Assembly: GCA_963725685.1 (NCBI GenBank)
Contig: CAVRYZ010000008.1
Location: forward strand, 398,709 to 462,708
DNA from: an uncultured Chloroflexia bacterium
Lineage (GTDB): Bacteria; Chloroflexota; Anaerolineae; Anaerolineales; UBA4823
Reading direction: 5' to 3'
DNA length: 64,000 nucleotides
A program made the translations under genes and the position numbers. Below are positions 1 to 64,000 of this stretch, piece by piece; the first letter of the stretch is position 1, and the number at the start of each line of letters is the position of its first letter. Under the pieces are notes generated by a model, which was given only the letters and a program-made list of their open reading frames with translations, did no database searches and was not told where the DNA came from.

Positions 1-279
1 CATGACCGCAGTGATGCTGATCGTGTAAGCAACGGAAAGATCAATGGATGCGCCAATAATTACCAGGGTCTGTCCAACAGCTATAATACCCAATGCCACA
101 GACCGGACCACGATGTTAATCATGATCGCCGGATTACTGAAGATCTGGCCATCCGCAAGGATTTGGTCCAATACTCCGCCTGCAACGAAAACGAGAATCA
201 GGAAGAAATAGACTGGTGGTACGTGAACAGAACGCAGGATCCTTCGCAACCCATTTCCAGAAACAGTTGCAGTGGTCAT
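1..279 (-). CDS. Sugar ABC transporter permease, N-terminal part (partial, continues past the window start)
   Basis: Absent from the ORF track because it runs off the edge. Reverse-strand translation from ATG at 279 gives MTTATVSGNGLRRILRSVHVPPVYFFLILVFVAGGVLDQILADGQIFSNPAIMINIVVRSVALGIIAVGQTLVIIGASIDLSVAYTISITAVM. This is a hydrophobic RbsC/AraH-like N-terminus. The start abuts the stop of the upstream ATPase. Confidence 0.6.
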   Translation of the reverse strand, partial: MTTATVSGNGLRRILRSVHVPPVYFFLILVFVAGGVLDQILADGQIFSNPAIMINIVVRSVALGIIAVGQTLVIIGASIDLSVAYTISITAVM

Positions 280-280
280 G

Positions 281-1867
281 TCATACCTCTCCTACTGAGG
301 TTGTAATCTCGGGGTTGTTACTTTTCGCATGGCCAGTTGCCATCAGCATGATTTCTTGTTCACTAGATTTTGCAGGGAGTTCACCAGCAATCCGGCGTTC
401 TGACATTACAATCACTCGGTCGCTCATTCCGATGATTTCTGGTAGTTCAGAAGAAATCATTAAAACTGCTGTGCCTTTTTTCGTTAATGCCCGAATCATG
501 TCGTGGATACTTGCCTTCGATTCAACGTCGATGCCGCGGGTTGGCTCATCAAATATAAACACGTTCGCATCCGAAGCCAGCCACTTGGCTAGTACCACTT
601 TCTGTTGATTTCCACCACTCAAGTATTGAGCTTCGCGGTCAAACGAGTCGGTTCTTATATCGACCTGTTTACCCAGCATTGGGACAAGTTTACGCGACGT
701 TCCGATTCCATCCTTGGAGATCATCCCAAATAAAGCCCTCACAGCACGGACGGTTAAAAGCATATTATCTCGAATGGGCTGCCTGGGGGCGATACCCTCT
801 GATTTTCGATCCTCGGTGACGAACCCCATCTTGTTCTTGATCGCCTTGAATGGGCTCTTGACGGCTATAGCTTTACCGTGCAGCTCAATCGTGCCTGATT
901 TGAATGGCACCACCCCAAATAAGGATTGCGCTAATTCTGTTCGTCCTGACCCCTGTAATCCGGCGATACCCAGCACTTCTCCTTTGCGAAGCTCAAAACT
1001 GATATCTGATAATATTTGGTTTGAAGCATTTTTGACTCTCAATACCACCTCGCCAATGTCCTCAGGCTTTCCCAATGGCGGGAAGTAATGGTCAAGGGTA
1101 CGTCCAACCATCAGATACACCACATCCGCCGGTGTTACATCTTTCTTGTTGACGGTTTTAATGAATTTTCCATCTTTTAATACTGTGATTTTTTCGGCGA
1201 GATCAAAAACCTCTTTCAAGCGGTGGGAAATAAATATGATCGACATTCCCTTCTGTTTCATTCGACCGACCAGGTCATTGAGCAGATTTACCTCTGTATA
1301 GGTCAATGCAGCAGTGGGCTCGTCCATGATCAGTACTTTTGCTTTGAAGGAAATTGCCTTCGCAATTTCAACCAGTTGTTGTTCGGCAACTGACAAACTG
1401 CTCACCTGGGCTGTAGGCGAGATCATTTTCTCTATGCCGATTTCTTTCAAAACATCCACTGCCTGCTTGTTCAACCTACGAGTATCGAGAGATCCCAGTG
1501 TTGAAGGTTCACGGCCAAGGAAGATATTTTGGGAAACAGTGCGCTCAGGTAGCAGGTTGAACTCTTGGTAAATGATGCTGACCCCTTTCATCTGCGCTTC
1601 CTTGGGGTGAGAGAAAGTTACTTTTTCACCACTCAGGTAAATTGTTCCAGAGTCAGGCGTATAAGCGCCGGACAATATTTTCATCAGGGTAGACTTACCT
1701 GCACCATTCTCACCAACGACGGCATGGATCTCACCAGGGAAGAATTGAAGGGAGACATCGTCAAGCGCGACCACACCCGGGAAACGCTTGGAAATGTGTT
1801 GAACTTCCACTGTCGGCTGGATGCTTTCAGGGGATTTTGGATTTAATTCATCAGGTTCATTTGCCAT
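281..1867 (-). CDS. Sugar ABC transporter ATP-binding protein (duplicated ABC cassette, RbsA/MglA type)
   Basis: 528 aa with two cassettes. Walker A motifs are GENGAGKST and GLQGSGRTE. Signature motifs are LSVAEQQ and LSGGNQQK. A GAGG Shine-Dalgarno lies upstream of ATG 1867. Confidence 0.9.
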   Translation of the reverse strand: MANEPDELNPKSPESIQPTVEVQHISKRFPGVVALDDVSLQFFPGEIHAVVGENGAGKSTLMKILSGAYTPDSGTIYLSGEKVTFSHPKEAQMKGVSIIYQEFNLLPERTVSQNIFLGREPSTLGSLDTRRLNKQAVDVLKEIGIEKMISPTAQVSSLSVAEQQLVEIAKAISFKAKVLIMDEPTAALTYTEVNLLNDLVGRMKQKGMSIIFISHRLKEVFDLAEKITVLKDGKFIKTVNKKDVTPADVVYLMVGRTLDHYFPPLGKPEDIGEVVLRVKNASNQILSDISFELRKGEVLGIAGLQGSGRTELAQSLFGVVPFKSGTIELHGKAIAVKSPFKAIKNKMGFVTEDRKSEGIAPRQPIRDNMLLTVRAVRALFGMISKDGIGTSRKLVPMLGKQVDIRTDSFDREAQYLSGGNQQKVVLAKWLASDANVFIFDEPTRGIDVESKASIHDMIRALTKKGTAVLMISSELPEIIGMSDRVIVMSERRIAGELPAKSSEQEIMLMATGHAKSNNPEITTSVGEV

Positions 1868-1897
1868 ATCGATTACCTCGCCAACGATGACCGCTGG

Positions 1898-2746
1898 TCA
1901 TGCAAATAATGATTGCAAAAATTGCAGACCTTGCTGGGCAATTGCATCCTGGCTGGGAGCGATAACGCGCCAGATGCTTACTGCCCGGGCAATCTCTTTT
2001 ACCTGTGAGGTGAAAGATTCAATCACAATCGGACCTTGATAATTCACACTTTTTAATGCCGCTGCAATCCCTTGCCAGTGCACCTGACCAGTCCCCGGTA
2101 TACCCCTGTCATTTTCGCAGGCATGGAAGTGATAGATTTTACTTCCAGCCATACGAATAGCATTCGGGCTGCTTTTTTCCTCAAGATGCATGTGGAATGT
2201 ATCCAGGTGTAGACCAATATTGTCCCGATCTGCATCCTTGATGAAGTCCAGCCCCTGAGAAACCGTATTGATCATATCGGTTTCAAATCGGTTCAGAGGC
2301 TCAAGAGCTAGTTTTATGCCCTGCAGAGCGGCATAATCTGCCAATTTGCGTATCTCTGTGACAGCTAAATTCCATTCCCTCTTCCTGTCGCCACTATCCT
2401 CCAGGTGAGCTTTACCAACCGCGGAATAAATCGGTCCACAAATCACTTGCGAGCCAAGCTGAGCAGCAGCATCAATCAGCCAGAGAGTATACTCGTGTGC
2501 GTTAGTGCGGATCTTCGGGTCGGGGCTGCAGATATTACGGTCTGCACCGAATACGCCACAAATGATCGCCGACAGTCGATTTTTTGCAATCGCTTCTTTT
2601 ATGGAAGGAATGTCTAGCAACTCGGGGTTTTCGCAAGCAATTTCCAGGATGTCGAATCCCATGGATTTTACTTTCGGCGCCAATTCAATCACCGCCTCCG
2701 TTGTGCAGGGGGATACCCAAACAAATGAATTGACTCCGAACTTCAT
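1898..2746 (-). CDS. Sugar phosphate isomerase/epimerase (xylose isomerase-like TIM barrel)
   Basis: Family-typical segments LEPLNRFET, HLDTFH and VIESF. I chose the internal ATG at 2746 (MKFGVNSF), which is preceded by GAGGAG. The longer ORF to 2827 would overlap the ROK gene. Confidence 0.75.
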   Translation of the reverse strand: MKFGVNSFVWVSPCTTEAVIELAPKVKSMGFDILEIACENPELLDIPSIKEAIAKNRLSAIICGVFGADRNICSPDPKIRTNAHEYTLWLIDAAAQLGSQVICGPIYSAVGKAHLEDSGDRKREWNLAVTEIRKLADYAALQGIKLALEPLNRFETDMINTVSQGLDFIKDADRDNIGLHLDTFHMHLEEKSSPNAIRMAGSKIYHFHACENDRGIPGTGQVHWQGIAAALKSVNYQGPIVIESFTSQVKEIARAVSIWRVIAPSQDAIAQQGLQFLQSLFA

Positions 2747-2756
2747 CGCTTGCTCC

Positions 2757-4070
2757 TCATCCTGCGTTGGCATCGACGCGGCTGGTTGAAAATATAAAGA
2801 TATTGTCCATGGCAAGATTAATCGCACCGATCACTCCGGCATCCGGTCCTATTTCCGAAAAAACAATCAGCAGATCACGGGTTGCCAAAGGCAGAGAACG
2901 GCGCAAGACGGTCTGGCGTATGGAGGATAGTAGCAGGTCACCCAGGTTACTTACTCCTCCGCCAATCACAATCATGCCCGGATTATAAAAATTCACCAGG
3001 CCAGCCAGTACATCACCAATAAATTGTCCACTTTCGCGAATAACCTCAATCGCCAATGCATCCCCTTCTCTTGAGGCATTGCCCACATCTTCCGCACGTA
3101 AGATGTTCCCGTTTCTTTCGTAATACTTCAACAGAATTGGGCTCTTTCCAGCCCGGGCTGCTTCCAATGAGCGTTCAGCGATTGCCGGACCAGCCGCGAT
3201 TGCTTCCAAACAACCTCTATTACCGCAATGACACAATGGACCGGTTTTATAAACTCCAATATGACCAATATCGCCTGCACAGCCACTGGCACCGCGGTAG
3301 ATTTTCCCGTCGCAGATAATTCCAGCACCAATTCCAGTTCCAATTTTTACAAATATCAGGTTATCCACACCTCTGCCAGCACCCTCACAAATTTCTCCCA
3401 GGGCCATTACATTAACATCATTGTCAACGACGACATTTGAAGTTGGGAACCATTGTTGTATGGTTTGGATAATTGGATACCGGTCCCATCCAGGCATGAT
3501 GGGCGGTGACACAAGGGTGCCCACGGTGAAATCTACCGGACCCGGGACACCAACGCCGATGCCCATTAGTGTGTCAGATCTTAAATTTTTTTGGTGGAGT
3601 AGGTTTTCAAGCAGAGAGCATACCCGCCCCAATATTCTAATCGGCCCATCTTTAACGGAGGCGGGCTCTGAAAATCGCACCAGCAGCTTGCCTGAAAAAT
3701 CCGCGATACCCAGATCTATGCTGGTGGCACCTATATCTACACCCGCCACCAGTCCAAAGTCACCGTTCAGGCTGAAGTTCTTGGAACGTCGTCCGCCAGT
3801 ATATTCTGTGACATTGTTTATTTCAATGATTTTTTTAGTGAGCAGAGAATCAATGCAACAGGTGACCTTGGTGCGTGAATAATCGGTGAAAGTGACCAGA
3901 TCCGATTTTGAGAACTCGCCATATTTTCGGATCAAATCGACCACTATTTTTTCTGAAGTGGTGATGAAGTATTGATTGGATGATGCCTCAACCTGGAACT
4001 GCCTTACCGGTTTTTCCAGTGAGGTGATGGTTCTAACTCTCTTGTTCAGCACTTCTCGGGCTATTCCCAT
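2757..4070 (-). CDS. ROK family transcriptional regulator (N-terminal wHTH plus ROK sugar-kinase-like domain)
   Basis: 437 aa. The N-terminal roughly 80 aa look like a winged HTH. ROK motifs are present: DIGATSIDLG, VGVPGPVD, and a Zn-binding HxGxxxxxxxCxCGxxGC-type segment (GHIGVYKTGPLCHCGNRGCLE). Confidence 0.85.
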   Translation of the reverse strand: MGIAREVLNKRVRTITSLEKPVRQFQVEASSNQYFITTSEKIVVDLIRKYGEFSKSDLVTFTDYSRTKVTCCIDSLLTKKIIEINNVTEYTGGRRSKNFSLNGDFGLVAGVDIGATSIDLGIADFSGKLLVRFSEPASVKDGPIRILGRVCSLLENLLHQKNLRSDTLMGIGVGVPGPVDFTVGTLVSPPIMPGWDRYPIIQTIQQWFPTSNVVVDNDVNVMALGEICEGAGRGVDNLIFVKIGTGIGAGIICDGKIYRGASGCAGDIGHIGVYKTGPLCHCGNRGCLEAIAAGPAIAERSLEAARAGKSPILLKYYERNGNILRAEDVGNASREGDALAIEVIRESGQFIGDVLAGLVNFYNPGMIVIGGGVSNLGDLLLSSIRQTVLRRSLPLATRDLLIVFSEIGPDAGVIGAINLAMDNIFIFSTSRVDANAG

Positions 4071-4230
4071 TTACAATATGGCTCGCTTTATAAATAGCAG
4101 GATAGTCATTATTGATCAACGCATACGAAAGGGCACCTGGTGCATGATACGGCGATCACTTGATCATTATGCCAGATCAAAATAATTTCTGGCCTGTGTA
4201 TTGAACCGAAGCATTCCAATGTGTAGAAGT

Positions 4231-4280
4231 GTTAATTACAGGATTACATATCATTATAGCCCGATGTACTCAGATGTCAA
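4231..4280 (-). promoter_or_regulatory. Near-consensus sigma70-type promoter (TTGACA-N16-TATAAT) with an adjacent operator-like motif, upstream of the ROK operon
   Basis: The reverse strand reads TTGACA (4280..4275), a 16-nt spacer, TATAAT (4258..4253), then gata-TGTAATCCTGTAATTAAC (4249..4231). The motif is shared with sites at 8065-8086, 8376-8395 and 37805-37816. Confidence 0.5.
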
Positions 4281-4389
4281 TATCTTTTGCGCAAATCAGT
4301 ACTACTTATGACATATTCGGTTATTAGTTGGCCTTATTTTATGGCACCCTGGCAATACAATATCCTTGAAGAGTATATCTTCCCTGCCA

Positions 4390-5721
4390 CTATAGGGTGA
4401 TACATTCCATCCCGAATACTTTTGATACCATTTCCAGCTCGTTCAAGTTATGACCATTGGTAATTATGTAGTGATGTGAAACCAGGTCATTGACCAACTT
4501 TTTCCCATTCGGCACATGAATGACAGCACCATTCAGACAATCCGAATTCTCAAACTGTGCATACTTCGGCAGCTCACCCTCCACAATCGACCAGCGATCA
4601 AAGGGTGGCATCAGTTTTACCAGGGTAATATCACCTTCCGCGATGCGGGCGTTAATTGCTGTCGCATTATCATCGACAATCGCCAGTACTTTCTTCTGCA
4701 GCTTCCATTCGGTTGAGAAGGATTGTGGAACCACACCAAAATATCCACAGTGGGCAGCCAGGATATAATTCTCTGGTGCTCCCTCAACCTCAGGGAAGTA
4801 TGGGATGTGTTCGTGTTTTAATGCCGCGTATCCCATCTGGAATGGATACAGGTTGGTCATCATGAAGGGGACTCCGATGGTTTTCCCTATCAGGACTTTG
4901 GTGAGCATTGAAACCAGGTCAGCTTCGCAGCCCCAAACAAGCCGTTGATCTTCGTATAGAAAATTCCATGCCAGGCACGGAGTTGTATCCGAGAACATGG
5001 ATTCATTCAGACAATTGATCCCAGCTGCGATGATGTTAGGGTCCTGGTCCAGGTCTCTCTTGACCGCCATGTAGACCTTTACCGCGCTTAATATTGCTCG
5101 TTTTGTCATTTTTCCGATCGGTGTATTGGCTTTGCGTTGCTCCCACACCTTTTGCGCTTCTTCATCCGAAATCGCACTTGCATCCTGTCCCAACTTTTTG
5201 AAGCTCTTCTTTATAACCGTAACTCCATATTTTTTCTCAATGGCCTCAATACATTCCGGTTCCCACCAGTAAAATCGTTTGAAGATATCATCCTGTTTTC
5301 CGGTGCCGCTGGCAGGGTTATCCTGGTAGGCCAAAATTTTTGATTGTTTCAACTGGCGTTTTAATGCAAAAGCCCGGCAGACCTGTTTGGTTTTTTCGAG
5401 ATCTGTGGGGCCAATGACTTTCACACCTTTGGCAGTCAGGTAGCTGTTTATTTCCCAATCCCACATCGAGACAGTACCAAATTCGGAGGTCACTATCAAG
5501 AGTGGCTGGGGCAGCTTCTTGATTTTATCCAGCAGGCGATAGGCTTGCCCCAGCATCTCCGGGAAGATCACCCCGTCTGCATCGGGCAGTTTTTCTCCCA
5601 AAAAGACTGGTTCTAATATCTCAGCTTCCTCCGCGAGAAGCGCGTGCAGTTTTATTAATTGGGTTGAGAATGCAGGATCATCGACAGTTTTAAAGTAAAT
5701 TGGAACAAGTTTTGCTTTCAT
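4390..5721 (-). CDS. Hypothetical protein, possibly a FucI/AraA-like sugar isomerase
   Basis: 443-aa ORF in a sugar-catabolic context. The GCEADLVSM and HCGYFG segments are reminiscent of fucose/arabinose isomerase-like proteins. The functional call is weak. Confidence 0.4.
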   Translation of the reverse strand: MKAKLVPIYFKTVDDPAFSTQLIKLHALLAEEAEILEPVFLGEKLPDADGVIFPEMLGQAYRLLDKIKKLPQPLLIVTSEFGTVSMWDWEINSYLTAKGVKVIGPTDLEKTKQVCRAFALKRQLKQSKILAYQDNPASGTGKQDDIFKRFYWWEPECIEAIEKKYGVTVIKKSFKKLGQDASAISDEEAQKVWEQRKANTPIGKMTKRAILSAVKVYMAVKRDLDQDPNIIAAGINCLNESMFSDTTPCLAWNFLYEDQRLVWGCEADLVSMLTKVLIGKTIGVPFMMTNLYPFQMGYAALKHEHIPYFPEVEGAPENYILAAHCGYFGVVPQSFSTEWKLQKKVLAIVDDNATAINARIAEGDITLVKLMPPFDRWSIVEGELPKYAQFENSDCLNGAVIHVPNGKKLVNDLVSHHYIITNGHNLNELEMVSKVFGMECITL

Positions 5722-5773
5722 AATAATCTCCTTCTAGCTCTTCAATAACTGATCACCATCCGTAGGTCAAACA

Positions 5774-5811
5774 AAGGAGGAACAGGGGTCTAAAGCAACC
5801 TGTCCCTCCTT
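5774..5811 (-). terminator. Rho-independent terminator after the Gfo/Idh/MocA gene
   Basis: The reverse strand reads AAGGAGGGACAGG-ttgctttagac-CCTGTTCCTCCTT followed by TGTTTG. The stem is 13 bp with one mismatch. Confidence 0.5.
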
Positions 5812-5850
5812 ATAAAATCACCAGTAATATCTTGATTGCCAATCCAAGCT

Positions 5851-7032
5851 TTACTTGACATCGGAGACGGTTACTTTTCGACCAGTGGTTGCAGATTGGA
5901 TTGCTGCTTCCAAAACCTGCATAACTTTCATTCCATCGTAGAAGTTCGGTGAAATCTTGGTGCCCTTTTCAATCGCCGTCAGGAAATCTACGATGGCATG
6001 CGAGAACGCGTGCTCATAGCCGATAATGTGTCCGGGTGGCCACCAGGCTGCCACGTATGGATGCGTGGAATTCGTCACCAGGATTGTCCGAAATCCCTGC
6101 TCGTCCGCAGCATCCGCCAGGTTCAAATATTGAAGCTCGTTCATCCGCTCAAGATTGAACACCAGGCTGCCCTTACTGCCGTAAATTTCAAAATAGTTAT
6201 AATTTTTACGCCCGCTGGCAAACCGGCTGGCTTCAAAGGATCCCAGGGCACCATTTTCAAACTCAGCCAGCATGAAGGCGGCATCGTCCACAGTGACCTT
6301 GGCCATATCTGTTGCCCCGGTTCCAGCTTTGAAAGTACCGGCCCCTATGCCGGGTAACGGTCTTTCGGTGATGAATGTCTTCATCATTGCCGTCACCGCC
6401 GTGATTTCCCCCACCAGGTAACGCCCGAGATCAACACTATGAGAATTCAAATCATAATGAGGGCCAGCACCCGCGAATTTCTTTTGTAAGTGCCAGGTCA
6501 GGGGGAATTTCGGGTCGGTGATCCAGTCTTGCAGGTAAGTTCCACGCCAATGATAGATCGTTCCGATCTTTCCTTCATCGATCAATTGCCTGGCAAATGT
6601 AATCGCCGGAGCCCGCCGGTAGTTGTGGTTCAGGTAATGCACCACTCCGGCTTTCTCTGCAGCCTCATACATTTCTTTGGCACCTGAATACGATAAGGTG
6701 ATGGGTTTTTCGCAGAAGATATGCTTCCCATTTTGTGCGGCTGCAATCGCAATCTCTTGGTGTAACCAGGTGGGTGTGCAGATATCAATCACATCGACGT
6801 CCTTACGCTCAACCACCTTGTGCCAATCCGTCTCGATTGCCTCCCACCCCCAGTTGTCAGCAAAAGTAGTGGTACATTCCACTTCTGTGTCACAAGCTAC
6901 CTTCATCACCGGTGTAATCCCAAGCTGAAAAAACTTGGACGTTCTACCCCAGGCGTTGCTGTGGGCTTTACCCATAAAGCCGGTTCCAATGATCGCAACA
7001 TTTACTTTTTTCAAGGCTTCCTCTCCTCTCAT
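5851..7032 (-). CDS. Gfo/Idh/MocA family oxidoreductase
   Basis: 393 aa. N-terminal Rossmann motif VAIIGTGFMGKAH, the family-typical EKP motif (FCEKPI), and a C-terminal alpha/beta domain. Confidence 0.85.
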   Translation of the reverse strand: MRGEEALKKVNVAIIGTGFMGKAHSNAWGRTSKFFQLGITPVMKVACDTEVECTTTFADNWGWEAIETDWHKVVERKDVDVIDICTPTWLHQEIAIAAAQNGKHIFCEKPITLSYSGAKEMYEAAEKAGVVHYLNHNYRRAPAITFARQLIDEGKIGTIYHWRGTYLQDWITDPKFPLTWHLQKKFAGAGPHYDLNSHSVDLGRYLVGEITAVTAMMKTFITERPLPGIGAGTFKAGTGATDMAKVTVDDAAFMLAEFENGALGSFEASRFASGRKNYNYFEIYGSKGSLVFNLERMNELQYLNLADAADEQGFRTILVTNSTHPYVAAWWPPGHIIGYEHAFSHAIVDFLTAIEKGTKISPNFYDGMKVMQVLEAAIQSATTGRKVTVSDVK

Positions 7033-7079
7033 TATCTCTTCCCAATTGTGTGCTTATTACACTCGTGTGGAGAGTGTAT

Positions 7080-7943
7080 TTAATTCAATTCGGAGGCAAT
7101 TTTTTTCAATGCCTTGACGCTCAATGCAACTGCTTCATCCTCCCGACCGGTCCAATCCGTGTGCGGGTGGTCAATTTCTACTGCCAGGAAGCCTTTAAAG
7201 TTGGCTTTGTGAAGCATTTGGGCTAAAGCCTGGTTATTGATCAGGCCCATCCCAACCGGTACACCGGCGAAGAAGTGCCAATCGGTTGGTCGAGCGTTTT
7301 TATCTGGCATCAGGTCTTTAACATGGGTAGCAAAAGTATACGGGGCAAGCTTTTCCATCCCTTTCACGGGGTCATCGAGCAGACGAAGAAAATTACCCGT
7401 GTCAAAATTCAGACCAAAGTATTCTGAATCAACCATCTCCAGCAATTGTAAGATTTCGTCACTGGTGAAGTCGATGTGGTTCTCCACCGCCATCTTAACA
7501 CCATGGTCTTTGGCAATTGGAACCGCTTTTTTGAACATTTTTACCAGAGCTTCCACCTGGGGTCCGTGCGGTTCGTGCCTGAACATCAAGCTGCTTCCTA
7601 CCACGCGCATCACATCCGCACCAATCGCGACGGCATTCGGGATGCCAGCCACCATTTCATCGTAGGCTGTCCAATTCTGGCCGCGTTCAAGACCATCCGG
7701 GTGACCCCAGGCGTATACACGATCCATTTTATACTCGTCCAATTGTGCTTTCAGGTCTTTGAACCAGGCTTTGTCGATTTTCGCAGGGAAGAAGCACGAT
7801 TCAAGCGATACCCCATCTACATTCAATTCTTTGGCGCGTTTGAGAAAATCCTGCATGGTCATATTTTTTGCAGGGGGTTCCTGATCTGGATATACTTCAC
7901 CGAAGAACCGATGGTAACAATAACTATCAATTCCGACTTTCAT
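7080..7943 (-). CDS. Sugar phosphate isomerase/epimerase (xylose isomerase-like TIM barrel)
   Basis: 287 aa with VENH, NFDTGNF and LAVEIDH segments. An AGGAGG-like Shine-Dalgarno (CAGGAGGC) precedes ATG 7943. Confidence 0.8.
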   Translation of the reverse strand: MKVGIDSYCYHRFFGEVYPDQEPPAKNMTMQDFLKRAKELNVDGVSLESCFFPAKIDKAWFKDLKAQLDEYKMDRVYAWGHPDGLERGQNWTAYDEMVAGIPNAVAIGADVMRVVGSSLMFRHEPHGPQVEALVKMFKKAVPIAKDHGVKMAVENHIDFTSDEILQLLEMVDSEYFGLNFDTGNFLRLLDDPVKGMEKLAPYTFATHVKDLMPDKNARPTDWHFFAGVPVGMGLINNQALAQMLHKANFKGFLAVEIDHPHTDWTGREDEAVALSVKALKKIASELN

Positions 7944-8064
7944 TTTATGCCTCCTGAGATTAGATTGGTGAATTTACTTGTATTTGAGCCCAGTTTTTGC
8001 CTCTAAGCCATCCATTCGCGAGGAATCGCATTGACTTTATTCTATTAAGCATTGGAGATGAGAA

Positions 8065-8115
8065 CCTGTCATTACAGGATAACATTATTATAACGATTAA
8101 TTTATCATAGTTCAA
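8065..8115 (-). promoter_or_regulatory. Sigma70-type promoter (TTGAAC-N17-TATAAT) with an operator-like motif, for the 7943..5851 operon
   Basis: The reverse strand reads TTGAAC (8115..8110), a 17-nt spacer, TATAAT (8092..8087), then aa-TGTTATCCTGTAATGACAGG (to 8065). Confidence 0.5.
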
Positions 8116-8343
8116 GACATAGACGCATAATTGCTGTGTTTATTTCAACAATATTGGAATTTATTTTAAAGGGCACCATCCATGTCAGATGATAGTAAGG
8201 GAGAATGGTTCACCAACCGATAAAGCGATTTTTCGCGAAATACTGGCATTCGTGCCAACCATAAATGAACATACTTGCATGAAAATAATTATAATGCCTA
8301 TCATTTTCCACTTCCAGCAATATGAGTTCTTACAATTATTCTA

Positions 8344-8395
8344 TTGACAGGTCTGGGATTTCTTTCTATAATAAGTTGTAATCACAGGATTACAA
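8344..8395 (+). promoter_or_regulatory. Consensus sigma70 promoter (TTGACA-N17-TATAAT) followed by a perfect 8-4-8 palindromic operator
   Basis: TTGACA lies at 8344-8349 and TATAAT at 8367-8372. The palindrome TTGTAATC-ACAG-GATTACAA spans 8376-8395, over the expected transcription start and 23 nt before the GntR start codon. Confidence 0.6.
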
Positions 8396-8417
8396 CAAAT
8401 CTTATTGATCTCAAGGG

Positions 8418-9251
8418 ATGGATCCCATGAAAGAATCGATCAATTTTGAGAGTCATATCCCATACTACCTTCAGCTTATAGATATTTTGAAGGAAAAGGT
8501 TCAACAAGCAGAATGGGCCCCAGGCGATCAAATTCCGGGTGAACAGGATCTCTGCGAGCATTATCAGGTCAGCCGTACTGTTGTCAGGCAGGCATTGCGC
8601 GAGCTGGAATATGAAGGTGTGATTACCCGCCAAAAAGGCAAAGGTACTTTCATCTCTCTGCCGAAAATCAGTGAAGGGCTGGTGCAAAAGCTGACTGGTT
8701 TTTACCAGGATATGGTGGAACGTGGTCTGAAACCGGGCTCAAAAGTGCTTCACCAAAATGTAAGCCCAGCTTCCGAGAAAGTAGCCCGTTTTCTCAGCAT
8801 CAAACCGGGTGAAAGGGTGATTGATATTCAGCGTTTGAGATATATCAATGACGAGCCTATTCAACTGGTCACCACCTATATTCCATTTGAGATCTGCCCA
8901 GGCCTATCCGAAGTTGATTTGACCAATCGCTCACTCTATGAATATCTGGAAAAGGAATGTGGCATTTTTATTGCCAAAGGACAGCGTTACATCGAAGCTG
9001 TGCTGGCAAATGAGCACGAAGCCGCATTGCTCGGTATTGACCGGGGAGCCCCATTATTGATGCTGGATAGTGTCAGCTTTTCAGAGGATGGGCAGCCGAT
9101 CGAATACTATCATGCCCTCCACCGCGGCGACCGGTCGCGCTTTGAAGTCGAGCTGGTCAGGTTGCGCGAATCGAACTCGAAGTCCGTTGACCTTGCGGGC
9201 AGCTTATCTGCTGCCTCAAAGGTGCGCTCAGCAAATGGGGTTTCGAAATAA
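8418..9251 (+). CDS. GntR family transcriptional regulator (HutC/FarR subfamily, UTRA effector domain)
   Basis: 277 aa. The N-terminal GntR wHTH is GDQIPGEQDLCEHYQVSRTVVRQALRELEYEGVITRQKGKGTFI. The C-terminal region is UTRA-like (IQRLRYINDEPIQL). Confidence 0.9.
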   Translation: MDPMKESINFESHIPYYLQLIDILKEKVQQAEWAPGDQIPGEQDLCEHYQVSRTVVRQALRELEYEGVITRQKGKGTFISLPKISEGLVQKLTGFYQDMVERGLKPGSKVLHQNVSPASEKVARFLSIKPGERVIDIQRLRYINDEPIQLVTTYIPFEICPGLSEVDLTNRSLYEYLEKECGIFIAKGQRYIEAVLANEHEAALLGIDRGAPLLMLDSVSFSEDGQPIEYYHALHRGDRSRFEVELVRLRESNSKSVDLAGSLSAASKVRSANGVSK

Positions 9252-9302
9252 TTAAAACGGTTGATAGGATGCATATTGATCTAGGAAATCTTTGGGAAAA
9301 GA

Positions 9303-10838
9303 ATGCAAAAGAAATATCTGATAGGCGTTGATCTAGGAACCAGCGGTACCAAAGCTGCGCTCTATCAGATTGACGGGAAGCTTATTTCCGAAGCCTCCGT
9401 TGAGGTCCCACTTTTTTATCCCACGCCGGGTGTTGTGGAGCAGGAAAATGAAGATTTCTACACTTCTGCTGCCCAGACTGTGCGGAAATGTGTGGAATCC
9501 AGCGGTGTCGACCCACGCGCCATCGCCGCAATTGCGTTTGATTCACAAATGGCTGGCGTTGGATTACTGGGAGAAGATTTCAAACCTGTCGCCAGGTTTG
9601 ACTCCTGGCTGGATATGCGCTGCCAACCTTATATCGAGTGGATGGATAAGGAAGCTGGTGATCGCATCACGCAGCTCACAGGCTGCCCACCCACCTGTGA
9701 CCATGGCCCCAAGATGCTGTGGTGGAAGCACGAACAGCCTGAGATATACCAGCAGACAGCTAAATTTGTGATGCCCGGAGGCTATGTGGCTGGTAGGATC
9801 GCCGGTTTACCATTCGATCAGGCATTCATCGACCATACTTACATCCATTTTTCAGGGTTTTCTGATGCCCAATCGGAAGTATGGTCCGCTGAATTATGCG
9901 ATCGATTCGGGTTGGATCAGGAAAAACTCCCCCGCATTATCGATTCCTGCACCATTATCGGTGAAGTACGGGAGGATTCTGCCAGTGAATTTGGTCTGGT
10001 TTCAGGAACTTTGATTGCAGCTGGTGCGGGAGATACTGCCGCAAATGCCTTGGGTGCTGGCATTGTGAACCCTGGAATGCTTTTTGATGTGGCAGGTACG
10101 GCGGCCGTCCTGGCTGGGTGCACCAATAAATTTGTGGCCGATACCAAAAATCGTGCCTTGATCACTATGCGTTCGGTCATCCATGGATTATGGAATCCGC
10201 TGGCATATATCGGGGGTGGTGGGATCGCATTACGCTGGTTCCGTGATCAGTTCTATAATCGGGCGCGCGGGCAAAGCCTGCCCATCACGGATGAAGACCT
10301 GTATCCGCATATGATCGCCCAGATTGAAACGGTGGCACCAGGCTCCGAAGGCTTGTTCTTCTCACCCCATCTTGGAGGTCGCATCTGCCCATCCAGCCCC
10401 GACATGCGTGGTGCATGGCTAGGAGTGTCGTGGTCACACACCCAGGCTCATTTTACCCGCTCGATTTTGGAAAGCATTGCCTACGAATATGCATATTATC
10501 TAAAAATACTGAAGGAAGCATTACCCGAATCAGTTTTGGTGGAAGCGCGCGTGGTTGGTGGCGGGGCACGCAGTTCAGTATGGAACCAGATCAAGGCTGA
10601 CGTGCTCAATGTGCCCTATCAAAGACTAAAAGGTAACGAGTTCGGTGCCTGGGGTGCGGCGATGATTGCTGGTAAAGCAGCTGGTTTGATCGATGACCTG
10701 GCTTCCCACGCTGAGCGATCTGCCGTATTGAGTGGCCTACCTTTCCACCCATCGCCAGAAAAGCACACCCTTTATGTCCCCCTGATTGAGAAATATATTG
10801 TACTGGAAGAAGCCTTGAACCAGTTTTATCGGTTGTAA
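9303..10838 (+). CDS. FGGY family carbohydrate kinase (xylulokinase-like)
   Basis: 511 aa. It has the N-terminal GVDLGTSGTKA motif and the C-terminal FGGY segment VVGGGARSSVWNQIKADVL. Confidence 0.85.
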   Translation: MQKKYLIGVDLGTSGTKAALYQIDGKLISEASVEVPLFYPTPGVVEQENEDFYTSAAQTVRKCVESSGVDPRAIAAIAFDSQMAGVGLLGEDFKPVARFDSWLDMRCQPYIEWMDKEAGDRITQLTGCPPTCDHGPKMLWWKHEQPEIYQQTAKFVMPGGYVAGRIAGLPFDQAFIDHTYIHFSGFSDAQSEVWSAELCDRFGLDQEKLPRIIDSCTIIGEVREDSASEFGLVSGTLIAAGAGDTAANALGAGIVNPGMLFDVAGTAAVLAGCTNKFVADTKNRALITMRSVIHGLWNPLAYIGGGGIALRWFRDQFYNRARGQSLPITDEDLYPHMIAQIETVAPGSEGLFFSPHLGGRICPSSPDMRGAWLGVSWSHTQAHFTRSILESIAYEYAYYLKILKEALPESVLVEARVVGGGARSSVWNQIKADVLNVPYQRLKGNEFGAWGAAMIAGKAAGLIDDLASHAERSAVLSGLPFHPSPEKHTLYVPLIEKYIVLEEALNQFYRL

Positions 10839-10885
10839 GCCTGAAGTTATCGTCTGGAGAAATACCTTGTTATGAGGAATTATTG

Positions 10886-11923
10886 ATGAAAAAACATATC
10901 CGAATTTGCATGATCGGTGGCGGAAGAGTCGGGAAAAACCACTCACGCGCCCTCACCCGTTACGTCCCTGGCGGGAAGATTGTTGCACTGGTTGAAACGA
11001 TGGAAGCGGTACGTCAGGAAACTGCGAATGAATTTGGGATCGAGAACCAGTTCGATTCGCTTGAGGCGGCGCTTGGTAAAGTTGATTTTGATGCTGTAGT
11101 CATTACCACCCCTACCCCCACCCACTTGCCGATTGCAAAGCTGGCAGCCGAAAATAAGAAGCATGTATTTCTTGAAAAACCGATGGCTCTATCCCTGGCA
11201 GAATGCGATGCAATCCTCAAGGTGATTGAGCAGAACGCGGTTCTTTTACAATTGGGTTTTATGCGTCGTTTTGATCCCGAGTTCGTCGCGGCTGCACAGC
11301 GCATCCAGGCGGGTGAGATTGGCCTGCCCATGATGATCAAAACCAATACTCACGGTCCAGGTTTACCGCCTGCATGGGCGCGCGATTTACGCACGTCGAA
11401 TGGTATGCTGGCGGAAGTGAACAGCCATGATTGGGATACCCTACGCTGGTTTATGAGCTCTAATCTAGAAAGAGTGTATACCGAAGTCGCGAACTTTAAA
11501 GGAGCTGCCAACCATGTCGATACTCCCAATTTCTATGATAATGTCCTGGTCAATGTAAAATTTGAGAATGGTGGCTTGGGCATGCTTTCAGGGGTCTGCC
11601 CCTGCGGTTATGGCTATGATGCCCGCGTAGAGATTATTGGCGAAAAAGGGATCATGCAAATCGGTGAGCTCAAAGGCCAATCGATCGTCGTCTGTACCGA
11701 CCGTGATCACGGGCTGGTGACCCCAATTTTTAGAACCTGGCCCGAACGATTCAAGTGGGCATATATCAATGAATTGGAACACTTTGTGGACTGCATCCTG
11801 ACTGAGACCCCACCCCGTGCTGGCGGAATTGACGGTCGTTGGGCGGTCGCGGGTGTTATAGCTGGGACAAAATCCTTTTTAGAAGGGCGTCCAGTTACCT
11901 TGAAAGAAATCATCAATGCCTGA
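10886..11923 (+). CDS. Gfo/Idh/MocA family oxidoreductase (inositol 2-dehydrogenase-like)
   Basis: Motifs are MIGGGRVGKNH (Rossmann) and FLEKPMA. ATG 10886 follows GAGGAA. The track start at 10883 is a TTG one codon upstream. Confidence 0.85.
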   Translation: MKKHIRICMIGGGRVGKNHSRALTRYVPGGKIVALVETMEAVRQETANEFGIENQFDSLEAALGKVDFDAVVITTPTPTHLPIAKLAAENKKHVFLEKPMALSLAECDAILKVIEQNAVLLQLGFMRRFDPEFVAAAQRIQAGEIGLPMMIKTNTHGPGLPPAWARDLRTSNGMLAEVNSHDWDTLRWFMSSNLERVYTEVANFKGAANHVDTPNFYDNVLVNVKFENGGLGMLSGVCPCGYGYDARVEIIGEKGIMQIGELKGQSIVVCTDRDHGLVTPIFRTWPERFKWAYINELEHFVDCILTETPPRAGGIDGRWAVAGVIAGTKSFLEGRPVTLKEIINA

Positions 11924-11945
11924 GGTACGTGGAGAGCGAGGCGAA

Positions 11946-12989
11946 ATGCTTGCTGCTGTATATCATGGCCCGAACGACTTACGCGTTGAAGATGTGCCAG
12001 TTCCTGAAATCGGAAAAGGTGAAATACTGGTCAAGGTGTTGAGTGCCAGTATATGCGGGACGGATTTGCGTATCTATCATGGAGATCACCGCATGTACCC
12101 GCCAGGGACGGTGCGTATTCCCGGGCACGAAGTGGTTGGCACCATTGAAAGTATAGGCGCACAGGTCAGTGGCTATACCATCGGACAGCGAGTATTTTGT
12201 GCACCCAACACCGGCTGCGGTCACTGCGAGCAGTGTGTGACCGGCAACAATAATCTGTGCGCCAATTATGACGCCATTGGGGTGACCTCCGATGGAGGTT
12301 TTGCGGAATATGTTCGGATTCCAGCCAACTCGGTCCAACAAGGCAATGTGATCCCTGTCAGCGAAAGTGTCGACCCGGCCGTGGCTGCCCTGGTAGAACC
12401 TTTTGCCTGTGTGCTCAGGGGGCAAAATGCCTTGCACATCAAACCCGGTGACGTTGTGTTGATCATGGGAGCTGGACCGATAGGGGTGATGCACCTCAAA
12501 CTTGCCAGGGCCCAAGGTGCAGGTCGCATCATCGTTAGCGAACTCACACCCGACCGTGCCATCCAGGCAAAGCGCATGGGTGCCCAGCGCGTGGTTGACC
12601 CTGGTTCAGAAGATATAAAAGCAATATTGGCTTCGGAAACGCATGGGCATGGCGCGGACGTGATCATTATTGCCGCACCAGTACATAAAGCGCAGGAGAG
12701 TGCCCTCGAGCTTGCCGCGATTGGTGGGAGGATTAACTTTTTCGGTGCGCTTCCGAAAGACAGACCTATTATCAGTTTTAATTCCAACCTGGTGCATTAC
12801 AAGGAGCTGGTAGTCACGGGTACAACCGCTTGCAGCACGGCTGATTGCTGGCAGGCGACCCGAATCATTGATTCTGGCCTGGTTGACCTATCGGATATCA
12901 TCAGCCAGCGGTTTCCATTAAAAGATGCTTTGAAAGCCTTCGCAGTCGCCGAAGACGGCAAATCCTTAAAAATTGTTCTGGAACCCTGA
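11946..12989 (+). CDS. Zinc-binding alcohol/polyol dehydrogenase (MDR family, sorbitol/threonine dehydrogenase-like)
   Basis: Motifs are CGTDLRIYHG, GHEVVG, the structural Zn Cys cluster CGHCEQCVTGNNNLC, and GAGPIG. I prefer ATG 11946 (GGAGAGCGAGG upstream). The ATG at 11916 is an alternative. Confidence 0.85.
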   Translation: MLAAVYHGPNDLRVEDVPVPEIGKGEILVKVLSASICGTDLRIYHGDHRMYPPGTVRIPGHEVVGTIESIGAQVSGYTIGQRVFCAPNTGCGHCEQCVTGNNNLCANYDAIGVTSDGGFAEYVRIPANSVQQGNVIPVSESVDPAVAALVEPFACVLRGQNALHIKPGDVVLIMGAGPIGVMHLKLARAQGAGRIIVSELTPDRAIQAKRMGAQRVVDPGSEDIKAILASETHGHGADVIIIAAPVHKAQESALELAAIGGRINFFGALPKDRPIISFNSNLVHYKELVVTGTTACSTADCWQATRIIDSGLVDLSDIISQRFPLKDALKAFAVAEDGKSLKIVLEP

Positions 12990-12994
12990 TCCCC

Positions 12995-13957
12995 ATGTCC
13001 TCTTCTTCCACATCCATGCTGCCACGACCGGCGATGACTGTTCAAGGGCCAGTCCCGTATGAACAATTGGGTATTACGGATGCGCATAATCACCTCTGGA
13101 TAGAAGCCGTCCCTGGAGGAAGAGAAGGCAATCCGGTTCTGAACCAGTATGACCTTATCCTGCGGGAGCTGGTCGAGTATCGCAGGAATGGTGGAGGTTC
13201 GGTGTTGGATTGTCAACCGGGTGGGTGTGGTCGCGATGGCAATAAGCTATTGCAGCTCTCAAAGGCGTCCAGGGTTAATCTCATCGCCTGTACAGGTTTC
13301 CACCTAAAAAAATACTACCCCCCCGATTACTGGTTATGGGAAGCAAGTGCTCAAAAAGTCAGTGATACCTTGACTTCCGAGCTGGAGCAAGGGGTAGATG
13401 AGACACTCAACACCCACATTTCTGCCAGGGCTGGGTTTATCAAGATCGCCCTCGAAGATGCCTGGACTGACTGTCCGCTTGCTGCCCTAGAAGGTGCTGC
13501 TTCAGCGGCGTACAACACCAAAGCAATCATCGAAATTCACACTGAAAAAGGTTCCCTGGCTGAAAAAGCCTGTGTTTATTTTATCGATCATTCGGTGTTG
13601 CCCCAACAGCTGGTGCTGTGCCACATTGACAAGAGGCCAGACCTGAGTCTGCATAAAGCACTTGCTGACCTTGGCGTGTTGCTCGAGTATGACACCTTTT
13701 ATCGACCGAAATATGATCCGGAAACTAACCTCTGGCCGTTGATTGATCGAATGGTCAGCGAAGGATTATCCAACCGGGTTGCCTTTGCCACCGATATGGC
13801 TGCGTCTTCTCTTTATCACAATATCGGCGGCGGACCAGGCCTGTCAAGTTTGCCTGGTGAAATCCAGCGAAGATTAGCCGAAAAAGGATACCCGGACACT
13901 GCCCGTAAGCAGATGCTGGGAGAGAATATCGCCCGCCGACTAGCCGGAATAGATTAA
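12995..13957 (+). CDS. Phosphotriesterase-family (PTE/PHP, amidohydrolase superfamily) protein, possible sugar(-phosphate) lactonase
   Basis: All family metal-ligand positions are recognisable: HNH (TDAHNHLW), a Lys in FIKIAL, a His in EIHTEKG, a His in LCHID and an Asp in ATDMA. The start could instead be M14 (13034). Confidence 0.8.
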   Translation: MSSSSTSMLPRPAMTVQGPVPYEQLGITDAHNHLWIEAVPGGREGNPVLNQYDLILRELVEYRRNGGGSVLDCQPGGCGRDGNKLLQLSKASRVNLIACTGFHLKKYYPPDYWLWEASAQKVSDTLTSELEQGVDETLNTHISARAGFIKIALEDAWTDCPLAALEGAASAAYNTKAIIEIHTEKGSLAEKACVYFIDHSVLPQQLVLCHIDKRPDLSLHKALADLGVLLEYDTFYRPKYDPETNLWPLIDRMVSEGLSNRVAFATDMAASSLYHNIGGGPGLSSLPGEIQRRLAEKGYPDTARKQMLGENIARRLAGID

Positions 13958-13976
13958 TTCCAATCAGGAGAATGAG

Positions 13977-14549
13977 ATGGTTGACTTACCCTTTGCATTC
14001 ACGCTTCCCATGCCGCAGGTGATTCCATCCAAGGTAGATAATCACATTGAAAGGCGCCTCTCGGCATTGCGCGGCCAATTTTTAGACCAGGAGACTTATT
14101 ACAAAATGCTCACGGATGGCGACAGGTTGATCTATGAAGTCTATGAAATCAAGCGCCCTGAAGTGGAAGGTGAGATTTTGATGGGAATCTCGATCGTCCA
14201 CCCGGGTAAGGTGGGCAATGAATTCTTTATGACCAAGGGACATTTTCACTCCATCCTCGAAACCGCGGAAGTCTATTATTGCTTACGCGGTGAGGGCTTT
14301 ATGGTGATGGAAACACCCGAAGGAGATACTTCTGTTGTAGCGCTCTCCCCGGGGAAAGTCTTGTATGTGCCGCCTCGCTGGGCTCACAGGTCAGTATGCA
14401 CCTCGCGCCAGGAAGACCTGGTGACATTCTTTGCTTACCCAGGGAATGCGGGCCATGACTATGGCACGATTGAACGCCAGGGTTTTCGCAAGCTGGTGGT
14501 TGAAGGCGCAAATGGTCCTGAGATTATTGATAACCCGCGCTGCCAGTGA
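13977..14549 (+). CDS. Cupin-type glucose-6-phosphate isomerase-like protein (cPGI family)
   Basis: 190 aa. PGKVGNEFFMTKGHFH...EVY and VPPRWAHRSV match my recollection of the cPGI signatures TxxxPxxxGxExxxTxGHxH..ExY and PPxxxHxxx(N). Confidence 0.7.
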   Translation: MVDLPFAFTLPMPQVIPSKVDNHIERRLSALRGQFLDQETYYKMLTDGDRLIYEVYEIKRPEVEGEILMGISIVHPGKVGNEFFMTKGHFHSILETAEVYYCLRGEGFMVMETPEGDTSVVALSPGKVLYVPPRWAHRSVCTSRQEDLVTFFAYPGNAGHDYGTIERQGFRKLVVEGANGPEIIDNPRCQ

Positions 14550-14561
14550 TCCGGAGTATAT

Positions 14562-15527
14562 ATGAAGCTTAAAGAATGCCGTTTACTGGTCACACCAACA
14601 TCCTATGGAAAAAACGATTCCCGCCTCAAGACGGAATTGGAGGCGCTGGTGGGAGAAGTGATCTACAACCCAACCGGCAAGCCGCTCTCCTCTACCGAGG
14701 TTGCCAGCTTATTGCCGGGGATCGATGGATATATTGCCGGGCTGGATGGTATCGATGCGATGGCTTTAAGCGCAGCTGACCGACTTAAGGTGATTTCGCG
14801 CTATGGGGTGGGGATTGATAATGTAGACCTGGTTGCGGCGCGCGAAAAAGGAATCGTGGTGACTAATACACCAGGAGCGAATTCTGTCTCGGTTGCAGAG
14901 CTTGCCCTGGGATTGATTCTGGCACTAGCGCGCCAGATCCCCGAAGCGGTTGAAGCGGTTCACCAGGGTAAATGGCCTCGCTATGCCGGGATCAGCCTGG
15001 AAGGTAAGACGATCGGCATTCTCGGTCTGGGCGCGATCGGTAAACAACTTGCCCGCCGTCTATCTGGATTTGATTGCAAGCTCCTGGCGTTCGATCCATT
15101 CGCAGATGCAAGTTTTGCGGATGCCAATCATGTTGAGCTCGCCAGCATGGAAGTGGTGATCCAGCGTTCCGATTTTATCAGCCTGCACCTGCCCCTGTTG
15201 CCAGAGACGCGCAACCTGGTGAATGAGAGCTTCTTGAGCAGGATGAAGAAAGGCTCTTTCCTGGTAAATACATCACGCGGTGAGGTGGTGGATGAATCAG
15301 CTCTGCTATCAGCATTACAGAGCGGCCATCTCAAAGGGGCGGGTCTGGATGCATTCACCATCGAGCCTCCTGATCCGAAGAACCCACTTTTGGGATTACC
15401 ACAGGTGATTGCCACGCCCCATCTTGGTGCGCAAACCGATGGCGCCACCAGCAATATGGGCTGGTTCGCCATGCGTGATTGTCTGGCAGTGTTAAAGAAT
15501 GAAATTCCAATGTATAGAGTCGTTTAA
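14562..15527 (+). CDS. D-isomer-specific 2-hydroxyacid dehydrogenase (PGDH/GyaR-like)
   Basis: 321 aa with the NAD motif GILGLGAIGKQLARR and the catalytic-region segments NTSRGEVVDE and TPHLGA. Confidence 0.85.
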   Translation: MKLKECRLLVTPTSYGKNDSRLKTELEALVGEVIYNPTGKPLSSTEVASLLPGIDGYIAGLDGIDAMALSAADRLKVISRYGVGIDNVDLVAAREKGIVVTNTPGANSVSVAELALGLILALARQIPEAVEAVHQGKWPRYAGISLEGKTIGILGLGAIGKQLARRLSGFDCKLLAFDPFADASFADANHVELASMEVVIQRSDFISLHLPLLPETRNLVNESFLSRMKKGSFLVNTSRGEVVDESALLSALQSGHLKGAGLDAFTIEPPDPKNPLLGLPQVIATPHLGAQTDGATSNMGWFAMRDCLAVLKNEIPMYRVV

Positions 15528-15559
15528 GCAGCATTTATCACAATATTATTGGAGGAGTT

Positions 15560-16204
15560 ATGCTAAAAGCAGAAGTATTGGAAAAAGTAAAGCAGCTGGG
15601 TTTCCTGGCGGTGATCCGCGGTCCGTCTCCAGAATTAACCGTCAAAATGGTTGAAGCCCTTGTGGCGGGTGGGGTATTGGGCATCGAGATTACTTACAGC
15701 ACACCGAATGCAGAGGATGTGGTCCGAACACTCACCAAGATGTTCGGGGACACGATTGTGCTCGGTATGGGAACCCTGACTAAGCCCGAGCAAGCGCTGA
15801 CTGCCAGGGCTGCTGGTGCAAGCTTCCTGGTTTCCCCGGTTTGCGAGCTGAACCTTGTAAAAGCCATGGTCGAGAGTGGCTTATTGTGCATGGCAGGGGC
15901 ATTTACTCCTACCGAGGTTTTCCAGGCATATAGCATGGGCGTCGATGTGGTCAAGATTTTCCCAGGCTCCCTGGGTGGACCAGCTTACATCAAAGCCCTT
16001 AGAGGACCCTTCCCGTATATCCCCATGATGCCCACTGGTGGGGTGAGTGCCGGGAATGTGGCAGATTGGTTTACCGCCGGGGTTGTGGCGGTAGGTGCCG
16101 GAAGTGAGCTTTGCCCACCCCAACTGGCAAAAGATGGGAAATTTGATGAGATCTCAAAACGCGTGGCTGAGTTCGTGCAGATTGTTAAATCCGCCAGAGG
16201 GTAA
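15560..16204 (+). CDS. eda: 2-dehydro-3-deoxyphosphogluconate / 4-hydroxy-2-oxoglutarate aldolase
   Basis: 214 aa. It shows the family pattern GIEITYSTP, VKIFPG (Schiff-base Lys region) and PTGGVS. Confidence 0.8.
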   Translation: MLKAEVLEKVKQLGFLAVIRGPSPELTVKMVEALVAGGVLGIEITYSTPNAEDVVRTLTKMFGDTIVLGMGTLTKPEQALTARAAGASFLVSPVCELNLVKAMVESGLLCMAGAFTPTEVFQAYSMGVDVVKIFPGSLGGPAYIKALRGPFPYIPMMPTGGVSAGNVADWFTAGVVAVGAGSELCPPQLAKDGKFDEISKRVAEFVQIVKSARG

Positions 16205-16216
16205 ACCGAGGACATA

Positions 16217-17188
16217 ATGACAGCCATCACCAAACAGGGAAACTATCCGGTTGTAAAAAAATCAGTTCCCACATTTTATTTTATTGGTGTGACCACCAGC
16301 AAGTCTTCGATTATGAAGGTTTTCCCCTTGTGGATGAAAATCCTGGGACGGGAAGAGGTGGTGATGGAGGGCGTGGATTGCAAAATCCATGATGACGCCG
16401 AGGTCTACCGGAGAGCGGTTGCGCAAATCAAATATGATCCCCTTTCATTAGGCTCGCTCGTAACCACGCACAAGATTGACCTGCTCAACGCCGCTCGAGA
16501 TATGTTTGAATATCTTGATCCATATGCGCTGATCACCGGTGAAGTATCCAGTATCTCGAAATTGGATGGCCGTTTGGAAGGGCACGCCAAGGATCCGATC
16601 ACTTCAGGCTCAAGCCTGGATGCGATCATCGAACCTGGTTATTTTGCCAGGACGCATGCTGAGGTACTGTGTTTTGGTGCGGGAGGCTCGGGTGTTGCCA
16701 CCCTGCTGCACCTGATCAACAATAAAGATAGGGGCGACCGACCGAGTAAATTCACATTCGTGAACCGTTCTCAAGGGCGGTTGGAGCACGCAAAAGAAAT
16801 GGTGGGAAGTTTAAAAACCGATATCGCCATCGATTACATCTGCAATTCAGACCCCGCGATTAACGATAAAATAATGGAGAAATTCCCGCCGCATAGTATC
16901 ATCATCAATGCCACCGGCATGGGTAAGGATACCCCTGGCTCACCCATCACCTGGCAGGGGAAATTCCCCGAGAACAGCATTGCCTGGGAATTCAACTACC
17001 GGGGTGAATTAGATTTCATGCACCAGTCCCTGGCCCAGGTAGAGAGCCGTCATGTTAAAGTTGAGGATGGATGGCTGTATTTTGTGCATGGTTGGACGCA
17101 GGTGGTTGCTCAAGTCTTACATTTTGACCTCACCCCAACCTTGTTCGACCAGCTGAATCAAGCTGCCTCATCGGTCAGAGGAAAGTAG
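16217..17188 (+). CDS. Shikimate/quinate dehydrogenase-family protein (substrate unknown)
   Basis: 323 aa. Segments are AroE-like: LVTTHKID (compare NVTxPxK), GAGGSGVA (NAD(P) loop) and INATGMG. The call is family level only. Confidence 0.5.
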   Translation: MTAITKQGNYPVVKKSVPTFYFIGVTTSKSSIMKVFPLWMKILGREEVVMEGVDCKIHDDAEVYRRAVAQIKYDPLSLGSLVTTHKIDLLNAARDMFEYLDPYALITGEVSSISKLDGRLEGHAKDPITSGSSLDAIIEPGYFARTHAEVLCFGAGGSGVATLLHLINNKDRGDRPSKFTFVNRSQGRLEHAKEMVGSLKTDIAIDYICNSDPAINDKIMEKFPPHSIIINATGMGKDTPGSPITWQGKFPENSIAWEFNYRGELDFMHQSLAQVESRHVKVEDGWLYFVHGWTQVVAQVLHFDLTPTLFDQLNQAASSVRGK

Positions 17189-17277
17189 TGTCTCATTATG
17201 ATGAAATTCGGGAATCTTTGGTGCATGAATTCAGTAACAGCAACCAGGATCCCCGCACAGGTTGAAAGGTTGATTGG

Positions 17278-17985
17278 ATGTTCCTGACAGCTAAAGACAT
17301 TGCAAAGATGATTGACCTGTCTTGTGTGCGTACGGTATCCAGCAAAGCAGATATCGATGAAATGGTGCAGGCGGCACACAAGTATGGTTTCGGTCACGTC
17401 TCGGTTCTGCAATGCTTTATTCCATACACCAAACAGCAGCTGCAGAGGGCTCCAGATGTGCTCCTGGTGGGTAATGTGAGTTTCCCTTCCGGCTCAGATT
17501 CCACCACGCTTAAAATTGCCCAGGCGAAGGAAATGCTTGCGGAAGGTTGTGACGAAATCGACATGGTCATGAATATCGGTAAGCTGCGTTCAGGCGAGCT
17601 CTCTGAGGTGGAAGAAGATGTGCGGGCGGTTATCGAGACTGTACGGCCGACCCCGGTGAAGGTGATCATCGAGATCATGGTTTTGACCACGGAGGAGACT
17701 GTCCAAGCATGCGGTGTATGCCTTCGGGCTGGTGCGGCTTTCATAAAAACAGGCACCGGTTGGGCTGATCGGGGTACCACCCTGGAGGATGTACGCTTGA
17801 TTAAATCGTTGGTGGGTGACCATATCCAGATCAAAGCCTCGGGTGGCATCCGCAGCCTGGATATGCTGGTGAAAATGCACACCGCTGGTGCAACGCGCTT
17901 TGGTGTGAATCTTAAAAGTGGGATCAAGATTGTGGAGGAGTGCCTGTCTCAAGGATCAATGGTCGAGGTAGGATCAGCATCGTAA
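17278..17985 (+). CDS. deoC: Deoxyribose-phosphate aldolase family protein
   Basis: 235 aa with DeoC-like segments IDLSCVR, VKVIIE, FIKTGTGW (Schiff-base Lys) and IKASGGIR. Confidence 0.75.
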   Translation: MFLTAKDIAKMIDLSCVRTVSSKADIDEMVQAAHKYGFGHVSVLQCFIPYTKQQLQRAPDVLLVGNVSFPSGSDSTTLKIAQAKEMLAEGCDEIDMVMNIGKLRSGELSEVEEDVRAVIETVRPTPVKVIIEIMVLTTEETVQACGVCLRAGAAFIKTGTGWADRGTTLEDVRLIKSLVGDHIQIKASGGIRSLDMLVKMHTAGATRFGVNLKSGIKIVEECLSQGSMVEVGSAS

Positions 17986-17999
17986 ATCATGGATATCTT

Positions 18000-19538
18000 A
18001 TGAGCAAGAAAATCATCTCTTTTGATCTCGGAACCGGCGGTAATAAAGCTTACCTATACGACATGGAAGGTAATTGCCTGGCAAGTGCCTTCGTGCCTTA
18101 CAGCACTCACTATCCTCAGGTGGGGTGGCATGAACAGCGCCCGGCAGATTGGTGGAATGCAGTTGTGGAGAGCACCCGCACCCTGCTCCAAACCAGCGCT
18201 GTGGATAAAGCTGATATTGCCTGCCTGGGCATATCTGGGCACAGCCTGGGTGCGGTACCGGTTGATATCCATGGGAATCTGCTAAGAGATGAAACGCCGA
18301 TCTGGTCTGACATCCGCGCCCAGGCGGAAGCCCAAGAATTCTTCAAAACGGTGAATCCGGAGGAATGGTATATGACCACCGGTAATGGCTTCCCGGCAGC
18401 CTGCTATACCATTTTCAAGGTGATGTGGTACAAGAAGCATGAACCCGAAATGTGGCGAAATGTTTATAAGATCCTCGGCACCAAGGATTATATTAACTTC
18501 AAGCTGACCGGTAAAATGCTGACCGACCACTCCTATGCGTCTGGTAGCGGAATTTATGACCTCAAAGATTGGAAATATTCTGGTGCGTTCGTTAATGCCA
18601 GTGGTATCCCAGCTGAGGTATGGCCTGAGACCGTGCCATCAACCCATATCATTGGTGATGTCCTGCCAGACATTGCAAGCTTGATGGGATTGGGCAATCG
18701 GGTTCTGGTGGTATGTGGCGGGGTGGATAACTCGTGCATGGCATTGGGAGCCAAAAATATCCGGGATGGGCGGGTTTATACCTCTTTGGGCTCCTCAGCC
18801 TGGATTGCTGTATCGTCCGAAAAGCCGGTGCTCGACAAGCAATATAAGCCCTATGTCTTTGCGCATGTGATCCCAAGTATGTTCACTTCCGCGGTCAGCA
18901 TATTTTCCGCAGGCACATCCTTTGCCTGGGTGAAGGACAATATCTGTACTGATTTGGTAGCAGAAGCTGACGCTGATGGTAAGGACGTCTATTCCTTGAT
19001 GAACGAGGTAGCTGAGCGGGCTCCGCTGGGCTCAAATAAATTGCTCTTCAACCCCAGCCTGGCTGGAGGTACCTCCCAGGATGCCAGCGTGAATATTCGT
19101 GGGGCATTCATTGGACTAGACCTGAAACACGGCAAGCCTGAGCTGATCCGCTCGGTGATGGAAGGCATCGCCATGAACCTGCGCCTACGCCTGGACCTGC
19201 TGCGAAAATATACCCGGCTGGAGGATGACATCCTGTTTGTGGGCGGAGGTGCTAAAAGCCGTTTCTATTTGGGTATCTTCGCTGATGTGTTCAACACGCG
19301 TATTCTAAAGACCAATATCGACCAGGACGCTGCCGCCCTGGGTGCGGCTGCCATTGCGGCAGTGGGCTGTGGCATCTGGCCGAATTTCGAGAAGATTGAC
19401 GAGATTCATAAAATTGTCGAGGTGGTTGAGCCGGATAAGGCTAACAACCAAAAATATGAAAAGCTGCTGCCAATATTCAGCCTGGCAGCAGAATATCAAG
19501 CCCAAGTGAGTGATGCGCTTCAGCAACTTGATTTATGA
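18000..19538 (+). CDS. FGGY family carbohydrate kinase
   Basis: I trimmed the start to ATG 18000 (MSKKIISFDLGTGGNKA), because the track ORF start at 17940 overlaps deoC. The FGGY C-terminal segment is VGGGAKSRFYLGIFADVF. Confidence 0.85.
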   Translation: MSKKIISFDLGTGGNKAYLYDMEGNCLASAFVPYSTHYPQVGWHEQRPADWWNAVVESTRTLLQTSAVDKADIACLGISGHSLGAVPVDIHGNLLRDETPIWSDIRAQAEAQEFFKTVNPEEWYMTTGNGFPAACYTIFKVMWYKKHEPEMWRNVYKILGTKDYINFKLTGKMLTDHSYASGSGIYDLKDWKYSGAFVNASGIPAEVWPETVPSTHIIGDVLPDIASLMGLGNRVLVVCGGVDNSCMALGAKNIRDGRVYTSLGSSAWIAVSSEKPVLDKQYKPYVFAHVIPSMFTSAVSIFSAGTSFAWVKDNICTDLVAEADADGKDVYSLMNEVAERAPLGSNKLLFNPSLAGGTSQDASVNIRGAFIGLDLKHGKPELIRSVMEGIAMNLRLRLDLLRKYTRLEDDILFVGGGAKSRFYLGIFADVFNTRILKTNIDQDAAALGAAAIAAVGCGIWPNFEKIDEIHKIVEVVEPDKANNQKYEKLLPIFSLAAEYQAQVSDALQQLDL

Positions 19539-19653
19539 CCCTGTTCAAATAGAATTATTAAGCTATTGGAGGAACACAAACCAACAAGCCAGCCAGCATT
19601 TCTGAATATCAAAGCCATAATTCGAAAATTATCTCTCGAAAGGAAAATATATT

Positions 19654-20625
19654 ATGAAAATAGGACTTTTCACGGCGACGTTTTTGGATATGCACATTGA
19701 AGAAGTATTCAAGATGGCCTCGGGTTTAGGATACGAAGCGGTAGAGATGCCTGCATTTGCAAATAACCCGCACCTTGACATCGAAAAGATTGTCAAAGGC
19801 AAGAATGCGGCAACGTTGAAAAAGCTGGTTAAGTCGTACGGGTTGATCATCTCCGCATTAGCCAACCATCCGGAAGGGCAGATTGTGCTTGGACCCTATG
19901 GAAAAGACACGGACGCGATTTTCAAAGGTACCAAGGAAGAGAAGATCAAGTTTGGCACCGAACGCATGATCAAGACCGCTCAGGCAGCCAATGCCCTTGA
20001 GGTGCCTGTGGTAACCGGGTTCATTGGCTGCGAGAATTTTGGCCGTTTCTTCCCCTGGCCTTATTCGAAAGGTTGGGCGGATATGGAAGTAGAATTTGTA
20101 GAGCGCTGGAGCAAAATCCTGGATAGATTTGGCGAGTATGGAGTTAAATTCGCCCATGAACCGCACCCCAATGAGCTGGTCTACAATGTGGAAACCGCCC
20201 TGCGTGCAGTTGAGCTGATGGGAGGTCGTAAGGAGTTCGGTTTCAACTTCGACCCTGCCAACTTGATTTACCTGGGCATTGATGTGGAGAACTTTATCGA
20301 CGCCCTTGCCGGGCGAATCTTACACGTGCACGCCAAAGACGGTGAAGTGGTGGTTCACAACGTCCGCCGTTCAGGTGTGATCCCGCAAGGTGACTGGCAG
20401 CGCCTTGGACGTGGTTTCCGCTTTAGAATCCCCGGCTGGGGTTCTGTGCCCTGGAAGAAAGTGATCACCGAGCTTTCGATGATTGGGTACAATTACGTCA
20501 TGTCGTACGAGCATGAAGATGTCACCATGAGCCGTCACGACGGCATCACCAAGACGATTGCTTATCTGAAACCATTGATGATTGAGAACCCTTACGAAGG
20601 TCGCAACGACGTTTTATTCCAATAA
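19654..20625 (+). CDS. Sugar phosphate isomerase/epimerase (xylose isomerase-like TIM barrel)
   Basis: 323 aa with HEPHPNE, NFDPANL, HVHAKDG and SYEHED segments. Confidence 0.8.
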   Translation: MKIGLFTATFLDMHIEEVFKMASGLGYEAVEMPAFANNPHLDIEKIVKGKNAATLKKLVKSYGLIISALANHPEGQIVLGPYGKDTDAIFKGTKEEKIKFGTERMIKTAQAANALEVPVVTGFIGCENFGRFFPWPYSKGWADMEVEFVERWSKILDRFGEYGVKFAHEPHPNELVYNVETALRAVELMGGRKEFGFNFDPANLIYLGIDVENFIDALAGRILHVHAKDGEVVVHNVRRSGVIPQGDWQRLGRGFRFRIPGWGSVPWKKVITELSMIGYNYVMSYEHEDVTMSRHDGITKTIAYLKPLMIENPYEGRNDVLFQ

Positions 20626-20655
20626 TCTTTTACAACTGATCAAGGAGTAATTTCT

Positions 20656-21714
20656 ATGGCAAACATGATGAAAGCTGCGGTTTTTGAAAAGGTTGGTGTG
20701 ATCAAGGTCAAGGAAGTACCTGTGCCAGAGATCGGCGATGACGATGTGCTCATCAAAGTGAAATATACCGGCATCTGCGGGACTGATTGGAGCATCTACA
20801 ACGGCTGGTATTCTGCCGACAAATTGCCCATGATCCCCGGGCATGAATTTTCGGGCGAGATCGCCAAACTTGGCAAGAATACCAAAGATTTAAAAGAGGG
20901 CGACCGGGTTACTGCCGACATCAATATGAGCTGCGGCACCTGTTTTTACTGCCTACGTGGTGAAAAGCTGCTGTGCAATAATTTCACCCAGCTGGGCATC
21001 CACACAGACGGCACATTTGCTGAATATGTGAAAGCCCCCGCCGCACAGGTGCATAAGCTGCCCGAAAACCTGAGCTTCGAAGAAGGCGCTTTTATCGAGC
21101 CGGTCTCGTGCGTCATCCATGCCGCCAAAGCCATGGATGCACGGCTGGGTAGCAGCGTGGCTATCATTGGGTGCGGCCTTGGCGTGCTGCATGCCCGCAT
21201 GGCAGTGCTGCGCGCCTGCGCCCCGGTTATCATCTTCGGTGACAATCGCAAGCGGCTGAAGATCGCCAAGGAGATGGGCGCTGATTATGCCATCCATATT
21301 GATGATATTGCAGACCCGGTTGCGGACGTGATGCGCCTCACGGGTGGACGGGGTGCAGATTACGTTATTGAAGCCGTTGGGACGGTACAAACCTATGAGC
21401 AGGCGTTTGCCATGCTCCGTCGGGGTGGCAAGCTCTCAGCATTCGGCATTGTCGGTGAACAAGATACGATGAAGATACGCCCGTTTGAGTTTGTGCTGGG
21501 TGAAAAGAAAGTCACTGGCTCGTGCGCAGGCGTGGGCAGCGATTGGCCTGACGCAATGACCCTGATCTCGAACGGGCGGATTAATCCCAAGCCGCTGTTT
21601 TCGATGAAGATCCCGCTGGAAGACCTGGATTGGGCGCTGCACGAGCTGCGTAAAGACCCCAGCCTGTTCAAGATTTTCGTCTCACCAGAGATCAGCCAAA
21701 GGGAAGCGATGTGA
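20656..21714 (+). CDS. Zinc-binding alcohol/polyol dehydrogenase (MDR family)
   Basis: 352 aa with CGTDWSIYNG, GHEFSG, the structural Zn cluster CGTCFYCLRGEKLLC and a GCGLGV nucleotide loop. Confidence 0.85.
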   Translation: MANMMKAAVFEKVGVIKVKEVPVPEIGDDDVLIKVKYTGICGTDWSIYNGWYSADKLPMIPGHEFSGEIAKLGKNTKDLKEGDRVTADINMSCGTCFYCLRGEKLLCNNFTQLGIHTDGTFAEYVKAPAAQVHKLPENLSFEEGAFIEPVSCVIHAAKAMDARLGSSVAIIGCGLGVLHARMAVLRACAPVIIFGDNRKRLKIAKEMGADYAIHIDDIADPVADVMRLTGGRGADYVIEAVGTVQTYEQAFAMLRRGGKLSAFGIVGEQDTMKIRPFEFVLGEKKVTGSCAGVGSDWPDAMTLISNGRINPKPLFSMKIPLEDLDWALHELRKDPSLFKIFVSPEISQREAM

Positions 21715-21935
21715 TTATCTTGATGGGACTGTCAAAATGTAACTATATTGTGGAAAATATCCCGCAACGTAGTGGCGTAGGGGTGGGATTTGAACAAAAT
21801 ACACTAGAATATTTTCCCCTACGCCCACTTGGTGTGCTTTCGGTCAGAGTGCAGAGGTAATTAATCATGATATCTGGTCGCACACCTACTTTTAGGGCAG
21901 CCCCATACAAATAAACCACGATATGGAGTCACCCA

Positions 21936-22325
21936 TTGAAGATCAGCCGTATCGAGCATATCTCTATAAATGTGGTTGACATCGTTAAATCGTTGGATTT
22001 TTACTCCCGCATTATGGGATTCAAGCAGCTGCAGACGGTAGACTGCGGCGAATTCGACATTACCTATTTCGCATTGCCAGATGGCTCACGCCTGGAGCTG
22101 TTTGATTATCATGGTAAAAATCACGCCGTCCCACGCCCGGAGAGCGAAGCAGGTCTCAGGCATATCGCCTTCGAGGTGGAAAACGTGGCTGAACATGAAG
22201 AACGCCTGCGTGCGGCAGGTGTGGAGATCAGCCTGCCCACTTGTGACCTGCCTAACCTGGGGGCACGCGTGCTGTTATTCCTCGACCCGAACGGTGTGAC
22301 CCTTGAATTCTGTGAAAAACTATAA
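21936..22325 (+). CDS. VOC/glyoxalase family protein
   Basis: 129 aa. IEHISINV...GLRHIAFEV...LDPNGVTLEF is typical of glyoxalase I/VOC folds. The start is TTG with GGAG upstream. Confidence 0.75.
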   Translation: MKISRIEHISINVVDIVKSLDFYSRIMGFKQLQTVDCGEFDITYFALPDGSRLELFDYHGKNHAVPRPESEAGLRHIAFEVENVAEHEERLRAAGVEISLPTCDLPNLGARVLLFLDPNGVTLEFCEKL

Positions 22326-22398
22326 TCTCGTACCAATAATGGTATTTCCACCAGGCAACAAACGAAGAATGCTAATATCTTAGCGGAGGTAACTGCAA

Positions 22399-23640
22399 AT
22401 GGAGACAAAAGAAATCCTGCTTTCACCCATCAAGATCGGTACTCACACCAGCCCTAACCGGTTTTTCAGCCAACCCATGGAATGCACCGATGCGGATGCA
22501 GACGGCAATCCGACCGATCTAACCTATGCGCGCTATGAGAACCTGTTCAAAGGTGAAGCTGGTATGGTCTGCCTTGAGGCCATCACCATCACCGATAAGA
22601 ACCGCGGCCGGCTGAACCAGCTGTTCATTATGCCTCAGAACCTGCCTGCACTCACGAAATTTGTCAGGCGCCTGCGCGAAGTGAACCCGAAAACCATTTT
22701 TATCTACCAGCTCACCCACTCGGGTGAACTGAGTAACCCTGAATTTTCAAAACGCTTAGCGGTAAAACCACTGCCAGGGTTCGAGGCGGATGTTTTCACC
22801 GAAGATGAGTTTGAAAAGATCATGGATGATTTTGTCCTGGCTGCCAAGATCACCTACGACTTAGGTGCAGATGGGATCGATATGAAATTCTGCCATGGCT
22901 ATCTCGGGTCTCAAATCCTGCGCCCCTACAACACCCGTAAATGGAAATACGGTGGGAAGTGGGAAAACCGGCGCCAGTTCGCCTTTGACCTGTACGAGCG
23001 CATCCAGAAGGCTGTACCTGATAAAAACTTCCTGATTGGCTCTAAGATCTCGGTTTGGGAGGGTTTCCCGGGCGGGTTTGGCACGGCTGGACCTGATACC
23101 CCGGTGATTGACTTGACTGAGCCGATAGACCTGGTGAAAGGCCTGGAAGAGCGTGGGGCACAATATTTCGTACAATCTGCAGGCAGCCCCTCCATCACAA
23201 TCAGCCTCACCCAGGCAGATAAAGACCATCCATATTTTGCCTACCTGCACCAGTACTTTGCTAAAGTATTGAGAGAAAATCTCAAAAAGGAAACCGTGGT
23301 GATTGGCTCGAACTACTCGGTGTTTGGCAAGGGCAGGAGCAAGCTGCAGGCAGTGAGCCATAAAGACAGCGCTTTGTTGGCGTATGGTGCTCAGAACATC
23401 GCCAAGGGTTACACAGATATGATCGGTCTCGGTCGCCAGTCATTGGCTGACCCGTTATTACCCTTGAAGTTGCGTGAAGGCCGGGAGAAGGAGATTAATT
23501 ATTGCACCACCTGTGATAACTGCCTTGAGCTGCTCATCCGCCAGAAGCCGATCGGCTGCTGCACGTATAACAAATACTACACCAAAGTATTGGTCAATAC
23601 GCGCAAGGAAAAGGGAAGCCTGAAGGAAATGCACACCTAG
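22399..23640 (+). CDS. Old Yellow Enzyme-like NADH:flavin oxidoreductase with a C-terminal Cys cluster
   Basis: 413 aa. OYE TIM-barrel segments are GADGIDMKFCHGYL and IGLGRQSLADP. A 4Fe-4S-like motif CTTCDNC...GCC follows, as in the 2,4-dienoyl-CoA reductase N-terminal module. There is no C-terminal FAD/NADPH domain. Confidence 0.8.
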   Translation: METKEILLSPIKIGTHTSPNRFFSQPMECTDADADGNPTDLTYARYENLFKGEAGMVCLEAITITDKNRGRLNQLFIMPQNLPALTKFVRRLREVNPKTIFIYQLTHSGELSNPEFSKRLAVKPLPGFEADVFTEDEFEKIMDDFVLAAKITYDLGADGIDMKFCHGYLGSQILRPYNTRKWKYGGKWENRRQFAFDLYERIQKAVPDKNFLIGSKISVWEGFPGGFGTAGPDTPVIDLTEPIDLVKGLEERGAQYFVQSAGSPSITISLTQADKDHPYFAYLHQYFAKVLRENLKKETVVIGSNYSVFGKGRSKLQAVSHKDSALLAYGAQNIAKGYTDMIGLGRQSLADPLLPLKLREGREKEINYCTTCDNCLELLIRQKPIGCCTYNKYYTKVLVNTRKEKGSLKEMHT

Positions 23641-23662
23641 GTCCAGGTCCGGTTATTGATGT

Positions 23663-23700
23663 AAAGGCCTGCCAAAAAATGTAAAGGCAGGCCTTTATCT
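23663..23700 (+). terminator. Rho-independent terminator
   Basis: AAAGGCCTGCC-aaaaaatgtaaa-GGCAGGCCTTT followed by ATCTT, located 23 nt after the OYE stop. Confidence 0.6.
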
Positions 23701-23819
23701 TGATTGTTGAACTGTGTTACCAGATAATTTCCTTCCAATCAAATTTAGCCTTTCGGTGTGCGTGATAGAATCCTGGCGATAAAATCCCAATCAGGCATAG
23801 ACTGGGAAAGGGAAAGATC

Positions 23820-24790
23820 ATGCAATACAGAAAATTTGGGAGAACTAATCTCCTCGTTAGTGAAATTGGGCATGGTTTGTGGGGGATGGGTGGTTGGACG
23901 GGATCGAATGACAGGCAGTCACTATCTGCTTTGCAAAAGTCGCTCGAGATGGGCTGCAATTTTTATGATAGCGCCTGGGCGTACGGGAGGGGTCCCAGCG
24001 ACAAATTGCTGGGGAACTGATTAAGGACAATCCGGGCACGACGATCGTTGCTGCCAGCAAGGTGCCGCCTAAAAACTTCCGATGGCCAGGTTCTTCGAAA
24101 GACAAACTGAAGGATGTGTTTCCACGCCAGCATATTCTTAATTTCACGGAGCGGATCCTGGATGGTATTGGAAGAGCACCTTTGGACTTGCTGCAATTTC
24201 ATGTATGGGACGATTCATGGACCGACGATGATGATTGGAAGCAGGCTATATCAGACCTGAAATCGAAAAACCTGATCCGCTTATTTGGCTTGAGTATTAA
24301 TCGCTGGGAACCCTGGAACGGAATCAGGGCGCTCAAGACCGGTCTGGTGGATGCAGTGCAGGTTATCTATAATATTTTCGACCAGGCACCTGAGGATGAG
24401 CTGTTCCCAGTGTGTAAAAAGATGGATATTGGGGTGATCGCCCGTGTGCCATTAGATGAGGGTGGATTATCCGGTACGTTAACCGATGATACACTCTTTC
24501 CGAGAGATGACTGGCGAGCCCGGTATTTTGGACCTGAGAACCTGCATCAAACGGTGGTGCGGGCGAATGCGCTGAAAGAATTATTGCCCAATGGCATGAG
24601 CCTGCCCGAAATGGCTCTGCGATTTACCTTGACCGATAATGCCGTGAGTACAACCATCGTGGGTATGCGGAATTTAGAACACCTGGAGGAGGATGTACGG
24701 GTGAGCGACGGGATCGGTTTACCTGAGGAATTAATCACCAGGCTGCGACCGCATCGATGGGATCGCAAGGTTGCTTCCTGGTCAGATTGA
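23820..24790 (+). pseudogene. Aldo/keto reductase interrupted by a 1-nt frameshift in a G4 run (pseudogene or homopolymer sequencing error)
   Basis: Frame A reads MQYRKFGRTNLLVSEIGHGLWGMGG...AWAYGRGPSDKLLGN*. The AKR continues in the next frame as ELIKDNPGTTIVAASKVPPKNFRW... to 24790. Adding one G to the GGGG run at 24011-24014 restores ...SDKLLGELIKDNPG.... Confidence 0.7.
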
Positions 24791-25003
24791 GGACCGGATT
24801 GTCACTTAGCCTGCATGCAGCTTACGGCGTGGGATTCCCATGCTTCAACCGTGAAATGCCCCAGAATCTGCGGTACATTTCATTATTTTATCTGCATCAT
24901 CGCATCGATTTTTTATGTTCAGGCTTTAATAGTTCGTGACGGATAATATCATGCTGTTTGACTTGCTCGTCGAAATAAACGGATTGCACTTCGCGCTTAA
25001 TGA

Positions 25004-26920
25004 TTATGGGCAATTCAACCATTCGATAGGCTGGCTGCCAGCATTACCCAGTCCATAACCATAGGGAAAGAGGGGAGCAGCACAACCGGTGAGATTAGCT
25101 GAGTTATTGAGGTTGATGGGCAACTGATCGTTCGAACGCGGCCATGTGTACGGAAGCGTGCCGACAAATGGATAATTCCCAAACAATACATCGGCCACGC
25201 CCGCCCCCTCCGAACCTGGCAGCCAGGCTGCCACCCAGGCATCCGCGGTTTGGTACTGGTCAGTGATTACCAGCGGGCGACCAGACAGAATCACCACGAT
25301 CAATTTATCCACTTTTGGGCGTAATGCCTTGATGACTGCCAGATCCACCTGGTAGAGGGTTAAATCAGCCCGATCTCCCAGACCTTCTGCATAAGGTACC
25401 TCACCCACAATCGCAATACCCACCGGGGCCTTACCGCTGAAACTCGCAAATTGACCCGAGCTATTGTACAGCACTTGAGTATTGGGACCAACCAGTTCCT
25501 GGATTCCTTCCAAAATGGTCGTTCCCAGCAGGGCGTTTCTTTGCTCCCCCTGCCAATCCAGCGTCCAACCACCTGCCTGGATCCCGGTGCTGTTGATCCC
25601 GGCCACCAGAATGGTCGAAACATTTTTATCAATCGGAAGAGCTGTATTGTCGTTCTTTAGTAGCACCAGCGATTCGCGTACCGCCTGGCGAGCCAGGGCT
25701 CTGTGCTCATCCGAGCCGACCGTCGCGGCTAAGGTTGGATCACCATAAGGATTTTCGAACAAGCCCAGCATAAACTTGGCGCGCAGGATACGGCGCACCG
25801 CATCGTCAATGCGCCCTTGAGTAATATCGCCATTCTCCACTGCATATTTCATGGTGTAGAAGAATTTCTGATAATAATAAGGCACCATATTCATATCAAT
25901 GCCCGCATTGATGGCAGTCACAACTGCCTGGTAGTAATCAGGATCCACCTTATCGATACCGCCCCAGTCAGAGACGATAAAACCCTGGAAACCAAGTTCA
26001 CCCTTGAGCACATCCGTCAGTAAATACCGCTGGGCATGCATCTTTACCCCATTCCAGCTGCTGAAGGAGACCATCACACTCATGGCGCCCGAATTCACGG
26101 CGGCCTGATAGGGAGGCAGGTATAAGCGGCGCAATGTCGCCTCATCCACCTGCGTGTCGCCTGTATCCAGCATGTACTGGTGGTACATGTACTGCTGGAT
26201 TGAGCCCCAGGTTGTACCTCCATCTCCGATAAAGTGTTTGGGGGTTGCCAGGGCATAAAGGATTTGACCTTCACTGGCGCTGTATCCTTGGGGGATGGTT
26301 TGAAAACCCTGGATATAAGCCGCAGAGAGCTCGGTCACCAGGGCAGTATCCTCGCTGAAGCCTTCATACGTGCGACCCCAGCGGATATCCTGTGGAACAG
26401 CCACGCATGGGGCAAAGTTCCAGGGGATACCCGCGGCGCGCATCTCCTCGGCAGTCACCTGCCCGATCTGGCGTACCAGCTCCGGGTCACGCGTAGCTCC
26501 CAGGCCGATGTTGTGGGGAAAAATCGTCGCGCCATTGACATGCCCAAAACCATGCACCGAGTCCACCCCGAAGATCAAGGGGATGCCCAGGCGCGACTTT
26601 ACCGCCTCAACCTCATAACTCTTCGCCACGCCGGTCCAATCTGCAAGCGAGTAAAAGCCCGAACTGTTCCCGCCGCTCAGAACGGAACCGATGAAATATT
26701 TGACAACTTCAGCAGGGGGAAATAAATAATAAGGGGAAATGCTGTTGTTTTCCGCCTGGGTCATCTGGCCGATCTTCTCTTCCAGGGTCATGCGGGAAAG
26801 CAAATCTTCAACGCGCACCTCCACTGGCTGGCTTGGATCCTTATACGGCACCGTTTTCGACTTCAGGGTGCACGAGACTAATAGAAGTACAAACAGCAGA
26901 AGAAAGGTTGTACGTTTCAT
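25004..26920 (-). CDS. Glycoside hydrolase family 3 (beta-glucosidase/beta-hexosaminidase-like) lipoprotein
   Basis: 638 aa. The lipobox is LLLVSC. GH3 motifs include GVDSVHG and the nucleophile region GFIVSDWGG. Confidence 0.9.
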   Translation of the reverse strand: MKRTTFLLLFVLLLVSCTLKSKTVPYKDPSQPVEVRVEDLLSRMTLEEKIGQMTQAENNSISPYYLFPPAEVVKYFIGSVLSGGNSSGFYSLADWTGVAKSYEVEAVKSRLGIPLIFGVDSVHGFGHVNGATIFPHNIGLGATRDPELVRQIGQVTAEEMRAAGIPWNFAPCVAVPQDIRWGRTYEGFSEDTALVTELSAAYIQGFQTIPQGYSASEGQILYALATPKHFIGDGGTTWGSIQQYMYHQYMLDTGDTQVDEATLRRLYLPPYQAAVNSGAMSVMVSFSSWNGVKMHAQRYLLTDVLKGELGFQGFIVSDWGGIDKVDPDYYQAVVTAINAGIDMNMVPYYYQKFFYTMKYAVENGDITQGRIDDAVRRILRAKFMLGLFENPYGDPTLAATVGSDEHRALARQAVRESLVLLKNDNTALPIDKNVSTILVAGINSTGIQAGGWTLDWQGEQRNALLGTTILEGIQELVGPNTQVLYNSSGQFASFSGKAPVGIAIVGEVPYAEGLGDRADLTLYQVDLAVIKALRPKVDKLIVVILSGRPLVITDQYQTADAWVAAWLPGSEGAGVADVLFGNYPFVGTLPYTWPRSNDQLPINLNNSANLTGCAAPLFPYGYGLGNAGSQPIEWLNCP

Positions 26921-27232
26921 AACTCATCCTACCCGTTTAAAGAGGTCTTTCCCTACGAAATGCTGACTAGGCCTTGCGTATCACCCATCGCGGGGGATAC
27001 GACCGTCGCGGCAATCCCTGTGAGCAGGTGGCATAAGGATCAGCTCCAGGTCGCGCGCGATGAAGCGGACCACCTTTTCGATGGTTAGCATTTTCTGTTA
27101 AAGATAAAGTATACAACAAGCTACCTAATTATCAACATAAGGGATCACTATATTGGTTATCAGCATGAGCACCATTGACCATTGGGTCAAGGTATTTCGA
27201 GATGGATTTTTGGAATAGTGACGTTCAATGAT

Positions 27233-27260
27233 GTAGAGACGCCCGTTGTGGCGTCTCTAC
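27233..27260 (-). terminator. Perfect 11-bp hairpin immediately downstream of the URO-D-like gene (possible terminator without a U-tract)
   Basis: GTAGAGACGCC-cgttgt-GGCGTCTCTAC lies 10 nt after the stop at 27271. No T-run follows on the reverse strand, so terminator function is uncertain. Confidence 0.35.
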
Positions 27261-27270
27261 GATATAAAAA

Positions 27271-28395
27271 TTAAAAGCTTTGGCGGTGTTTGGCACCATA
27301 GTTTAAGGCTTCTTCCAGGAAAGCCTCAATGTTCTCGAAGGGCGTGCCGGAGACAATCCCGTTCCCGGCGGCGAGGCACATACCACCATCCGGGCGATCG
27401 TAGGTATCGATCAAGCGGCGGACCTCAGATCGAACCCCTTCGGTATCCATCTCCTGCAGGGCATGCTGCACATCCACGCCGGCGAGGAAGGTCAGTTGGT
27501 CACCGAATTGGCGGGCAATGGCAGCTTCATCCATGGTACCTTTTTGGACGGGATGAAAGACATTTACTCCGGCCTCGATCAGATCAGGCAAGGCAAGCGT
27601 GTTGTTACCGCATGAATGCAACCACCAGTGTAAATGGTTCTTCCTTAGGAAGTCACCAATGCTGGCGTAGTAGGGCATGAGCAGGTCCTTGAACGTTTTT
27701 GGAGACATGAACAGCTGTCTTTGGTGACCCAGGTCATCACTGGTCCAGAATCCATCCGGTCGCAGCTCCCTGACGGCGCGCTGCAGATAACCCAGGTAGA
27801 GGTCACACAGTGCAGCATGCAGGCGATGGACTTCATTTGGATGGCGGTGATAATCCATCAACAAGGTGTACATGCCGCGGATTTCCCAGGGACGTTCGAA
27901 GAACAACCTCCAGCAGGCAAACAAAACATAGCGGTCCTGGCAATGAGCTTGCTCTGCCTGCAGCTTTAATTCGTCGAAACGCACATCCTGCTCCGGGTCG
28001 GGAAAATGGGCGATGAATTCATCTAGGAGCGACCAATCTTTTAACACGCAGCGGCTGTCATAAGGACCATCTTCCTTGAGATTCCAGGGTAGATTCCAAT
28101 GATGGTAGTCGGAAAGATCGATCCAGCAAAAAACCGCGTCCTCGGGGAAGCGTTCCAGGGTATTCAACTGTTCATGGTACTGCTCGCGCAAACCTTCACC
28201 CCACCAGCGCGCCATCACCAGTGGTATCCGGATTGGGTGATGGCGTTCGACTGCTTTAATCACTTCCTGGCGCGGTAATGGCCGGTAAAGGTCATCTGAA
28301 TCAGACATTTGATCAATCCCTATGGGCTTCAGATTATTCCAGTATGATTCATAAATAGCCTCAACCTGTTTGCAACAGATAAAGTCCATTTCCAT
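27271..28395 (-). CDS. Uroporphyrinogen decarboxylase (URO-D)-like family protein
   Basis: 374 aa. DDLGHQRQLFMSPKTFKDLLMPYY...LHSCGNNTLALPDLIEAGVNVFHPVQ matches the pattern I associate with URO-D/MtaA-like TIM barrels. The substrate is unknown. Confidence 0.6.
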   Translation of the reverse strand: MEMDFICCKQVEAIYESYWNNLKPIGIDQMSDSDDLYRPLPRQEVIKAVERHHPIRIPLVMARWWGEGLREQYHEQLNTLERFPEDAVFCWIDLSDYHHWNLPWNLKEDGPYDSRCVLKDWSLLDEFIAHFPDPEQDVRFDELKLQAEQAHCQDRYVLFACWRLFFERPWEIRGMYTLLMDYHRHPNEVHRLHAALCDLYLGYLQRAVRELRPDGFWTSDDLGHQRQLFMSPKTFKDLLMPYYASIGDFLRKNHLHWWLHSCGNNTLALPDLIEAGVNVFHPVQKGTMDEAAIARQFGDQLTFLAGVDVQHALQEMDTEGVRSEVRRLIDTYDRPDGGMCLAAGNGIVSGTPFENIEAFLEEALNYGAKHRQSF

Positions 28396-28667
28396 CCAAT
28401 ATCATCATATCACCAGACAAGACGGGATTTGCAGGAGACTTAAGCGATTAAATTGCTTGCGGAGGGTAATTATTGTATACTGAAGCTAATTCCATTGGGA
28501 AATTAGATAATTAAGCTGTTGATTTACTTTCGCTAAGAAACCAGGTATTGTTAATCCAATGATCTAAATCGAAGGGAAGTGAAGCAGAACGAAATTGTGA
28601 TCCTGGTCAAGACAGTTCATAAAATGATCAAATTCTAGCATTCATCAACCCCATATAAGGAGGAGCC

Positions 28668-29051
28668 ATGGAACGGAGATATCGCGCATTACGGATAATC
28701 GCTGACATTTACCGGTTACTTGGGTATATCGTGGCTGCAGTGACCATTTTGGCCATCCTGGCAATTTGTGGCCTATCGGTAGCCAGTGGCACTGTGGTCG
28801 AATCTTTTTCTCGAGATATAGGTATTAATTCAAGTGGGGCAGGAGTAGCAGGCAGCATCGTTGGCGGCCTTTTATTAAGCCTGGTCGTGCTGCTCTATGG
28901 TGGTATCGTGGCCGTATCTTTGATTGCGTTTGGAGAAGGGATTTACCTGTTAATTGCCGTTGAGGAAAATACCAGGAAGACCGCCCTGTTGATTCAAAAT
29001 CAGAGCAAGATCACCCCTCCAGCAGCGCAAGCGCAAATACCAGCAGCATAA
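28668..29051 (+). CDS. Small hypothetical membrane protein (2 predicted TM helices)
   Basis: 127 aa. AGGAGG precedes the ATG. There are two long hydrophobic segments and no recognisable family. Confidence 0.5.
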   Translation: MERRYRALRIIADIYRLLGYIVAAVTILAILAICGLSVASGTVVESFSRDIGINSSGAGVAGSIVGGLLLSLVVLLYGGIVAVSLIAFGEGIYLLIAVEENTRKTALLIQNQSKITPPAAQAQIPAA

Positions 29052-29291
29052 TATATTCGGAGATAGATCAGACGCTTCGTAAAACAACGCTGATGATGCT
29101 GGAAAATATATTTTGGAAATTTTGCCACAGCCAGCGTAGCAGCTAGAACAAGAAGACGCTGCAGGATCACTTGCTTCGCCGAAAACCAGCGTGGACAGGC
29201 GCAAGGACAATTTTCGAGCAATAAGGAGCAGATTACTTCCCACTCGCTTCGCTCGGGACAGGCGGGCTGACGCCCGCGCAATGATGCGTTA

Positions 29292-29327
29292 AAAATGGGC
29301 TGTCCGATTTAATGGACAGCCCATTTT
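29292..29327. terminator. Bidirectional terminator hairpin between convergent genes
   Basis: AAAATGGGCTGTCC-gatttaat-GGACAGCCCATTTT. The stem is flanked by an A-run and a T-run, so it can terminate transcription from both directions. Confidence 0.55.
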
Positions 29328-29350
29328 GTTTGCAAAGAATACCAGTAAGC

Positions 29351-32300
29351 CTACTTTCTGAGAATAGGCAGCCAGACCTTATTAGGCGCTGCCACAGTGA
29401 AGACGGCAGTTGCCTCACCATTCAGAATGCTACTTTCGTAGTGGGCAGTGTTGACGATGGTTTCACCGTACAGGCTGAAGTCCGTATCCACGCTGGCTGT
29501 GAAGACCACGGTCACATCCGCACCCGCGGGCAGGTTACCCGTCCAGCTGATCGTTCCGCCGTCCTCTGTAGCACCACCATCCTCTAAGAAGGCGACGAAG
29601 TTGATACCTTCAGGTAGGACGTCGGTGAGTGTGACTTGCAGGACCAAACCGTTGCCAGTATTACTCAGCACGATGGTGTACGTAACCAGGCTGCCTGGGA
29701 TGACTAGCTCAGGAGTGGATACCTCTTTCGAGATACCAAGTGCTAGCTCCTGCGGTAGTTTAACCACGTCATCTGAATACTCAGGATGCATGCCGTGGTT
29801 GCGCACGCGGATGCGCTGACCATCACCATCTTCTGAGACTAAGCCGGTCACGCGTACCAGATCATACACCTGGATATCGGCGAAATCGCCGTTGTAGCCA
29901 TCCAGGAAAACGCGCACTAAGCCACTTCCATCGTCAACGAAGAGGGTATCTTCCCCAACTTTGGTAGTGACGGTAGCGGTAATCACAGCCAGCCAACCCT
30001 GATTTTCTTCCAATGAAGCCTGATAGGTAGTGAAGGGCAGGGGAGCTACTTCGCCAGTGCTCGGCGTGATGACTTGCACCATCTCAGCTTCGAAGAACTC
30101 GATTTCAGTATCACCATTATAGATACCGATTGTGCCCACCACACGCACTTTCGTGCCGCGCGTGTAGCTGGTGGGATCGATATCTCCGGCAGGTGCATGC
30201 ACCGTGATGCCGCCCGTTTCATCCTGCACGTAGAGCACATTGAAGAATTCGCCGTAGGCGGCGGTAATCTCGCCTTCGATCCAGACCAGCTTATTCAGGT
30301 TGTCGGGCTGGTTGAGCTCAGTTTGAGCCCGGGCTTCGGCAATGGTGGACAGATGCAGCGGCTCACCCATCAGCCACATGGCAGCTTCCAGGTTGAAGAG
30401 CTCGTTCTGCTTGCCATCACCGGCAGTGTAGGCATAGGTGGTGAAGGCATCGTTACTGTCACCATACAGCAGGATACGCCCCGCACCATTGGGCAGCTGA
30501 GTGACGGCTGCCATTGGCACCGGCAGGGCACCAACTGGCGGCTCCGGCGGATCGTTAGGATACACCCAGGTTGGGTTGTAGATATAGGCATCACCGGCAC
30601 CATCCGCATCCGTGTTGCTGGTGTGGAAAGGATTGTGATAAGAGTCGTCACTATAACCAGTATCCAGGTCACCCTGTACAACGATGTGTACATCCGGAGT
30701 GTCAGCGGTGAGAGGTGTGCCTGGCGTGCGACCGCGCAGCGAATTTACACTCCAAGAGGCCATCGCTTCAACGTTAATCCCGATGGTGGTAGTGTATTCC
30801 GATGGGAAATCGCCCCAAATCGGTCCAAACACATAGCCATTATTATCATTACCCTCAAGGATTTCATCATCGTTCATGCGCATATTAATTTGAGCGCCGG
30901 TGTGGGATTCAATGGCTGCCAGGATATCGTTCTCACGATTGGCTACCGTCGCTGCCCAGGGGACCGAGCCAGTGTAATCGGAAAGACCACACAGCCACAA
31001 ACTGCCGCCGGCCGCTACGTAATCACCGATGGCAGTAAGCTCAGCATTGGTATAGGCAGTCTGAGGAGCCGTGATGATGAGCAGCTTAACCACGGTGGGG
31101 TTTAGGTCAGTCACAGTGAGCTCGTCCAGGTTTTTGAGCACATTGTACTGGTGATCGGATAGGTCATTGACCAGCATCTGCATCTCACTACCCTGGGCAT
31201 TCATATTCCCATGCCCGGCGTCAATCAGGATCAGCGGGAGATGCTCATCCGTCACCGTCAGGTTCAGCAGGCTGGTATTATCATCCGGGTTATCGCCTTC
31301 AGGTGCGCCAATTAATTGCGCCGTTACGACTGCGTCACCAACGCTGACAGGCTGCCAGCTGAAGTTGGCGGTTGCATCACCGTTACCCGGTGCATATACT
31401 TCTACAGAAGAAAGGAAGACACCATTCACATCCATACTCACCGTGACTGTGCGAGGGGCGATATTGCGATTGGTGACCCGGACAGTCAGTAGGGAAGGGT
31501 TGTAGATGGTGGGGATGGTGGGCTGGATGACCAGGTCAGTGATGGAAATATCTTCGCTGCCGAGTGTCCATACCGGTGAGCTGACGATGCGGTCACTATC
31601 AGCCTGGGTTACTCTGACGTAATAATAGTGAACCCCGGTGGAAATATCCAACAAGGGGGTCCAGGTAAAGCTGGCATTGGTCGGTTCGTACAGCGCGGCT
31701 ACCTCACCCTGGTCGGTGATGATCTGCACCAGGCTGGCGAGTTCTCCATCGGGGTCGTCTCCTTCGATTTCGAACTGGATTGTGCCTGAATTGGCGATCT
31801 CAGAGCCCATCCAGGCGCCGTTGGCTTTCATCCGTAATGAGAAGTTTTTATCTTCGGTAGCAAAGGTCCTGCGCTCGCGCAGGGCTTCGAGCAGGGCTTC
31901 CTTCGTCAGCCCAGACATGAGCACTCCTGTACGGTGATCGGTGTTGGTGCCCCAATAGGCGGTGTGCGTGTCTGCGTTATTGGAAGCACCCACTTTCCAG
32001 CCGTAATCCAACGAGCGGATGTACTCATCCTCTGAGAAATCATAGGATGTTCCGTTGCCATTACCAACTTCTTCCATCCTGGCAATATCAGATACTTCAG
32101 GATGGTAAGTCCAATCATTGAAGTTGATCCAACCCGGGTGATTGAATTGCATCACGGTCCCGGCTGGGTCCAGGCCGATCATACCCGTGGTGGAAGCCCA
32201 TTGGTAAAAGCCCATCACGGTCGAACCTGCTTCCAGGTTGGGGGTGTAGTCACAATAGGAGCAACCTGTATTTGTGCGCACGGCATGACGCACAGTATTG

Positions 32301-35300
32301 TAGACATTGATGTGACCTTCGGCGCCTTGGGTGTATTCAAAACCACGCAAGGCAACGAAATTGGAATTCGTTGCAGCCTCGACGGCAGCTAGGGTATTTG
32401 CCCATTCGGTGTCGTCGATAGCGTAGGAATGATCGGAGATGGCCATGAAGTCAAACCCGGCAGCAGCACCGGCTGCCAGTGCCTGATCAGGTGTGCCACT
32501 ACCATCTGAATAGCTGGTGTGATTGTGGATATCTCCAAAATAAACCAGCATTGGTGGTTCGATCGAGGTTTCGAAGGACCATATTTTATCTTCGCCCAGG
32601 GTCAACCCGGCCCAATCGGCGGTGGTGCCCAAGACGGTGGCGGTGTAGAGGGTGGTTGCCAGGAACTTCGCATCGGGATTGAGCGTGACCACAAAATTGG
32701 CAGGATTATAGCTCATGTGGTACGGCACTATGCCGAACGGTCCTTCAAGGATGAAGTGTTCCCCGTCCAGTGATAACGGGTGCATATCTTCGGTGAAAGT
32801 GATGACCACATTCGCAGTCAAAGCCACCTCGGTCGCATCCTCCAGGGGTGAAACCGCCACGATGGCTGGAGGGGTGATATCCGCAGCGCCGGTGGTAAAA
32901 CTCCACTCGTAGGGAGCAGATAGAGGAATGGCGTATACGTCGGTTACGCCCGTGGTCAGCGTGGCGGTATAAACGGTAAATGGAGACAGGCTCACATCAG
33001 GGGTGAAACTGGCGGTAAATGAGCCTGCATCATAGCTAACTACCCCACTGACTGGTCCAACCGAATCAACCAGCGTAAATGTGGCTGGGGTGAGGCTCGC
33101 TGGATCCATCGCCTTGCTGAAAGTCGCTTCCAGCGGGCGATAGAGATTGACGTCGAGCGCAGCCTCCGCAGGATTCGTAGCGGTTACGGTAGGTGGTCGC
33201 AGGTCGACGATATCGGCCTGAAAGCGCGGGTTTACCTGGGGGGTGTCATAGGCGCCGCTCATGCCGGTCACACGCATCAGCATGGGGAAGGTGAATGAGC
33301 TCGTGTCTATCCCGGTCGTCCCGTAAATATATACGGAAGTTTCTCCGCTGCCATCGTTGATCAAGATGGTCTTATTTGTGGTACCCGTCATAGATAATGC
33401 TGTACCCTGGATCTGCACCAGCCTGCCCTGCGTAGGAGCCAGCCCACCGGTGGGGGTAACCAGCGGGGCGGGGACGGTGCCCGTGTCTATCCAGTTGATA
33501 TAGTCTATGGTGCTTAATTCAAGCAAGGCATGATAGACACTCATGCTGCCCTTGATCTGAACCAGGTCGCCTAAAGACAACGGCGGTATTACAGTACCGT
33601 AGGGTGGGTAAATGTACAAACCACCTGTCTCGTCCTGGATGGCAAATGAACGCGTTGCGAAAGAACCGGGTAGAACCGTAACATTGCCACGGATCGTTCC
33701 ATACCAGCCTGCGCCACCTGCACGTGCCTCGGCAATTGTTGAGAGGATATCCGGGTCGATGACGGAGGTCGTCACCGGGTCACCCAGCGTGCCCGTTATC
33801 CAGTTGGAGGCCCACACGCCGTACATGTCATTTACCAGCGTGCCTTCCGTTGCCGGGGCAGTTACGGTGATCGTACGGATGGCGGTGGTTCCATCAGCCA
33901 TGCTGGGGATGGTCCAGCTGATTACATTGGTGTCGATCAGCTGACCGCCATCTGATGCAGATACGAAGGTGACACTGATAGGCAGGCTGTCGGTGATTAC
34001 CACCTGAGTGGCAGGTTCCCCCAGGCTGTTAACCGCCGAGAGAGTGTAATCGAAAGTCTCATTGACACTTACACTGCTGGGGGCTGTTTTGCCGATCGTC
34101 ATCTCAGCAATGGGTGGTACATCGACACATCTAGCGGCAGCAGCCCAGTTGGTGGCTACCCGGATGCCATCTACTGTTCCGGCGGGAGAGGATGTGGCTC
34201 CTCCCTGGCGAATTGCAACAGCAGACATAGCAACCGATGTCCCGATGAGGCTGACAGACACCAGTGGTATGGAAGGTTCTGTATAAGAGCAGGTATCCAA
34301 GACATACAAAGCACTATCGAGGTTGTTAATATTGTACTTGGCTACAACCAGATAGGTTGTGCCGAAGGCGAAGTTGGTGGCACCATATATGGGTGTACCG
34401 GAGGATGGAAACAAGCCAAAGTTCAGTTGTCCGCCCGTATTTTTGGCGTAAACCCTGGCACGCAAGTTCGAGGTCCCAGTATCTTTGATGTGCAGGAAAT
34501 AATCGCCTGTGGTGGTGGCCGAGGACAAATTGACCAGAGCTGCAAAGTATACAGTTCCAGTGCTCTGCGCGGCAAAGCTGCGGTTTACGTCCTCACCTCC
34601 CAAAGAAGTAAAGGTGGCGGAACCAGCGATCCCTGACGAGGCATAAGATGGCATTGAAAGGCTGGTGGGGGCATACTGGACTGGATTGGTACCTGCGCCT
34701 GAATGGGCGATCCAGTTCCCAGCGCTCACTACCGTCAAATCACCCGCCGAACCGCCATAGCTGAAATTCTCATCTAGAAGTGGGGGTGGAACATAACACG
34801 TTGCTGCGTCAGCCCAATTGTCTGCCACTCGAATGCCATCCACCGTCCCGTTGGGACCAGTGGTGGCTCCGCCCTGTCGAATGGCAATCCCGAGGATGGA
34901 GGCCAAAGGTGTGCCTGTTGCAGAGGCGAGTGGCGCAGGCTCTGTGCTCGAACAGCTATCTAGGACAAACACATCGCTGGCACCGCTGACCTGATCATGT
35001 TTGGCTACCACCAAGTAGGTGGTGTTATAGGCGAAATTAGTCGTGCCGTATGTGGGGGTGCTGCTCGTGCCAATCCCGAACTGCAGCGCTCCTGCGGAAT
35101 CACGGGCGAAGAGACGTGCCGCGAAGCCAGTGGTCGAATTTTTAAAGTGGATAAAATAGTCACCGGCGGTGGTCGCCATGGACAAATTGACCAGAGAGGC
35201 ATAATACACTACACTTCCGGTCTGTTCTGCAAAGGTGCGGTTCGCATCCTCTCCCGAAAGATCAAAGACCGCGGAACCGGCGATGCCTGATGAGACGTAA

Positions 35301-35590
35301 GACGGCATCACCAGGCTGGTAATGGCATACTGGATTGGATTGGTGCCCGCACCGGAGTGGGCAACCCAGAGTCCACCGCTCATTACGGTGAGGTCACCCG
35401 CAACTCCACCATAGTCAAAGTTCTCATCCAGAAGTGGGTCGGCCAACACACCCGATTGGTGGCGCACAGCCGGTAATCCACTGGCTTGAGCCTGACTGGT
35501 GGGCGAAAAAGCGGGCAGGATCAGCATGAGCACCATGATGGCTCGAGCTGATATGCTTAAATAATGACGGTACTTCCCTTGTAAGTGCAT
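29351..35590 (-). CDS. Giant secreted multidomain protein (2079 aa)
   Basis: Domain order, N- to C-terminal:
- N-terminal signal/TM segment IMVLMLILPAFSPTSQAQA.
- Two tandem copies of a 218-aa module.
- DUF11-like repeat (also one near the C-terminus, EVSTPELVIPGSLVTYTIVLSNTG).
- OB-fold-like segment FAIQDETGGLYIYP.
- SbsA-Ig-type domains (PPTVTATNPAE.., PPAIVAVSPLE..).
- PHP motif FGDIHNHTSYSDG...ISDHS...NADTHT.
- CARDB-like domain.
- Second OB-fold-like segment LYVQDETGGITVHAP. Confidence 0.85.
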   Translation of the reverse strand: MHLQGKYRHYLSISARAIMVLMLILPAFSPTSQAQASGLPAVRHQSGVLADPLLDENFDYGGVAGDLTVMSGGLWVAHSGAGTNPIQYAITSLVMPSYVSSGIAGSAVFDLSGEDANRTFAEQTGSVVYYASLVNLSMATTAGDYFIHFKNSTTGFAARLFARDSAGALQFGIGTSSTPTYGTTNFAYNTTYLVVAKHDQVSGASDVFVLDSCSSTEPAPLASATGTPLASILGIAIRQGGATTGPNGTVDGIRVADNWADAATCYVPPPLLDENFSYGGSAGDLTVVSAGNWIAHSGAGTNPVQYAPTSLSMPSYASSGIAGSATFTSLGGEDVNRSFAAQSTGTVYFAALVNLSSATTTGDYFLHIKDTGTSNLRARVYAKNTGGQLNFGLFPSSGTPIYGATNFAFGTTYLVVAKYNINNLDSALYVLDTCSYTEPSIPLVSVSLIGTSVAMSAVAIRQGGATSSPAGTVDGIRVATNWAAAARCVDVPPIAEMTIGKTAPSSVSVNETFDYTLSAVNSLGEPATQVVITDSLPISVTFVSASDGGQLIDTNVISWTIPSMADGTTAIRTITVTAPATEGTLVNDMYGVWASNWITGTLGDPVTTSVIDPDILSTIAEARAGGAGWYGTIRGNVTVLPGSFATRSFAIQDETGGLYIYPPYGTVIPPLSLGDLVQIKGSMSVYHALLELSTIDYINWIDTGTVPAPLVTPTGGLAPTQGRLVQIQGTALSMTGTTNKTILINDGSGETSVYIYGTTGIDTSSFTFPMLMRVTGMSGAYDTPQVNPRFQADIVDLRPPTVTATNPAEAALDVNLYRPLEATFSKAMDPASLTPATFTLVDSVGPVSGVVSYDAGSFTASFTPDVSLSPFTVYTATLTTGVTDVYAIPLSAPYEWSFTTGAADITPPAIVAVSPLEDATEVALTANVVITFTEDMHPLSLDGEHFILEGPFGIVPYHMSYNPANFVVTLNPDAKFLATTLYTATVLGTTADWAGLTLGEDKIWSFETSIEPPMLVYFGDIHNHTSYSDGSGTPDQALAAGAAAGFDFMAISDHSYAIDDTEWANTLAAVEAATNSNFVALRGFEYTQGAEGHINVYNTVRHAVRTNTGCSYCDYTPNLEAGSTVMGFYQWASTTGMIGLDPAGTVMQFNHPGWINFNDWTYHPEVSDIARMEEVGNGNGTSYDFSEDEYIRSLDYGWKVGASNNADTHTAYWGTNTDHRTGVLMSGLTKEALLEALRERRTFATEDKNFSLRMKANGAWMGSEIANSGTIQFEIEGDDPDGELASLVQIITDQGEVAALYEPTNASFTWTPLLDISTGVHYYYVRVTQADSDRIVSSPVWTLGSEDISITDLVIQPTIPTIYNPSLLTVRVTNRNIAPRTVTVSMDVNGVFLSSVEVYAPGNGDATANFSWQPVSVGDAVVTAQLIGAPEGDNPDDNTSLLNLTVTDEHLPLILIDAGHGNMNAQGSEMQMLVNDLSDHQYNVLKNLDELTVTDLNPTVVKLLIITAPQTAYTNAELTAIGDYVAAGGSLWLCGLSDYTGSVPWAATVANRENDILAAIESHTGAQINMRMNDDEILEGNDNNGYVFGPIWGDFPSEYTTTIGINVEAMASWSVNSLRGRTPGTPLTADTPDVHIVVQGDLDTGYSDDSYHNPFHTSNTDADGAGDAYIYNPTWVYPNDPPEPPVGALPVPMAAVTQLPNGAGRILLYGDSNDAFTTYAYTAGDGKQNELFNLEAAMWLMGEPLHLSTIAEARAQTELNQPDNLNKLVWIEGEITAAYGEFFNVLYVQDETGGITVHAPAGDIDPTSYTRGTKVRVVGTIGIYNGDTEIEFFEAEMVQVITPSTGEVAPLPFTTYQASLEENQGWLAVITATVTTKVGEDTLFVDDGSGLVRVFLDGYNGDFADIQVYDLVRVTGLVSEDGDGQRIRVRNHGMHPEYSDDVVKLPQELALGISKEVSTPELVIPGSLVTYTIVLSNTGNGLVLQVTLTDVLPEGINFVAFLEDGGATEDGGTISWTGNLPAGADVTVVFTASVDTDFSLYGETIVNTAHYESSILNGEATAVFTVAAPNKVWLPILRK
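34127..35434 (-). repeat. Tandem duplication of a roughly 218-aa (654-nt) N-terminal module inside the giant gene
   Basis: Copy 1 covers aa 53-270 (LLDENFDYGGVAGDLTVMSGGLWVAHSGAGTNPIQYA...GTVDGIRVADNWADAATC). Copy 2 covers aa 271-488 (LLDENFSYGGSAGDLTVVSAGNWIAHSGAGTNPVQYA...GTVDGIRVATNWAAAARC). The copies are collinear over their full length. Confidence 0.8.
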
Positions 35591-35850
35591 TTTTCCTCCT
35601 CAACGGGCAATAATTTAACCCAGGCCTGGCGCGAAAATCTACGCTGGCTAATATAAAGGTCCCTAATTTTTTAGGGGAACTGGAGCCATACTTGACAATG
35701 ATTTGACCTTTGCAGGGGTTAAGCAAATAATATCAGGTTTCAAGGGTTTTGTAAATTGAAAGCTGAGAAAACCGGCTTTATGTTCATGTAAAAAGCAAGC
35801 GTTGGAAAACCGACATCTCTTGGATACCGCCATGTTATACTCGCCATGAC

Positions 35851-36759
35851 ATGACCCCTTTCGCGATTGCTCTCGTCACGGTCTCGGCCTTTATCCACGC
35901 TTTTTGGAATCTGCTGGGTAAACGGCAAAATCCATCCGTGGCGTTCTTTTTTGTCGCCTCAGTATTTGCAGCGATTTGTTTCTCACCCCTGCTGCTGGTT
36001 TACCGCAACACATTTGCCTTGATCCCAGGGCGGGTATGGATTTGGTTGGGGCTTACCGCCTTATTTGAGCTGATCTATTACATCGGCTTGGCGGGGGCAT
36101 ACCGCCATGGTGACATGTCGGTGGCTTATCCGCTGGCGCGGGCGATTCCGGTCATCCTGGTGGCATTAATTGCCACGCTGCTGGGTTTGGGGAAACCGCT
36201 CAGCCTGATGGGTGTGTTGGGCATCCTGGCGGTGGCAATCGGTTGCCTGCTCCTGCCCCAACGCAGCCTGCGCCATCTGCAGCTCTCCAGTTATCTAACC
36301 GCCTGCTGCTTGCTGGCAGGTGTGGCTGCCATCGGCACCACCGGGTATACCCTGGTGGATAACCAGGTGCTGGCTGATCTATTATCTGCACCTGGGATTG
36401 GGCTGAACCGGATCGAGATAGCCTTTTTTTACCTGGCATTAGACAGCGTCTTTATTGCCGTAGTGATGGGTGGGTATATTCTGTTCGCGCGCTTTGAACG
36501 GATTGAGCTACATAAAACATGGGAGATGAACAGAAAGATGGCGCTGATTACCGGTCTGCTGATCGTGGGCACATATGGCCTGGTGCTGGCCGCCATGGCT
36601 TATGCCACCAACGTCAGTTATATTGCCGCGTTTCGCCAGCTTAGCATCCCATTGGGAGCCATCTTGGGCATCCTGGTCCAAAAGGAACCAGCTTACCCTC
36701 CCAAGCTGGCCAGTATCGGTATTATTTTTGTGGGTTTGATCCTGATTGCCCTGGCATGA
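35851..36759 (+). CDS. EamA/DMT family transporter
   Basis: 302 aa with about 10 hydrophobic helices in a duplicated EamA-like pattern. The ATG lies 9 nt after an extended -10 element, so the mRNA may be leaderless. Confidence 0.8.
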   Translation: MTPFAIALVTVSAFIHAFWNLLGKRQNPSVAFFFVASVFAAICFSPLLLVYRNTFALIPGRVWIWLGLTALFELIYYIGLAGAYRHGDMSVAYPLARAIPVILVALIATLLGLGKPLSLMGVLGILAVAIGCLLLPQRSLRHLQLSSYLTACCLLAGVAAIGTTGYTLVDNQVLADLLSAPGIGLNRIEIAFFYLALDSVFIAVVMGGYILFARFERIELHKTWEMNRKMALITGLLIVGTYGLVLAAMAYATNVSYIAAFRQLSIPLGAILGILVQKEPAYPPKLASIGIIFVGLILIALA

Positions 36760-36907
36760 AGGGGTGGTCTACAGCAAATTCATCAGCTCCTAAGCGATGC
36801 GATAAATTAATTCCTCATAATGAAAGCTATGCTCCAACAAGCACCCCGGGAACCCAGGTTGCCGTGTATGATAAAATAGTGCCCACATTGAGCAAAGGAG
36901 CAGATTA

Positions 36908-37723
36908 ATGATAGATCAACCTAAAGGAGAAAAGCCCGCCCTGACGGTCATTATCCAGTCTTGGTGGACTCCCGCGCTGGTTGTGGTCGCGCTGGTGGTT
37001 GGGCTGTTGGCGGGTTATTTCGGTCACCCGTTGTTAGCAAAAGACTCGCAGCCCACGCAACCCGTTGTAGTGGTTAATACGCCGGTACCCTCTGATCCCA
37101 CTGGCCAGCTTTCAAGCCCGACAGCCACCGTGAATCCTACCATCGCTGCGATCGACAGTACTGAGAAATTGATGGCATACCTTGTCCAGAATACCACCCA
37201 CTTCAAAGGCGATCCCAACGCCACGGTCACAATCATCGAATTTAGCGATTATCAATGACCATACTGCGGGCGTTTTGCCGCTGACGCGGGTCGTCAGATC
37301 GAAACAACTTACGTAGATACAGGCAAAGTGCGTTTTGGTTATTTCAACTTTGCCTTCCTGGGAGATGAATCACAGTGGTCAGCTGAAGCTGCTGAATGTG
37401 CTGGTGATCAAGATGCATATTGGGAATTTCATGATTACCTGTTCACCCATCAGAGTGGTGAGAATGGGGGTGCGTTCAGCAAAGATAACTTGAAAGGCTT
37501 CGCAGCCAGCATGAAATTGGATACAAAGGCATTCAATACCTGCCTTGACTCGGGAAAATATACTCAGCTCGTCCAGGATCAAACCAATATTGGCCGGCAA
37601 TTAGGGGTATCCTCCACGCCTACTTTTGCCGTCAATGGGAAGCCTGTGGTCGGGGCGCAATCTTTCGATACTTTCAAAGCTACCATCGATGGGCTTCTAA
37701 ACCCACCTGCCCCAACCCCGTAG
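36908..37723 (+). CDS. Membrane-anchored DsbA-like thiol:disulfide oxidoreductase with an in-frame TGA (candidate Sec) at the first position of the CxxC motif
   Basis: Track ORFs 36908..37258 and 37328..37723 share one frame. The read-through sequence is ...ATVTIIEFSDYQ-TGA(37256-37258)-PYCGRFAADAGRQIETTYVDTGKVRFGYF..., with no other stop. DsbA/BdbD proteins normally read F-S-D-(Y/F)-Q-C-P-Y-C here. There is an N-terminal TM anchor. Confidence 0.7.
37281..37297 (+). promoter_or_regulatory. Candidate bacterial SECIS-like hairpin downstream of the DsbA-like TGA
   Basis: CTGACG-cgggt-CGTCAG. The 6-bp stem starts 23 nt after the TGA and the loop contains G and U. An alternative weaker hairpin lies at 37264-37283. 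Confidence 0.35.
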
Positions 37724-37746
37724 TTGATACGCAGTTTTAGTATCTC

Positions 37747-37786
37747 AACGAGCAGACGCCACATGCCTGCTCGTTGTTGTTTTATT
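37747..37786 (+). terminator. Rho-independent terminator after the DsbA-like gene
   Basis: AACGAGCAG-acgccacatgc-CTGCTCGTT followed by GTTGTTTTATT. Confidence 0.6.
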
Positions 37787-37816
37787 GGTATACTGTAGAT
37801 AACGTTACAGGATTAC
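37786..37816 (+). promoter_or_regulatory. Extended -10 promoter (TGgTATACT) plus an operator-like motif upstream of alr
   Basis: TGGTATACT lies at 37786-37794. TTACAGGATTAC at 37805-37816 contains an 11-mer (TTACAGGATTA) identical to part of the site at 4237-4247. Confidence 0.35.
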
Positions 37817-37836
37817 TGGGACCCAGAGCGAGATAG

Positions 37837-38991
37837 ATGCCATCCATTAATGACCCCACAATCGGCTCGAACGAGATAGTCCGCCCCACCCTGGTGGAGG
37901 TGGACTTGAAGCGCCTGGCGGACAACTTCAATGCTATCCGCCAGCACATCGGCTCTGCCGGGGTGATGCCCATCCTCAAGGCAAATGCGTACGGTCATGG
38001 CTTGCTGCGCGTGGCACAGCTGATGGAAGCCCTGGGCGCGGATTACATCGGGGTTGCCGTTTTGGAAGAGGGCATCCTGCTGCGCGAGAACGGCATCCGC
38101 ATGCCCATCCTGGTGCTGGGAGGTATCCTGGGCAATCAGGTGCCAGGATTCCTGAAGTACGACTTAACCATCACCGCTTCTTCCATCGAAAAACTATCCC
38201 AGGTGGATGAAATGGCCGCCCAGATGGGTGTTAAGGCGAAGGTTCACCTGAAGATTGACACGGGGATGGAACGGATTGGGGTGCATTATTACAATGCACC
38301 TGGTTTCCTGGAAGCCACCCTGAAATGCCGATCGATCAACTTTGAAGGCATCTATTCTCATTTTGCCAATGCCGACCTGCCTGATTTGCAGGATGCACGT
38401 TTACAGCTAGAGCGCTTCATGGAAGTCTTGTCCTTTTATGATCAGCATAGCCTGCCCCCTCCACCCTTGCGCCATATGGCAAATTCGCCTGCTATTTTGC
38501 GCCTGCCGGAAGCCAACTTTGATCTCGTCCGCCCAGGTTTGCTGCTGTATGGAGTTTATCCATCATTGCTGATTCCTCATTCCGTCAAGGTTTACCCGGC
38601 TTTGAGCTGGAGATCACGTGTGGTGTACTTCAAAGTTATCCTGCCCAACCACCCGGTGGGGTATGGCTCCAGCTGGCAAACGGATCATATGGTGCGGGCA
38701 GTGACTGCCCCGGTGGGTTATGGGGATGGCTATTTTCGCAGCATGTCGAATAAAGCCATGGTTCTGCTGCACGGTAAAAAATACCCCGTTGTGGGGCGGA
38801 TCTCCATGGACCAAATCGTGATCAATATCGAATGGGACAGCGCATATAACGATGATGAGGTCATCCTGATCGGCGAATCAGGCACCGAGTCCATCACCTG
38901 TGAAGACCTGGCAGTTTGGGCAGGCACCATCCCTTATGAAATCCTGACCAATATCAATACGCGTGTGCCGCGCATTTATAAGGGTGATTAA
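37837..38991 (+). CDS. alr: Alanine racemase
   Basis: 384 aa with the PLP-Lys motif PILKANAYGHG and C-terminal catalytic-Tyr-region segments. Confidence 0.9.
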   Translation: MPSINDPTIGSNEIVRPTLVEVDLKRLADNFNAIRQHIGSAGVMPILKANAYGHGLLRVAQLMEALGADYIGVAVLEEGILLRENGIRMPILVLGGILGNQVPGFLKYDLTITASSIEKLSQVDEMAAQMGVKAKVHLKIDTGMERIGVHYYNAPGFLEATLKCRSINFEGIYSHFANADLPDLQDARLQLERFMEVLSFYDQHSLPPPPLRHMANSPAILRLPEANFDLVRPGLLLYGVYPSLLIPHSVKVYPALSWRSRVVYFKVILPNHPVGYGSSWQTDHMVRAVTAPVGYGDGYFRSMSNKAMVLLHGKKYPVVGRISMDQIVINIEWDSAYNDDEVILIGESGTESITCEDLAVWAGTIPYEILTNINTRVPRIYKGD

Positions 38992-39047
38992 GTATCGAAT
39001 TTGGCAATTAAGACAATTTCTGCCAGCAGAATACTGAAAGTTCAGGT

Positions 39048-39926
39048 CTATGGGGGCGCAAAAGAAGGCTGCAATTTCTCGCTGGTAAGGATCACCAACC
39101 CGATAAAGATTAATCCAATCCCGACGACTGCCAGGGCAGATAAAGCCTCGTGCAGAAAGACCACCCCCAACAATCCAGCCGTCAGGGGCTCTCCCAGGGT
39201 GAGGCTGGCAGCAGTAGCCACGGGTACCAACCGCAACCCACGGGCGAATAATGTATAGGCGAAACCGGCAGTGATCACCCCAAGATGCAGGATGACCAGG
39301 TACCCGGCTGGCTGCGACAACCAACGGAGATCGGCAGTGACAAGCAGCGGAAGAACGAATAAAGCCCCCAGACAAAATGTCACTGCCATGACTGCCTCAG
39401 GCGCGTGATCGTCGAGCAACCCCTTGCTGACGGTGGTAAAAACTGCATACGACCCGCCGGCGCAGATGGCCAGGAAAATACCCAATAAATCGATATGAAT
39501 TTTTTCACCTGCGGTGATCAACAGCACACAGCCGATGATACCCAAAAAAGTCGCTATCACCCAACAGCGGCTGGGGCGTTCACCCCGGACAAGGAAGCCG
39601 ATTGGACCTGCCAGGATCGGTGTGCTGCCAATCCCAACGATGGTGCCTATGGCTACGCCGGTGCGCGCCACCCCGGCAAAGAAAAACATCTGATAGGCTG
39701 CCATGCTCAGCGCACCCAGTAAGGTCGGCCAAAAAGGCCAGCGTTTTCCATCACGCAGTGCACCCCGCCAGGCAGCAATACTCAATAACGTCAACCCCCC
39801 TAATGCAATCCGCAGGGTTCCGATGATGATGGGCTGCGCACCGGTTGGAGCTAAGGTCTGGGCAGTACCATTGGTGCCCCACAAGCATGCCGCCAGCAGA
39901 ACGAGCCAATAGCCACGCGATTTCAT
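39048..39926 (-). CDS. EamA/DMT family transporter
   Basis: 292 aa and about 10 TM helices. The start MKSRGYWLVLLAACLWGTNGTA is typical of EamA-domain proteins. Confidence 0.8.
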   Translation of the reverse strand: MKSRGYWLVLLAACLWGTNGTAQTLAPTGAQPIIIGTLRIALGGLTLLSIAAWRGALRDGKRWPFWPTLLGALSMAAYQMFFFAGVARTGVAIGTIVGIGSTPILAGPIGFLVRGERPSRCWVIATFLGIIGCVLLITAGEKIHIDLLGIFLAICAGGSYAVFTTVSKGLLDDHAPEAVMAVTFCLGALFVLPLLVTADLRWLSQPAGYLVILHLGVITAGFAYTLFARGLRLVPVATAASLTLGEPLTAGLLGVVFLHEALSALAVVGIGLIFIGLVILTSEKLQPSFAPP

Positions 39927-39975
39927 CGGTATGCCATGAATTTCATATCTTTATTTTTCGCGAGATCGATGGTTA

Positions 39976-40308
39976 TCATTTCTCGGGCAGGGTAGAGGCA
40001 TATGCAACACCCATCTCAACCCAAGACTGCAAATCTATATCAGCTGCTACACCTTCAGGCGCCACCAAAATCCATCCTGCCATCGGTTTTCCGGGCATCA
40101 CCATGAATGGCCGCATGTAGGCCCGCCTCAGGGCGGAGGCATTGTTTTCAGCGCCCACTCGCACAATTAAGTCATCCCCTTGTACGCCACAAACCATATT
40201 TCCACGCTGCATAAACCCGACTCCGCCGAACATTTTCTTTTCGACAATCTCTGGGTGCACTTCCAGCACGATGCGGATGCGTTGAGTGAGATTTTGGTCG
40301 TATGGCAT
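39976..40308 (-). CDS. TfoX N-terminal domain-containing protein
   Basis: 110 aa. KKMFGGVGFMQRGNMVCGV is the pattern I associate with the TfoX/Sxy N-terminal domain. Confidence 0.6.
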   Translation of the reverse strand: MPYDQNLTQRIRIVLEVHPEIVEKKMFGGVGFMQRGNMVCGVQGDDLIVRVGAENNASALRRAYMRPFMVMPGKPMAGWILVAPEGVAADIDLQSWVEMGVAYASTLPEK

Positions 40309-40390
40309 GAGTTCCTCCGTTCAGTCAAAGGGATGCGGAGAATTCTACCCTAAATTTTCACTCTCTTTACATTTTTCTCACTTGTGCGTT

Positions 40391-40437
40391 AAAAAAAACT
40401 GGCAGGTCCAGGATCAATGATTCAAGATCTGCCAGTC
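40391..40437 (-). terminator. Rho-independent terminator at the end of the flx/hdr-like cluster
   Basis: The reverse strand reads CTGGCAG-(23 nt)-CTGCCAG followed by TTTTTTTT, 18 nt after the stop at 40455. Confidence 0.6.
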
Positions 40438-40454
40438 AGACTCGTATAAAATAT

Positions 40455-41306
40455 TTACAGGAAGCTCTCCAGCAAGGAACCTACTTCCGCCATGGTGAAT
40501 ACAGGTCCGTCCACACAGATCAGCTTGGTGCCAAGGTTGCAGCGCCCGCACTTGCCAATCCCACAGTGCATACGCGCTTCCAGCGTGACGTAATTCTGTT
40601 CAGGCAGGAAGTTAAGCTTTTCCACCAGCACGCGATTGACAAAGTGGATCATGATGGGCGGCCCGCAGGTGATGGTGATCGCATTGCGTGGCGAGGGAGC
40701 CACTTTTTCCAGCAGCTGGGTGATCAGACCCACACTGTGGCTCCAGGTTTCGTCAGCCTGATCAACGGTCAGGTGCAGCTCTGTGTCTGGAGTTGCGCGC
40801 CATTCATCATATTCATCCGTGAAGACCAGCATGGATGGGTTCCTGGCTGCCCAGAGAATTTGAAAATACCCATAATCCCTACGGTTGGCCATCACCGACT
40901 GGATCACCGGGCGCAGGGGGGCACCTCCGATGCCTCCCCCGATCACGATCAGGTTCTTTCCCTTAAACTTATCCATGGGGAAGCCATTTCCCATGGGGCC
41001 GCGAACTCCCACCATGTCTCCCACGCCCAGCTCATGCAGGTCGGTGGTGACTGAACCCAGGCGGTTGATGGCGAAATCGATCGTGGCATCCCCATTCTGT
41101 GGGATATTGGCGATCCCAAATGGGGCTTCACCCACTCCGAAGGCTGAGACGAAAGCAAATTGCCCTGGTTTATAGTCTTGGAAGGCCTTGCCACCGCCAT
41201 TAAGCATCTCGACTCGAAAGAGCTTGATCTCTGTGGCGATATCTTTAACCTCGATGAGTTTTCCGAGGTAAGGCAGCATGGGGTTGGTTTCCAGTTTGTC
41301 TGTCAT
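40455..41306 (-). CDS. FAD/NAD(P)-binding ferredoxin-reductase-type subunit with a C-terminal [2Fe-2S] motif (HydG/AsrB/FlxA-like)
   Basis: 283 aa with a PyrK/sulfhydrogenase-gamma-like fold. Motifs are RLGSVT, LIVIGGGIGGAPL and the C-terminal CGIGKCGRC. Confidence 0.8.
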   Translation of the reverse strand: MTDKLETNPMLPYLGKLIEVKDIATEIKLFRVEMLNGGGKAFQDYKPGQFAFVSAFGVGEAPFGIANIPQNGDATIDFAINRLGSVTTDLHELGVGDMVGVRGPMGNGFPMDKFKGKNLIVIGGGIGGAPLRPVIQSVMANRRDYGYFQILWAARNPSMLVFTDEYDEWRATPDTELHLTVDQADETWSHSVGLITQLLEKVAPSPRNAITITCGPPIMIHFVNRVLVEKLNFLPEQNYVTLEARMHCGIGKCGRCNLGTKLICVDGPVFTMAEVGSLLESFL

Positions 41307-41309
41307 CGG

Positions 41310-42311
41310 TTACCTCCTGCCAACATACCCCAATACTTCGGTGATATCCACATTCACCGGGCAGGCATCGATACAACGTCCGCAGCCTGTACATGATACC
41401 GGACCGTAATGGATGGGGAAATAATAGAACTTGCAGAAGAAACGGTTGCGCAGGCGCTGATTCTTCATAAATCGGGGGTTGTGCCCACCTGCCACCCGCC
41501 GGTATGGGATGCCGTTGCACGAATCCCAGCAGCGGATGCGCTCGGATTGATTTTGCCCATTGCCCCCCGCTAGAACCTCGTCGCGTACATCGAAACAACG
41601 GCAGCTGGGGCAAACATAGGCACAGATCCGGCAGCTCAAACAGCGCTCGGCCATCTCAGCCCAAAAGTCATCATTAAACCTGGCTGGCCATACTTCCTTG
41701 GGAGGAACTTTTAGCTCACGTTTTCTGGCATGGGTGGGATGAGGCCGAATCTCAGACAGTCCATCGAAAATGGGAAACTTCTTGCTGATATTCTCGCCCT
41801 TCTCGGTGATGATCTCTGCCACATAACCGCCGTTGGAGGCAGTTAGCATGATATCCATTCCGGTGGGGTCATCCGGAGAGCCACCCACATTGGTACAAAA
41901 GCAGCTGGCACCCATGGATGGGCATGCCAAACCGATGAGGGTGGTGTTCTCTCGACGGCGCGCATAGTATGGATCCACAGGTTCATTCTCAATGAACAGC
42001 GCGTCCAGGGTGAGCAATCCCCTGGCATCACAAGGGCGGACGCCAAAAATAATCGATTTACCCTCTGGGATGGTTTCAGTTAACTTCACCTGCCCGGCAA
42101 GTTTTTCAATCAGCATCAGGCGCTCGGTAGGTGGGAAGAAAACTTCCTTAACTGACATGAATGAACGTACAAAGTCCCATACCACCTCATGCGTATCAGC
42201 CACCGGGCGGTAAAGGATGTTGCCGGCAATGTCCAATGGGGCGATCAGGGTTTGATCATGCGCCAGGCGGTCAAGCCAGGCCGCCAGCTCCTGGTGAGTC
42301 AGGTAGTTCAT
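41310..42311 (-). CDS. 4Fe-4S dicluster subunit (sulfhydrogenase beta/AsrA/FlxB-like)
   Basis: I trimmed the start to ATG 42311 (MNYLTHQELAAWL), which overlaps the upstream stop as ATGA. Motifs are FGVRPCDARG, CFCTNVGG, CLSCRICAYVCPSCRC and CTGCGRCIDACP. Confidence 0.75.
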   Translation of the reverse strand: MNYLTHQELAAWLDRLAHDQTLIAPLDIAGNILYRPVADTHEVVWDFVRSFMSVKEVFFPPTERLMLIEKLAGQVKLTETIPEGKSIIFGVRPCDARGLLTLDALFIENEPVDPYYARRRENTTLIGLACPSMGASCFCTNVGGSPDDPTGMDIMLTASNGGYVAEIITEKGENISKKFPIFDGLSEIRPHPTHARKRELKVPPKEVWPARFNDDFWAEMAERCLSCRICAYVCPSCRCFDVRDEVLAGGNGQNQSERIRCWDSCNGIPYRRVAGGHNPRFMKNQRLRNRFFCKFYYFPIHYGPVSCTGCGRCIDACPVNVDITEVLGYVGRR

Positions 42312-43726
42312 GGCAGGTTCTCCTCTCCGCCCAGGATGGTCACAAAGGGTGGCGGTACGGCTGCCATCCCGGCCTGGTAGCTGAAAATAGACTCCATCTC
42401 CTGCGCCATCTTGCGGTGGATCAGGCTGAGGGGGAGGTCCATCGGGCAGGCGCGTTCGCACTCATTACAGCCCACACAGCGCCCTGCCAGGTGGTATGCT
42501 CTCCCCAGGTGGAAGGCACGCTTTTCATCCACATCAATTCCCATGCCCACCCAGAGTGAATCGTCGCGCTCATACAGGCAGATGGGGCAATCACACATCG
42601 GGCATGCCTGCCGGCAGGCGTAGCAACGAATGCAGCGGTCGAACTGGCTGAGCCAGAAGTTCATCCTTTCAACAGGTGTGAGGGCATTCAGGCGTTCGAT
42701 CCCGGGGTAAACATGCTCGGGGGGGATTTCGCGATAAGTCGTTTCAGGGTCTCCAATGAGCGTATCGTATACCACCGGTGTACGCACGTTACAGGCTGCG
42801 CAGCGCGTCTGGATCGCTCCACTTTTATCGTTATTGAACCCCGCTCCCTGCCGGATGCCATCGCAGGCCATGCCAATCACATACACCTGCTCACGTAAGA
42901 ACCGATTCTCAGCCAGCAGGACGTTTATGGAACGGCTGTCGCATGGTTTTACTACTACGGCTGCTTTGGGTATGCTATCAGGCTTCTTTTTCTTTCCGCC
43001 ATCCGTTCCCCAGCCCAGTTTTTTACTCAAGTAAGCAGTCAGGTTATGGGTGCAGTCCTTGTTCCAGACCAGGCGTTCAACATTTTCGGGCTGGTGGATA
43101 AATGCGGGGCGTGTCCGTCCCCTGGGCCCCACTTCATAACCGATCACACTCTCCACCTGTTTGTTGGCCAGTAAATCTCGGGCGGCTGATCGCAAAGCCT
43201 CGGTTTGCTGTTCGTGAACGGGTGTGTTATAAACGGCATGCTTGGGCTGTTCATCATTAAAAGCTGAATAACGGTGGCTGATAGGTTCCTGTTCCCACAC
43301 AAAATGCGCCTGGCGCTCGGAAACTTTCCAATGGATAGGTCCGAGAGCACGCACAGTATCGGTAAAATCAGTGGTGATGTGCGAGTAACGCTCCCCTTCC
43401 GAAGCAGACACCCAATCAAGCCGGATGCGTTCAGGTTCAAGGCCGGCATAGGCCAGCAAGGCGCGCAAGATAGGCAGACGCTTGGCTGCCCGGTGGTTGC
43501 CGGTATTGTAATGGCACTCGCCGATATGGCAACCCAATACCAGCACACCGTCCGCCCCCTGCTCGAAGGTGCGCATGATCAGCTCGGGTGAAACCCGCCC
43601 TGAGCATGGCACACGGATGTCGCGGATATTAGCCGGAGATTTCAAGCGGGCGATGCCAGCGGTATCGGCACCGGTGTAACTGCACCAGGTGCACAGATAA
43701 GCAATGATCTTGGGTTCAAATGGCAT
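42308..43726 (-). CDS. MvhD-like (hydrogenase delta/FlxD-like) domain fused to an Fe-S cluster domain
   Basis: 472 aa. The N-terminal roughly 135 aa read IIAYLCTWCSYTGADTAG...VPCSGRV...GADGVLVLGCHIGECHY, an MvhD pattern. The C-terminal part has CIRCYACRQACPMCDC and CVGCNECERACP clusters. A strong Shine-Dalgarno (TAGGAGGTGG) is present. Confidence 0.8.
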   Translation of the reverse strand: MPFEPKIIAYLCTWCSYTGADTAGIARLKSPANIRDIRVPCSGRVSPELIMRTFEQGADGVLVLGCHIGECHYNTGNHRAAKRLPILRALLAYAGLEPERIRLDWVSASEGERYSHITTDFTDTVRALGPIHWKVSERQAHFVWEQEPISHRYSAFNDEQPKHAVYNTPVHEQQTEALRSAARDLLANKQVESVIGYEVGPRGRTRPAFIHQPENVERLVWNKDCTHNLTAYLSKKLGWGTDGGKKKKPDSIPKAAVVVKPCDSRSINVLLAENRFLREQVYVIGMACDGIRQGAGFNNDKSGAIQTRCAACNVRTPVVYDTLIGDPETTYREIPPEHVYPGIERLNALTPVERMNFWLSQFDRCIRCYACRQACPMCDCPICLYERDDSLWVGMGIDVDEKRAFHLGRAYHLAGRCVGCNECERACPMDLPLSLIHRKMAQEMESIFSYQAGMAAVPPPFVTILGGEENLP

Positions 43727-43737
43727 GCCACCACCTC

Positions 43738-46700
43738 CTATGGGTTCAGGATCCCGGGAACAACCGGTTCAGCCGCCAATGCCCCGATCATCTCATTGAC
43801 GATTTGTTGATCATCGAAATGAATGAGGGTAATGGCTTTATCACGGCAGGTTGAGGCGCAGGTACCGCAACCTTTACACAGGTATGTATTGACTGAAGCC
43901 ACGCTTTCTTTCAGTTCGATGGCGCTGTATGGGCAGGCATTGACACACAAGCCACAGCCGGCACAACGCTGCAGGTTCACTGAGGCAACCGATGGATCCA
44001 GGGCAATCGTACCCTGATCGAGCAGAGACAGGGCGGCGGCGGCTGCGCCACCTGCCTGAGCCACGCTGTCTGGGATATCCTTCGGGCTCTGGCAGGCGCC
44101 AGCGACATAAATGCCCTCGGTGGTAGTTTCCACAGGAGCTAGCTTGGGATGTTTCTCGAGGAAGAACCCATCCGGGCTGCGGCTGATCCCGAATATGTGA
44201 GCCACCTGGGCAGCATCCGCCTGCGCCTCCAGACCTGTGGATAGGATAACCATATCCACTTCGACGTGGTCCGGCTGACCATGAAAGGCTTCGTCCCATT
44301 TCACAACGAGATGCCCATCCTGAGCCTGGATACTTCTGACATGCCCGTGGTAGAAATTAACCCCTCTTGCACGGGTGCGGTTATAAAACTCTTCGTAGTC
44401 TTTACCGAAGGAGCGCATATCGCGGTAGATTTCATGTACTTCAGCGCCCACATATTCGTGCACCAGCTGCGCCAGTTTGAGAGAGTACATGCAGCATGCC
44501 CGTGAACAATACTCGTTATATTTGTCGTCCCGGCTGCCCACACAGTGCACAATAGCAACCCGCCTGGGTGGCTGGCCATTTTTAAGGGTGACCCTTCCAA
44601 GGGTCGGTCCACCAATATTGATCAGACGCTCAAATTCCATCGAGCTAAGCACATTATCCAGCTGACCATACCCCAGCTCAGGAATGCGGGATGGGTCAAA
44701 ATCTTTGAAACCTGTTGCCAGCACGATTGTGCCTACCTTGAGATCCAGATAGCTATCCTTCATATCATGGTTGATGGCACCGCGTTCACACGCAGACAGG
44801 CATTCCAGGCATTCGGAACAGATACCACAACGCAAACAGCGCTCGGCTTCGGTAATTGCCTCTTCTTCTGTAAATGCCAGATCGACTTCATTGAAGTTGT
44901 TTTCCCGCGCTTTCGCTGGAATGGTGCGGGTCTTGGTACGGGCATTGTCCGTTGCCCAGCCAATTTCCATCTTTTCCGCCACTTCTTCCTTGGTAAAAGT
45001 GGCGATGGGCAGCTTGGGTGGTTCCTGAACTCCTTCAACCCCACGCAGGAAGCGATCGATGCACCTAGCCACATGATGACCTTCTCCGATGGCGTCCACG
45101 ACGAAGAATGTGGTCCCGCGGCGAACGTCACCTGCCACGAACACACCTGGCATGCTGGACATCATTTCATCATCGGTTTCGATACCCATTGAGCTGAGCT
45201 TGCGGATGCGAGTATCGGCAGGCAGGAATGTGAAATCTGGCTGCTGACCGACGGCCCAAATGACCAGGTCACATGGAATTACATGTTCAGTGCCGGGGAT
45301 TTCTTCCACCTGGCGTTTGCCATTGACGATCGCGCCGACCTTGGCTTCCACGCAACGAATCCCAACGATTTGATTTAACTGGATGACAACCTCTTTGAAC
45401 ACCCGGTTGCGGATGATTTCAACCCCCTCTTTGACAGCCTCATCCATCTCGTTGAATGACGCGCGCATACCACGACACACAATTTTCACCTTGGGGCTGC
45501 CCAGTCGAATGGACACGCGGGCAGCATCGAGGGCCACGTCTCCAGCCCCGATCACTGCGATTTCGCGACCACTCAAGTTGAGCTTTTCTCCCAGGCAAGC
45601 CCGGCGAAGCAGGTCAAGGCTGAGCCAGTTATCGGGATGCTCTGTTCCCGGAATGCTCAGCTTCCAGGCACTATGAGCACCTGTGGCAATAATCACCGCT
45701 TCATAACCCTGGTCAAACAGCCCGGGGATATCGTCCACGCGCGTGCTCAGGCGCATTTCCACGCCTTCATCGACAATTTGCTGAATCTCCCAATCCAGGC
45801 GGTCATAGGGCAGGCGGTGAGGTGGAATTCCGACCCGCATCATGCCCCCGGCAATGGGAAGAGAGTCAAAAACTGTGGCACTGTAACCGAAGCGCACCAG
45901 ATCCAAAGCTGCGGTCATGCCAGCCGGACCAGCCCCGATGATGGCTACTTTCTTACCGGTGGGGATGGGAGCGTGTGAAAATGGAGTGCCCACCAGTGAT
46001 TTATCGCGCATGTTGGGCAGCTCGTCACGGTGAGCAAAAGCCCAATCGGCGACGAACCACTTCAACTTCATGATGCTGACGGGTTCATCATATAACCCCC
46101 GACTGCATTGTTCCTCACAGCGACGGTTGCACACCCGCCCGCAAACCGAGGGGAATGGATGCTCGCGCCGGATAGCCCAATAGGCATCGGCATATCGCTT
46201 TTGCTTGATCAGGGCGATATATCCCTGGGCACGCTGGTCGGTGGGGCAGGCAGCCCGGCAGGGTGCGATGCCACGTTTTTCGATTACATATGCCCCGGGA
46301 ACTGACTGAGCTGAATTGCGGTAGATGGCTTTGCGGGTGCTTAACCCCCGGTCAAAGGTGTTAATCACATCCACCGGGCAGACGTCGGCGCACTTTCCGC
46401 AACCTGTGCATTGCGATTCATCCACAAAACGGGCCTTCCTGCGTACTCGCACCTGGTAATTGCCAACATACCCGGATACATTCTCAACTTCACTGTAGGT
46501 GAGCAGGCTGATGTTTTCGTGACGTCCAACGGACGTCGTTTTGGGGGTAAGTATTCAAGCCGCACAGTCTAGCGTGGGAAAGGTCTTGTAGAGCTGGGCC
46601 ATATGCCCGCCGATACTTGGCTCACGCTCCACCATATAGACCTTCTTGCCTGCATCTGCCAGGCGCAGGGCAGCCTCGATCCCGGCAATACCGCCGCCCA

Positions 46701-47148
46701 GCACTAATGCTGATTGTTCCATATCAACCGTGCGCATGTTCAGCGGGCGGTGATGGTGCACCCGGCTGACCGCTGCGCTGACCATGTGTTTGGCTTTTTC
46801 GGTTGCCAGGGCAGGATCGTCCACCACCCATGAGCAGTGCTCACGAATGTTGGCCATCTGGAAGAAGAATGGATTCAACCCACCTTCTTTACAAGCCCTG
46901 CGAAAGGTAGGCTCATGCATCAATGGCGTGCATGAGGCCACTACCACGCGGTTCAATCCCTGCTCGCGGATATCCTGCTTGATCAAGTCTTGACCAGGGT
47001 CGGAGCACATATAGGTGTAATCGCGTGCCAGAACAACATTTTCCAAATTTCGGGCATACTCCACCACGGCAGTTACATCCACCTTGGCAGCGATATTGGT
47101 ACCGCAGTGACATATGTAGACCCCGGTCTTTATTTTGGAGAGGTTCAT
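43738..47148 (-). CDS. hdrA: HdrA-like flavoprotein (1136 codons) with an in-frame TGA (candidate Sec198) and an inserted NfnB/GltD-like NAD(P)H-binding module
   Basis: Track ORFs 46555..47148 and 43738..46452 share one frame (102-nt gap, no other stop). The read-through is ...KTFPTLDCAA-TGA(46557..46555)-ILTPKTTSVGRHENISLLTYSEVENVSGYVGNYQVRVRRKARFVDESQCTGCGKC.... The insert at about 45040-46272 carries the GltD-type Cys motifs and two dinucleotide loops (IIGAGPAGMTAA, VIGAGDVALDAA). Confidence 0.8.
46521..46537 (-). promoter_or_regulatory. Candidate SECIS-like hairpin downstream of the HdrA(1136) TGA
   Basis: The reverse strand reads GACGUCC-guu-GGACGUC. The perfect 7-bp stem starts 18 nt after the UGA, with a GUU apical loop. 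Confidence 0.5.
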
Positions 47149-49169
47149 GCCACCTCCTCTTCAAGCAACACGGGCTTTTTCAAAACCGACATGATTCCAA
47201 CGATTTCTGCCAGGATTTGATCCTGGGTAAAGCCATTCTGGATCGGTGCATGCACCAGGCAAGCGGCCACGCAGGCACCGCAACCTTTGCATAACACCTC
47301 GTTCACGTGTGCCACGATATGCCCTTCTAACTCCACCATATCGATCGCATGGTATGGGCATTGGCTCTCACAGGTACGGCATCCACAGCATATGGTTTGG
47401 TCAATATAGGTGGTGAAAGGTTCCAGGGTGACGTGCCCGGCATCCATAAGCGAAAGGGCTGCCGCGGCGGCTGCGGCACCTTGGGCTACGCTATCAGGAA
47501 TATCTTTGGGACTCTGGCAGGTGCCTGCCAGGTAGACGCCGTCGGTGGTCGTTTCCACCGGAGCCAGCTTGGGATGTTTTTCTAGGAAAAAGCCATCTGG
47601 ACCGCGGCTGATGCTGAAGGTTTGCGCCACATGGGCCGCATCCGGTTGGGGTTCTATCCCTGTGCTCAGCACAACCATATCCACCAGCTGCTCGTTGGGT
47701 TCACCTGTGAACAGGTCGGTTGAGGTGATTTTTAGCTGTCCATTATCTGGTGTGACCTGTAAACCACTCCCACCGGCTTCCTGGTCAAAGCGGGTGAAGT
47801 GCACCCCTGACCGTGCCACACGCTCGTAAAAAGCTTCGTAGCCTTTACCAAAGGCGCGCATATCGCGGTAATACTCGTGTACTTCTGCGCCCACATAATC
47901 GCATATCAACTGTGCCAGCTTGAGCGAGTACATGCAGCACACCCGTGAGCAATATTCGTGATACTCTTTGTTCCGGCTGCCAACACAGTGTACGATAGCA
48001 ACCCTTTCCGGTTTACGGCCGTCCTTGAGCCGTACCTCCCCGGTGGTGGGCCCACCGGTGTTGATCAAACGCTCCAATTCCATGCTGGTGAGCACATTAT
48101 CCAGCTCACCATAACCGTATTGTTGAATCCGGCGGGCTTCAAAATCCTTGAACCCCGTCGCCAGGATGATTGCTCCAACTTCCAGGTCAAGATGCTCTTC
48201 CTGCTGCTCGAAATTTATTGATCCGGTCTGGCAGAACTTTTCACACGCCCGGCATTTGCCCTTTTGGAAATAGGCACAATTTTGGGTGTCTATGACCGGA
48301 ACACGCGGCACGGCCTGTGCGAACGGGAAATATATCGCCGAGCGATTACCCAATCCCAAATCGAACTCGGATGGGATCTTTTTCCAAGGGCATTTTTCAA
48401 CGCAGGTACCGCATCCTGTGCAGGTGCTCTCGTCCACGTAGCGTGGTTTTCGGCGCACTTTTACGGTGAAATTGCCTACATATCCGGAAACGGATTCGAC
48501 CTCGCTGTAGCTCAGCAGGGTGATGTTTTCGTGGCGTCCAACGGACACCATTTTGGGGGTGAGAATTCAGGCCGCACAGTCGAGGGTAGGAAAGGTCTTA
48601 TAAAGTTGGGTCATATGCCCGCCGATGCTCGGCTGCCTCTCCACCAGGTAAACATGCTTGCCGGTGTCAGCCAGGCGCAGGGCGGCCTCAATCCCGGCAA
48701 TACCCGCACCCACCACCATGGCGCTTTGTTTCATCTCCACCTGGCGGGCTTCCAGCGGCTTTTGGTATTGCACCCGCCTGACAGCGGCAGACAGGAGGGC
48801 TTTAGCTTTGTGGGTCGCGCTGGGCATGTCTTCCGACACCCATGAGCACTGCTCGCGGATGTTGGTCATATGGAATAAAAATGGATTTAACCCCGCATCA
48901 GCACAAGCTCGCCGGAAGGTGGCTTCATGCATCAAAGGCGAACAAGAAGCCACTACAATACGATCCAGGCCCTCATTACGGATATCATCCTTGATGAGAG
49001 CCTGGCCAGGGTCGGAACACATATAAGCATAATGGCGGGCAACCAACACATTCTCCAATGAGGCGGCATGGTTGGTCACGGCTTCAACATCCACCATCGA
49101 GGCGATATTGGTGCCGCAATGGCAGATATAAACCCCGATCTTGGGGCTGCCTTTATTGGTTGGTTTCAT
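47145..49169 (-). CDS. hdrA: Heterodisulfide reductase subunit A-like flavoprotein (674 aa) with an in-frame TGA (candidate Sec201)
   Basis: Track ORFs 48567..49169 and 47145..48551 share one frame (15-nt gap). The read-through is ...KTFPTLDCAA-TGA(48569..48567)-ILTPKMVSVGRHENITLLSYSEVESVSGYVGNF.... The N-terminal Cys domain, FAD loop VVGAGIAGIEAAL and ferredoxin motifs are intact. The stop overlaps the next hdrA start as ATGA. Confidence 0.85.
48533..48549 (-). promoter_or_regulatory. Candidate SECIS-like hairpin downstream of the HdrA(674) TGA
   Basis: The reverse strand reads GGUGUCC-guu-GGACGCC. The 7-bp stem includes one G-U pair. Position and loop are the same as in the paralog, with compensatory base changes. 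Confidence 0.5.
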
Positions 49170-49367
49170 CCGGTGATTCTCCTCATATGGAAATTAGCAC
49201 AGATAAAATTGGCACCTGATAAAAGCTGTTTGAATCATAAAGTCGTTCAGAAACACAAAATAGTCGCCTGGCGGTGGTGGATCGATGAAAGCGACATGAC
49301 TGGCGAAACCCGGCATCAAAATTCTTCTGGATCCCGGCTTATGCACCGGGGTTCATCTATAGCATAC

Positions 49368-49385
49368 TTGTGCAAGGTTGCACAA
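49368..49385. promoter_or_regulatory. Perfect palindrome TTGTGCAA-GG-TTGCACAA upstream of the hdr cluster (Rex- or CRP/FNR-type operator candidate)
   Basis: 18-bp dyad about 200 nt upstream of hdrA start 49169. It overlaps a possible reverse-strand promoter (TTGTGC-N18-TATAGA). It resembles the Rex box TTGTGAA-N4-TTCACAA and the CRP site TGTGA-N6-TCACA. Confidence 0.4.
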
Positions 49386-49459
49386 TATAGTGTAATATGG
49401 CACAAAATCGATAGGATGAAAGTGACAATTGTAGGCGGTTGAAAACTGCCCCCTGATAA

Positions 49460-50281
49460 TCAGTATCTGAGCGGTAATATAGCAGGCTTATTTAAAGCTG
49501 TTATTTGCCCCGCATCTCGGCAGATTCTCGGACAGCGTTTCAAAAATGAGGGCGTATTGAGTCCCCGCTCCAGTAGATAGGTGAGATATTGCCCCATCAA
49601 GTTTTCAAGCTCACCATCCACTGTGGATGATAGGCGGGCACGCTGGGCTTCCGTATAGTTGGAACGCTGGAAGTGACGTAAAATTCTCAGCGCGGGCATG
49701 CTCACCGGGCGCACACTAGCTTCTCTTGCTCCGCATTTAGGGCAAATGACCCCTCCCTTTTCAAAAGAGAAGAATTGGTCTTTAGCCTGGATTTCTTCCC
49801 CGCAATTCACGCACTGCAGGAGCTGAGGCCGAAAACCAACCAGGTCCAGTAATCTCACCTCATAGTAGCGGACCGCAAAAGCTGGGTCCGTTTCTTTGTT
49901 AATCCGGGAGAGGGTCTCACCTAACAGACGGTACAGGGCAAAATTCTCCCCTTCTTCATAGGTGAAGCGATCCAATAGTTCAATGATGTATGAAGCATAC
50001 CCCACGCGCACAAGGTCTTCACGCAGATCCAGGTAGGCATCCTTGGCCTCGGCTTGTGTGACGATAGGTAAATCCCGCCCATGGGCCAGCAGCAGCTCCA
50101 CGCGCGTGAAGGGTTCCAGGTGCCCAGCTTTACGCGAACGAGGCTTGCGGACGCCTTTAGCCACCACCCGCAGCTTGCCAAGCTCGCGGGTGAACAGCCA
50201 CAGCAGACGGTCGGCCTCCCCCCAGTCTGTGTGGCGGAGCACGATGGCTTCAACTCGTTGTGAGCGTGCGCGTGATGGCAT
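49460..50281 (-). CDS. recO: DNA repair protein RecO
   Basis: 273 aa. It has an N-terminal OB-fold pattern (AIVLRHTDWGEADRLLWLFTRELGKLRVVAKGVRKPRSR) and a zinc finger (CVNCGEE...CPKCG). Confidence 0.85.
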   Translation of the reverse strand: MPSRARSQRVEAIVLRHTDWGEADRLLWLFTRELGKLRVVAKGVRKPRSRKAGHLEPFTRVELLLAHGRDLPIVTQAEAKDAYLDLREDLVRVGYASYIIELLDRFTYEEGENFALYRLLGETLSRINKETDPAFAVRYYEVRLLDLVGFRPQLLQCVNCGEEIQAKDQFFSFEKGGVICPKCGAREASVRPVSMPALRILRHFQRSNYTEAQRARLSSTVDGELENLMGQYLTYLLERGLNTPSFLKRCPRICRDAGQITALNKPAILPLRY

Positions 50282-50297
50282 GAGTTTATTATAATCG

Positions 50298-50326
50298 TTG
50301 ACTAGCTAGATGATTGCTGGTAAAAT
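50298..50326 (+). promoter_or_regulatory. Sigma70-type promoter for rplI (TTGACT-N17-TAAAAT)
   Basis: TTGACT lies at 50298-50303 and TAAAAT at 50321-50326, about 70 nt upstream of the rplI ATG. Confidence 0.5.
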
Positions 50327-50396
50327 CACACCTTGCCTGTGGCGTTGTACCCTTCGCCCGGGCAAAATTTTGCAGATACCGAAAGGGCTTGAGAAA

Positions 50397-50972
50397 ATGA
50401 AAGTACTCCTCCTGAAAGACGTATACAAATTAGGTCGGGCTGGTGACGTTAAGAAGGTTGCCGATGGATATGGTCGCAATTACCTGCTTCCACAAGCGAT
50501 GGCGGTACTGGCGACTGCCGAGGCGCTTAAAATGTCTGAACGCATTCGCGAGAAAGCCAACGTCCAGCGTGCCATCGTTAACCAAGAGATGGATGGCGTC
50601 GCCAAGCAGATAAGCGGGCTTACCCTGATCTTCCCTGCCAAAGCTTCCGAAACGGGTAAATTATACGGTTCGGTGACCACCCAAATGATTGCGGATGCCA
50701 TTAAGGCCAAATCGGGCGTGGAAGTTGCCAGGCGCCAGATCGATTCTCAACCATTACGCATGTTGGGTGAGTATAAAGTGCATATCCGGCTCACGGTTGA
50801 CCTGATCCCAACCATCGATGTCATCGTGCACCGCGAAGGCGAAGCCATCACCGCAACAACTCCCATCAAACCAGCCGTAAAGATCGTTGAGGAAGTTGTT
50901 GAGGAATCCGAGCCAGCTGAATCCGAAGCTGATGCCGAAGACGAAGCAGAAGCTGAACCCGAAGCCGAGTAA
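50397..50972 (+). CDS. rplI: 50S ribosomal protein L9 with an acidic C-terminal extension
   Basis: MKVLLLKDVYKLGRAGDVKKVADGYGRNYLLPQAMAV is the canonical L9 N-terminus. I chose ATG 50397 rather than the track start at 50310. The tail is EESEPAESEADAEDEAEAEPEAE. Confidence 0.9.
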   Translation: MKVLLLKDVYKLGRAGDVKKVADGYGRNYLLPQAMAVLATAEALKMSERIREKANVQRAIVNQEMDGVAKQISGLTLIFPAKASETGKLYGSVTTQMIADAIKAKSGVEVARRQIDSQPLRMLGEYKVHIRLTVDLIPTIDVIVHREGEAITATTPIKPAVKIVEEVVEESEPAESEADAEDEAEAEPEAE

Positions 50973-50995
50973 CAAACTCAATCGATTACAACACA

Positions 50996-51046
50996 ACGGG
51001 TGCTTGAAGGGTGAAACTTCCCTGCACGGCACCCGTGTTGATGTTT
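50996..51046 (+). terminator. Probable terminator after rplI
   Basis: ACGGGTGC-(24 nt with an inner AGGG/CCCT stem)-GCACCCGT followed by GTTGATGTTT. Confidence 0.4.
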
Positions 51047-51069
51047 AAGCTTGCTGTATAATACAGTCG

Positions 51070-52380
51070 ATGTCCATCGGCACACAGCTCCGTCAAGCCC
51101 GAGAATCGCAGTCATTGAGTCTCGATCAGGTTGCGCAAGCGACGCATATCCGCCTGCACTATCTGGAAGCTTTAGAAGCGGATAAATTCGAATTGCTTCC
51201 TTCCACAGCCCAAGTTCGAGGCTTCCTGCGCGGTTATGGAGAATACCTAAAGCTCAATTCGGATGATCTTATCCACACTCTTAAAAAAGATTCTTTGATC
51301 GGCCTTAACGAAATCACCCCTATCGTATCCGCTGAAGAGGTCAATGAGCCTCTAACCAGCTCGGATGAAATCTTTAAAGAGCTCGGGCACAAGCTACGAA
51401 CCCAACGTGAATTAATGGGTGTATCCCTGGGAGATGTTGAGCGCCACACCCATATTCGCATGCATTACGTCGAGGCGCTCGAGAGTGGAGATATTGGCCA
51501 CCTGCCATCCCCGGTGCAAGGGAGAGGTATGCTGAGCAATTATGCCTCCTTCCTGGGTCTCAACACGGAGGCAATTTTGCTCCATTTTGCGGATGGATTA
51601 CAGGCAGGTCTGTATGACCGTCTGGCAGCCAGGCAATCCACCACGCCCAACCCACGCCGTCAGGAATCAGGCAAAGTTCCAGCCCGCCCATCGCAGCTGA
51701 AACGTCTATTTTCGATGGATCTATTCGTTGGAGGCTTTCTTGTCATCTTCCTGCTGGGCTTCTCCATTTGGGGCGCCATGCGGATATCAAGCTTGAATTC
51801 TGATAAGCAGCCATCTCCGACTGCTCCGCCCGTATCAGAGATTTTATTATCTACTCCCGATGAAGGGCTGATTGGTACACCCGCAATCATCCCTGGTAGC
51901 GTAGTTCCAATTTCGCCCACGCTGGTGATCGATACCCCCCTGATCACCCTCACGCTTCAGGTGGCTGTAACTGGAACCCCGGTGGTCATTGGACCCACCC
52001 CGGGTAACACCAACGCACCCGTGCAGATTTATTTAGTAGCCAATGCAAGTGCCTGGCTGCGGATTATTGTGGATGGTGAAATCGCTTTTCAAGGCCGGGT
52101 GATGCCAGGTAGTGCTTATACCTTTGCCGGTAATGATCGGATTGAGCTTTTAACCGGCGATGGCTCCAGTTTACAGGTGTATTACAACCAACAGAATTTG
52201 GGGCAGTTGGGTTCATACGGGCAGGTGGTCGAGCGCATTTTCTCCATCGAAGGCGTGCAGACGGCCACACCTGCGGTACCATATACCAGCACTCCAGCTC
52301 CAACCACCACTGTTGCTCCCTCTGCCACGCCATCACCAACGGCGAATACCCGCACGCCCACCCCTACTCCCAAACCATAA
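51070..52380 (+). CDS. RodZ-like protein with two tandem XRE-type HTH domains, one TM helix and a DUF4115-like C-terminal domain
   Basis: 436 aa. HTH 1 is LRQARESQSLSLDQVAQATHIRLHYLEALE. HTH 2 is LRTQRELMGVSLGDVERHTHIRMHYVEALE. The TM helix is LFVGGFLVIFLLGFSIWGAM. The C-terminal segment is LRIIVDGEIAFQGRVMPGSAYTF..LQVYYNQQ, followed by a Pro/Thr-rich tail. Confidence 0.7.
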   Translation: MSIGTQLRQARESQSLSLDQVAQATHIRLHYLEALEADKFELLPSTAQVRGFLRGYGEYLKLNSDDLIHTLKKDSLIGLNEITPIVSAEEVNEPLTSSDEIFKELGHKLRTQRELMGVSLGDVERHTHIRMHYVEALESGDIGHLPSPVQGRGMLSNYASFLGLNTEAILLHFADGLQAGLYDRLAARQSTTPNPRRQESGKVPARPSQLKRLFSMDLFVGGFLVIFLLGFSIWGAMRISSLNSDKQPSPTAPPVSEILLSTPDEGLIGTPAIIPGSVVPISPTLVIDTPLITLTLQVAVTGTPVVIGPTPGNTNAPVQIYLVANASAWLRIIVDGEIAFQGRVMPGSAYTFAGNDRIELLTGDGSSLQVYYNQQNLGQLGSYGQVVERIFSIEGVQTATPAVPYTSTPAPTTTVAPSATPSPTANTRTPTPTPKP

Positions 52381-52391
52381 GTCTTTTAATA

Positions 52392-53729
52392 ATGAAGAAT
52401 AAATCTTTTCATATGATCTCCCTTGGCTGTGCCAAGAATGCAGTCGATTCAGCCTCCATGGCGCAAATTTTAGCGACTGCAGGCTACCAGTCAACCAACG
52501 ACCCCTCCAAAGCCAGGGTATTGATTGTCAACACCTGCGGTTTCATCGGCCCGGCGAAGGAAGAGTCATTTGAGGTCCTCCAGGAGCTGGCGGAACATAA
52601 ACTAGCAGGTCAAATCTTGATCGCCGCCGGCTGCCTCACCCAGCGCTATGGAGCGGAAGTGGCGCATCGAGTACATGGAATCGATGGCATCATCGGAACG
52701 CGCCGCTGGATGGATATCCTCGATGTGGTGGAGGCTTTACGCCATGGGCAGCACCCCGAACCCCTGTATCACCTGCCGGAGGTTGCCACGGTTGGCACGG
52801 ATGAACGTGGCGTGCTGCGGGCAGGCATCCAGGGGAACAGCGCTTTTGTAAAGATTGCCGACGGATGCCGCCGTCCATGTGCTTTTTGTGCCATCCCCCT
52901 GATCAAAGGTCCAGCCGTCAGCCGCCCAATGGAGGTGATTGTCGATGAAGTTCGTCAGCTGAGCGATATGGGGATGCATGAAGTCAACCTGATTGCCCAG
53001 GATACTACCGATTACGGTTATGACCTTGGAATGAAAGACGGTCTGGCAAACCTGCTGGAGCGATTAACAAAAGCTGTGCCGGAACTCGATTGGATCCGCC
53101 TCATGTACGCTTACCCGGGCTATGTAACCGATCGGCTGATCGATGTCATGGCTTCAAAACCCCAAGTGCTGCCTTATTTGGATATGCCCCTGCAGCATGC
53201 CCACCCCGCTACATTGCAGCGCATGAAACGACCTGCCAATATGGATTGGGTGCACCGCACCCTGCAGAAAATGCGGGCCGCCATGCCCGACCTGACTATA
53301 AGGACGACCTTTATCGTTGGATACCCCGGTGAGACAGAAGCTGAATTCCAGACCCTGTTGGATTTTGTGAAAGAAATCCGCTTTGACCGGGTGGGAACAT
53401 TCCTTTTCTCATTTGAACCCGGTACAGCCAGCGAAGCTCTGGGTGACCCGGTTGCGCAGGAAGTGAAGCAAGAACGCTATGACCGCCTGATGGCACTTCA
53501 GCAGGATATATCCCTTGAGGTTAACCAGAGCTTCATGGGCAAGACTTTGGATGTACTTTTTGAAGGCCAGGGAGATGGGTTATCCATGGGGCGCAGCTAC
53601 CGCGATGCACCAGAAATCGATGGCCTGGTAATTGTGGAAGGCAACGCTCCCCTGGGTGAGCTCTTGCCCGTGCGCATAACCGGGGCGATGCCTTATGACT
53701 TGAGTGGTGTGGTGATTACTCGGGGCTAA
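52392..53729 (+). CDS. rimO: Ribosomal protein S12 methylthiotransferase
   Basis: 445 aa. The MTTase N-domain reads SLGCAKNAVDSASM..VNTCGF..AGCL. The radical SAM motif is CRRPCAFCAIP. A C-terminal TRAM domain is present. The RimO-type N-terminus (LGCxKNxVDS) argues against MiaB. Confidence 0.75.
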   Translation: MKNKSFHMISLGCAKNAVDSASMAQILATAGYQSTNDPSKARVLIVNTCGFIGPAKEESFEVLQELAEHKLAGQILIAAGCLTQRYGAEVAHRVHGIDGIIGTRRWMDILDVVEALRHGQHPEPLYHLPEVATVGTDERGVLRAGIQGNSAFVKIADGCRRPCAFCAIPLIKGPAVSRPMEVIVDEVRQLSDMGMHEVNLIAQDTTDYGYDLGMKDGLANLLERLTKAVPELDWIRLMYAYPGYVTDRLIDVMASKPQVLPYLDMPLQHAHPATLQRMKRPANMDWVHRTLQKMRAAMPDLTIRTTFIVGYPGETEAEFQTLLDFVKEIRFDRVGTFLFSFEPGTASEALGDPVAQEVKQERYDRLMALQQDISLEVNQSFMGKTLDVLFEGQGDGLSMGRSYRDAPEIDGLVIVEGNAPLGELLPVRITGAMPYDLSGVVITRG

Positions 53730-53775
53730 AAAAAAACTATGTAAATTGTAAATAGCTGATTCCACTTGTTTAAAT

Positions 53776-53820
53776 GATGAACGCCTGGGTGAGGGGGGCA
53801 CCCAGACGTTCATCGTTTGC
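53776..53820 (+). terminator. Rho-independent terminator after rimO
   Basis: GATGAACGCCTGGGTG-agggggg-CACCCAGACGTTCATC (16 bp, one mismatch) followed by GTTTGC. Confidence 0.55.
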
Positions 53821-53882
53821 AATAATACACGATTGTTTTGATTTTGACAAGGGTAAAAAAGGAATTGTAAGACAACTTGCAG

Positions 53883-53955
53883 CGCCCCAGGCGGGAGTCG
53901 AACCCACAACCTAAGCGTTAGGAGTGCTTCGCTCTATCCTTTGAGCTACTGGGGC
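53883..53955 (-). tRNA. tRNA-Arg (anticodon CCU)
   Basis: I folded this by hand from the reverse strand: GCCCCAG-TA-GCTC-AAAGGATA-GAGC-G-AAGCA-CTCCTAA-CGCTT-AGGTT-GTGGG-TTCGACT-CCCGC-CTGGGGC-G. The cloverleaf is canonical, with U33 and A37. There is one A31/C39 mismatch and no encoded CCA. Confidence 0.85.
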
Positions 53956-53995
53956 TTTCGCCCGAGATTATAGCATGGATGTGTGTTAAATTAAA

Positions 53996-54031
53996 GCTTC
54001 CCGCCTGGTTTACGGCGGGAAGCTCAATTTT
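53996..54031. terminator. Terminator hairpin between sdhB and tRNA-Arg
   Basis: GCTTCCCGCC-tggtttac-GGCGGGAAGC. The flanks are TTAAA on one side and TCAATTTTT on the other. On the reverse strand the stem is followed by TTTAATTT. Confidence 0.5.
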
Positions 54032-54044
54032 TGATACGCTCTAC

Positions 54045-54758
54045 TTAATCCACTCTTCCGGTTGCAATGGCCGCCTTTACTTCACCAATCGCCTGGGTAA
54101 CTTCAATCTCACGCGGGCAACACTCGGTGCAGTTGAAGACCGTATGACAACGGTACACCCCAAACTGGTCGTTTAAGATGCGCAATCGATCCGCTGCAGC
54201 CCTATCGCGGCTATCAAATATGAAGCGGTGGGCAGCCACTATGGCAGCGGGTCCGACGTATTGGTCGCTCGCCCAAAATATGGGGCAAGATGTGGTGCAG
54301 CAGGCGCACAGGATGCACTTGGTGGTATCGTCAAAGCGCTCGCGCTCATCAATACTTTGCAGGCGTTCCGTTGGCGGTGGGGTTTCATCATTGATGAAAT
54401 ATGGTTTGACCGACTTGAAATGGGCAAAGAACTGCTCCATGTCTACGATAAGGTCTTTTATCAGACGTAAGCCCAACAAAGGCTCGACGGTGATCTTGTC
54501 GGTGTGGAAGTCCTTCAGCAATGCCTTGCAGGCCAGGTAATTCCGGCCATTAATTCGCATGGCATCAGAACCGCAAACGCCATGCGCGCAGGACCGCCGG
54601 AAGGATAGTGTGCCGTCAAAAGAGCCTTTGATGTATTCCAACATATCCAGGACGCGATCCGTGGGCTGAGCTTCCATCTTATACGTTTCGTAATGAGGCT
54701 TCTTATCTTTTTCAGGATTAAAACGGAAGACTTTGACTGTTACTTGCATGGCTGCCAC
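54045..54758 (-). CDS. sdhB: Succinate dehydrogenase/fumarate reductase iron-sulfur subunit
   Basis: 237 aa. The 2Fe-2S motif is SCAHGVCGSDAMRINGRNYLAC. The 4Fe-4S/3Fe-4S motifs are CILCACCTTSCP and CHTVFNCTECCP. Confidence 0.9.
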   Translation of the reverse strand: MAAMQVTVKVFRFNPEKDKKPHYETYKMEAQPTDRVLDMLEYIKGSFDGTLSFRRSCAHGVCGSDAMRINGRNYLACKALLKDFHTDKITVEPLLGLRLIKDLIVDMEQFFAHFKSVKPYFINDETPPPTERLQSIDERERFDDTTKCILCACCTTSCPIFWASDQYVGPAAIVAAHRFIFDSRDRAAADRLRILNDQFGVYRCHTVFNCTECCPREIEVTQAIGEVKAAIATGRVD

Positions 54759-54763
54759 CTCGT

Positions 54764-56575
54764 TTAATAAACTCGTTCCTTAGGCTGGAATTTTGTAAGC
54801 ACGACTGGTTTGTAACCCAGCTCGATCTGACCATCGGACTTTACCCATGAGAGCGTGTGCTTTAACCAATTGACGTCGTCACGTTTTGGATAATCATCCC
54901 GGGCATGTGCCCCACGGCTCTCAGTGCGAGCCAGTGCACAGACTGTGACAACCTCAGCAATTTCGAGCAGGTTGCCCAGCTCCCAGATATTGATCATTTC
55001 CGTGTTGAAGATATTCCCCTGGTCGTGTAATGGGATGTGCTTGTAGCGCTCGCGCAACTCACGCACCGTCTCCAGGGCTGATTGCATCCCCTCGCCGGTA
55101 CGGAACATGCCCACGCTATCCATCATCACGGCTTTCATCTTGCCGCTGACTTCCAGGATTTTCTCGTTACCCTGGGCATTGCGAATGGCATCGATTTGTG
55201 CCCGGGTAAATTCGGTCGGGTCAGCTGGCAGAGGTTGAAAAGCTGCACCCTGGGAGAATTCGGCTGCACGCAGCCCGGAGTGCTTGCCAAATACGATCAG
55301 ATCAAGCAGCGAATTGGTGCCAAGCCGGTTGGCTCCATGGACGGAAACGCAAGCCACTTCACCGGCGGCATATAAGCCCGGCATGACGGTGTTATTAGAA
55401 TCGATTACCACTTCACCGAACTTGTTCGTCGGAATGCCACCCATCGTATAGTGAGCCGTTGGCTGTACCGGCATCGGCTGAGCCACCGGGTCTACTCCTA
55501 AATAAGTGCGGGCAAAATCCACGATATCGGGCAGCTTGGCGATGATTTCCTCACCCGTCAGGATATATGGAGTTCCATCCAGACGTTTACGCCCATCCAG
55601 GGCGGCATACTTGTTTACCGTCTCGGGTCTGACGTCTAAATACAGGTAATTCTGTCCATTGATCCCGTTACCGGCTTTTATCTCCAGATACATAGCCCGG
55701 CTGATCACGTCGCGGGAGGCCAGGTCTTTCACACGGGGAGCATACCTTTCCATGAATCGTTCGCCCTTGCCGTTGATCAGCACCCCTCCCTCTCCGCGCA
55801 CACCCTCGGTGATCAGGATACCCAGCTTATAGATCCCCGTGGGGTGGAATTGGAAGAATTCCATATCTTCCATCGGTATGCCGTGCCGCATGGTGACGGC
55901 AATTCCATCACCCGTGTAGGCATAGGCGTTGGAGGTGATATCCCACACCCGTCCATGCCCGCCGGTGGCGAGAATGACTGACTTGGCGTGGAAGACGTGC
56001 AGCTCGGAGGTGCCGAGTTCAATCGCCACCACACCTGCGGTAACCCCATTGACTACCAGCAGGTCCACCACCTGGAATTCATCGTAAAAATTGACATTAT
56101 TCTTCAGACATTGCTGGTACAGCGTTTGCAGGATCATGTGACCGGTGCGGTCTGCTGCGTAGCATGCCCGTCTGACGGGTTTTCCAGTCACATTATTGGT
56201 ATGCCCACCAAATGGACGTTGGGCAATCTTGCCTTCTTTTGTGCGTGAAAAGGGTAATCCATAATGCTCGAGCTCATATACTGCCTGTACGGCTTCATAG
56301 CACATGAACTCAATGGCATCCTGATCGCCTAAATAGTCGCTGCCTTTGACTGTGTCAAAAGTGTGCCATTCCCAATGGTCCTCTTCATCGTTACCCAGGG
56401 CTGCACCCACCCCGCCTTGAGCGGTGCCGGTATGTGAACGGGTTGGGTACAGCTTGCTGATCACAGCCGTGTTGGCGGTCTTCGAAGCGTACAGGGCTGC
56501 CATCAAGCCAGCGCCGCCCGCTCCGACTACAATTACCTCAAATTGATGTATTTTCATAATGTCAGGGCTCCTCAC
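54764..56575 (-). CDS. sdhA: Succinate dehydrogenase/fumarate reductase flavoprotein subunit
   Basis: 603 aa with VIVVGAGGAGLMAA, the covalent-FAD His region RSHTGTAQGG, HPTG and the C-terminal RTESRGAHARDD. The start may be M7 (56557). Confidence 0.9.
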   Translation of the reverse strand: MRSPDIMKIHQFEVIVVGAGGAGLMAALYASKTANTAVISKLYPTRSHTGTAQGGVGAALGNDEEDHWEWHTFDTVKGSDYLGDQDAIEFMCYEAVQAVYELEHYGLPFSRTKEGKIAQRPFGGHTNNVTGKPVRRACYAADRTGHMILQTLYQQCLKNNVNFYDEFQVVDLLVVNGVTAGVVAIELGTSELHVFHAKSVILATGGHGRVWDITSNAYAYTGDGIAVTMRHGIPMEDMEFFQFHPTGIYKLGILITEGVRGEGGVLINGKGERFMERYAPRVKDLASRDVISRAMYLEIKAGNGINGQNYLYLDVRPETVNKYAALDGRKRLDGTPYILTGEEIIAKLPDIVDFARTYLGVDPVAQPMPVQPTAHYTMGGIPTNKFGEVVIDSNNTVMPGLYAAGEVACVSVHGANRLGTNSLLDLIVFGKHSGLRAAEFSQGAAFQPLPADPTEFTRAQIDAIRNAQGNEKILEVSGKMKAVMMDSVGMFRTGEGMQSALETVRELRERYKHIPLHDQGNIFNTEMINIWELGNLLEIAEVVTVCALARTESRGAHARDDYPKRDDVNWLKHTLSWVKSDGQIELGYKPVVLTKFQPKERVY

Positions 56576-56589
56576 ATCCTGTAATCGCT

Positions 56590-57018
56590 TTAATACGCAG
56601 ATCCAATAATTACGTATATACCGACAATTACCATTCCCAACCAGAGCAGTGCGATGAGCGCTCTGAGGAATGGCTGCCAGAACGTGTGACCGACATAATC
56701 CTCAACGATCATGCGAATCCCGTTGGCTGCGTGGGTGAAGGCAAAAAATACGATCAGGTATTGCATGATCTGCCAGAAAGCGGTAGCCCATCCCAGGGTA
56801 ACGTCGGGGATATTGCTGTTAATCACGTGATTGGGGTTGGGTAAAAATGTCCACCTTAAGACTGTGGGCAGGTCCATCTGCAAGCGCGCACCCATCGCCA
56901 TGGCTGAGCCGAGGCCGATCAATGCCAGCAGGATGATTCCCAAACCGGAGATGCGGGTAAATAACCACATTATATAATCCAAATTTATGCCACGTTGTGG
57001 AATGTAACGAGGTCGCAT
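56590..57018 (-). CDS. sdhD: Succinate dehydrogenase hydrophobic membrane anchor subunit
   Basis: 142 aa with 3 predicted TM helices, positioned between sdhC and sdhA. Called from position and hydrophobicity. Confidence 0.6.
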   Translation of the reverse strand: MRPRYIPQRGINLDYIMWLFTRISGLGIILLALIGLGSAMAMGARLQMDLPTVLRWTFLPNPNHVINSNIPDVTLGWATAFWQIMQYLIVFFAFTHAANGIRMIVEDYVGHTFWQPFLRALIALLWLGMVIVGIYVIIGSAY

Positions 57019-57037
57019 ATCTCTCTCTCCTCAGCTT

Positions 57038-57472
57038 TTACCCGGCCTGTAAGGCGCGAGTTACAATCACATATACAGTCAGCACATAGATTGGGGTAAA
57101 TACCGCCCATAGCAGGTAAACCGCTTCGCGTTCATATTTGAGCATCTTAGGCCAAATGTCGAGGATGGCAACGCGGAATCCATTTAATGTGTGGAAAAGC
57201 ACACAAAAGACAACAATGATTTGGAACCACCACGATTCGTAGATCGTATTGATGGTTGTCCCCCAGGTGCCCAACACCTGTTGCATGGAAAATGAGGCTG
57301 CAACGTGAACACCGACGAAAAGAATAATCCCCATGGCGGTGAGGCGATGGAGCGCAAATGCGTAGTAAGGAGTGCTCCCTTTATATAGCCAGCCTTTAAA
57401 ACCGGTGTATTTACCGTATGCCATGTGCTCCTCCTTTAATCGTGTAAAAGTACCGAAAAATGGATCTCTCAA
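57038..57472 (-). CDS. sdhC: Succinate dehydrogenase cytochrome b subunit
   Basis: 144 aa with 3 TM helices and conserved His residues (HRLTA, HTLNGFR). It is the first gene of the sdh operon. The start may be M17 (57424). Confidence 0.6.
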   Translation of the reverse strand: MRDPFFGTFTRLKEEHMAYGKYTGFKGWLYKGSTPYYAFALHRLTAMGIILFVGVHVAASFSMQQVLGTWGTTINTIYESWWFQIIVVFCVLFHTLNGFRVAILDIWPKMLKYEREAVYLLWAVFTPIYVLTVYVIVTRALQAG

Positions 57473-57581
57473 TTATCCCATTTGTTTAACATTAGGGAAA
57501 AGTGATAAAACTCATGGATTATTCATATTACTTATCCTTATCATCATAACATGATATGTTCTACAATTATATGTGCTGGAC

Positions 57582-57668
57582 AAGACGATCTTCCTGTGTC
57601 AATGATGTACAATATGCTTACGAACCTGCTCAAGGCACCCATCAGGAAGATCGTCTTCCCGGTTTTTA
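57582..57668 (+). promoter_or_regulatory. Long leader stem-loop with a U-tract upstream of the Rieske/cytochrome b operon (attenuator-like)
   Basis: A perfect 15-bp inverted repeat, AAGACGATCTTCCTG (57582-57596) and CAGGAAGATCGTCTT (57643-57657), is separated by 46 nt. It is followed by CCCGGTTTTTAAAAA, about 40 nt before the start codon. A candidate promoter TTATCA-N18-TACAAT ends at 57567. Confidence 0.4.
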
Positions 57669-57706
57669 AAAATTAATAGGACTAAATTGCTCACCAGGAG
57701 GTACAA

Positions 57707-58192
57707 ATGCCCGGTTTCCCCCATATGAGCCGTCGAGAGTTCGTCTCCGTTGTGACTGCTGCAGCCGGCACGGTCATGGGAGCGTTGATCGGCATTCCAG
57801 CTATCGGCTATCTGATTGCCCCGGCTCTGCAAAAGTTATCTGCCGATGCGTGGATCCCGGCAGGTCCAGTGGCTAATTACCCGGTTGGCGTCCCCACCTT
57901 ATTCAACTTCAACCGCACCAAGGTCAATGGCTGGGAGAAAACCGTCAACAGTTACGGTGTCTATGTCATTCAGAACCAGGATGGTTCTATCCTGGCGCTC
58001 TCCAACAAGTGCACCCACCTGAGCTGCCGTGTCAACTGGAAAGCTGATGTGACCGCCTACGTATGCCCCTGCCATGATGCCTATTTTGACATCAACGGGG
58101 GGATCGTTAAAGGTCCCCAACCGAGAGCTCTTGACAAGTACGAAACCAAAGTCGAGGAAAGTATTCTCTTCATTCACTTCCTGGGGAGCTAA
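57707..58192 (+). CDS. Rieske [2Fe-2S] protein of a cytochrome bc/b6f-type complex (Tat signal)
   Basis: 161 aa with the twin-arginine-like segment SRREFV and the Rieske boxes CTHLSC and CPCHDAYF. Confidence 0.85.
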   Translation: MPGFPHMSRREFVSVVTAAAGTVMGALIGIPAIGYLIAPALQKLSADAWIPAGPVANYPVGVPTLFNFNRTKVNGWEKTVNSYGVYVIQNQDGSILALSNKCTHLSCRVNWKADVTAYVCPCHDAYFDINGGIVKGPQPRALDKYETKVEESILFIHFLGS

Positions 58193-58195
58193 TTT

Positions 58196-58855
58196 ATGTT
58201 CCAAAAGACATTTACCTGGCTTGATGAACGTCTCGGGTTGAAGACCATCTATAATACGGTCCTCGACCGCAAGGTACCTAAAGTCAATTGGTGGTTCACC
58301 CTGGGGAGTGCCAGCCTGTTCCTCTTTCTCCTCCAGGGTATTACCGGCATCATGCTCACAATCTATTATGTGCCCTCCCCCGACCATGCCTATGACAGCA
58401 TCCAGTACATCATGACCGGGGTCAGTTTTGGCTGGCTGATCCGCGGCATCCATCACTGGGGTTCCAGTCTGATGGTATTGATCGTATTTTTCCACATGCT
58501 GCGTACATATTTCTTCGGCGCCTACAAATATCCGCGTGAGTTCACCTGGGTCACTGGAGTATTTTTGCTCCTGCTCACCCTGGGAATGGGCTTTACAGGC
58601 TACTTGCTCCCCTGGAACCAACGGGCGTATTGGGCAACCACGGTAGCAACTTCCATTGCAGGTACAGTACCTTTCTTAGGCAATTTTATAAACCAGGTAC
58701 TGCGCGGAGGAGGTGACCTCTCGGCAGTGACTCTGGCCCGTTTCTTCTCAGTCCATATCTGGTGGTTCCCAGCTATGATTGCTGGTTTGATTGGTGTCCA
58801 CCTGTATATGGTCATCCGTCTGGGTATCTCTTCGGTCCCCAAAGCAGAAGATTAG
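58196..58855 (+). CDS. Cytochrome b6-like (cytochrome b N-terminal, 4-helix) subunit
   Basis: 219 aa. WWFTLGSASLFLFLLQGITGIML, IRGIHHWGSSLM and FFSVHIWWFPA are cytochrome b/b6 haem-ligand regions. Confidence 0.9.
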   Translation: MFQKTFTWLDERLGLKTIYNTVLDRKVPKVNWWFTLGSASLFLFLLQGITGIMLTIYYVPSPDHAYDSIQYIMTGVSFGWLIRGIHHWGSSLMVLIVFFHMLRTYFFGAYKYPREFTWVTGVFLLLLTLGMGFTGYLLPWNQRAYWATTVATSIAGTVPFLGNFINQVLRGGGDLSAVTLARFFSVHIWWFPAMIAGLIGVHLYMVIRLGISSVPKAED

Positions 58856-58870
58856 GAAAAGGAGACAGCC

Positions 58871-60103
58871 GTGAACGAAGAGCAAAAGAAACAATACAAA
58901 GAAAAATATACCCAGGAAAAGCAAAACGGGGTCAAGTTCTGGCCGGATATCATTTATAAAGACCTGGTCATCACCACGGCTCTGTTTATCATTCTGGTCA
59001 TCCTGGCAACATGGATCGGTGTATCGCAGGAGCCAAAAGCCGACCCATCCGATTCGGCCTATGTTCCCCGTCCCGAATGGTATTTCCTGTTCCTTTTCCA
59101 GCTTTTAAAATATTTCCCCGGATCTATAGAGTGGCTCGGGACAACGATCATACCTATCATTGCCGTCCTGGCATTATTTTTATTGCCATTCTTCGACCGG
59201 AACTCAAAACGGCATTGGAAATCCCGCCCTGTGGCAGTCATCATCATGTCTGTGATGGTGGTTGGGATAGTGGTCTTAACCGTTATGGCAGCTGTAACCA
59301 CCCCAGCCCAGGAGGTGACTGGCACAATCGCCGGGACTGTGCCTGAGCAAATTCTCGCCGGGCAAGACTTATACTCAATCAATTGTACTGAGTGTCACGG
59401 TCCGGATGGTGAAGGGGGTGAAGTCAAGGGTGTTGAAGGGCTTGAAGGCTATATCATGAAGGCCATCAATACGAAAGATGAGATGTACACGCGTAACGAT
59501 CAGACTTTCACCGATATTATCTCCTATGGTCAACCTGACCTGGGAATGGTTCCGTTCGCCCGGGCTTATGGTGGGGCCTTAGGTCCTTCCGATATCGAAG
59601 TGATCGTCACTTTCATGCGCTACACCTGGGACGACCGGGTTGAGCTACCCCAGGAAGTAGCCTCCGCCAACGCCATTCCCACCCTTGCCGCAGGCGAAGT
59701 ACCCTCTTATGAGGTACACATTGCGGCGATACAAAAGCGCTATTGTGTTTCCTGCCACCGGGCTGGCAAGAAGAATAATAACTACATAATGGACAATTAC
59801 GATAACACAATAAAAACAGGTGATCATGCTCCCGACCTGATCGCCGGTGACTTGTTGTGCAACACCATGCAAATGCTTAACCGGGTCGAGGGGCTTGAAG
59901 CTGGCAACCCGATGCCTCCCACGCGCGCCCTCCCGCCTGAGCTGATTGCCATCTACCAGGCATGGATCATGGCGGGTATGCCCAATACCTCCGCGGATGC
60001 AGCTGCGCTTTCGGCAAGTCAGAGTGCGACCGAAACGCCAATTGCACCGGTAGAAACGATCCCACCACTACCCGGAACGGCCTCGGTCACACCCACCCCA
60101 TAA
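58871..60103 (+). CDS. Cytochrome b C-terminal (subunit IV-like) domain fused to a dihaem c-type cytochrome
   Basis: 410 aa with a GTG start after AAGGAG. It has the PEWYFLFLFQLLKY (PEWY) motif, then two CxxCH motifs (CTECH, CVSCH). Confidence 0.8.
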   Translation: MNEEQKKQYKEKYTQEKQNGVKFWPDIIYKDLVITTALFIILVILATWIGVSQEPKADPSDSAYVPRPEWYFLFLFQLLKYFPGSIEWLGTTIIPIIAVLALFLLPFFDRNSKRHWKSRPVAVIIMSVMVVGIVVLTVMAAVTTPAQEVTGTIAGTVPEQILAGQDLYSINCTECHGPDGEGGEVKGVEGLEGYIMKAINTKDEMYTRNDQTFTDIISYGQPDLGMVPFARAYGGALGPSDIEVIVTFMRYTWDDRVELPQEVASANAIPTLAAGEVPSYEVHIAAIQKRYCVSCHRAGKKNNNYIMDNYDNTIKTGDHAPDLIAGDLLCNTMQMLNRVEGLEAGNPMPPTRALPPELIAIYQAWIMAGMPNTSADAAALSASQSATETPIAPVETIPPLPGTASVTPTP

Positions 60104-60109
60104 TCATCC

Positions 60110-62152
60110 ATGGGCACGGTGGTTTATTCACCGTGCCCTTTTGATTCCTGTTGTGCTACAATACCCTGCATGTCAGCTCACCCGGGGCGGCTTTTTTCAA
60201 TATTTGTAACCCTGCTCGTCATATTAATCATATGTACCGGTAGCTCATCTGCCCAAGCTGATTTCACAGCAACTTTAACTGCTCCTGACATAACTAATTT
60301 TCCACATCTGACCACCTATCTGGATGTGCATGACCCCTCGGGTGGATTTATCTACGGGCTCACCTCGCAGGATGTCACCATCCAGGAAAACGGGGCATCA
60401 GTACCGGTCAGTGAGCTGGAAGAGCAGAGGGTTGGGGTGCAATTCGTCGTCGCAATATCCCCTGGCAACACATTCACCATCCGTGATGGCCTGGGAAACT
60501 CCCGCTATGAATACTTGCTTCAGGATTTCCTCTCCGGAACCTGGGTTCGTCAACCTTCGGGTGTTGATGATTTCAGCCTGATCTCCATCGGCGGTGCCCA
60601 GCTGATTCATTCATCCAGCCCGCTTGCGCTGCATACATCGCTTGCGACTTATAATCCAGTTGACCCAAATGCCATCCCCAGCCTTGAAGTGCTAGCTTCT
60701 GCCTTGCAGGTGGCTTCCGACCAGACCAACCGTCCGGGGATGGAGCGGGCAATACTTTTTATCACTTCTCCCCAAGAGACGGATGTTTCGTTGGGACTAC
60801 AATCCATTATCGCAAGTGCCAACCAGGAAAATATCCACATCTTTGTCTGGTTGGTGGCTGCAGCGGAGGTTTTTGACTTACCGCAGATTGACCTCCTTCG
60901 TAACCTGGCGGAGCAGACGCATGCTGCTTTTTTTGCCTTTTCACATGATGAAACCGTTCCCGAGTTGGACGATATGCTTGAGCCATTACGGCACGTCTAC
61001 CGGCTGGGTTATGACTCACAAGCTGCTGCAACTGGCTCTCAACAGGTAGCTGCCCAGGTGAGCATTGGAACCGAGATAGTCACCACCCTACCACGGTCCT
61101 TTGAGATAAATCTCGAATCCCCTGTGCCAACCATCGTTGACCCGCCAACTCAGATCCTGCGTTCATTTTCCAATCAACCGACCCCAGTAACAACCAATGT
61201 GAATGCTGATCTCTTTCCAGTGGAACAGGTTTTCGACATCCAGATAGCCTTTCCTGATGGTCATGAACGCCCGGTTACCCTCACCCGTCTTTACGTCGAT
61301 GATGCAATTGCAGCCGAAAATATAAATCCACCTTATGACCAGATCGTATGGGATTTGCGTCCATACACGATGGATGGTGTGCATACTTTGCGTGTCGAAG
61401 CGACGGATGAGTTAGGGCTGGTTGGAACATCGATTGATTATCATGTGGAGATCAGCGTTCCGAACACCACTCAGGGATTGATGGTCGCGGTTTCGCAAAA
61501 ACGCCCGCTGATCATCGGTGTCACCGTCATCCTATCCGCTTCCATCCTGGTTTTGGTGCTGATTGTGGGTGGACGGATCCGCCCCAAACCGCATCCAGGT
61601 CAGGTCAGGCCTTCAGCAGGCAGCACTGACAAGACCAGACCTTCGGGGTATCGTGAACGCATGCAACAGCGTAAAGACCCCGTCACCCAACCGGTGAAAA
61701 TTGCCTCATCTGAGCCATTGATCGGTAAACCCCGCTCAAGAAGCTGGAAAGAGCGCATCCCATGGTTTACGCAGAAAGTAACACCCATCCCTGCCCTGGC
61801 TTACCTGATCCCGATGGTAGGTTCTGATGAACCCACTTTACCCGCACCGTTACAAATCACCAATCGGGATATCACTCTCGGAAGTGACGCCCATCAAGCC
61901 ACCCTGGTCATTGTTGATCCATCTGTAGGAGCTGTCCATGCCCGGATTCAGCATGCAGATAAAACATTCCTGATCACAGACACAGGCAGCGGGGCAGGCA
62001 CCTGGGTGAATTACGAACAGGTGAGCCCACAGGGAACTACCCTCGAGCATATGGATATCATCCATTTGGGAAGGATAGGTTTCAGGTTTAAGCTTTCCGA
62101 GCCAGGTCCATTACGGAAGATCGTGGTCACGCCTTTGGAGCCAAAATCGTGA
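60110..62152 (+). CDS. FHA domain-containing membrane protein
   Basis: 680 aa. The N-terminal signal/TM segment suggests M21 at 60170 as the likely start. A large extracytoplasmic region is followed by the TM helix IIGVTVILSASILVLVLIVGG. The C-terminal FHA domain reads ITLGSDAHQATLVIVDPSVGAVHARIQH..FLITDTGSGAGTWVN. Confidence 0.75.
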   Translation: MGTVVYSPCPFDSCCATIPCMSAHPGRLFSIFVTLLVILIICTGSSSAQADFTATLTAPDITNFPHLTTYLDVHDPSGGFIYGLTSQDVTIQENGASVPVSELEEQRVGVQFVVAISPGNTFTIRDGLGNSRYEYLLQDFLSGTWVRQPSGVDDFSLISIGGAQLIHSSSPLALHTSLATYNPVDPNAIPSLEVLASALQVASDQTNRPGMERAILFITSPQETDVSLGLQSIIASANQENIHIFVWLVAAAEVFDLPQIDLLRNLAEQTHAAFFAFSHDETVPELDDMLEPLRHVYRLGYDSQAAATGSQQVAAQVSIGTEIVTTLPRSFEINLESPVPTIVDPPTQILRSFSNQPTPVTTNVNADLFPVEQVFDIQIAFPDGHERPVTLTRLYVDDAIAAENINPPYDQIVWDLRPYTMDGVHTLRVEATDELGLVGTSIDYHVEISVPNTTQGLMVAVSQKRPLIIGVTVILSASILVLVLIVGGRIRPKPHPGQVRPSAGSTDKTRPSGYRERMQQRKDPVTQPVKIASSEPLIGKPRSRSWKERIPWFTQKVTPIPALAYLIPMVGSDEPTLPAPLQITNRDITLGSDAHQATLVIVDPSVGAVHARIQHADKTFLITDTGSGAGTWVNYEQVSPQGTTLEHMDIIHLGRIGFRFKLSEPGPLRKIVVTPLEPKS

Positions 62153-63114
62153 TCCACCTTGACCATGCTCACCTGAATATCTCCGCCGCAACTCATCCAG
62201 GTATGAAGGGTAAGATAAATGAAGATCGTTATTCAGTTTTAGCTTACCGCTTCAATTCAGATGATCACCGTCCAACCGTATTAGCATTACTTGCCGATGG
62301 TATTGGAGGTCATCGTGCTGGTGAGGTAGCAGCTCAGCTGGCAGTGGAGAATATCAATCGCTATGTCGAGGAGAGCCAGCTGAATCAACCTGAGCATATA
62401 TTGAAGCAAGCGTTTACTTATACCAACCAGGTTATCCTCGATCAATCAAAAACGGATCCTTCCCTGGCTGGTATGGGCACCACCTGCGTGTGCGCCTGGG
62501 TAATCGGCGACCAGCTCTATGCGACCTCCGTGGGTGACTCACGGCTGTATTTACAACGCGGATCAAAGCTAATTTGCCTTACGACGGATCACACCTGGAT
62601 CCAGGAGGCACTAGCCCAGCATAGCCTGTCGCCTGACCAGGTTAAGGGGCATCCCAATGCCCATATCATCCGGCGGTTCCTGGGCTCGATGAATGCGATT
62701 AACCCGGATATGCGCCTGCGCCTGCATCCCAACGAGAGCGATATTCAGGCGGAGGCTAACCAGGGTCTGCGCTTGCTGCCTGGTGATCGATTAATGTTAT
62801 GCAGTGATGGCTTAACCGATTTGGTTCAGGATGGGGAGATCCTGAATATTTTACGCACCAGGCAGCTTGAATTAGGTCCAACCCAATTAATTAATATTGC
62901 CAACCAGCGAGGAGGGCACGACAATATCACGGTTGTAGCTTTGGAAGTGCCTCAGCCGGCCCATATCACGCAGCCCTTACACGTCTTACCTGCGCCAGAA
63001 AGTAAGCTTGGCCAAAAAAACAAACGCTCTGTGGTTTCTTGGCTGATGCTTGGCTTGCTCCTGGTGGCGATTATTTTGCTGGTTTTATTATTGATCTACT
63101 TTCCGTACCTGTGA
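62149..63114 (+). CDS. PP2C-family Ser/Thr protein phosphatase with a C-terminal TM anchor
   Basis: 321 aa with NEDRY, ADGIGGH, GMGTT, LCSDGL and GGHDNITVV motifs. The GTG start overlaps the FHA gene stop as GTGA. Confidence 0.85.
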   Translation: MIHLDHAHLNISAATHPGMKGKINEDRYSVLAYRFNSDDHRPTVLALLADGIGGHRAGEVAAQLAVENINRYVEESQLNQPEHILKQAFTYTNQVILDQSKTDPSLAGMGTTCVCAWVIGDQLYATSVGDSRLYLQRGSKLICLTTDHTWIQEALAQHSLSPDQVKGHPNAHIIRRFLGSMNAINPDMRLRLHPNESDIQAEANQGLRLLPGDRLMLCSDGLTDLVQDGEILNILRTRQLELGPTQLINIANQRGGHDNITVVALEVPQPAHITQPLHVLPAPESKLGQKNKRSVVSWLMLGLLLVAIILLVLLLIYFPYL

Positions 63115-63156
63115 AATGCTGCGTATATTGGAGGACGAATGAGTGCAGGTCTACGG

Positions 63157-64000
63157 GGGTCAAGGGATGAAAATTAGACCCACCATACACGCCGTGATTG
63201 CGTGTCTGTTTTTGTTAGTGAGCTGTGCTGACCCCAGTCAGACGAAAAATACACCGTCTGCGTCGAAACTACCCGCCAGCGCGACGATCGAACCGGCTTT
63301 GACCATTACCCAGTCTTCGAGCGCTTCGCCCGCCCCGACAGATACACAAACCACGCTGACTGCAGTACCTCAGGTCACACCCGTTGAAAGTACAGCCACC
63401 CCAACCTTACCAGCTCCAATACCGGCCCAATATGATCTGGTTGCCAGCTTTGACTACTTTGCACACTCGCTCTCCGTGGCAGAATCGATTAGCTACACGA
63501 ATATCATCTCAGAATCCATTCCAGACTTGATCCTGGTGGTAGAACCCAACCGCTGGCAGGGAGGCTTCGAGCTGGTTTCGATCACCTGGGAAGATGGGGT
63601 GAATATTGCCGGTTATGAGCTTAAGGATGCCCAGCTGCATATCCCATTGGCTCAGCCGCTTCAACCGGGTGAAAGTTTGGGGTTAAAGATTAGTTACCTA
63701 TTAACACTTCCAGTGATCCCTGAACCTTCAGAATTTAATCGCCCGGTGCCGTATGGCTACACCTCGAGGCAGACTAATATCGTGGATTGGTACCCGTATG
63801 TTCCTCCTTATATTGAAGGTGGTGGGTGGCTGGTGCATAAAAAATGGTGGTTTGGCGAACATCAGGTGTTTACCATGGCAGATTTTGAGGTGAAGCTTAC
63901 TTTGGTGGAGCCGGTCCAGGATTTGATCATTGCCGCATCAGCGCCGGCAGTGCAGAATGGGACAAGTTATTCCTATCAGCTTGAATCAGCGCGTACATTT
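63157..64000 (+). CDS. Putative lipoprotein (partial, continues past the window end), possibly the N-terminal region of an M1-type peptidase
   Basis: Absent from the track because there is no stop. My translation is MKIRPTIHAVIACLFLLVSCADPSQ..., with the lipobox LVSC, a Pro/Thr/Ser-rich linker, then AQYDLVASFDYFAHSLSVAESISYTNI.... The frame stays open to the window end. The function guess is weak. Confidence 0.45.

What the first reader, a model, noticed from the sequence alone, without database searches (positions are those of the whole stretch)
40455..49169. Flx/Hdr-like five-gene redox cluster without HdrBC: putative bifurcating module with an unknown electron acceptor
- Gene order on the reverse strand is hdrA(Sec), hdrA-NfnB fusion(Sec), MvhD-FeS fusion, HydB/AsrA/FlxB-like 4Fe-4S protein, HydG/AsrB/FlxA-like FAD/NAD(P)/2Fe-2S protein.
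- The genes are tightly coupled (ATGA overlaps at 47145-47148 and 42308-42311, 3-11 nt gaps elsewhere). The cluster ends with a hairpin followed by a T8 run.
- The composition recalls the FlxABCD-HdrABC system of sulfate reducers and MvhADG/HdrABC.
- No CCG-domain HdrB/HdrC, hydrogenase or formate dehydrogenase lies in the cluster or its flanks (recO upstream, a TfoX-domain gene downstream).
- Which substrate receives the electrons is therefore open.
Basis: partly seen in the sequence, partly recalled or inferred. Interest (0 to 1): 0.7.

Follow-up and report, generated by a model that had tools for sequence, protein, structure and literature searches.

The report
Hdr-Flx redox operon lacking HdrBC
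A five-gene operon conserved across many uncultured Anaerolineales bacteria encodes a selenium-containing iron-sulfur flavoprotein complex, related to a known energy-saving "electron-splitting" enzyme but missing that enzyme's usual acceptor subunits and carrying an NADPH-binding module instead, so what it reduces is still untested.

Summary
Five tightly packed minus-strand genes (40455-49169) encode:
- HdrA with Sec;
- an HdrA carrying an NfnB/GltD-type insert (the published "HdrL" type), also with Sec;
- an MvhD fusion protein;
- a HydB/AsrA-like FeS protein;
- a HydG/AsrB-like FAD/NAD(P)/[2Fe-2S] protein.

The operon ends in a hairpin followed by T8.

The host is an Anaerolineales (Chloroflexota) lineage, not a sulfate reducer. 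The same five genes occur in the same order in 79 species-level loci (55-97% identity for the MvhD fusion). Their flanks differ, so this is a self-contained operon and not a fragment.

The genes are co-linear orthologues (37-50% identity) of hdrCBA-flxDCBA clusters, i.e. the FlxABCD-HdrABC family. Here hdrC and hdrB are missing and an HdrL gene is present. No HdrB or HdrC gene lies in the 64 kb window, and only 1 of the 79 loci has them.

A conserved Rex-type palindrome lies upstream of the operon.

My best mechanistic reading is inferred, not shown: an HdrA-based bifurcating/confurcating enzyme that links NADH, NADPH and ferredoxin, like Nfn or Stn. The main rival is a disulfide or other acceptor module encoded elsewhere in the genome.

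I rate it a new variant of a known kind, of moderate interest.

The parts
49368..49385 (.). Perfect palindrome TTGTGCAACCTTGCACAA, a candidate Rex-type operator (TTGTG-N8-CACAA), about 200 nt upstream of the G1 start codon.
   Evidence: It is the only match in the 64 kb window, where 0.07 are expected. The same motif lies within 400 nt upstream of the first gene in 28 of 55 related loci. In nearly all of those loci it is the only exact match in about 21 kb. A score of at least 11 of 14 is reached in 37 of 54 upstream regions, against 15 of 395 random 400-nt windows. The published Rex consensus is TTGTGAANNNNTTCACAA (PMC6391272).
47145..49169 (-). G1: HdrA, 674 aa, with selenocysteine at codon 201 (TGA at 48567-48569). 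It has the N-terminal [4Fe-4S] domain, the FAD domain, an intact inserted ferredoxin domain and the C-terminal ferredoxin domain.
   Evidence: Translation. Pfam. NCBIfam HdrA2 model, 808 bits over residues 10-661. It is 45-47% identical to the HdrA of hdrCBA-flxDCBA clusters.
48532..48550 (-). SECIS-like hairpin of G1, starting 19 nt after the U of the UGA.
   Evidence: Folding gives -11.9 kcal/mol. Across 97 distinct homologous sequences the stem pairs 90-97 times out of 97, and synonymous sites are frozen only inside the stem.
43738..47148 (-). G2: HdrL-type HdrA, 1136 aa, with selenocysteine at codon 198 (TGA at 46555-46557).
   Evidence: Translation. Pfam and NCBIfam. PDB sequence search: HdrA chains match residues 5-291 and the C-terminal part. 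HdrL is described in PMC2702500. The same architecture is described for ANME-1 HdrA9-11 in PMC9012536.
46521..46537 (-). SECIS-like hairpin of G2.
   Evidence: Folding gives -11.0 kcal/mol. Relative to G1 the stem carries compensating changes: GACGUCC/GGACGUC against GGUGUCC/GGACGCC.
44779..46296 (-). NfnB/GltD/StnC-type module inside G2 (about aa 285-790): two [4Fe-4S] clusters, FAD and an NAD(P)H-binding fold. [quoted passage not shown]
   Evidence: Fer4_20 plus Pyr_redox_2. Best PDB matches are 9bov_A (7e-75), 9n5u_A, the NfnA subunit of NfnABC (3e-70), 8oh5_C, the StnC subunit (1e-62), and 4ylf_B, T. maritima NfnB (5e-56).
42308..43726 (-). G3: MvhD ([2Fe-2S]) fused to an FeS module of the FdhB/ElpB/FrhB fold. 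It corresponds to FlxD plus FlxC.
   Evidence: FlpD domain, 1.5e-47. It matches the MvhD chains of Hdr complexes, and its C-terminus matches the FeS domain of FdhB. Residues 243-400 are distantly similar to G4 (24% identity, E 9e-9). AF2 model with pLDDT 69; Foldseek hits 5odh_D (MvhD), and 8rvu_E and 7bkb_E (Elp/Fdh beta subunits) at E about 1e-11. Nineteen cysteines are invariant (C12, C15, C41, C66, C71, C262, C288, C309, C312, C365, C368, C371, C375, C378, C380, C383, C417, C420, C423, C427) and C225 is nearly invariant in 36 homologues.
41310..42311 (-). G4: FlxB-like FeS protein of 333 aa (HydB/AsrA family). Its start codon overlaps the G3 stop codon (ATGA).
   Evidence: Fer4_22, 1e-27. 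NCBIfam ShyB, HydB and AsrA models score about 160 bits, far below their cut-offs. The best solved structure is the sulfhydrogenase I beta subunit, 9nez_B, at 5e-43. It is 37-42% identical to the FlxB-position genes of L080 and L081.
40455..41306 (-). G5: FlxA-like FAD/NAD(P)H/[2Fe-2S] protein of 283 aa (HydG/AsrB/PyrK/NfnA family).
   Evidence: NAD_binding_1 plus DHODB_Fe-S_bind. Best solved structure is the sulfhydrogenase I gamma subunit, 9nez_C, at 2.6e-48. NfnA/NfnS chains match at about 1e-13. It is 48-50% identical to the FlxA-position genes.
40391..40437 (-). Intrinsic terminator: a hairpin followed by T8.
   Evidence: Sequence. Fold of -17.7 kcal/mol; 1 of 200 shuffles folds as well.

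Best explanation
**What is shown**
- This is a self-contained five-gene operon, conserved across Anaerolineales.
- It encodes a soluble multi-flavin, multi-FeS complex orthologous to the Hdr-Flx (FlxABCD-HdrABC) family.
- G5 (FlxA-like), G4 (FlxB-like) and G3 (FlxC-like plus MvhD) form an NAD(P)H-linked electron-input chain that ends in the MvhD [2Fe-2S] cluster. In solved Hdr complexes MvhD docks on HdrA.
- Two HdrA paralogues, both selenoproteins, provide the bifurcating FAD core.
- The disulfide-reducing HdrBC module is absent.
- One HdrA instead carries a StnC/NfnB-type NADP(H)-FAD-2[4Fe-4S] module, grafted into the inserted ferredoxin domain. That domain is the low-potential exit of HdrA.

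**What is inferred**
- G1 and G2 form a heterodimer.
- The complex couples three pools: NAD(H) at G5, NADP(H) at the G2 insert, and ferredoxin at the intact ferredoxin domain of G1.
- That makes it an Nfn/Stn-like ferredoxin-dependent transhydrogenase: NADH + reduced Fd + 2 NADP+ <-> NAD+ + oxidised Fd + 2 NADPH.
- If the complex has no further partner, this is the only thermodynamically sensible coupled reaction among those three carriers.
- Expression is probably controlled by an NADH-sensing Rex-type repressor.

**Confidence split**
- Identity as an Hdr-Flx variant without HdrBC: about 0.9.
- The transhydrogenase mechanism: about 0.35-0.4.
For: **Domain content**
- Domains of all five proteins.

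**Conservation and orthology**
- Gene order G1-G5 is kept in all 79 species-level loci that hold enough sequence. No flanking gene family is shared by more than 16 of the 79 loci.
- Gene-for-gene orthology to hdrCBA-flxDCBA clusters.
- HdrB and HdrC HMMs find nothing in the window and hit only L072 among the 79 loci.

**The NADP(H) module**
- The insert is most similar to the GltD module of StnC and of the Bfu-type NfnA subunit.
- In Stn that module is an experimentally shown NADPH-oxidising input module that does not bifurcate. It replaces the hydrogenase subunit of HydABC (PMC10482914).
- In HdrA the low-potential branch runs through the inserted ferredoxin domain (PMC13518236). That is exactly where the module sits.
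- The same double-site idea and an NADPH link were proposed for ANME-1 HdrA-NfnB fusions (PMC9012536).

**The input chain**
- G5 and G4 are closest to the sulfhydrogenase I gamma and beta subunits, an NAD(P)-linked electron-transfer pair.
- The FeS part of G3 has the fold of the Fdh/Elp beta subunits that feed MvhD in solved Hdr complexes.

**Regulation**
- A Rex-type operator is conserved upstream. This fits an enzyme that acts on the NADH pool.

**Modular variants**
- In L030, mvhD-fdhA-fdhB sits directly upstream of the operon, and L071 carries an FdhA homologue upstream. With a lower-potential donor such as formate, the built-in pyridine-nucleotide modules could serve as the high-potential acceptor branch.
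Against: - No biochemical or expression data exist for any member. I found none in the open literature.
- HdrBC genes need not be adjacent to hdrA. In Methanosarcina acetivorans the Hdr2 genes are not co-localised (PMC6085437).
- I could not scan whole genomes for CCG proteins.
- L072 shows that some Anaerolineales do have hdrCB, though linked to a different HdrL paralogue.
- Both HdrA paralogues keep their C-terminal ferredoxin domain, a cluster-bearing domain whose redox partner is unassigned in the absence of HdrC.
- NADH versus NADPH specificity could not be assigned for either nucleotide site.
- Where the NADP(H) module sits, on the low-potential exit, is awkward for a simple donor or acceptor role and may imply a more complex mechanism.
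- The operator could belong to a CRP/FNR-type regulator and not to Rex. Positions 6 and 13 differ from the Rex consensus.
- No rex gene lies in any held locus.
Confidence: 0.4

Rival explanations
1. The complex is a classical Hdr-Flx enzyme whose high-potential acceptor module is encoded elsewhere in the genome. That module could be HdrBC, HdrD, or another thiol/disulfide or protein-disulfide reductase. NAD(P)H would be bifurcated to ferredoxin plus a disulfide-type acceptor. HdrL would then simply add a second, NADPH-specific, electron input.
For: - All characterised or genetically studied relatives use HdrBC-type acceptors: Mvh-, Fdh- and Elp-HdrABC structures, and Flox/Hdr and HdrABC/HdrL in sulfate reducers (PMC5947623).
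- hdrA and hdrBC can be unlinked (PMC6085437).
- L072 has hdrC-hdrB next to the operon.
- G1 and G2 both keep the C-terminal ferredoxin domain.
Against: - Tight synteny of five genes across 79 species with no CCG gene in 78 of them is unusual for an obligate subunit. The orthologous clusters in other phyla keep hdrCB glued to hdrA.
- In L072 the hdrCB genes head their own hdrL'-mvhD-flxC-like cluster.
- No close HdrB homologue could be placed on the long contigs that carry the operon. This test was truncated at 71% identity and is therefore inconclusive.
Confidence: 0.3
2. The five proteins form a modular electron hub, not a fixed enzyme. An HdrA/HdrL core with two MvhD docking sites would accept interchangeable input modules: the Flx-like NAD(P)H module encoded in cis, or a formate dehydrogenase or hydrogenase encoded elsewhere. 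It would then deliver electrons to ferredoxin and NAD(P)+.
For: - L030 carries mvhD-fdhA-fdhB directly upstream, and L071 carries an FdhA homologue upstream.
- L035 carries a sulfhydrogenase-like gene set directly downstream.
- Some loci have an extra HdrL copy (L003, L006, L079, L037, L042).
- Exchangeable input modules on Hdr are documented in methanogens (PMC13518236).
Against: - These additions are seen in only a few of the 79 loci.
- The core operon already has a complete input chain.
- The adjacency in L035 may be coincidental.
Confidence: 0.15
3. The complex does not bifurcate. It would be a plain NAD(P)H:ferredoxin or NADH:NADPH oxidoreductase, or an electron-transfer scaffold serving an unrelated reductase. 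The HdrA-type flavins would act only as electron relays.
For: - Non-bifurcating HdrA relatives exist in the literature (from general knowledge of Qmo and sulfur-oxidiser Hdr-like systems; not tested here).
- The GltD-type flavin in StnC has lost bifurcation (PMC10482914).
Against: - Both HdrA paralogues keep the full cofactor-binding set of bifurcating HdrA, including the Cys-x-x-Sec pair next to the FAD.
- Maintaining two selenoproteins and roughly 20 FeS clusters for an uncoupled reaction seems costly.
Confidence: 0.1

Closest known systems
FlxABCD-HdrABC (Hdr-Flox) NADH dehydrogenase/heterodisulfide reductase of Desulfovibrio vulgaris and many anaerobes (Ramos et al. 2015, as cited in PMC5947623 and PMC6315080)
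   Same: - The subunit types match: FlxA-like (FAD/NAD(P)/[2Fe-2S]), FlxB- and FlxC-like FeS proteins, FlxD (MvhD) and HdrA.
- The genes are co-linear and 37-50% identical to hdrCBA-flxDCBA clusters from other phyla.
- The complex is soluble; no membrane subunit is encoded.
   Different: - hdrB (CCG) and hdrC are absent.
- A second HdrA of the HdrL type is present.
- FlxC and FlxD are fused. The fusion also occurs in L080-L083.
- Both HdrA are selenoproteins.
- The host is Anaerolineales, and no sulfate-reduction genes lie nearby.
HdrL, the large HdrA with a glutamate-synthase/NfnB-like insertion: Desulfobacterium autotrophicum HdrL1-3, Syntrophobacter fumaroxidans HdrABC/HdrL, ANME-1 HdrA9-11
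   Same: - An HdrA core is interrupted in the inserted ferredoxin domain by a roughly 500-aa NfnB-like module.
- An mvhD gene follows.
- Selenocysteine occurs in some members.
- A tandem hdrL/hdrA arrangement is reported for one D. autotrophicum locus (PMC2702500; PMC9012536; PMC5947623).
   Different: - The published cases that give the gene context link HdrL to HdrABC, DsrABC or formate dehydrogenase subunits.
- Here HdrL is linked to a full Flx module and to no CCG protein.
Mvh-, Fdh- and Elp-HdrABC complexes of methanogens (PDB 5ODC, 7BKB, 8RVU, 9SW2)
   Same: - HdrA and MvhD are close sequence relatives (E about 1e-200 and 1e-45).
- Sec sits at the Sec197 position.
- The FeS part of G3 has the Fdh/Elp beta-subunit fold that feeds MvhD.
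   Different: - There is no hydrogenase, formate dehydrogenase or F420 catalytic subunit.
- There is no HdrBC.
- The likely donor is NAD(P)H.
Ferredoxin-dependent transhydrogenases NfnAB (NfnSL) and StnABC / NfnABC (Bfu type)
   Same: - The G2 insert is homologous to NfnB and even more similar to the GltD module of StnC and Bfu-type NfnA.
- G5 belongs to the NfnA/PyrK family.
- The predicted substrates are the same: NADH, NADPH and ferredoxin.
   Different: - There is no separate nfnAB gene pair.
- There are no NuoE/NuoF-like (HydC/HydB-type) subunits.
- The core is HdrA. It would be a third architecture for this reaction, if it catalyses the reaction at all.
Pyrococcus sulfhydrogenase I beta/gamma (HydB/HydG, PDB 9NEZ) and anaerobic sulfite reductase AsrA/AsrB
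   Same: They are the best solved-structure and NCBIfam matches for G4 and G5. They form an NAD(P)H-FAD-[2Fe-2S]-[4Fe-4S] transfer pair.
   Different: - Scores are far below the family cut-offs (about 165 bits against 650-750).
- No hydrogenase alpha/delta subunits or AsrC lie in the operon.

Membership tests
FlxABCD-HdrABC (Hdr-Flox) | FlxA: FAD/NAD(P)H-binding protein with a C-terminal [2Fe-2S] cluster | tested here: met
   G5 has NAD_binding_1 plus DHODB_Fe-S_bind. It is 48-50% identical to the FlxA-position genes of L080 and L081.
FlxABCD-HdrABC (Hdr-Flox) | FlxB and FlxC FeS proteins, and FlxD (MvhD-like) | tested here: met
   G4 has Fer4_22. G3 is FlpD plus an FeS module paralogous to G4. 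G3 and G4 are 37-42% identical to their counterparts. FlxC and FlxD are fused here.
FlxABCD-HdrABC (Hdr-Flox) | HdrA encoded next to the flx genes | tested here: met
   G1 and G2. G1 is 45-47% identical to the HdrA of L080 and L082.
FlxABCD-HdrABC (Hdr-Flox) | HdrB (two CCG domains) and HdrC in the cluster | tested here: not met
   HMMs built from the HdrB and HdrC of L080, L082 and L072 find nothing in the 64 kb window. Among the 79 related loci only L072 scores, and there the genes belong to a separate cluster. Pfam scans of the window show no CCG domain. Presence elsewhere in the genome was not tested.
FlxABCD-HdrABC (Hdr-Flox) | NADH-dependent reduction of ferredoxin and a (hetero)disulfide | not testable with these tools
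   This needs enzyme assays.
HdrL (HdrA with NfnB/GltD insert) | HdrA core with a GltD/NfnB-like NAD(P)H-FAD module inserted in the inserted ferredoxin domain | tested here: met
   G2 residues 7-303 and 779-1131 align to HdrA positions 3-308 and 298-670. Residues about 285-790 align to NfnB and StnC. The definition comes from PMC2702500 and PMC9012536.
HdrL (HdrA with NfnB/GltD insert) | Followed by an mvhD gene | tested here: met
   G3 starts 11 nt after the G2 stop codon.
NfnAB transhydrogenase | Separate NfnB (GltD-like) and NfnA (PyrK-like) subunits encoded as a two-gene unit | tested here: not met
   The NfnB-like part is an internal module of HdrA. G5 is PyrK-family but is closest to HydG/AsrB, and it pairs by synteny with G4.
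NfnAB transhydrogenase | Ferredoxin-dependent NADH:NADP+ transhydrogenase activity | not testable with these tools
   This needs enzyme assays.
StnABC / NfnABC (Bfu family) | GltD-type NADPH module combined with HydB/HydC (NuoF/NuoE)-type subunits | tested here: not met
   A GltD module of this subtype is present. No NuoE- or NuoF-like genes lie in the operon or among the window ORFs scanned.
Mvh/Fdh/Elp-HdrABC of methanogens | A catalytic donor subunit ([NiFe] hydrogenase, FdhA or F420 site) plus HdrBC | tested here: not met
   None is in the window. FdhAB is present upstream only in L030, with an FdhA homologue upstream in L071.
Sulfhydrogenase / AsrABC | A beta/gamma (or AsrA/AsrB) pair together with catalytic alpha/delta subunits or AsrC; scores above the NCBIfam cut-offs | tested here: not met
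   G4 and G5 score 160-207 bits against cut-offs of 289-750. There is no catalytic partner in the operon.
Bacterial selenoprotein (HdrA-Sec) | An in-frame UGA at a Cys position of homologues, followed by a conserved stem-loop | tested here: met
   TGA at 115 of 122 sites, and TGC/TGT at 7. This is the Sec197 position. The hairpin shows frozen synonymous sites and one compensatory pair.
Bacterial selenoprotein (HdrA-Sec) | selA/selB/selD and tRNA-Sec in the genome | not testable with these tools
   The only tRNA in the window is tRNA-Arg. Anaerolineales single-cell genomes are reported to carry Sec machinery (PMC4959059).
Rex regulon | An operator matching TTGTGAANNNNTTCACAA in the promoter region | tested here: inconclusive
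   The site matches 12 of the 14 specified positions, with a symmetric A-to-C / T-to-G deviation. It is strongly conserved upstream of the operon. A CRP/FNR-type box is not excluded.
Rex regulon | A rex gene in the genome, and NADH-responsive binding | not testable with these tools
   No Rex homologue lies in the window or the loci. The query was a B. subtilis Rex sequence recalled from memory.

The most novel reading that the evidence does not exclude
The operon encodes a third, HdrA-based architecture for ferredoxin-dependent NADH/NADPH transhydrogenation. In it an HdrA-type bifurcating flavin is wired directly, through its low-potential ferredoxin domain, to an NfnB/StnC-type flavin. Two bifurcation-type modules would then be coupled inside one complex, with no diffusible ferredoxin between them and no disulfide substrate.
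Probability: 0.25. Interest if true: 0.8.

Novelty: new variant of a known kind. Interest (0 to 1): 0.55.

Why it matters
**Ecological reach.** Anaerolineales are among the most abundant fermenters in sediments, soils and anaerobic digesters, yet their redox balancing is poorly understood. This operon is conserved in at least 79 species-level genomes and has its own conserved regulator site. It is therefore likely to be a central redox module of the group.

**Enzymology.** HdrA has so far been characterised only together with HdrBC-type disulfide reductases. An HdrA core that works without them, using built-in pyridine-nucleotide modules, would widen the known repertoire of flavin-based electron bifurcation. 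It would also give a compact system for asking what the Cys/Sec pair next to the HdrA flavin does.

**If HdrBC is simply encoded elsewhere,** the finding reduces to a gene-order variant of Hdr-Flx.

Tried and rejected
**Rejected**
- A fragment of a larger operon, or a misassembly. The same five genes with the same borders occur on 79 independent contigs, some longer than 1 Mb, with unrelated flanks.
- A sulfate-reducer context (DsrC, Qmo, Tmc). All close relatives are Chloroflexota, and the window holds sugar-catabolism genes, sdhAB and Rieske/cytochrome b genes.
- Pseudogenes caused by the in-frame stops. The TGA and its hairpin are conserved.
- Sulfhydrogenase or AsrABC membership. Scores are far below the cut-offs and there is no catalytic subunit.

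**Led nowhere**
- An Rfam scan of the operon and its leader gave only a chance-level hit.
- The consensus terminator scan missed the real terminator because of its long loop. Direct folding found it.
- A search for a rex gene in the window and loci found nothing.
- The Ravcheev 2012 Rex regulon paper is not held.
- The exact-sequence look-up of the window's G3 is not on record.
- I tried to place HdrB homologues on the long contigs that carry the operon by matching contig lengths. There were no matches, but the list stops at 71% identity, so this is inconclusive.
- Cluster-member names gave little taxonomy beyond one Riflebacteria hit.
- Literature searches found no description of this Anaerolineales cluster.
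- I could not decide NADH versus NADPH specificity from sequence.

Full report
**1. The observation**

The region 40455-49169 carries five genes on the minus strand.

| Gene | Coordinates | Size | Content |
|---|---|---|---|
| G1 | 47145-49169 | 674 aa | complete HdrA |
| G2 | 43738-47148 | 1136 aa | HdrA interrupted by a roughly 500-aa GltD/NfnB-type module |
| G3 | 42308-43726 | 472 aa | MvhD (FlpD) followed by an FeS part |
| G4 | 41310-42311 | 333 aa | Fer4_22 protein of the HydB/AsrA type |
| G5 | 40455-41306 | 283 aa | FAD/NAD(P)H/[2Fe-2S] protein of the HydG/AsrB/PyrK type |

- Domain assignments come from Pfam and NCBIfam.
- The ATGA overlaps at G1/G2 and G3/G4 are real.
- So is the terminal hairpin plus T8.
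- recO lies upstream and a TfoX_N gene lies downstream.

**2. The two in-frame TGA codons are selenocysteine codons**

- Both lie in the motif TLDCAA-U-ILTP.
- In 122 equivalent sites of related loci the codon is TGA 115 times and TGC/TGT 7 times.
- The position is the Sec197 of Methanococcus maripaludis HdrA. There it forms a Cys-Sec pair next to the bifurcating FAD (PMC13518236).
- A 7-8 bp hairpin starts 19-20 nt after the UGA.
- In 97 distinct homologous sequences the stem pairs in 90-97 cases.
- Synonymous third positions inside the stem are invariant, while those outside it and in the loop vary freely.
- One pair shows GC-to-AT double changes.
- This is what a bacterial SECIS element looks like.

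**3. Host and conservation**

- A scan of one genome per species with G3 returned 147 relatives. The best 79 loci are all Chloroflexota MAGs, mostly labelled Anaerolineales or Anaerolineae, at 55-97% identity.
- In every locus with enough sequence the order G1-G2-G3-G4-G5 is kept.
- The window's own flanks (recO, rplI and others upstream; TfoX, EamA and alanine racemase downstream) are shared only by the closest relatives.
- Clustering all flanking ORFs shows that no neighbour family is present in more than 16 of the 79 loci. The ones I inspected among the commonest are housekeeping or uncharacterised ORFs, not redox enzymes.
- The operon is therefore a self-contained unit. It is neither a fragment of a bigger conserved operon nor an assembly artefact.
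- Some relatives carry an extra HdrL copy: L003, L006, L079, L037 and L042.

**4. Which family it belongs to**

- More distant homologues of G3 (33-47% identity) sit in clusters of the form hdrC-hdrB(CCG)-hdrA-[MvhD/FeS fusion]-[Fer4_22 protein]-[NAD_binding_1/2Fe-2S protein].
  - Examples are L080 (an abundant unnamed organism) and L082 (Candidatus Riflebacteria).
  - L081 begins with an HdrB fragment.
- This is the composition of the published FlxABCD-HdrABC, or Hdr-Flox, system in reverse gene order.
- The window's proteins match these clusters gene for gene:

| Window gene | Counterpart | Identity |
|---|---|---|
| G1 | HdrA | 45-47% |
| G3 | FlxD/C | 33-40% |
| G4 | FlxB | 37-42% |
| G5 | FlxA | 48-50% |

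- What differs is that hdrC and hdrB are missing and a second hdrA, of the HdrL type, is present.
- HMMs built from three HdrB and three HdrC sequences find nothing in the 64 kb window.
- Among the 79 Anaerolineales loci they hit only L072. There hdrC-hdrB head a separate cluster with their own 1544-aa HdrL paralogue and mvhD.
- Pfam scans of the window ORFs of at least 150 aa, plus the TfoX_N ORF, show the following:
  - sugar catabolism genes;
  - a GH3 enzyme;
  - a 2079-aa surface protein;
  - sdhAB;
  - a Rieske/cytochrome b/c set;
  - housekeeping genes.
- They show no CCG protein, hydrogenase, formate dehydrogenase or DsrC.

**5. The individual parts**

*G2.*
- It is the published HdrL type, an HdrA whose inserted ferredoxin domain is interrupted by an NfnB-like module.
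- It was named in Desulfobacterium autotrophicum (PMC2702500).
- It was seen in Syntrophobacter fumaroxidans HdrABC/HdrL (PMC5947623).
- It was described for ANME-1 HdrA9-11, with the suggestion of two bifurcation sites and an NADPH link (PMC9012536).
- Against solved structures the insert is closest to the GltD modules of 9bov_A, the Bfu-type NfnA subunit (9n5u_A) and StnC (8oh5_C). Classical NfnB comes next.
- The match includes the trailing 'NNF-EV...EA-RCL-CG-C' segment. In classical NfnB that segment is N-terminal.
- In Stn this module was shown to be a non-bifurcating NADPH-oxidising input that functionally replaces a hydrogenase subunit (PMC10482914).

*G3.*
- The N-terminus is MvhD.
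- The rest is distantly paralogous to G4.
- In an AlphaFold model (pLDDT 69) it has the fold of the Fdh/Elp beta subunits, which deliver electrons to MvhD in solved Hdr complexes. It also resembles FrhB.

*G4 and G5.* They are closest to the beta and gamma subunits of Pyrococcus sulfhydrogenase I, an NAD(P)-linked transfer pair.

**6. Regulation**

- A perfect palindrome, TTGTGCAACCTTGCACAA, lies at 49368-49385, about 200 nt upstream of G1.
- It is the only TTGTG-N8-CACAA site in the window, where 0.07 are expected.
- The motif recurs within 400 nt upstream of the operon in 28 of 55 related loci. It is almost always the only such site in the roughly 21 kb locus.
- With a looser score, 37 of 54 upstream regions stand out, against 15 of 395 random windows.
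- It matches the Rex operator consensus TTGTGAANNNNTTCACAA (PMC6391272) at 12 of 14 positions.
- This suggests control by the NADH/NAD+ ratio. A CRP/FNR-type regulator is not excluded, and no rex gene could be checked.

**7. How it most likely works**

*Shown*
- The subunit set, its cofactor motifs and its orthology.
- The absence of HdrBC in cis.
- The position of the NADP(H)-type module on HdrA's inserted ferredoxin domain.

*Established for relatives*
- MvhD feeds the HdrA flavin.
- The inserted ferredoxin domain is the low-potential exit.
- HdrC and HdrB form the high-potential exit (PMC13518236).

*Inferred*
- G5, G4 and G3 form an NAD(P)H-linked chain to the HdrA flavin.
- G1 and G2 form a heterodimeric core.
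- With NAD(H), NADP(H) and ferredoxin as the only substrates, the only thermodynamically sensible coupled reaction is the Nfn/Stn reaction.
- The replacement of HdrBC by a pyridine-nucleotide module, the Rex-type site, and the loci where a formate dehydrogenase module is added upstream (mvhD-fdhA-fdhB in L030, an FdhA homologue in L071) all fit NAD(P)+ serving as the higher-potential partner.
- I put about 0.9 on 'Hdr-Flx variant without HdrBC' and about 0.35-0.4 on the transhydrogenase mechanism.

**8. Rivals**

- The main rival is that an HdrBC, HdrD or other acceptor is encoded elsewhere.
  - hdrA and hdrBC are unlinked in some organisms (PMC6085437).
  - L072 shows the lineage can carry hdrCB.
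  - Both HdrA paralogues keep their C-terminal ferredoxin domain.
  - I could not scan whole genomes, and an indirect attempt was inconclusive.
- A modular-hub reading and a non-bifurcating reading are less likely, but they are not excluded.

**9. Novelty**

- Each part is known: HdrL, the Flx proteins, and Sec-HdrA.
- Variant Hdr/Flox clusters with two hdrA genes have also been reported, though with an HdrD in place of HdrBC (PMC5947623).
- I found no description of this HdrA-HdrL-FlxDCBA operon without any CCG protein, nor of its spread in Anaerolineales, in the open literature that I could search.
- The most relevant review, Appel et al. 2021, is not held.
- I therefore rate it a new variant of a known kind. 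It is real and widespread but uncharacterised, and of moderate interest.
- Interest would rise sharply if the complex proves to work without a disulfide acceptor.

Noticed in passing
window 49368-49385: Perfect 18-bp palindrome TTGTGCAACCTTGCACAA, a Rex-type box, in the leader region of the operon. It is conserved upstream of the orthologous operons in many Anaerolineales.
   Followed up: partly
L072 11873-19280: Directly downstream of the five-gene operon, this Anaerolineales MAG has a second cluster: hdrC, hdrB (CCG), a 1544-aa HdrL paralogue (about 42% identical to G2, with additional FAD/NAD(P)-binding Rossmann-type stretches), mvhD and a FlxC-like gene. It resembles the HdrABC/HdrL cluster of Syntrophobacter.
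   Followed up: partly
L030 784-4470 and L071 1892-3589: In L030 an mvhD, a molybdopterin formate dehydrogenase alpha subunit and an FdhB (FrhB/FdhB family) gene lie directly upstream of G1. L071 has an FdhA homologue upstream. This suggests an optional formate-oxidising input module.
   Followed up: partly
L003, L006, L079 (G1-G2'-G2) and L037, L042 (G2'-G1-G2): Some relatives carry an additional HdrL copy inside or in front of the operon. It is 62-78% identical to G2.
   Followed up: no
L035 13692-16575: Downstream of the operon lie an AsrA/HydB-like gene, an AsrB/HydG-like gene and a [NiFe]-hydrogenase small-subunit gene (Oxidored_q6). Together they look like a sulfhydrogenase-type group 3 hydrogenase, paralogous to G4 and G5.
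   Followed up: no
L020 1548-4422 and 13351-14802: Three stand-alone GltD/NfnB-like genes (57-63% identical to each other) flank the operon in this MAG.
   Followed up: no
window 54045-56575 (-) and 57707-60103 (+): Succinate dehydrogenase/fumarate reductase flavoprotein and FeS subunits. Divergently placed are Rieske protein, cytochrome b, and a cytochrome b C-terminal/cytochrome c fusion gene. The host therefore has respiratory-chain components and is not a pure fermenter.
   Followed up: no
window 29351-35590 (-): A 2079-aa ORF with Big_5 and DUF11 repeats, probably a large cell-surface protein.
   Followed up: no
window 281-24790: A large sugar and sugar-acid catabolism island. It holds FGGY kinases, xylose-isomerase-like TIM-barrel proteins, GFO/IDH/MocA oxidoreductases, KDPG aldolase, a cupin-type GPI, Zn-dependent alcohol dehydrogenases, a GntR/UTRA regulator, a ROK protein and an Old Yellow Enzyme homologue. 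A GH3 glycosidase follows at 25004-26920.
   Followed up: no
window 60110-63114 (+): An FHA-domain protein (680 aa) followed by a PP2C phosphatase, which looks like a Ser/Thr phospho-signalling pair. A tRNA-Arg(CCT) lies at 53882-53955.
   Followed up: no

What the first reader, a model, noticed from the sequence alone, without database searches (positions are those of the whole stretch)
45040..46272. HdrA with an NfnB/GltD-like NAD(P)H:FAD module inserted into its ferredoxin domain
- The 1136-codon HdrA-like protein has a roughly 410-aa insertion right after the first CxxCxxCxxxCP cluster.
- The insertion carries the Cys pattern of the glutamate synthase small subunit/NfnB family (CRAACP..., SVCGRVCNRRCEEQC).
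- It also carries two dinucleotide-binding loops (KVAIIGAGPAGMTAALDL and EIAVIGAGDVALDAARV).
- After the insertion the canonical HdrA sequence resumes (ERCLRCGICSEC..., LATGFKDFDP..., IVHCVGSRD...).
- One polypeptide would thus join a pyridine-nucleotide entry site to the flavin/Fe-S core that performs electron bifurcation in Hdr complexes.
- I cannot tell from memory whether this exact architecture has been characterised.
Basis: partly seen in the sequence, partly recalled or inferred. Interest (0 to 1): 0.7.

Follow-up and report, generated by a model that had tools for sequence, protein, structure and literature searches.

The report
Selenoprotein HdrA with built-in NAD(P)H module
This is a real gene for an HdrA electron-bifurcating flavoprotein that carries a glutamate-synthase-like NAD(P)H-binding module spliced into one of its iron-sulfur domains. 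This architecture has already been described from genomes (as HdrL, or type III HdrA), but I found no biochemical test of it.

Summary
Window 43738..47148 (- strand) encodes a 1136-residue HdrA-family protein. Residues about 296-778 are a GltD/NfnB-type module (FAD, NAD(P)H site, two [4Fe-4S] clusters) spliced into the second cluster motif of HdrA's inserted ferredoxin domain.

- Codon 198 is an in-frame TGA, read as selenocysteine. Orthologues have Cys there and a conserved hairpin follows the TGA. The upstream paralogue hdrA has the same feature.
- The insert is about 480 aa, not 410. It is circularly permuted relative to NfnB/GltD.
- Its closest solved relatives are the non-bifurcating NADPH-input domains of Bfu-type NfnA (9BOV) and StnC (8OH5). 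It shares their Lys cluster ligand where NfnB has Glu.

The gene sits in a conserved operon: hdrA, hdrL, an MvhD/Fe-S fusion, a HydB-like gene and a HydG-like gene. There is no hdrBC in the window.

The architecture is published from genome analysis:
- HdrL, 2009.
- The ANME-1 HdrA-NfnB fusion, 2022.
- Type III HdrA, 2025.

It occurs in at least 10 named lineages among the loci fetched here, and I found no biochemical characterisation.

Most likely function: a hard-wired pyridine-nucleotide port on an HdrA/HdrL bifurcating core. The overall reaction may be an Nfn/Stn-like NADPH:NAD+/ferredoxin transhydrogenase, which is inferred, at about 0.3. It is a new member of a known kind and of moderate interest.

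The parts
43738..47148 (-). hdrL (type III HdrA): 1136 codons plus a stop, with Sec at codon 198.
   Evidence: Translation. HdrA matches in PDB and NCBIfam on both flanks. Full-length orthologues P0011 and P0026.
46555..46557 (-). In-frame TGA, read as selenocysteine (motif FPTLDCAA-U-ILTP). It is equivalent to Sec197 of Methanococcus maripaludis HdrA.
   Evidence: Sequence. Orthologues have Cys at this position. Across the fetched loci the position is 79 Cys codons against 21 TGA. The Cys-Sec197 pair near FAD is described in PMC13518236.
46521..46537 (-). SECIS-like hairpin (GACGUCC-GUU-GGACGUC), 20 nt downstream of the TGA.
   Evidence: Fold energy -11 kcal/mol, z = -2.4. A hairpin at the same offset follows nearly all of the 21 TGA sites, with stems that differ between lineages; L060, L074 and L078 fold differently.
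44815..46263 (-). Inserted GltD/NfnL-like module, aa about 296-778.
   Evidence: BLASTP against the neighbouring HdrA. HdrA aa 1-295 aligns to HdrL 1-295, and HdrA 305-661 aligns to HdrL 779-1125. PDB, Pfam and Foldseek matches.
46030..46266 (-). Fe-S part of the module (Fer4_20, profile positions 30-111). It holds C297, C301, C336, C340, C344, C348 and K363, the Lys cluster ligand of StnC and NfnA(Bfu).
45079..45954 (-). FAD Rossmann motif (GAGPAG, aa 405-410) and NAD(P)H Rossmann motif (GAGDVA, aa 534-539), followed by the atypical VCRGMR in place of YRR..EMPA.
   Evidence: Pfam Pyr_redox_2 at aa 399-690. Motif comparison.
44827..44946 (-). Permuted N-terminal GltD/NfnB segment (RENNFNEVDLAFTEEEAITEAERCLRC, aa about 735-774), lying after the flavin domains.
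   Evidence: NfnB residues 3-42 align here while NfnB 46-461 aligns to aa 296-703. A re-permuted construct restores the full Fer4_20 match, profile 1-111 at 104.5 bits against 85.5 bits.
47145..49169 (-). Canonical hdrA paralogue (674 aa). It also has an in-frame TGA (48567-48569) and a hairpin (48532-48550). Its stop overlaps the hdrL start in ATGA.
42308..43726 (-). MvhD ([2Fe-2S]) fused to an Fe-S protein with an FdhB-like C-terminal 2x[4Fe-4S] region.
   Evidence: Pfam FlpD at aa 7-129. PDB 5odc_D at E 2e-45, and FdhB C-terminus at E about 1e-19.
41310..42311 (-). Fe-S protein like sulfhydrogenase beta, AsrA or FlxB (333 aa from the ATG at 42311).
   Evidence: Pfam Fer4_22. NCBIfam ShyB, HydB and AsrA. 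PDB 9nez_B at E 5e-43.
40455..41306 (-). NAD(P)H/FAD/[2Fe-2S] protein like sulfhydrogenase gamma, AsrB or FlxA. This is the second pyridine-nucleotide site of the operon.
   Evidence: Pfam NAD_binding_1 plus DHODB_Fe-S_bind. PDB 9nez_C at E 3e-48, against NfnA/NfnS at only E 1e-13.

Best explanation
The gene encodes a selenocysteine-containing HdrL (type III HdrA). It is a complete HdrA: N-terminal Fe-S domain, thioredoxin-reductase-like FAD domain with the Cys/Sec pair and the E356/K409 equivalents, inserted ferredoxin domain and C-terminal ferredoxin domain.

Into the loop of the second [4Fe-4S] motif of the inserted ferredoxin domain, a circularly permuted GltD/NfnL-type module has been spliced. 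The module carries FAD, an NAD(P)H Rossmann site and two [4Fe-4S] clusters, one predicted to be ligated by three Cys and one Lys.

By analogy with its closest solved relatives (the NfnL-like domain of Bfu-type NfnA, and StnC), the module is a non-bifurcating pyridine-nucleotide port. It passes electrons one at a time through its two clusters into, or out of, the inserted-ferredoxin-domain clusters. From there they reach the HdrA FAD, which is the bifurcating centre.

HdrL is co-translated with a canonical HdrA, which I infer to be its heterodimer partner and which keeps a free ferredoxin-reducing domain. Three more proteins follow: an MvhD-Fe-S fusion, a HydB-like Fe-S protein and a HydG-like NAD(P)H/FAD/[2Fe-2S] protein. 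Together these form a FlxABCD-like second nucleotide port.

No HdrBC thiol/disulfide module is encoded in the window. The most likely overall reaction is therefore a ferredoxin-coupled transhydrogenation between the two pyridine-nucleotide sites, a functional analogue of Nfn and Stn. This last step is inference only, at about 0.3. The 'hard-wired NAD(P)H port on an HdrA core' part is well supported.
For: Architecture of the protein:
- Pfam, NCBIfam and PDB domain mapping on the window's own sequence.
- Insertion borders from alignment with the adjacent HdrA.
- The FAD-stabilising residues E356 and K409 are conserved, as MEFERLIN and CCMYSLKLA (using the criterion in PMC12054007).
- All 17 Cys of the HdrA Fd motifs and of the module are invariant in 14 homologues at 37-84% identity.

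Nature of the module:
- Best solved matches are 9bov_A (E 2e-75, colinear over aa 268-783), 9n5u_A and 8oh5_C. All score better than NfnB 4ylf_B at E 8e-56.
- Foldseek on an AF2 model of orthologue P0011 gives the same ranking. The insert has pLDDT about 75-95.
- The Lys at the StnC K170 / NfnA K170 ligand position is present. NfnB has Glu there.
- The permuted order is confirmed by the re-permutation test.
- In both StnC and NfnA(Bfu) this domain is the non-bifurcating NADPH input (PMC10482914, PMC11829005).

Selenocysteine:
-.

Operon and context:
- The five genes have overlapping or abutting boundaries.
- The same five-gene order occurs in L001-L004, L009, L026, L056, L065 and L066, and with a class II HdrL in L036.
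- No ORF with a double CCG motif is found in the 64-kb window or in those loci, except L056.
- The inserted Fd domain is the low-potential, ferredoxin-side arm in canonical HdrA (PMC13518236).
Against: - No biochemical data exist for any HdrL or type III HdrA.
- Nucleotide specificity is unclear. This clade has VCRGMR plus a 4-residue deletion where most relatives have the NADPH-type YRR..EMPA, and other paralogues have an acidic CLE, which is NADH-like.
- In canonical HdrA the inserted Fd domain is the low-potential exit. Wiring NAD(P)H (about -320 mV) there needs re-tuned cluster potentials or a different flow scheme.
- Many relatives in other phyla have an hdrB-like gene directly upstream of hdrL. 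A disulfide-type acceptor encoded elsewhere in this genome therefore cannot be excluded.
- Heterodimerisation of HdrA with HdrL is inferred from gene order only.
- The AF2 model is of an orthologue. It has low overall confidence (mean pLDDT 63) and no coordinates were available, so cluster-to-cluster distances were not measured.
Confidence: 0.55

Rival explanations
1. The insert is a true NfnB equivalent whose own FAD bifurcates. The operon's PyrK-family protein (HydG-like) would play NfnA, giving one polypeptide two bifurcation sites. This is the idea raised for the ANME-1 HdrA-NfnB fusions.
For: There is clear homology to NfnB/NfnL: 4ylf_B at E 8e-56, and 5jca_L with TMt 0.75. The conserved Arg of GIPxxRLP is present. 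A PyrK/NfnA-family protein is in the operon. The proposal appears in PMC9012536.
Against: - The cluster ligand is Lys, as in non-bifurcating StnC and NfnA(Bfu), not the Glu of NfnB.
- Scores are better against the non-bifurcating relatives, which also share the permuted topology.
- The PyrK-family protein is far closer to sulfhydrogenase gamma (E 3e-48) than to NfnA/NfnS (E 1e-13). It is paired with HydB-like and MvhD proteins, which is a Flx-type arrangement.
Confidence: 0.1
2. It is the A subunit of an NAD(P)H-dependent, ferredoxin-reducing disulfide reductase (HdrABC or DsrC type) whose HdrBC module is encoded elsewhere in the genome. NAD(P)H would be the mid-potential donor, as hypothesised for type III HdrA and for HdrABC/HdrL.
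For: An hdrB-like ORF with two CCG motifs lies immediately upstream of hdrL in L005-L008, L010, L014, L016 and L058, and close by in L056. The Syntrophobacter HdrABC/HdrL cluster is abundant under sulfate reduction (PMC5947623). The hypothesis is set out in PMC12054007.
Against: No CCG-type ORF occurs in the 64-kb window. None occurs within about 7 kb in the loci that share the window-type operon, with L056 the only exception. In that operon a canonical hdrA and a Flx-like NAD(P)H module occupy the neighbouring positions instead.
Confidence: 0.2
3. It is an artefact: an assembly chimera of an hdrA gene and a gltD/nfnB gene, or a pseudogene broken by a stop codon.
For: A mechanical ORF call splits the gene at the TGA.
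Against: - The same architecture with the same junctions appears in thousands of database proteins and in about 60 independent genome loci.
- There is no GC or skew break.
- The junction Cys residues are invariant.
- The TGA aligns with Cys in orthologues and is followed by a hairpin that is conserved in position but differs in stem sequence between lineages.
Confidence: 0.01

Closest known systems
HdrL of Desulfobacterota (Desulfobacterium autotrophicum HdrL1-3; Syntrophobacter fumaroxidans Sfum_0824)
   Same: HdrL is described as a heterodisulfide reductase/glutamate synthase fusion with NADH-binding site(s). Some copies are selenoproteins, and the gene is always followed by mvhD (PMC2702500, PMC5947623). 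Desulfobacterota loci fetched here (L011, L013, L016, L017, L028) have the same N-part, insert and C-part order.
   Different: The published HdrL genes sit next to dsrABC or hdrABC. Here the neighbours are a canonical hdrA and a HydB/HydG-like NAD(P)H module, with no hdrBC in the window. I did not align directly to the named D. autotrophicum or S. fumaroxidans proteins.
Type III HdrA / HdrA-NfnB fusions of ANME-1 and Bathyarchaeia (HdrA9-11)
   Same: A GltD/NfnB-like domain interrupts the inserted ferredoxin domain, and the K409/E356 equivalents are kept (PMC9012536, PMC12054007).
   Different: Those are archaeal, rare (nine sequences in that survey) and associated with hdrBC or mvhADG. Their NAD(P)H motif was reported as GXGXXG. 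Here the motif is GAGDVA (GXGXXA) followed by the atypical CRGMR.
NfnL-like domain of Bfu-type NfnA (C. saccharolyticus 9BOV, T. sibiricus 9N5U) and GltD-like domain of StnC (S. ovata 8OH5)
   Same: - They are the best sequence and fold matches.
- The order is the same permuted one: CxxxCP, then the flavin domains, then the RNNF..RCLxC segment.
- The first cluster after FAD has a Lys ligand.
- The module is inserted into a larger Fe-S host protein and serves as a non-bifurcating NADPH input.
   Different: The host there is a NuoG/Fdh-like protein feeding an FMN-based HydBC-type bifurcation site. Here the host is HdrA with its own FAD. HdrL keeps a fourth Cys (C336), as NfnB does.
NfnB/NfnL of NfnAB (T. 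maritima 4YLF, P. furiosus 5JCA) and GltD
   Same: The fold and cofactor set are shared: FAD, an NAD(P)H site and two [4Fe-4S] clusters. E values are 1e-56 to 1e-38.
   Different: The order is not permuted. The proximal cluster has a Glu ligand. In NfnB the FAD itself bifurcates and docks NfnA.
FlxABCD-HdrABC (Desulfovibrio vulgaris; Ramos et al. 2015, cited in PMC5861303)
   Same: The operon combines an HdrA-type protein with an MvhD homologue (FlxD), HydB-like Fe-S proteins (FlxB/C) and a HydG-like NAD(P)H/FAD/[2Fe-2S] protein (FlxA). The correspondence to Flx subunits rests on my knowledge of that paper, not on a direct alignment.
   Different: There is no HdrBC here. There are two HdrA-type genes, one of which carries its own nucleotide module.

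Membership tests
HdrA (heterodisulfide reductase subunit A family) | N-terminal domain, thioredoxin-reductase-like FAD domain and C-terminal ferredoxin domain, all homologous to solved HdrA. | tested here: met
   PDB phmmer gives 8rvu_a, 5odc_A and 7bkb_A at E 1e-181 to 1e-207, in two stretches (aa 5-291 and 776-1125). NCBIfam gives HdrA and HdrA2 below the equivalog cut-off because of the insert.
HdrA (heterodisulfide reductase subunit A family) | FAD N5-stabilising residues E356 and K409 (M. thermolithotrophicus numbering), proposed as the mark of bifurcating HdrA. | tested here: met
   The alignment to 5odc_A pairs LELE356RMIN with MEFERLIN and CCMYAMK409 with CCMYSLK. The criterion comes from PMC12054007.
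HdrA (heterodisulfide reductase subunit A family) | Cys-x2-Cys/Sec pair next to FAD (Sec197 in Methanococcus). | tested here: met
   The motif is DC195AAU198 with TGA. C195 and C198 are invariant in homologues.
HdrL / type III HdrA | A GltD/NfnB-like FAD/NAD(P)H domain inserted within the inserted ferredoxin domain, between its two [4Fe-4S] motifs. | tested here: met
   Fd motif 1 is at aa 247-258 and the insert at aa 296-778. The CxxCxxCxxxC of motif 2 is at aa 777-787.
HdrL / type III HdrA | An mvhD homologue encoded directly downstream. | tested here: met
   FlpD/MvhD lies at 42308-43726, 12 nt after the hdrL stop. The same holds in most related loci.
GltD/NfnB family (Fer4_20 + Pyr_redox_2) | An Fe-S domain with ligands for two [4Fe-4S] clusters, plus FAD and NAD(P)H Rossmann folds. 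| tested here: met
   Pfam scores are 76.8 and 163 bits. Eight Cys plus one Lys are conserved. The order is circularly permuted.
Bifurcating NfnB of NfnAB | A Glu ligand of the FAD-proximal [4Fe-4S] cluster, and a dedicated NfnA ([2Fe-2S] plus a-FAD) partner. | tested here: not met
   The ligand position is Lys (KLK363WFVAD) against Glu in 4ylf_B (RLERFVADWA). The only PyrK-family protein in the operon is HydG-like, at E 3e-48, against 1e-13 to NfnA/NfnS.
Non-bifurcating NADPH-input domain of StnC / Bfu-type NfnA | A cluster ligated by three Cys and one Lys next to FAD, and the permuted order with the RNNF..RCLxC segment after the flavin domains. | tested here: met
   The host protein differs: HdrA rather than NuoG/Fdh-like.
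Non-bifurcating NADPH-input domain of StnC / Bfu-type NfnA | NADPH specificity (the YRR..EMPA 2'-phosphate site). | tested here: inconclusive
   GxGxxA is kept, but YRR is replaced by CRG-MR with a 4-residue deletion in this clade. Other HdrLs have YRR or the acidic CLE.
FlxABCD-HdrABC | FlxA-like NAD(P)H flavoprotein, FlxB/C Fe-S proteins and FlxD (MvhD). | tested here: met
   This rests on homology to the sulfhydrogenase gamma and beta subunits and to MvhD. The correspondence to Flx subunits comes from prior knowledge, not from a direct alignment.
FlxABCD-HdrABC | HdrB (two CCG domains) and HdrC encoded with hdrA. | tested here: not met
   No ORF in the 64-kb window has two CCG...CxxC motifs. 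The rest of the genome was not available.
Bacterial selenoprotein | An in-frame UGA aligned with Cys in orthologues, plus a SECIS hairpin just downstream. | tested here: met
Bacterial selenoprotein | selA/selB/selD and tRNA-Sec present in the genome. | not testable with these tools
   The only tRNA in the window is tRNA-Arg. The genome outside the window was not available.

The most novel reading that the evidence does not exclude
The five-gene operon (HdrA, HdrL, MvhD-FeS, HydB-like, HydG-like; no HdrBC) encodes a third, HdrA-based type of ferredoxin-dependent NADH/NADPH transhydrogenase. It would be functionally analogous to NfnAB and StnABC but bifurcate at an HdrA-type FAD. The spliced-in GltD-like module would be one nucleotide port and the Flx-like module the other. 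That would make it an Hdr complex with no disulfide substrate at all.
Probability: 0.25. Interest if true: 0.7.

Novelty: new member of a known kind. Interest (0 to 1): 0.4.

Why it matters
HdrA-type flavoproteins are one of the four known solutions to flavin-based electron bifurcation. How they are coupled to donors other than H2, formate and F420H2 is poorly understood.

HdrL / type III HdrA proteins are widespread: they occur in at least 10 named lineages among the loci fetched here, and in thousands of metagenomic proteins. I found no paper reporting purification or assay of one.

The Chloroflexota operon in this window is a clean case. It contains two pyridine-nucleotide modules, two HdrA flavins and no HdrBC. 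It could show whether an Hdr core can run a disulfide-free reaction such as transhydrogenation.

The finding also shows that the same permuted, Lys-ligated GltD module has been spliced into three unrelated Fe-S hosts: StnC, NfnA(Bfu) and HdrA. That is a clear example of modular evolution in anaerobic energy metabolism. In addition, gene callers systematically truncate these selenoproteins at the UGA.

Tried and rejected
- **Assembly chimera or pseudogene.** Rejected on the composition profile, conserved junctions and Sec/Cys homology.
- **Insert as a straightforward NfnB copy.** Rejected in favour of the StnC/NfnA(Bfu)-type permuted module.
I used orthologue P0026 instead.
- **The search for related loci with the 14-sequence alignment.** Failed for lack of a conserved stretch. 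A 6-sequence alignment worked.
- **AF2.** It could only be run on orthologue P0011 with a shallow MSA. The N-terminal 290 residues were poorly modelled (pLDDT below 50) and no coordinates are exposed. I therefore could not measure cluster distances or judge whether the ferredoxin site is occluded.
- **Promoter and terminator scan.** Nothing above background.
- **Rfam.** No SECIS family hit, only a chance P11 match.
- **Papers not held.** Appel et al. 2021 (BBA) and Pereira et al. 2011 were unavailable.
- **Nucleotide specificity from motifs.** Inconclusive.
Full report
**1. What is in the sequence**

On the minus strand, window 43738..47148 reads as 1136 sense codons plus a stop. A mechanical ORF list splits it into 197 aa (46555..47148) and 904 aa (43738..46452), because codon 198 is TGA.

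Domain mapping gives a consistent picture:
- Pfam maps Fer4_20, the Fe-S domain of GltD/DPD/NfnB, to aa 295-373 and Pyr_redox_2 to aa 399-690. FAD-Rossmann and Fer4 hits of the HdrA type lie on both sides.
- Against the PDB, the flanks (aa 5-291 and 776-1125) match solved HdrA subunits at E 1e-181 to 1e-207.
- The middle matches GltD-family modules at E 1e-75 to 1e-29.

GC content and skew show no break across the gene.

**2. Insertion borders**

The gene immediately upstream (47145..49169, also minus strand) is a canonical 674-aa HdrA. BLASTP of the two proteins gives:
- HdrA 1-295 aligned to HdrL 1-295, at 66% identity.
- HdrA 305-661 aligned to HdrL 779-1125, at 56% identity.

HdrL residues about 296-778 (window 44815-46263, about 480 aa) therefore replace a 9-residue loop of HdrA. 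That loop lies between the first Cys and the CxxCxxxC of the second [4Fe-4S] motif of the inserted ferredoxin domain.

**3. Selenocysteine**

The TGA sits in FPTLDCAA-TGA-ILTP. Several observations support selenocysteine:
- Full-length orthologues P0011 and P0026 (73% and 70% identity) have Cys at this position, as DCAACIL.
- Most database homologues are called at about 930 aa, starting just after this position. That is the signature of a UGA that gene callers treat as a stop.
- Across the HdrA and HdrL genes in the fetched loci, the position is TGC/TGT 79 times and TGA 21 times.
- Nearly every TGA is followed, about 19-24 nt downstream, by a 7-9 bp hairpin. The stem sequence differs between lineages.
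- The upstream hdrA has the same TGA (48567-48569) and hairpin, including an A-U to G-C compensatory change relative to hdrL.

The position corresponds to Sec197 of the M. maripaludis HdrA Cys-Sec pair next to FAD (PMC13518236). No tRNA-Sec lies in the window.

**4. Nature of the inserted module**

phmmer against the PDB ranks the solved relatives as follows:

| Chain | Protein | E-value | Note |
|---|---|---|---|
| 9bov_A | NfnA of the Bfu-type NfnABC of C. saccharolyticus | 2e-75 | colinear over aa 268-783 |
| 9n5u_A | T. sibiricus NfnA | 4e-70 | |
| 8oh5_C | StnC | 2e-62 | |
| 4ylf_B | NfnB | 8e-56 | |
| 5jca_L | NfnL | 1e-52 | |
| 6s6s_G | GltD | 4e-39 | |

An AF2 model of orthologue P0011 has a mean pLDDT of 63. 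The insert is confident (75-95) but the N-terminal 290 residues are poor, because only two MSA rows cover them. Foldseek on that model gives the same ranking: 9bov_A with 498 columns at rmsd 3.6 Å, and 5jca_L with TMt 0.75.

Two features tie the insert to the StnC/NfnA(Bfu) subgroup rather than to NfnB.

(a) Circular permutation.
- NfnB residues 3-42 (RNFxEV...EAxRCLQC) align to HdrL aa about 735-774, after the flavin domains.
- NfnB residues 46-461 align to HdrL aa 296-703.
- Pfam Fer4_20 matches only profile positions 30-111 in the native order.
- Re-joining aa 729-775 in front of aa 294-703 in silico restores a full 1-111 match, and the score rises from 85.5 to 104.5 bits.
- StnC and NfnA(Bfu) have the same order.

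(b) Cluster ligand.
- The FAD-proximal cluster in StnC and NfnA(Bfu) is ligated by three Cys and Lys170. Bifurcating NfnB has Glu at this position (PMC10482914, PMC11829005).
- HdrL has Lys (MKLK363WFVAD). The Lys is present in 11 of 14 diverse homologues.

In both solved systems this domain is a non-bifurcating NADPH input that feeds electrons singly into an Fe-S chain.

All Cys needed for two clusters in the module are invariant in homologues at 37-84% identity: C297, C301, C340, C344, C348, C771 and C774. The same holds for the two clusters of the inserted Fd domain: C247/250/253/257 and C777/780/783/787.

**5. The HdrA part looks catalytically competent**

The equivalents of E356 and K409 are conserved. 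These are the proposed hallmarks of bifurcating HdrA (PMC12054007; alignment). The Cys/Sec pair is conserved as well.

**6. Nucleotide specificity is open**

The second Rossmann motif is GAGDVA (GxGxxA, the NADPH-type fingerprint). The following YRR..EMPA of most relatives is replaced here by VCRGMR with a 4-residue deletion. Other HdrLs carry an acidic CLE (NADH-like). These include paralogues in the same operon of close relatives (L065, L002).

**7. Genomic context**

Five tightly packed genes lie on the minus strand:
- hdrA (Sec).
- hdrL (Sec).
- A 472-aa fusion of MvhD (5odc_D, E 2e-45) with an Fe-S protein whose C-terminus resembles FdhB.
- A homologue of the sulfhydrogenase beta subunit / AsrA (9nez_B, E 5e-43).
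- A homologue of the sulfhydrogenase gamma subunit / AsrB (9nez_C, E 3e-48; NAD_binding_1 plus DHODB_Fe-S_bind).

The last three genes correspond to what is known as FlxD/C, FlxB and FlxA. That correspondence rests on prior knowledge of Ramos et al. 2015, not on a direct alignment.

The order is conserved in Anaerolineales and other Chloroflexota MAGs (L001-L004, L056, L065, L066), in Dehalococcoidia (L009, and L036 with a class II HdrL) and in a Hadarchaeota MAG (L026). L065 is the closest, at about 90% aa identity. No ORF with two CCG...CxxC motifs (HdrB-like) occurs in the 64-kb window, nor near those loci except L056.

In many other lineages an hdrB-like ORF lies directly upstream of hdrL: L005-L008, L010, L014, L016 and L058. 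Canonical hdrA followed by the same MvhD/HydB/HydG trio, without the insert, also exists (L061, L062, L064, L079, L082).

**8. Distribution**

A full scan of 1.84 billion cluster representatives with P0026 found 5547 proteins at E < 1e-30. The top 150 include dozens of distinct 50%-identity clusters that align contiguously through the insert.

The genome scan shows two forms:
- The same roughly 1130-aa architecture in Chloroflexota, Desulfobacterota, Bacillota-labelled MAGs, Aminicenantes, Acidobacteriota (Vicinamibacteria), WOR-3, Acetothermia, Actinomycetota, Hadarchaeota and other archaea.
- A roughly 1500-aa form in many more phyla. It consists of an N-truncated unit with the insert, followed by a second HdrA unit.

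**9. Prior knowledge**

[quoted passage not shown] It has an NADH site, is partly Sec-containing, and is followed by mvhD (PMC2702500).
- It was detected in Syntrophobacter proteomes (PMC5947623).
- Chadwick et al. [quoted passage not shown] It modelled the protein and proposed that the insert blocks the ferredoxin site and feeds NADH electrons to the FAD (PMC12054007).

I found no paper reporting purification or assay.

**10. Mechanism**

Shown:
- The architecture, cofactor-ligand conservation, Sec and the operon.
- The relationship of the insert to non-bifurcating NADPH-input modules.

Inferred:
- The module is a hard-wired NAD(P)H port. Its two clusters connect to the two clusters of the inserted Fd domain and from there to the HdrA FAD.
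- HdrA and HdrL form a heterodimer. Solved HdrA is dimeric, and the two genes overlap in ATGA.
- Ferredoxin binds the free inserted Fd domain of the HdrA partner.
- The MvhD/HydB/HydG proteins form a second NAD(P)H port.

With two nucleotide ports, a ferredoxin port and no disulfide module, the simplest overall reaction is ferredoxin-coupled transhydrogenation, as in Nfn and Stn. All three closest solved relatives of the insert belong to enzymes that catalyse exactly this reaction. I put this at about 0.25-0.3.

The main rival, at about 0.2, is an NAD(P)H-dependent disulfide reductase whose HdrBC is encoded elsewhere. A second bifurcation at the insert FAD is less likely, at about 0.1, because of the Lys ligand and the lack of an NfnA-type partner.

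**11. Verdict**

The architecture is already known from comparative genomics but not characterised biochemically.

Added here:
- Sec recoding.
- The true borders of the insert.
- The permuted, Lys-ligated StnC/NfnA(Bfu)-type nature of the module.
- An HdrBC-less operon that is conserved in Chloroflexota.

It is a new member of a known kind, with interest 0.4.

Noticed in passing
window 47145-49169 (-); TGA at 48567-48569; hairpin at 48532-48550: The upstream canonical hdrA is also a selenoprotein candidate, with the same FPTLDCAA-TGA-ILTP motif and a SECIS-like hairpin. Gene callers would split both genes.
   Followed up: yes
L002/L003 at 1772-5206 and 7392-10805; L065 at 3547-6945 and 7001-10408: Close relatives carry two tandem hdrL copies plus hdrA. 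The copies differ at the NAD(P)H-discriminating site: CLE (acidic) against CRGMR or FRK. This hints at paralogues with different nucleotide preference in one operon.
   Followed up: partly
L019, L021, L023, L025, L027, L029-L054, L057, L059 (for example L032 7001-11473): A roughly 1500-aa form is found in many phyla. An N-terminally truncated HdrA unit carrying the GltD-like insert is followed in the same reading direction by a second HdrA-like unit. Whether the two units are one fused protein or two adjacent genes was not checked locus by locus.
   Followed up: partly
window 43738-47148, aa 288-805: The NCBIfam subfamily NF009410 (PRK12771, 'NAD(P)-binding protein', a 566-position profile) matches aa 288-805 at 450 bits. 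That span is the insert plus the second Fd motif and the first HdrA strand. Stand-alone proteins with this permuted layout may exist and could be the evolutionary source of the insert.
   Followed up: no
window 41310-42461 (-): The longest ORF of the HydB-like gene starts at a GTG 50 codons upstream and overlaps the preceding gene by about 150 nt. Homologues (334-360 aa) and the Pfam and PDB matches fit a start at the ATG at 42311.
   Followed up: partly
window 42308-43726 (-), aa about 135-350: The middle roughly 215 residues of the MvhD-Fe-S fusion protein have no Pfam or PDB sequence match. The region is conserved in related operons at 52-58% identity.
   Followed up: no
window 29351-35590 (-): A very large ORF of 2079 aa begins with a signal-peptide-like N-terminus. 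It was not analysed.
   Followed up: no
window 54045-57472 (-): Four consecutive ORFs look, by eye, like a succinate dehydrogenase/fumarate reductase operon: an FAD subunit of 603 aa, an Fe-S subunit of 237 aa and two small membrane proteins. No search was run to verify this.
   Followed up: no
L061, L062, L064, L079, L082: Canonical hdrA (no insert) occurs next to the same MvhD-FeS, HydB-like and HydG-like trio in Dehalococcoidales, Bacillota and Thermodesulfobacteriota MAGs. In L079 and L082 the trio is directly downstream on the same strand. In L061, L062 and L064 it is on the opposite strand. The Flx-like module is therefore the older partner and hdrL an addition.
   Followed up: partly
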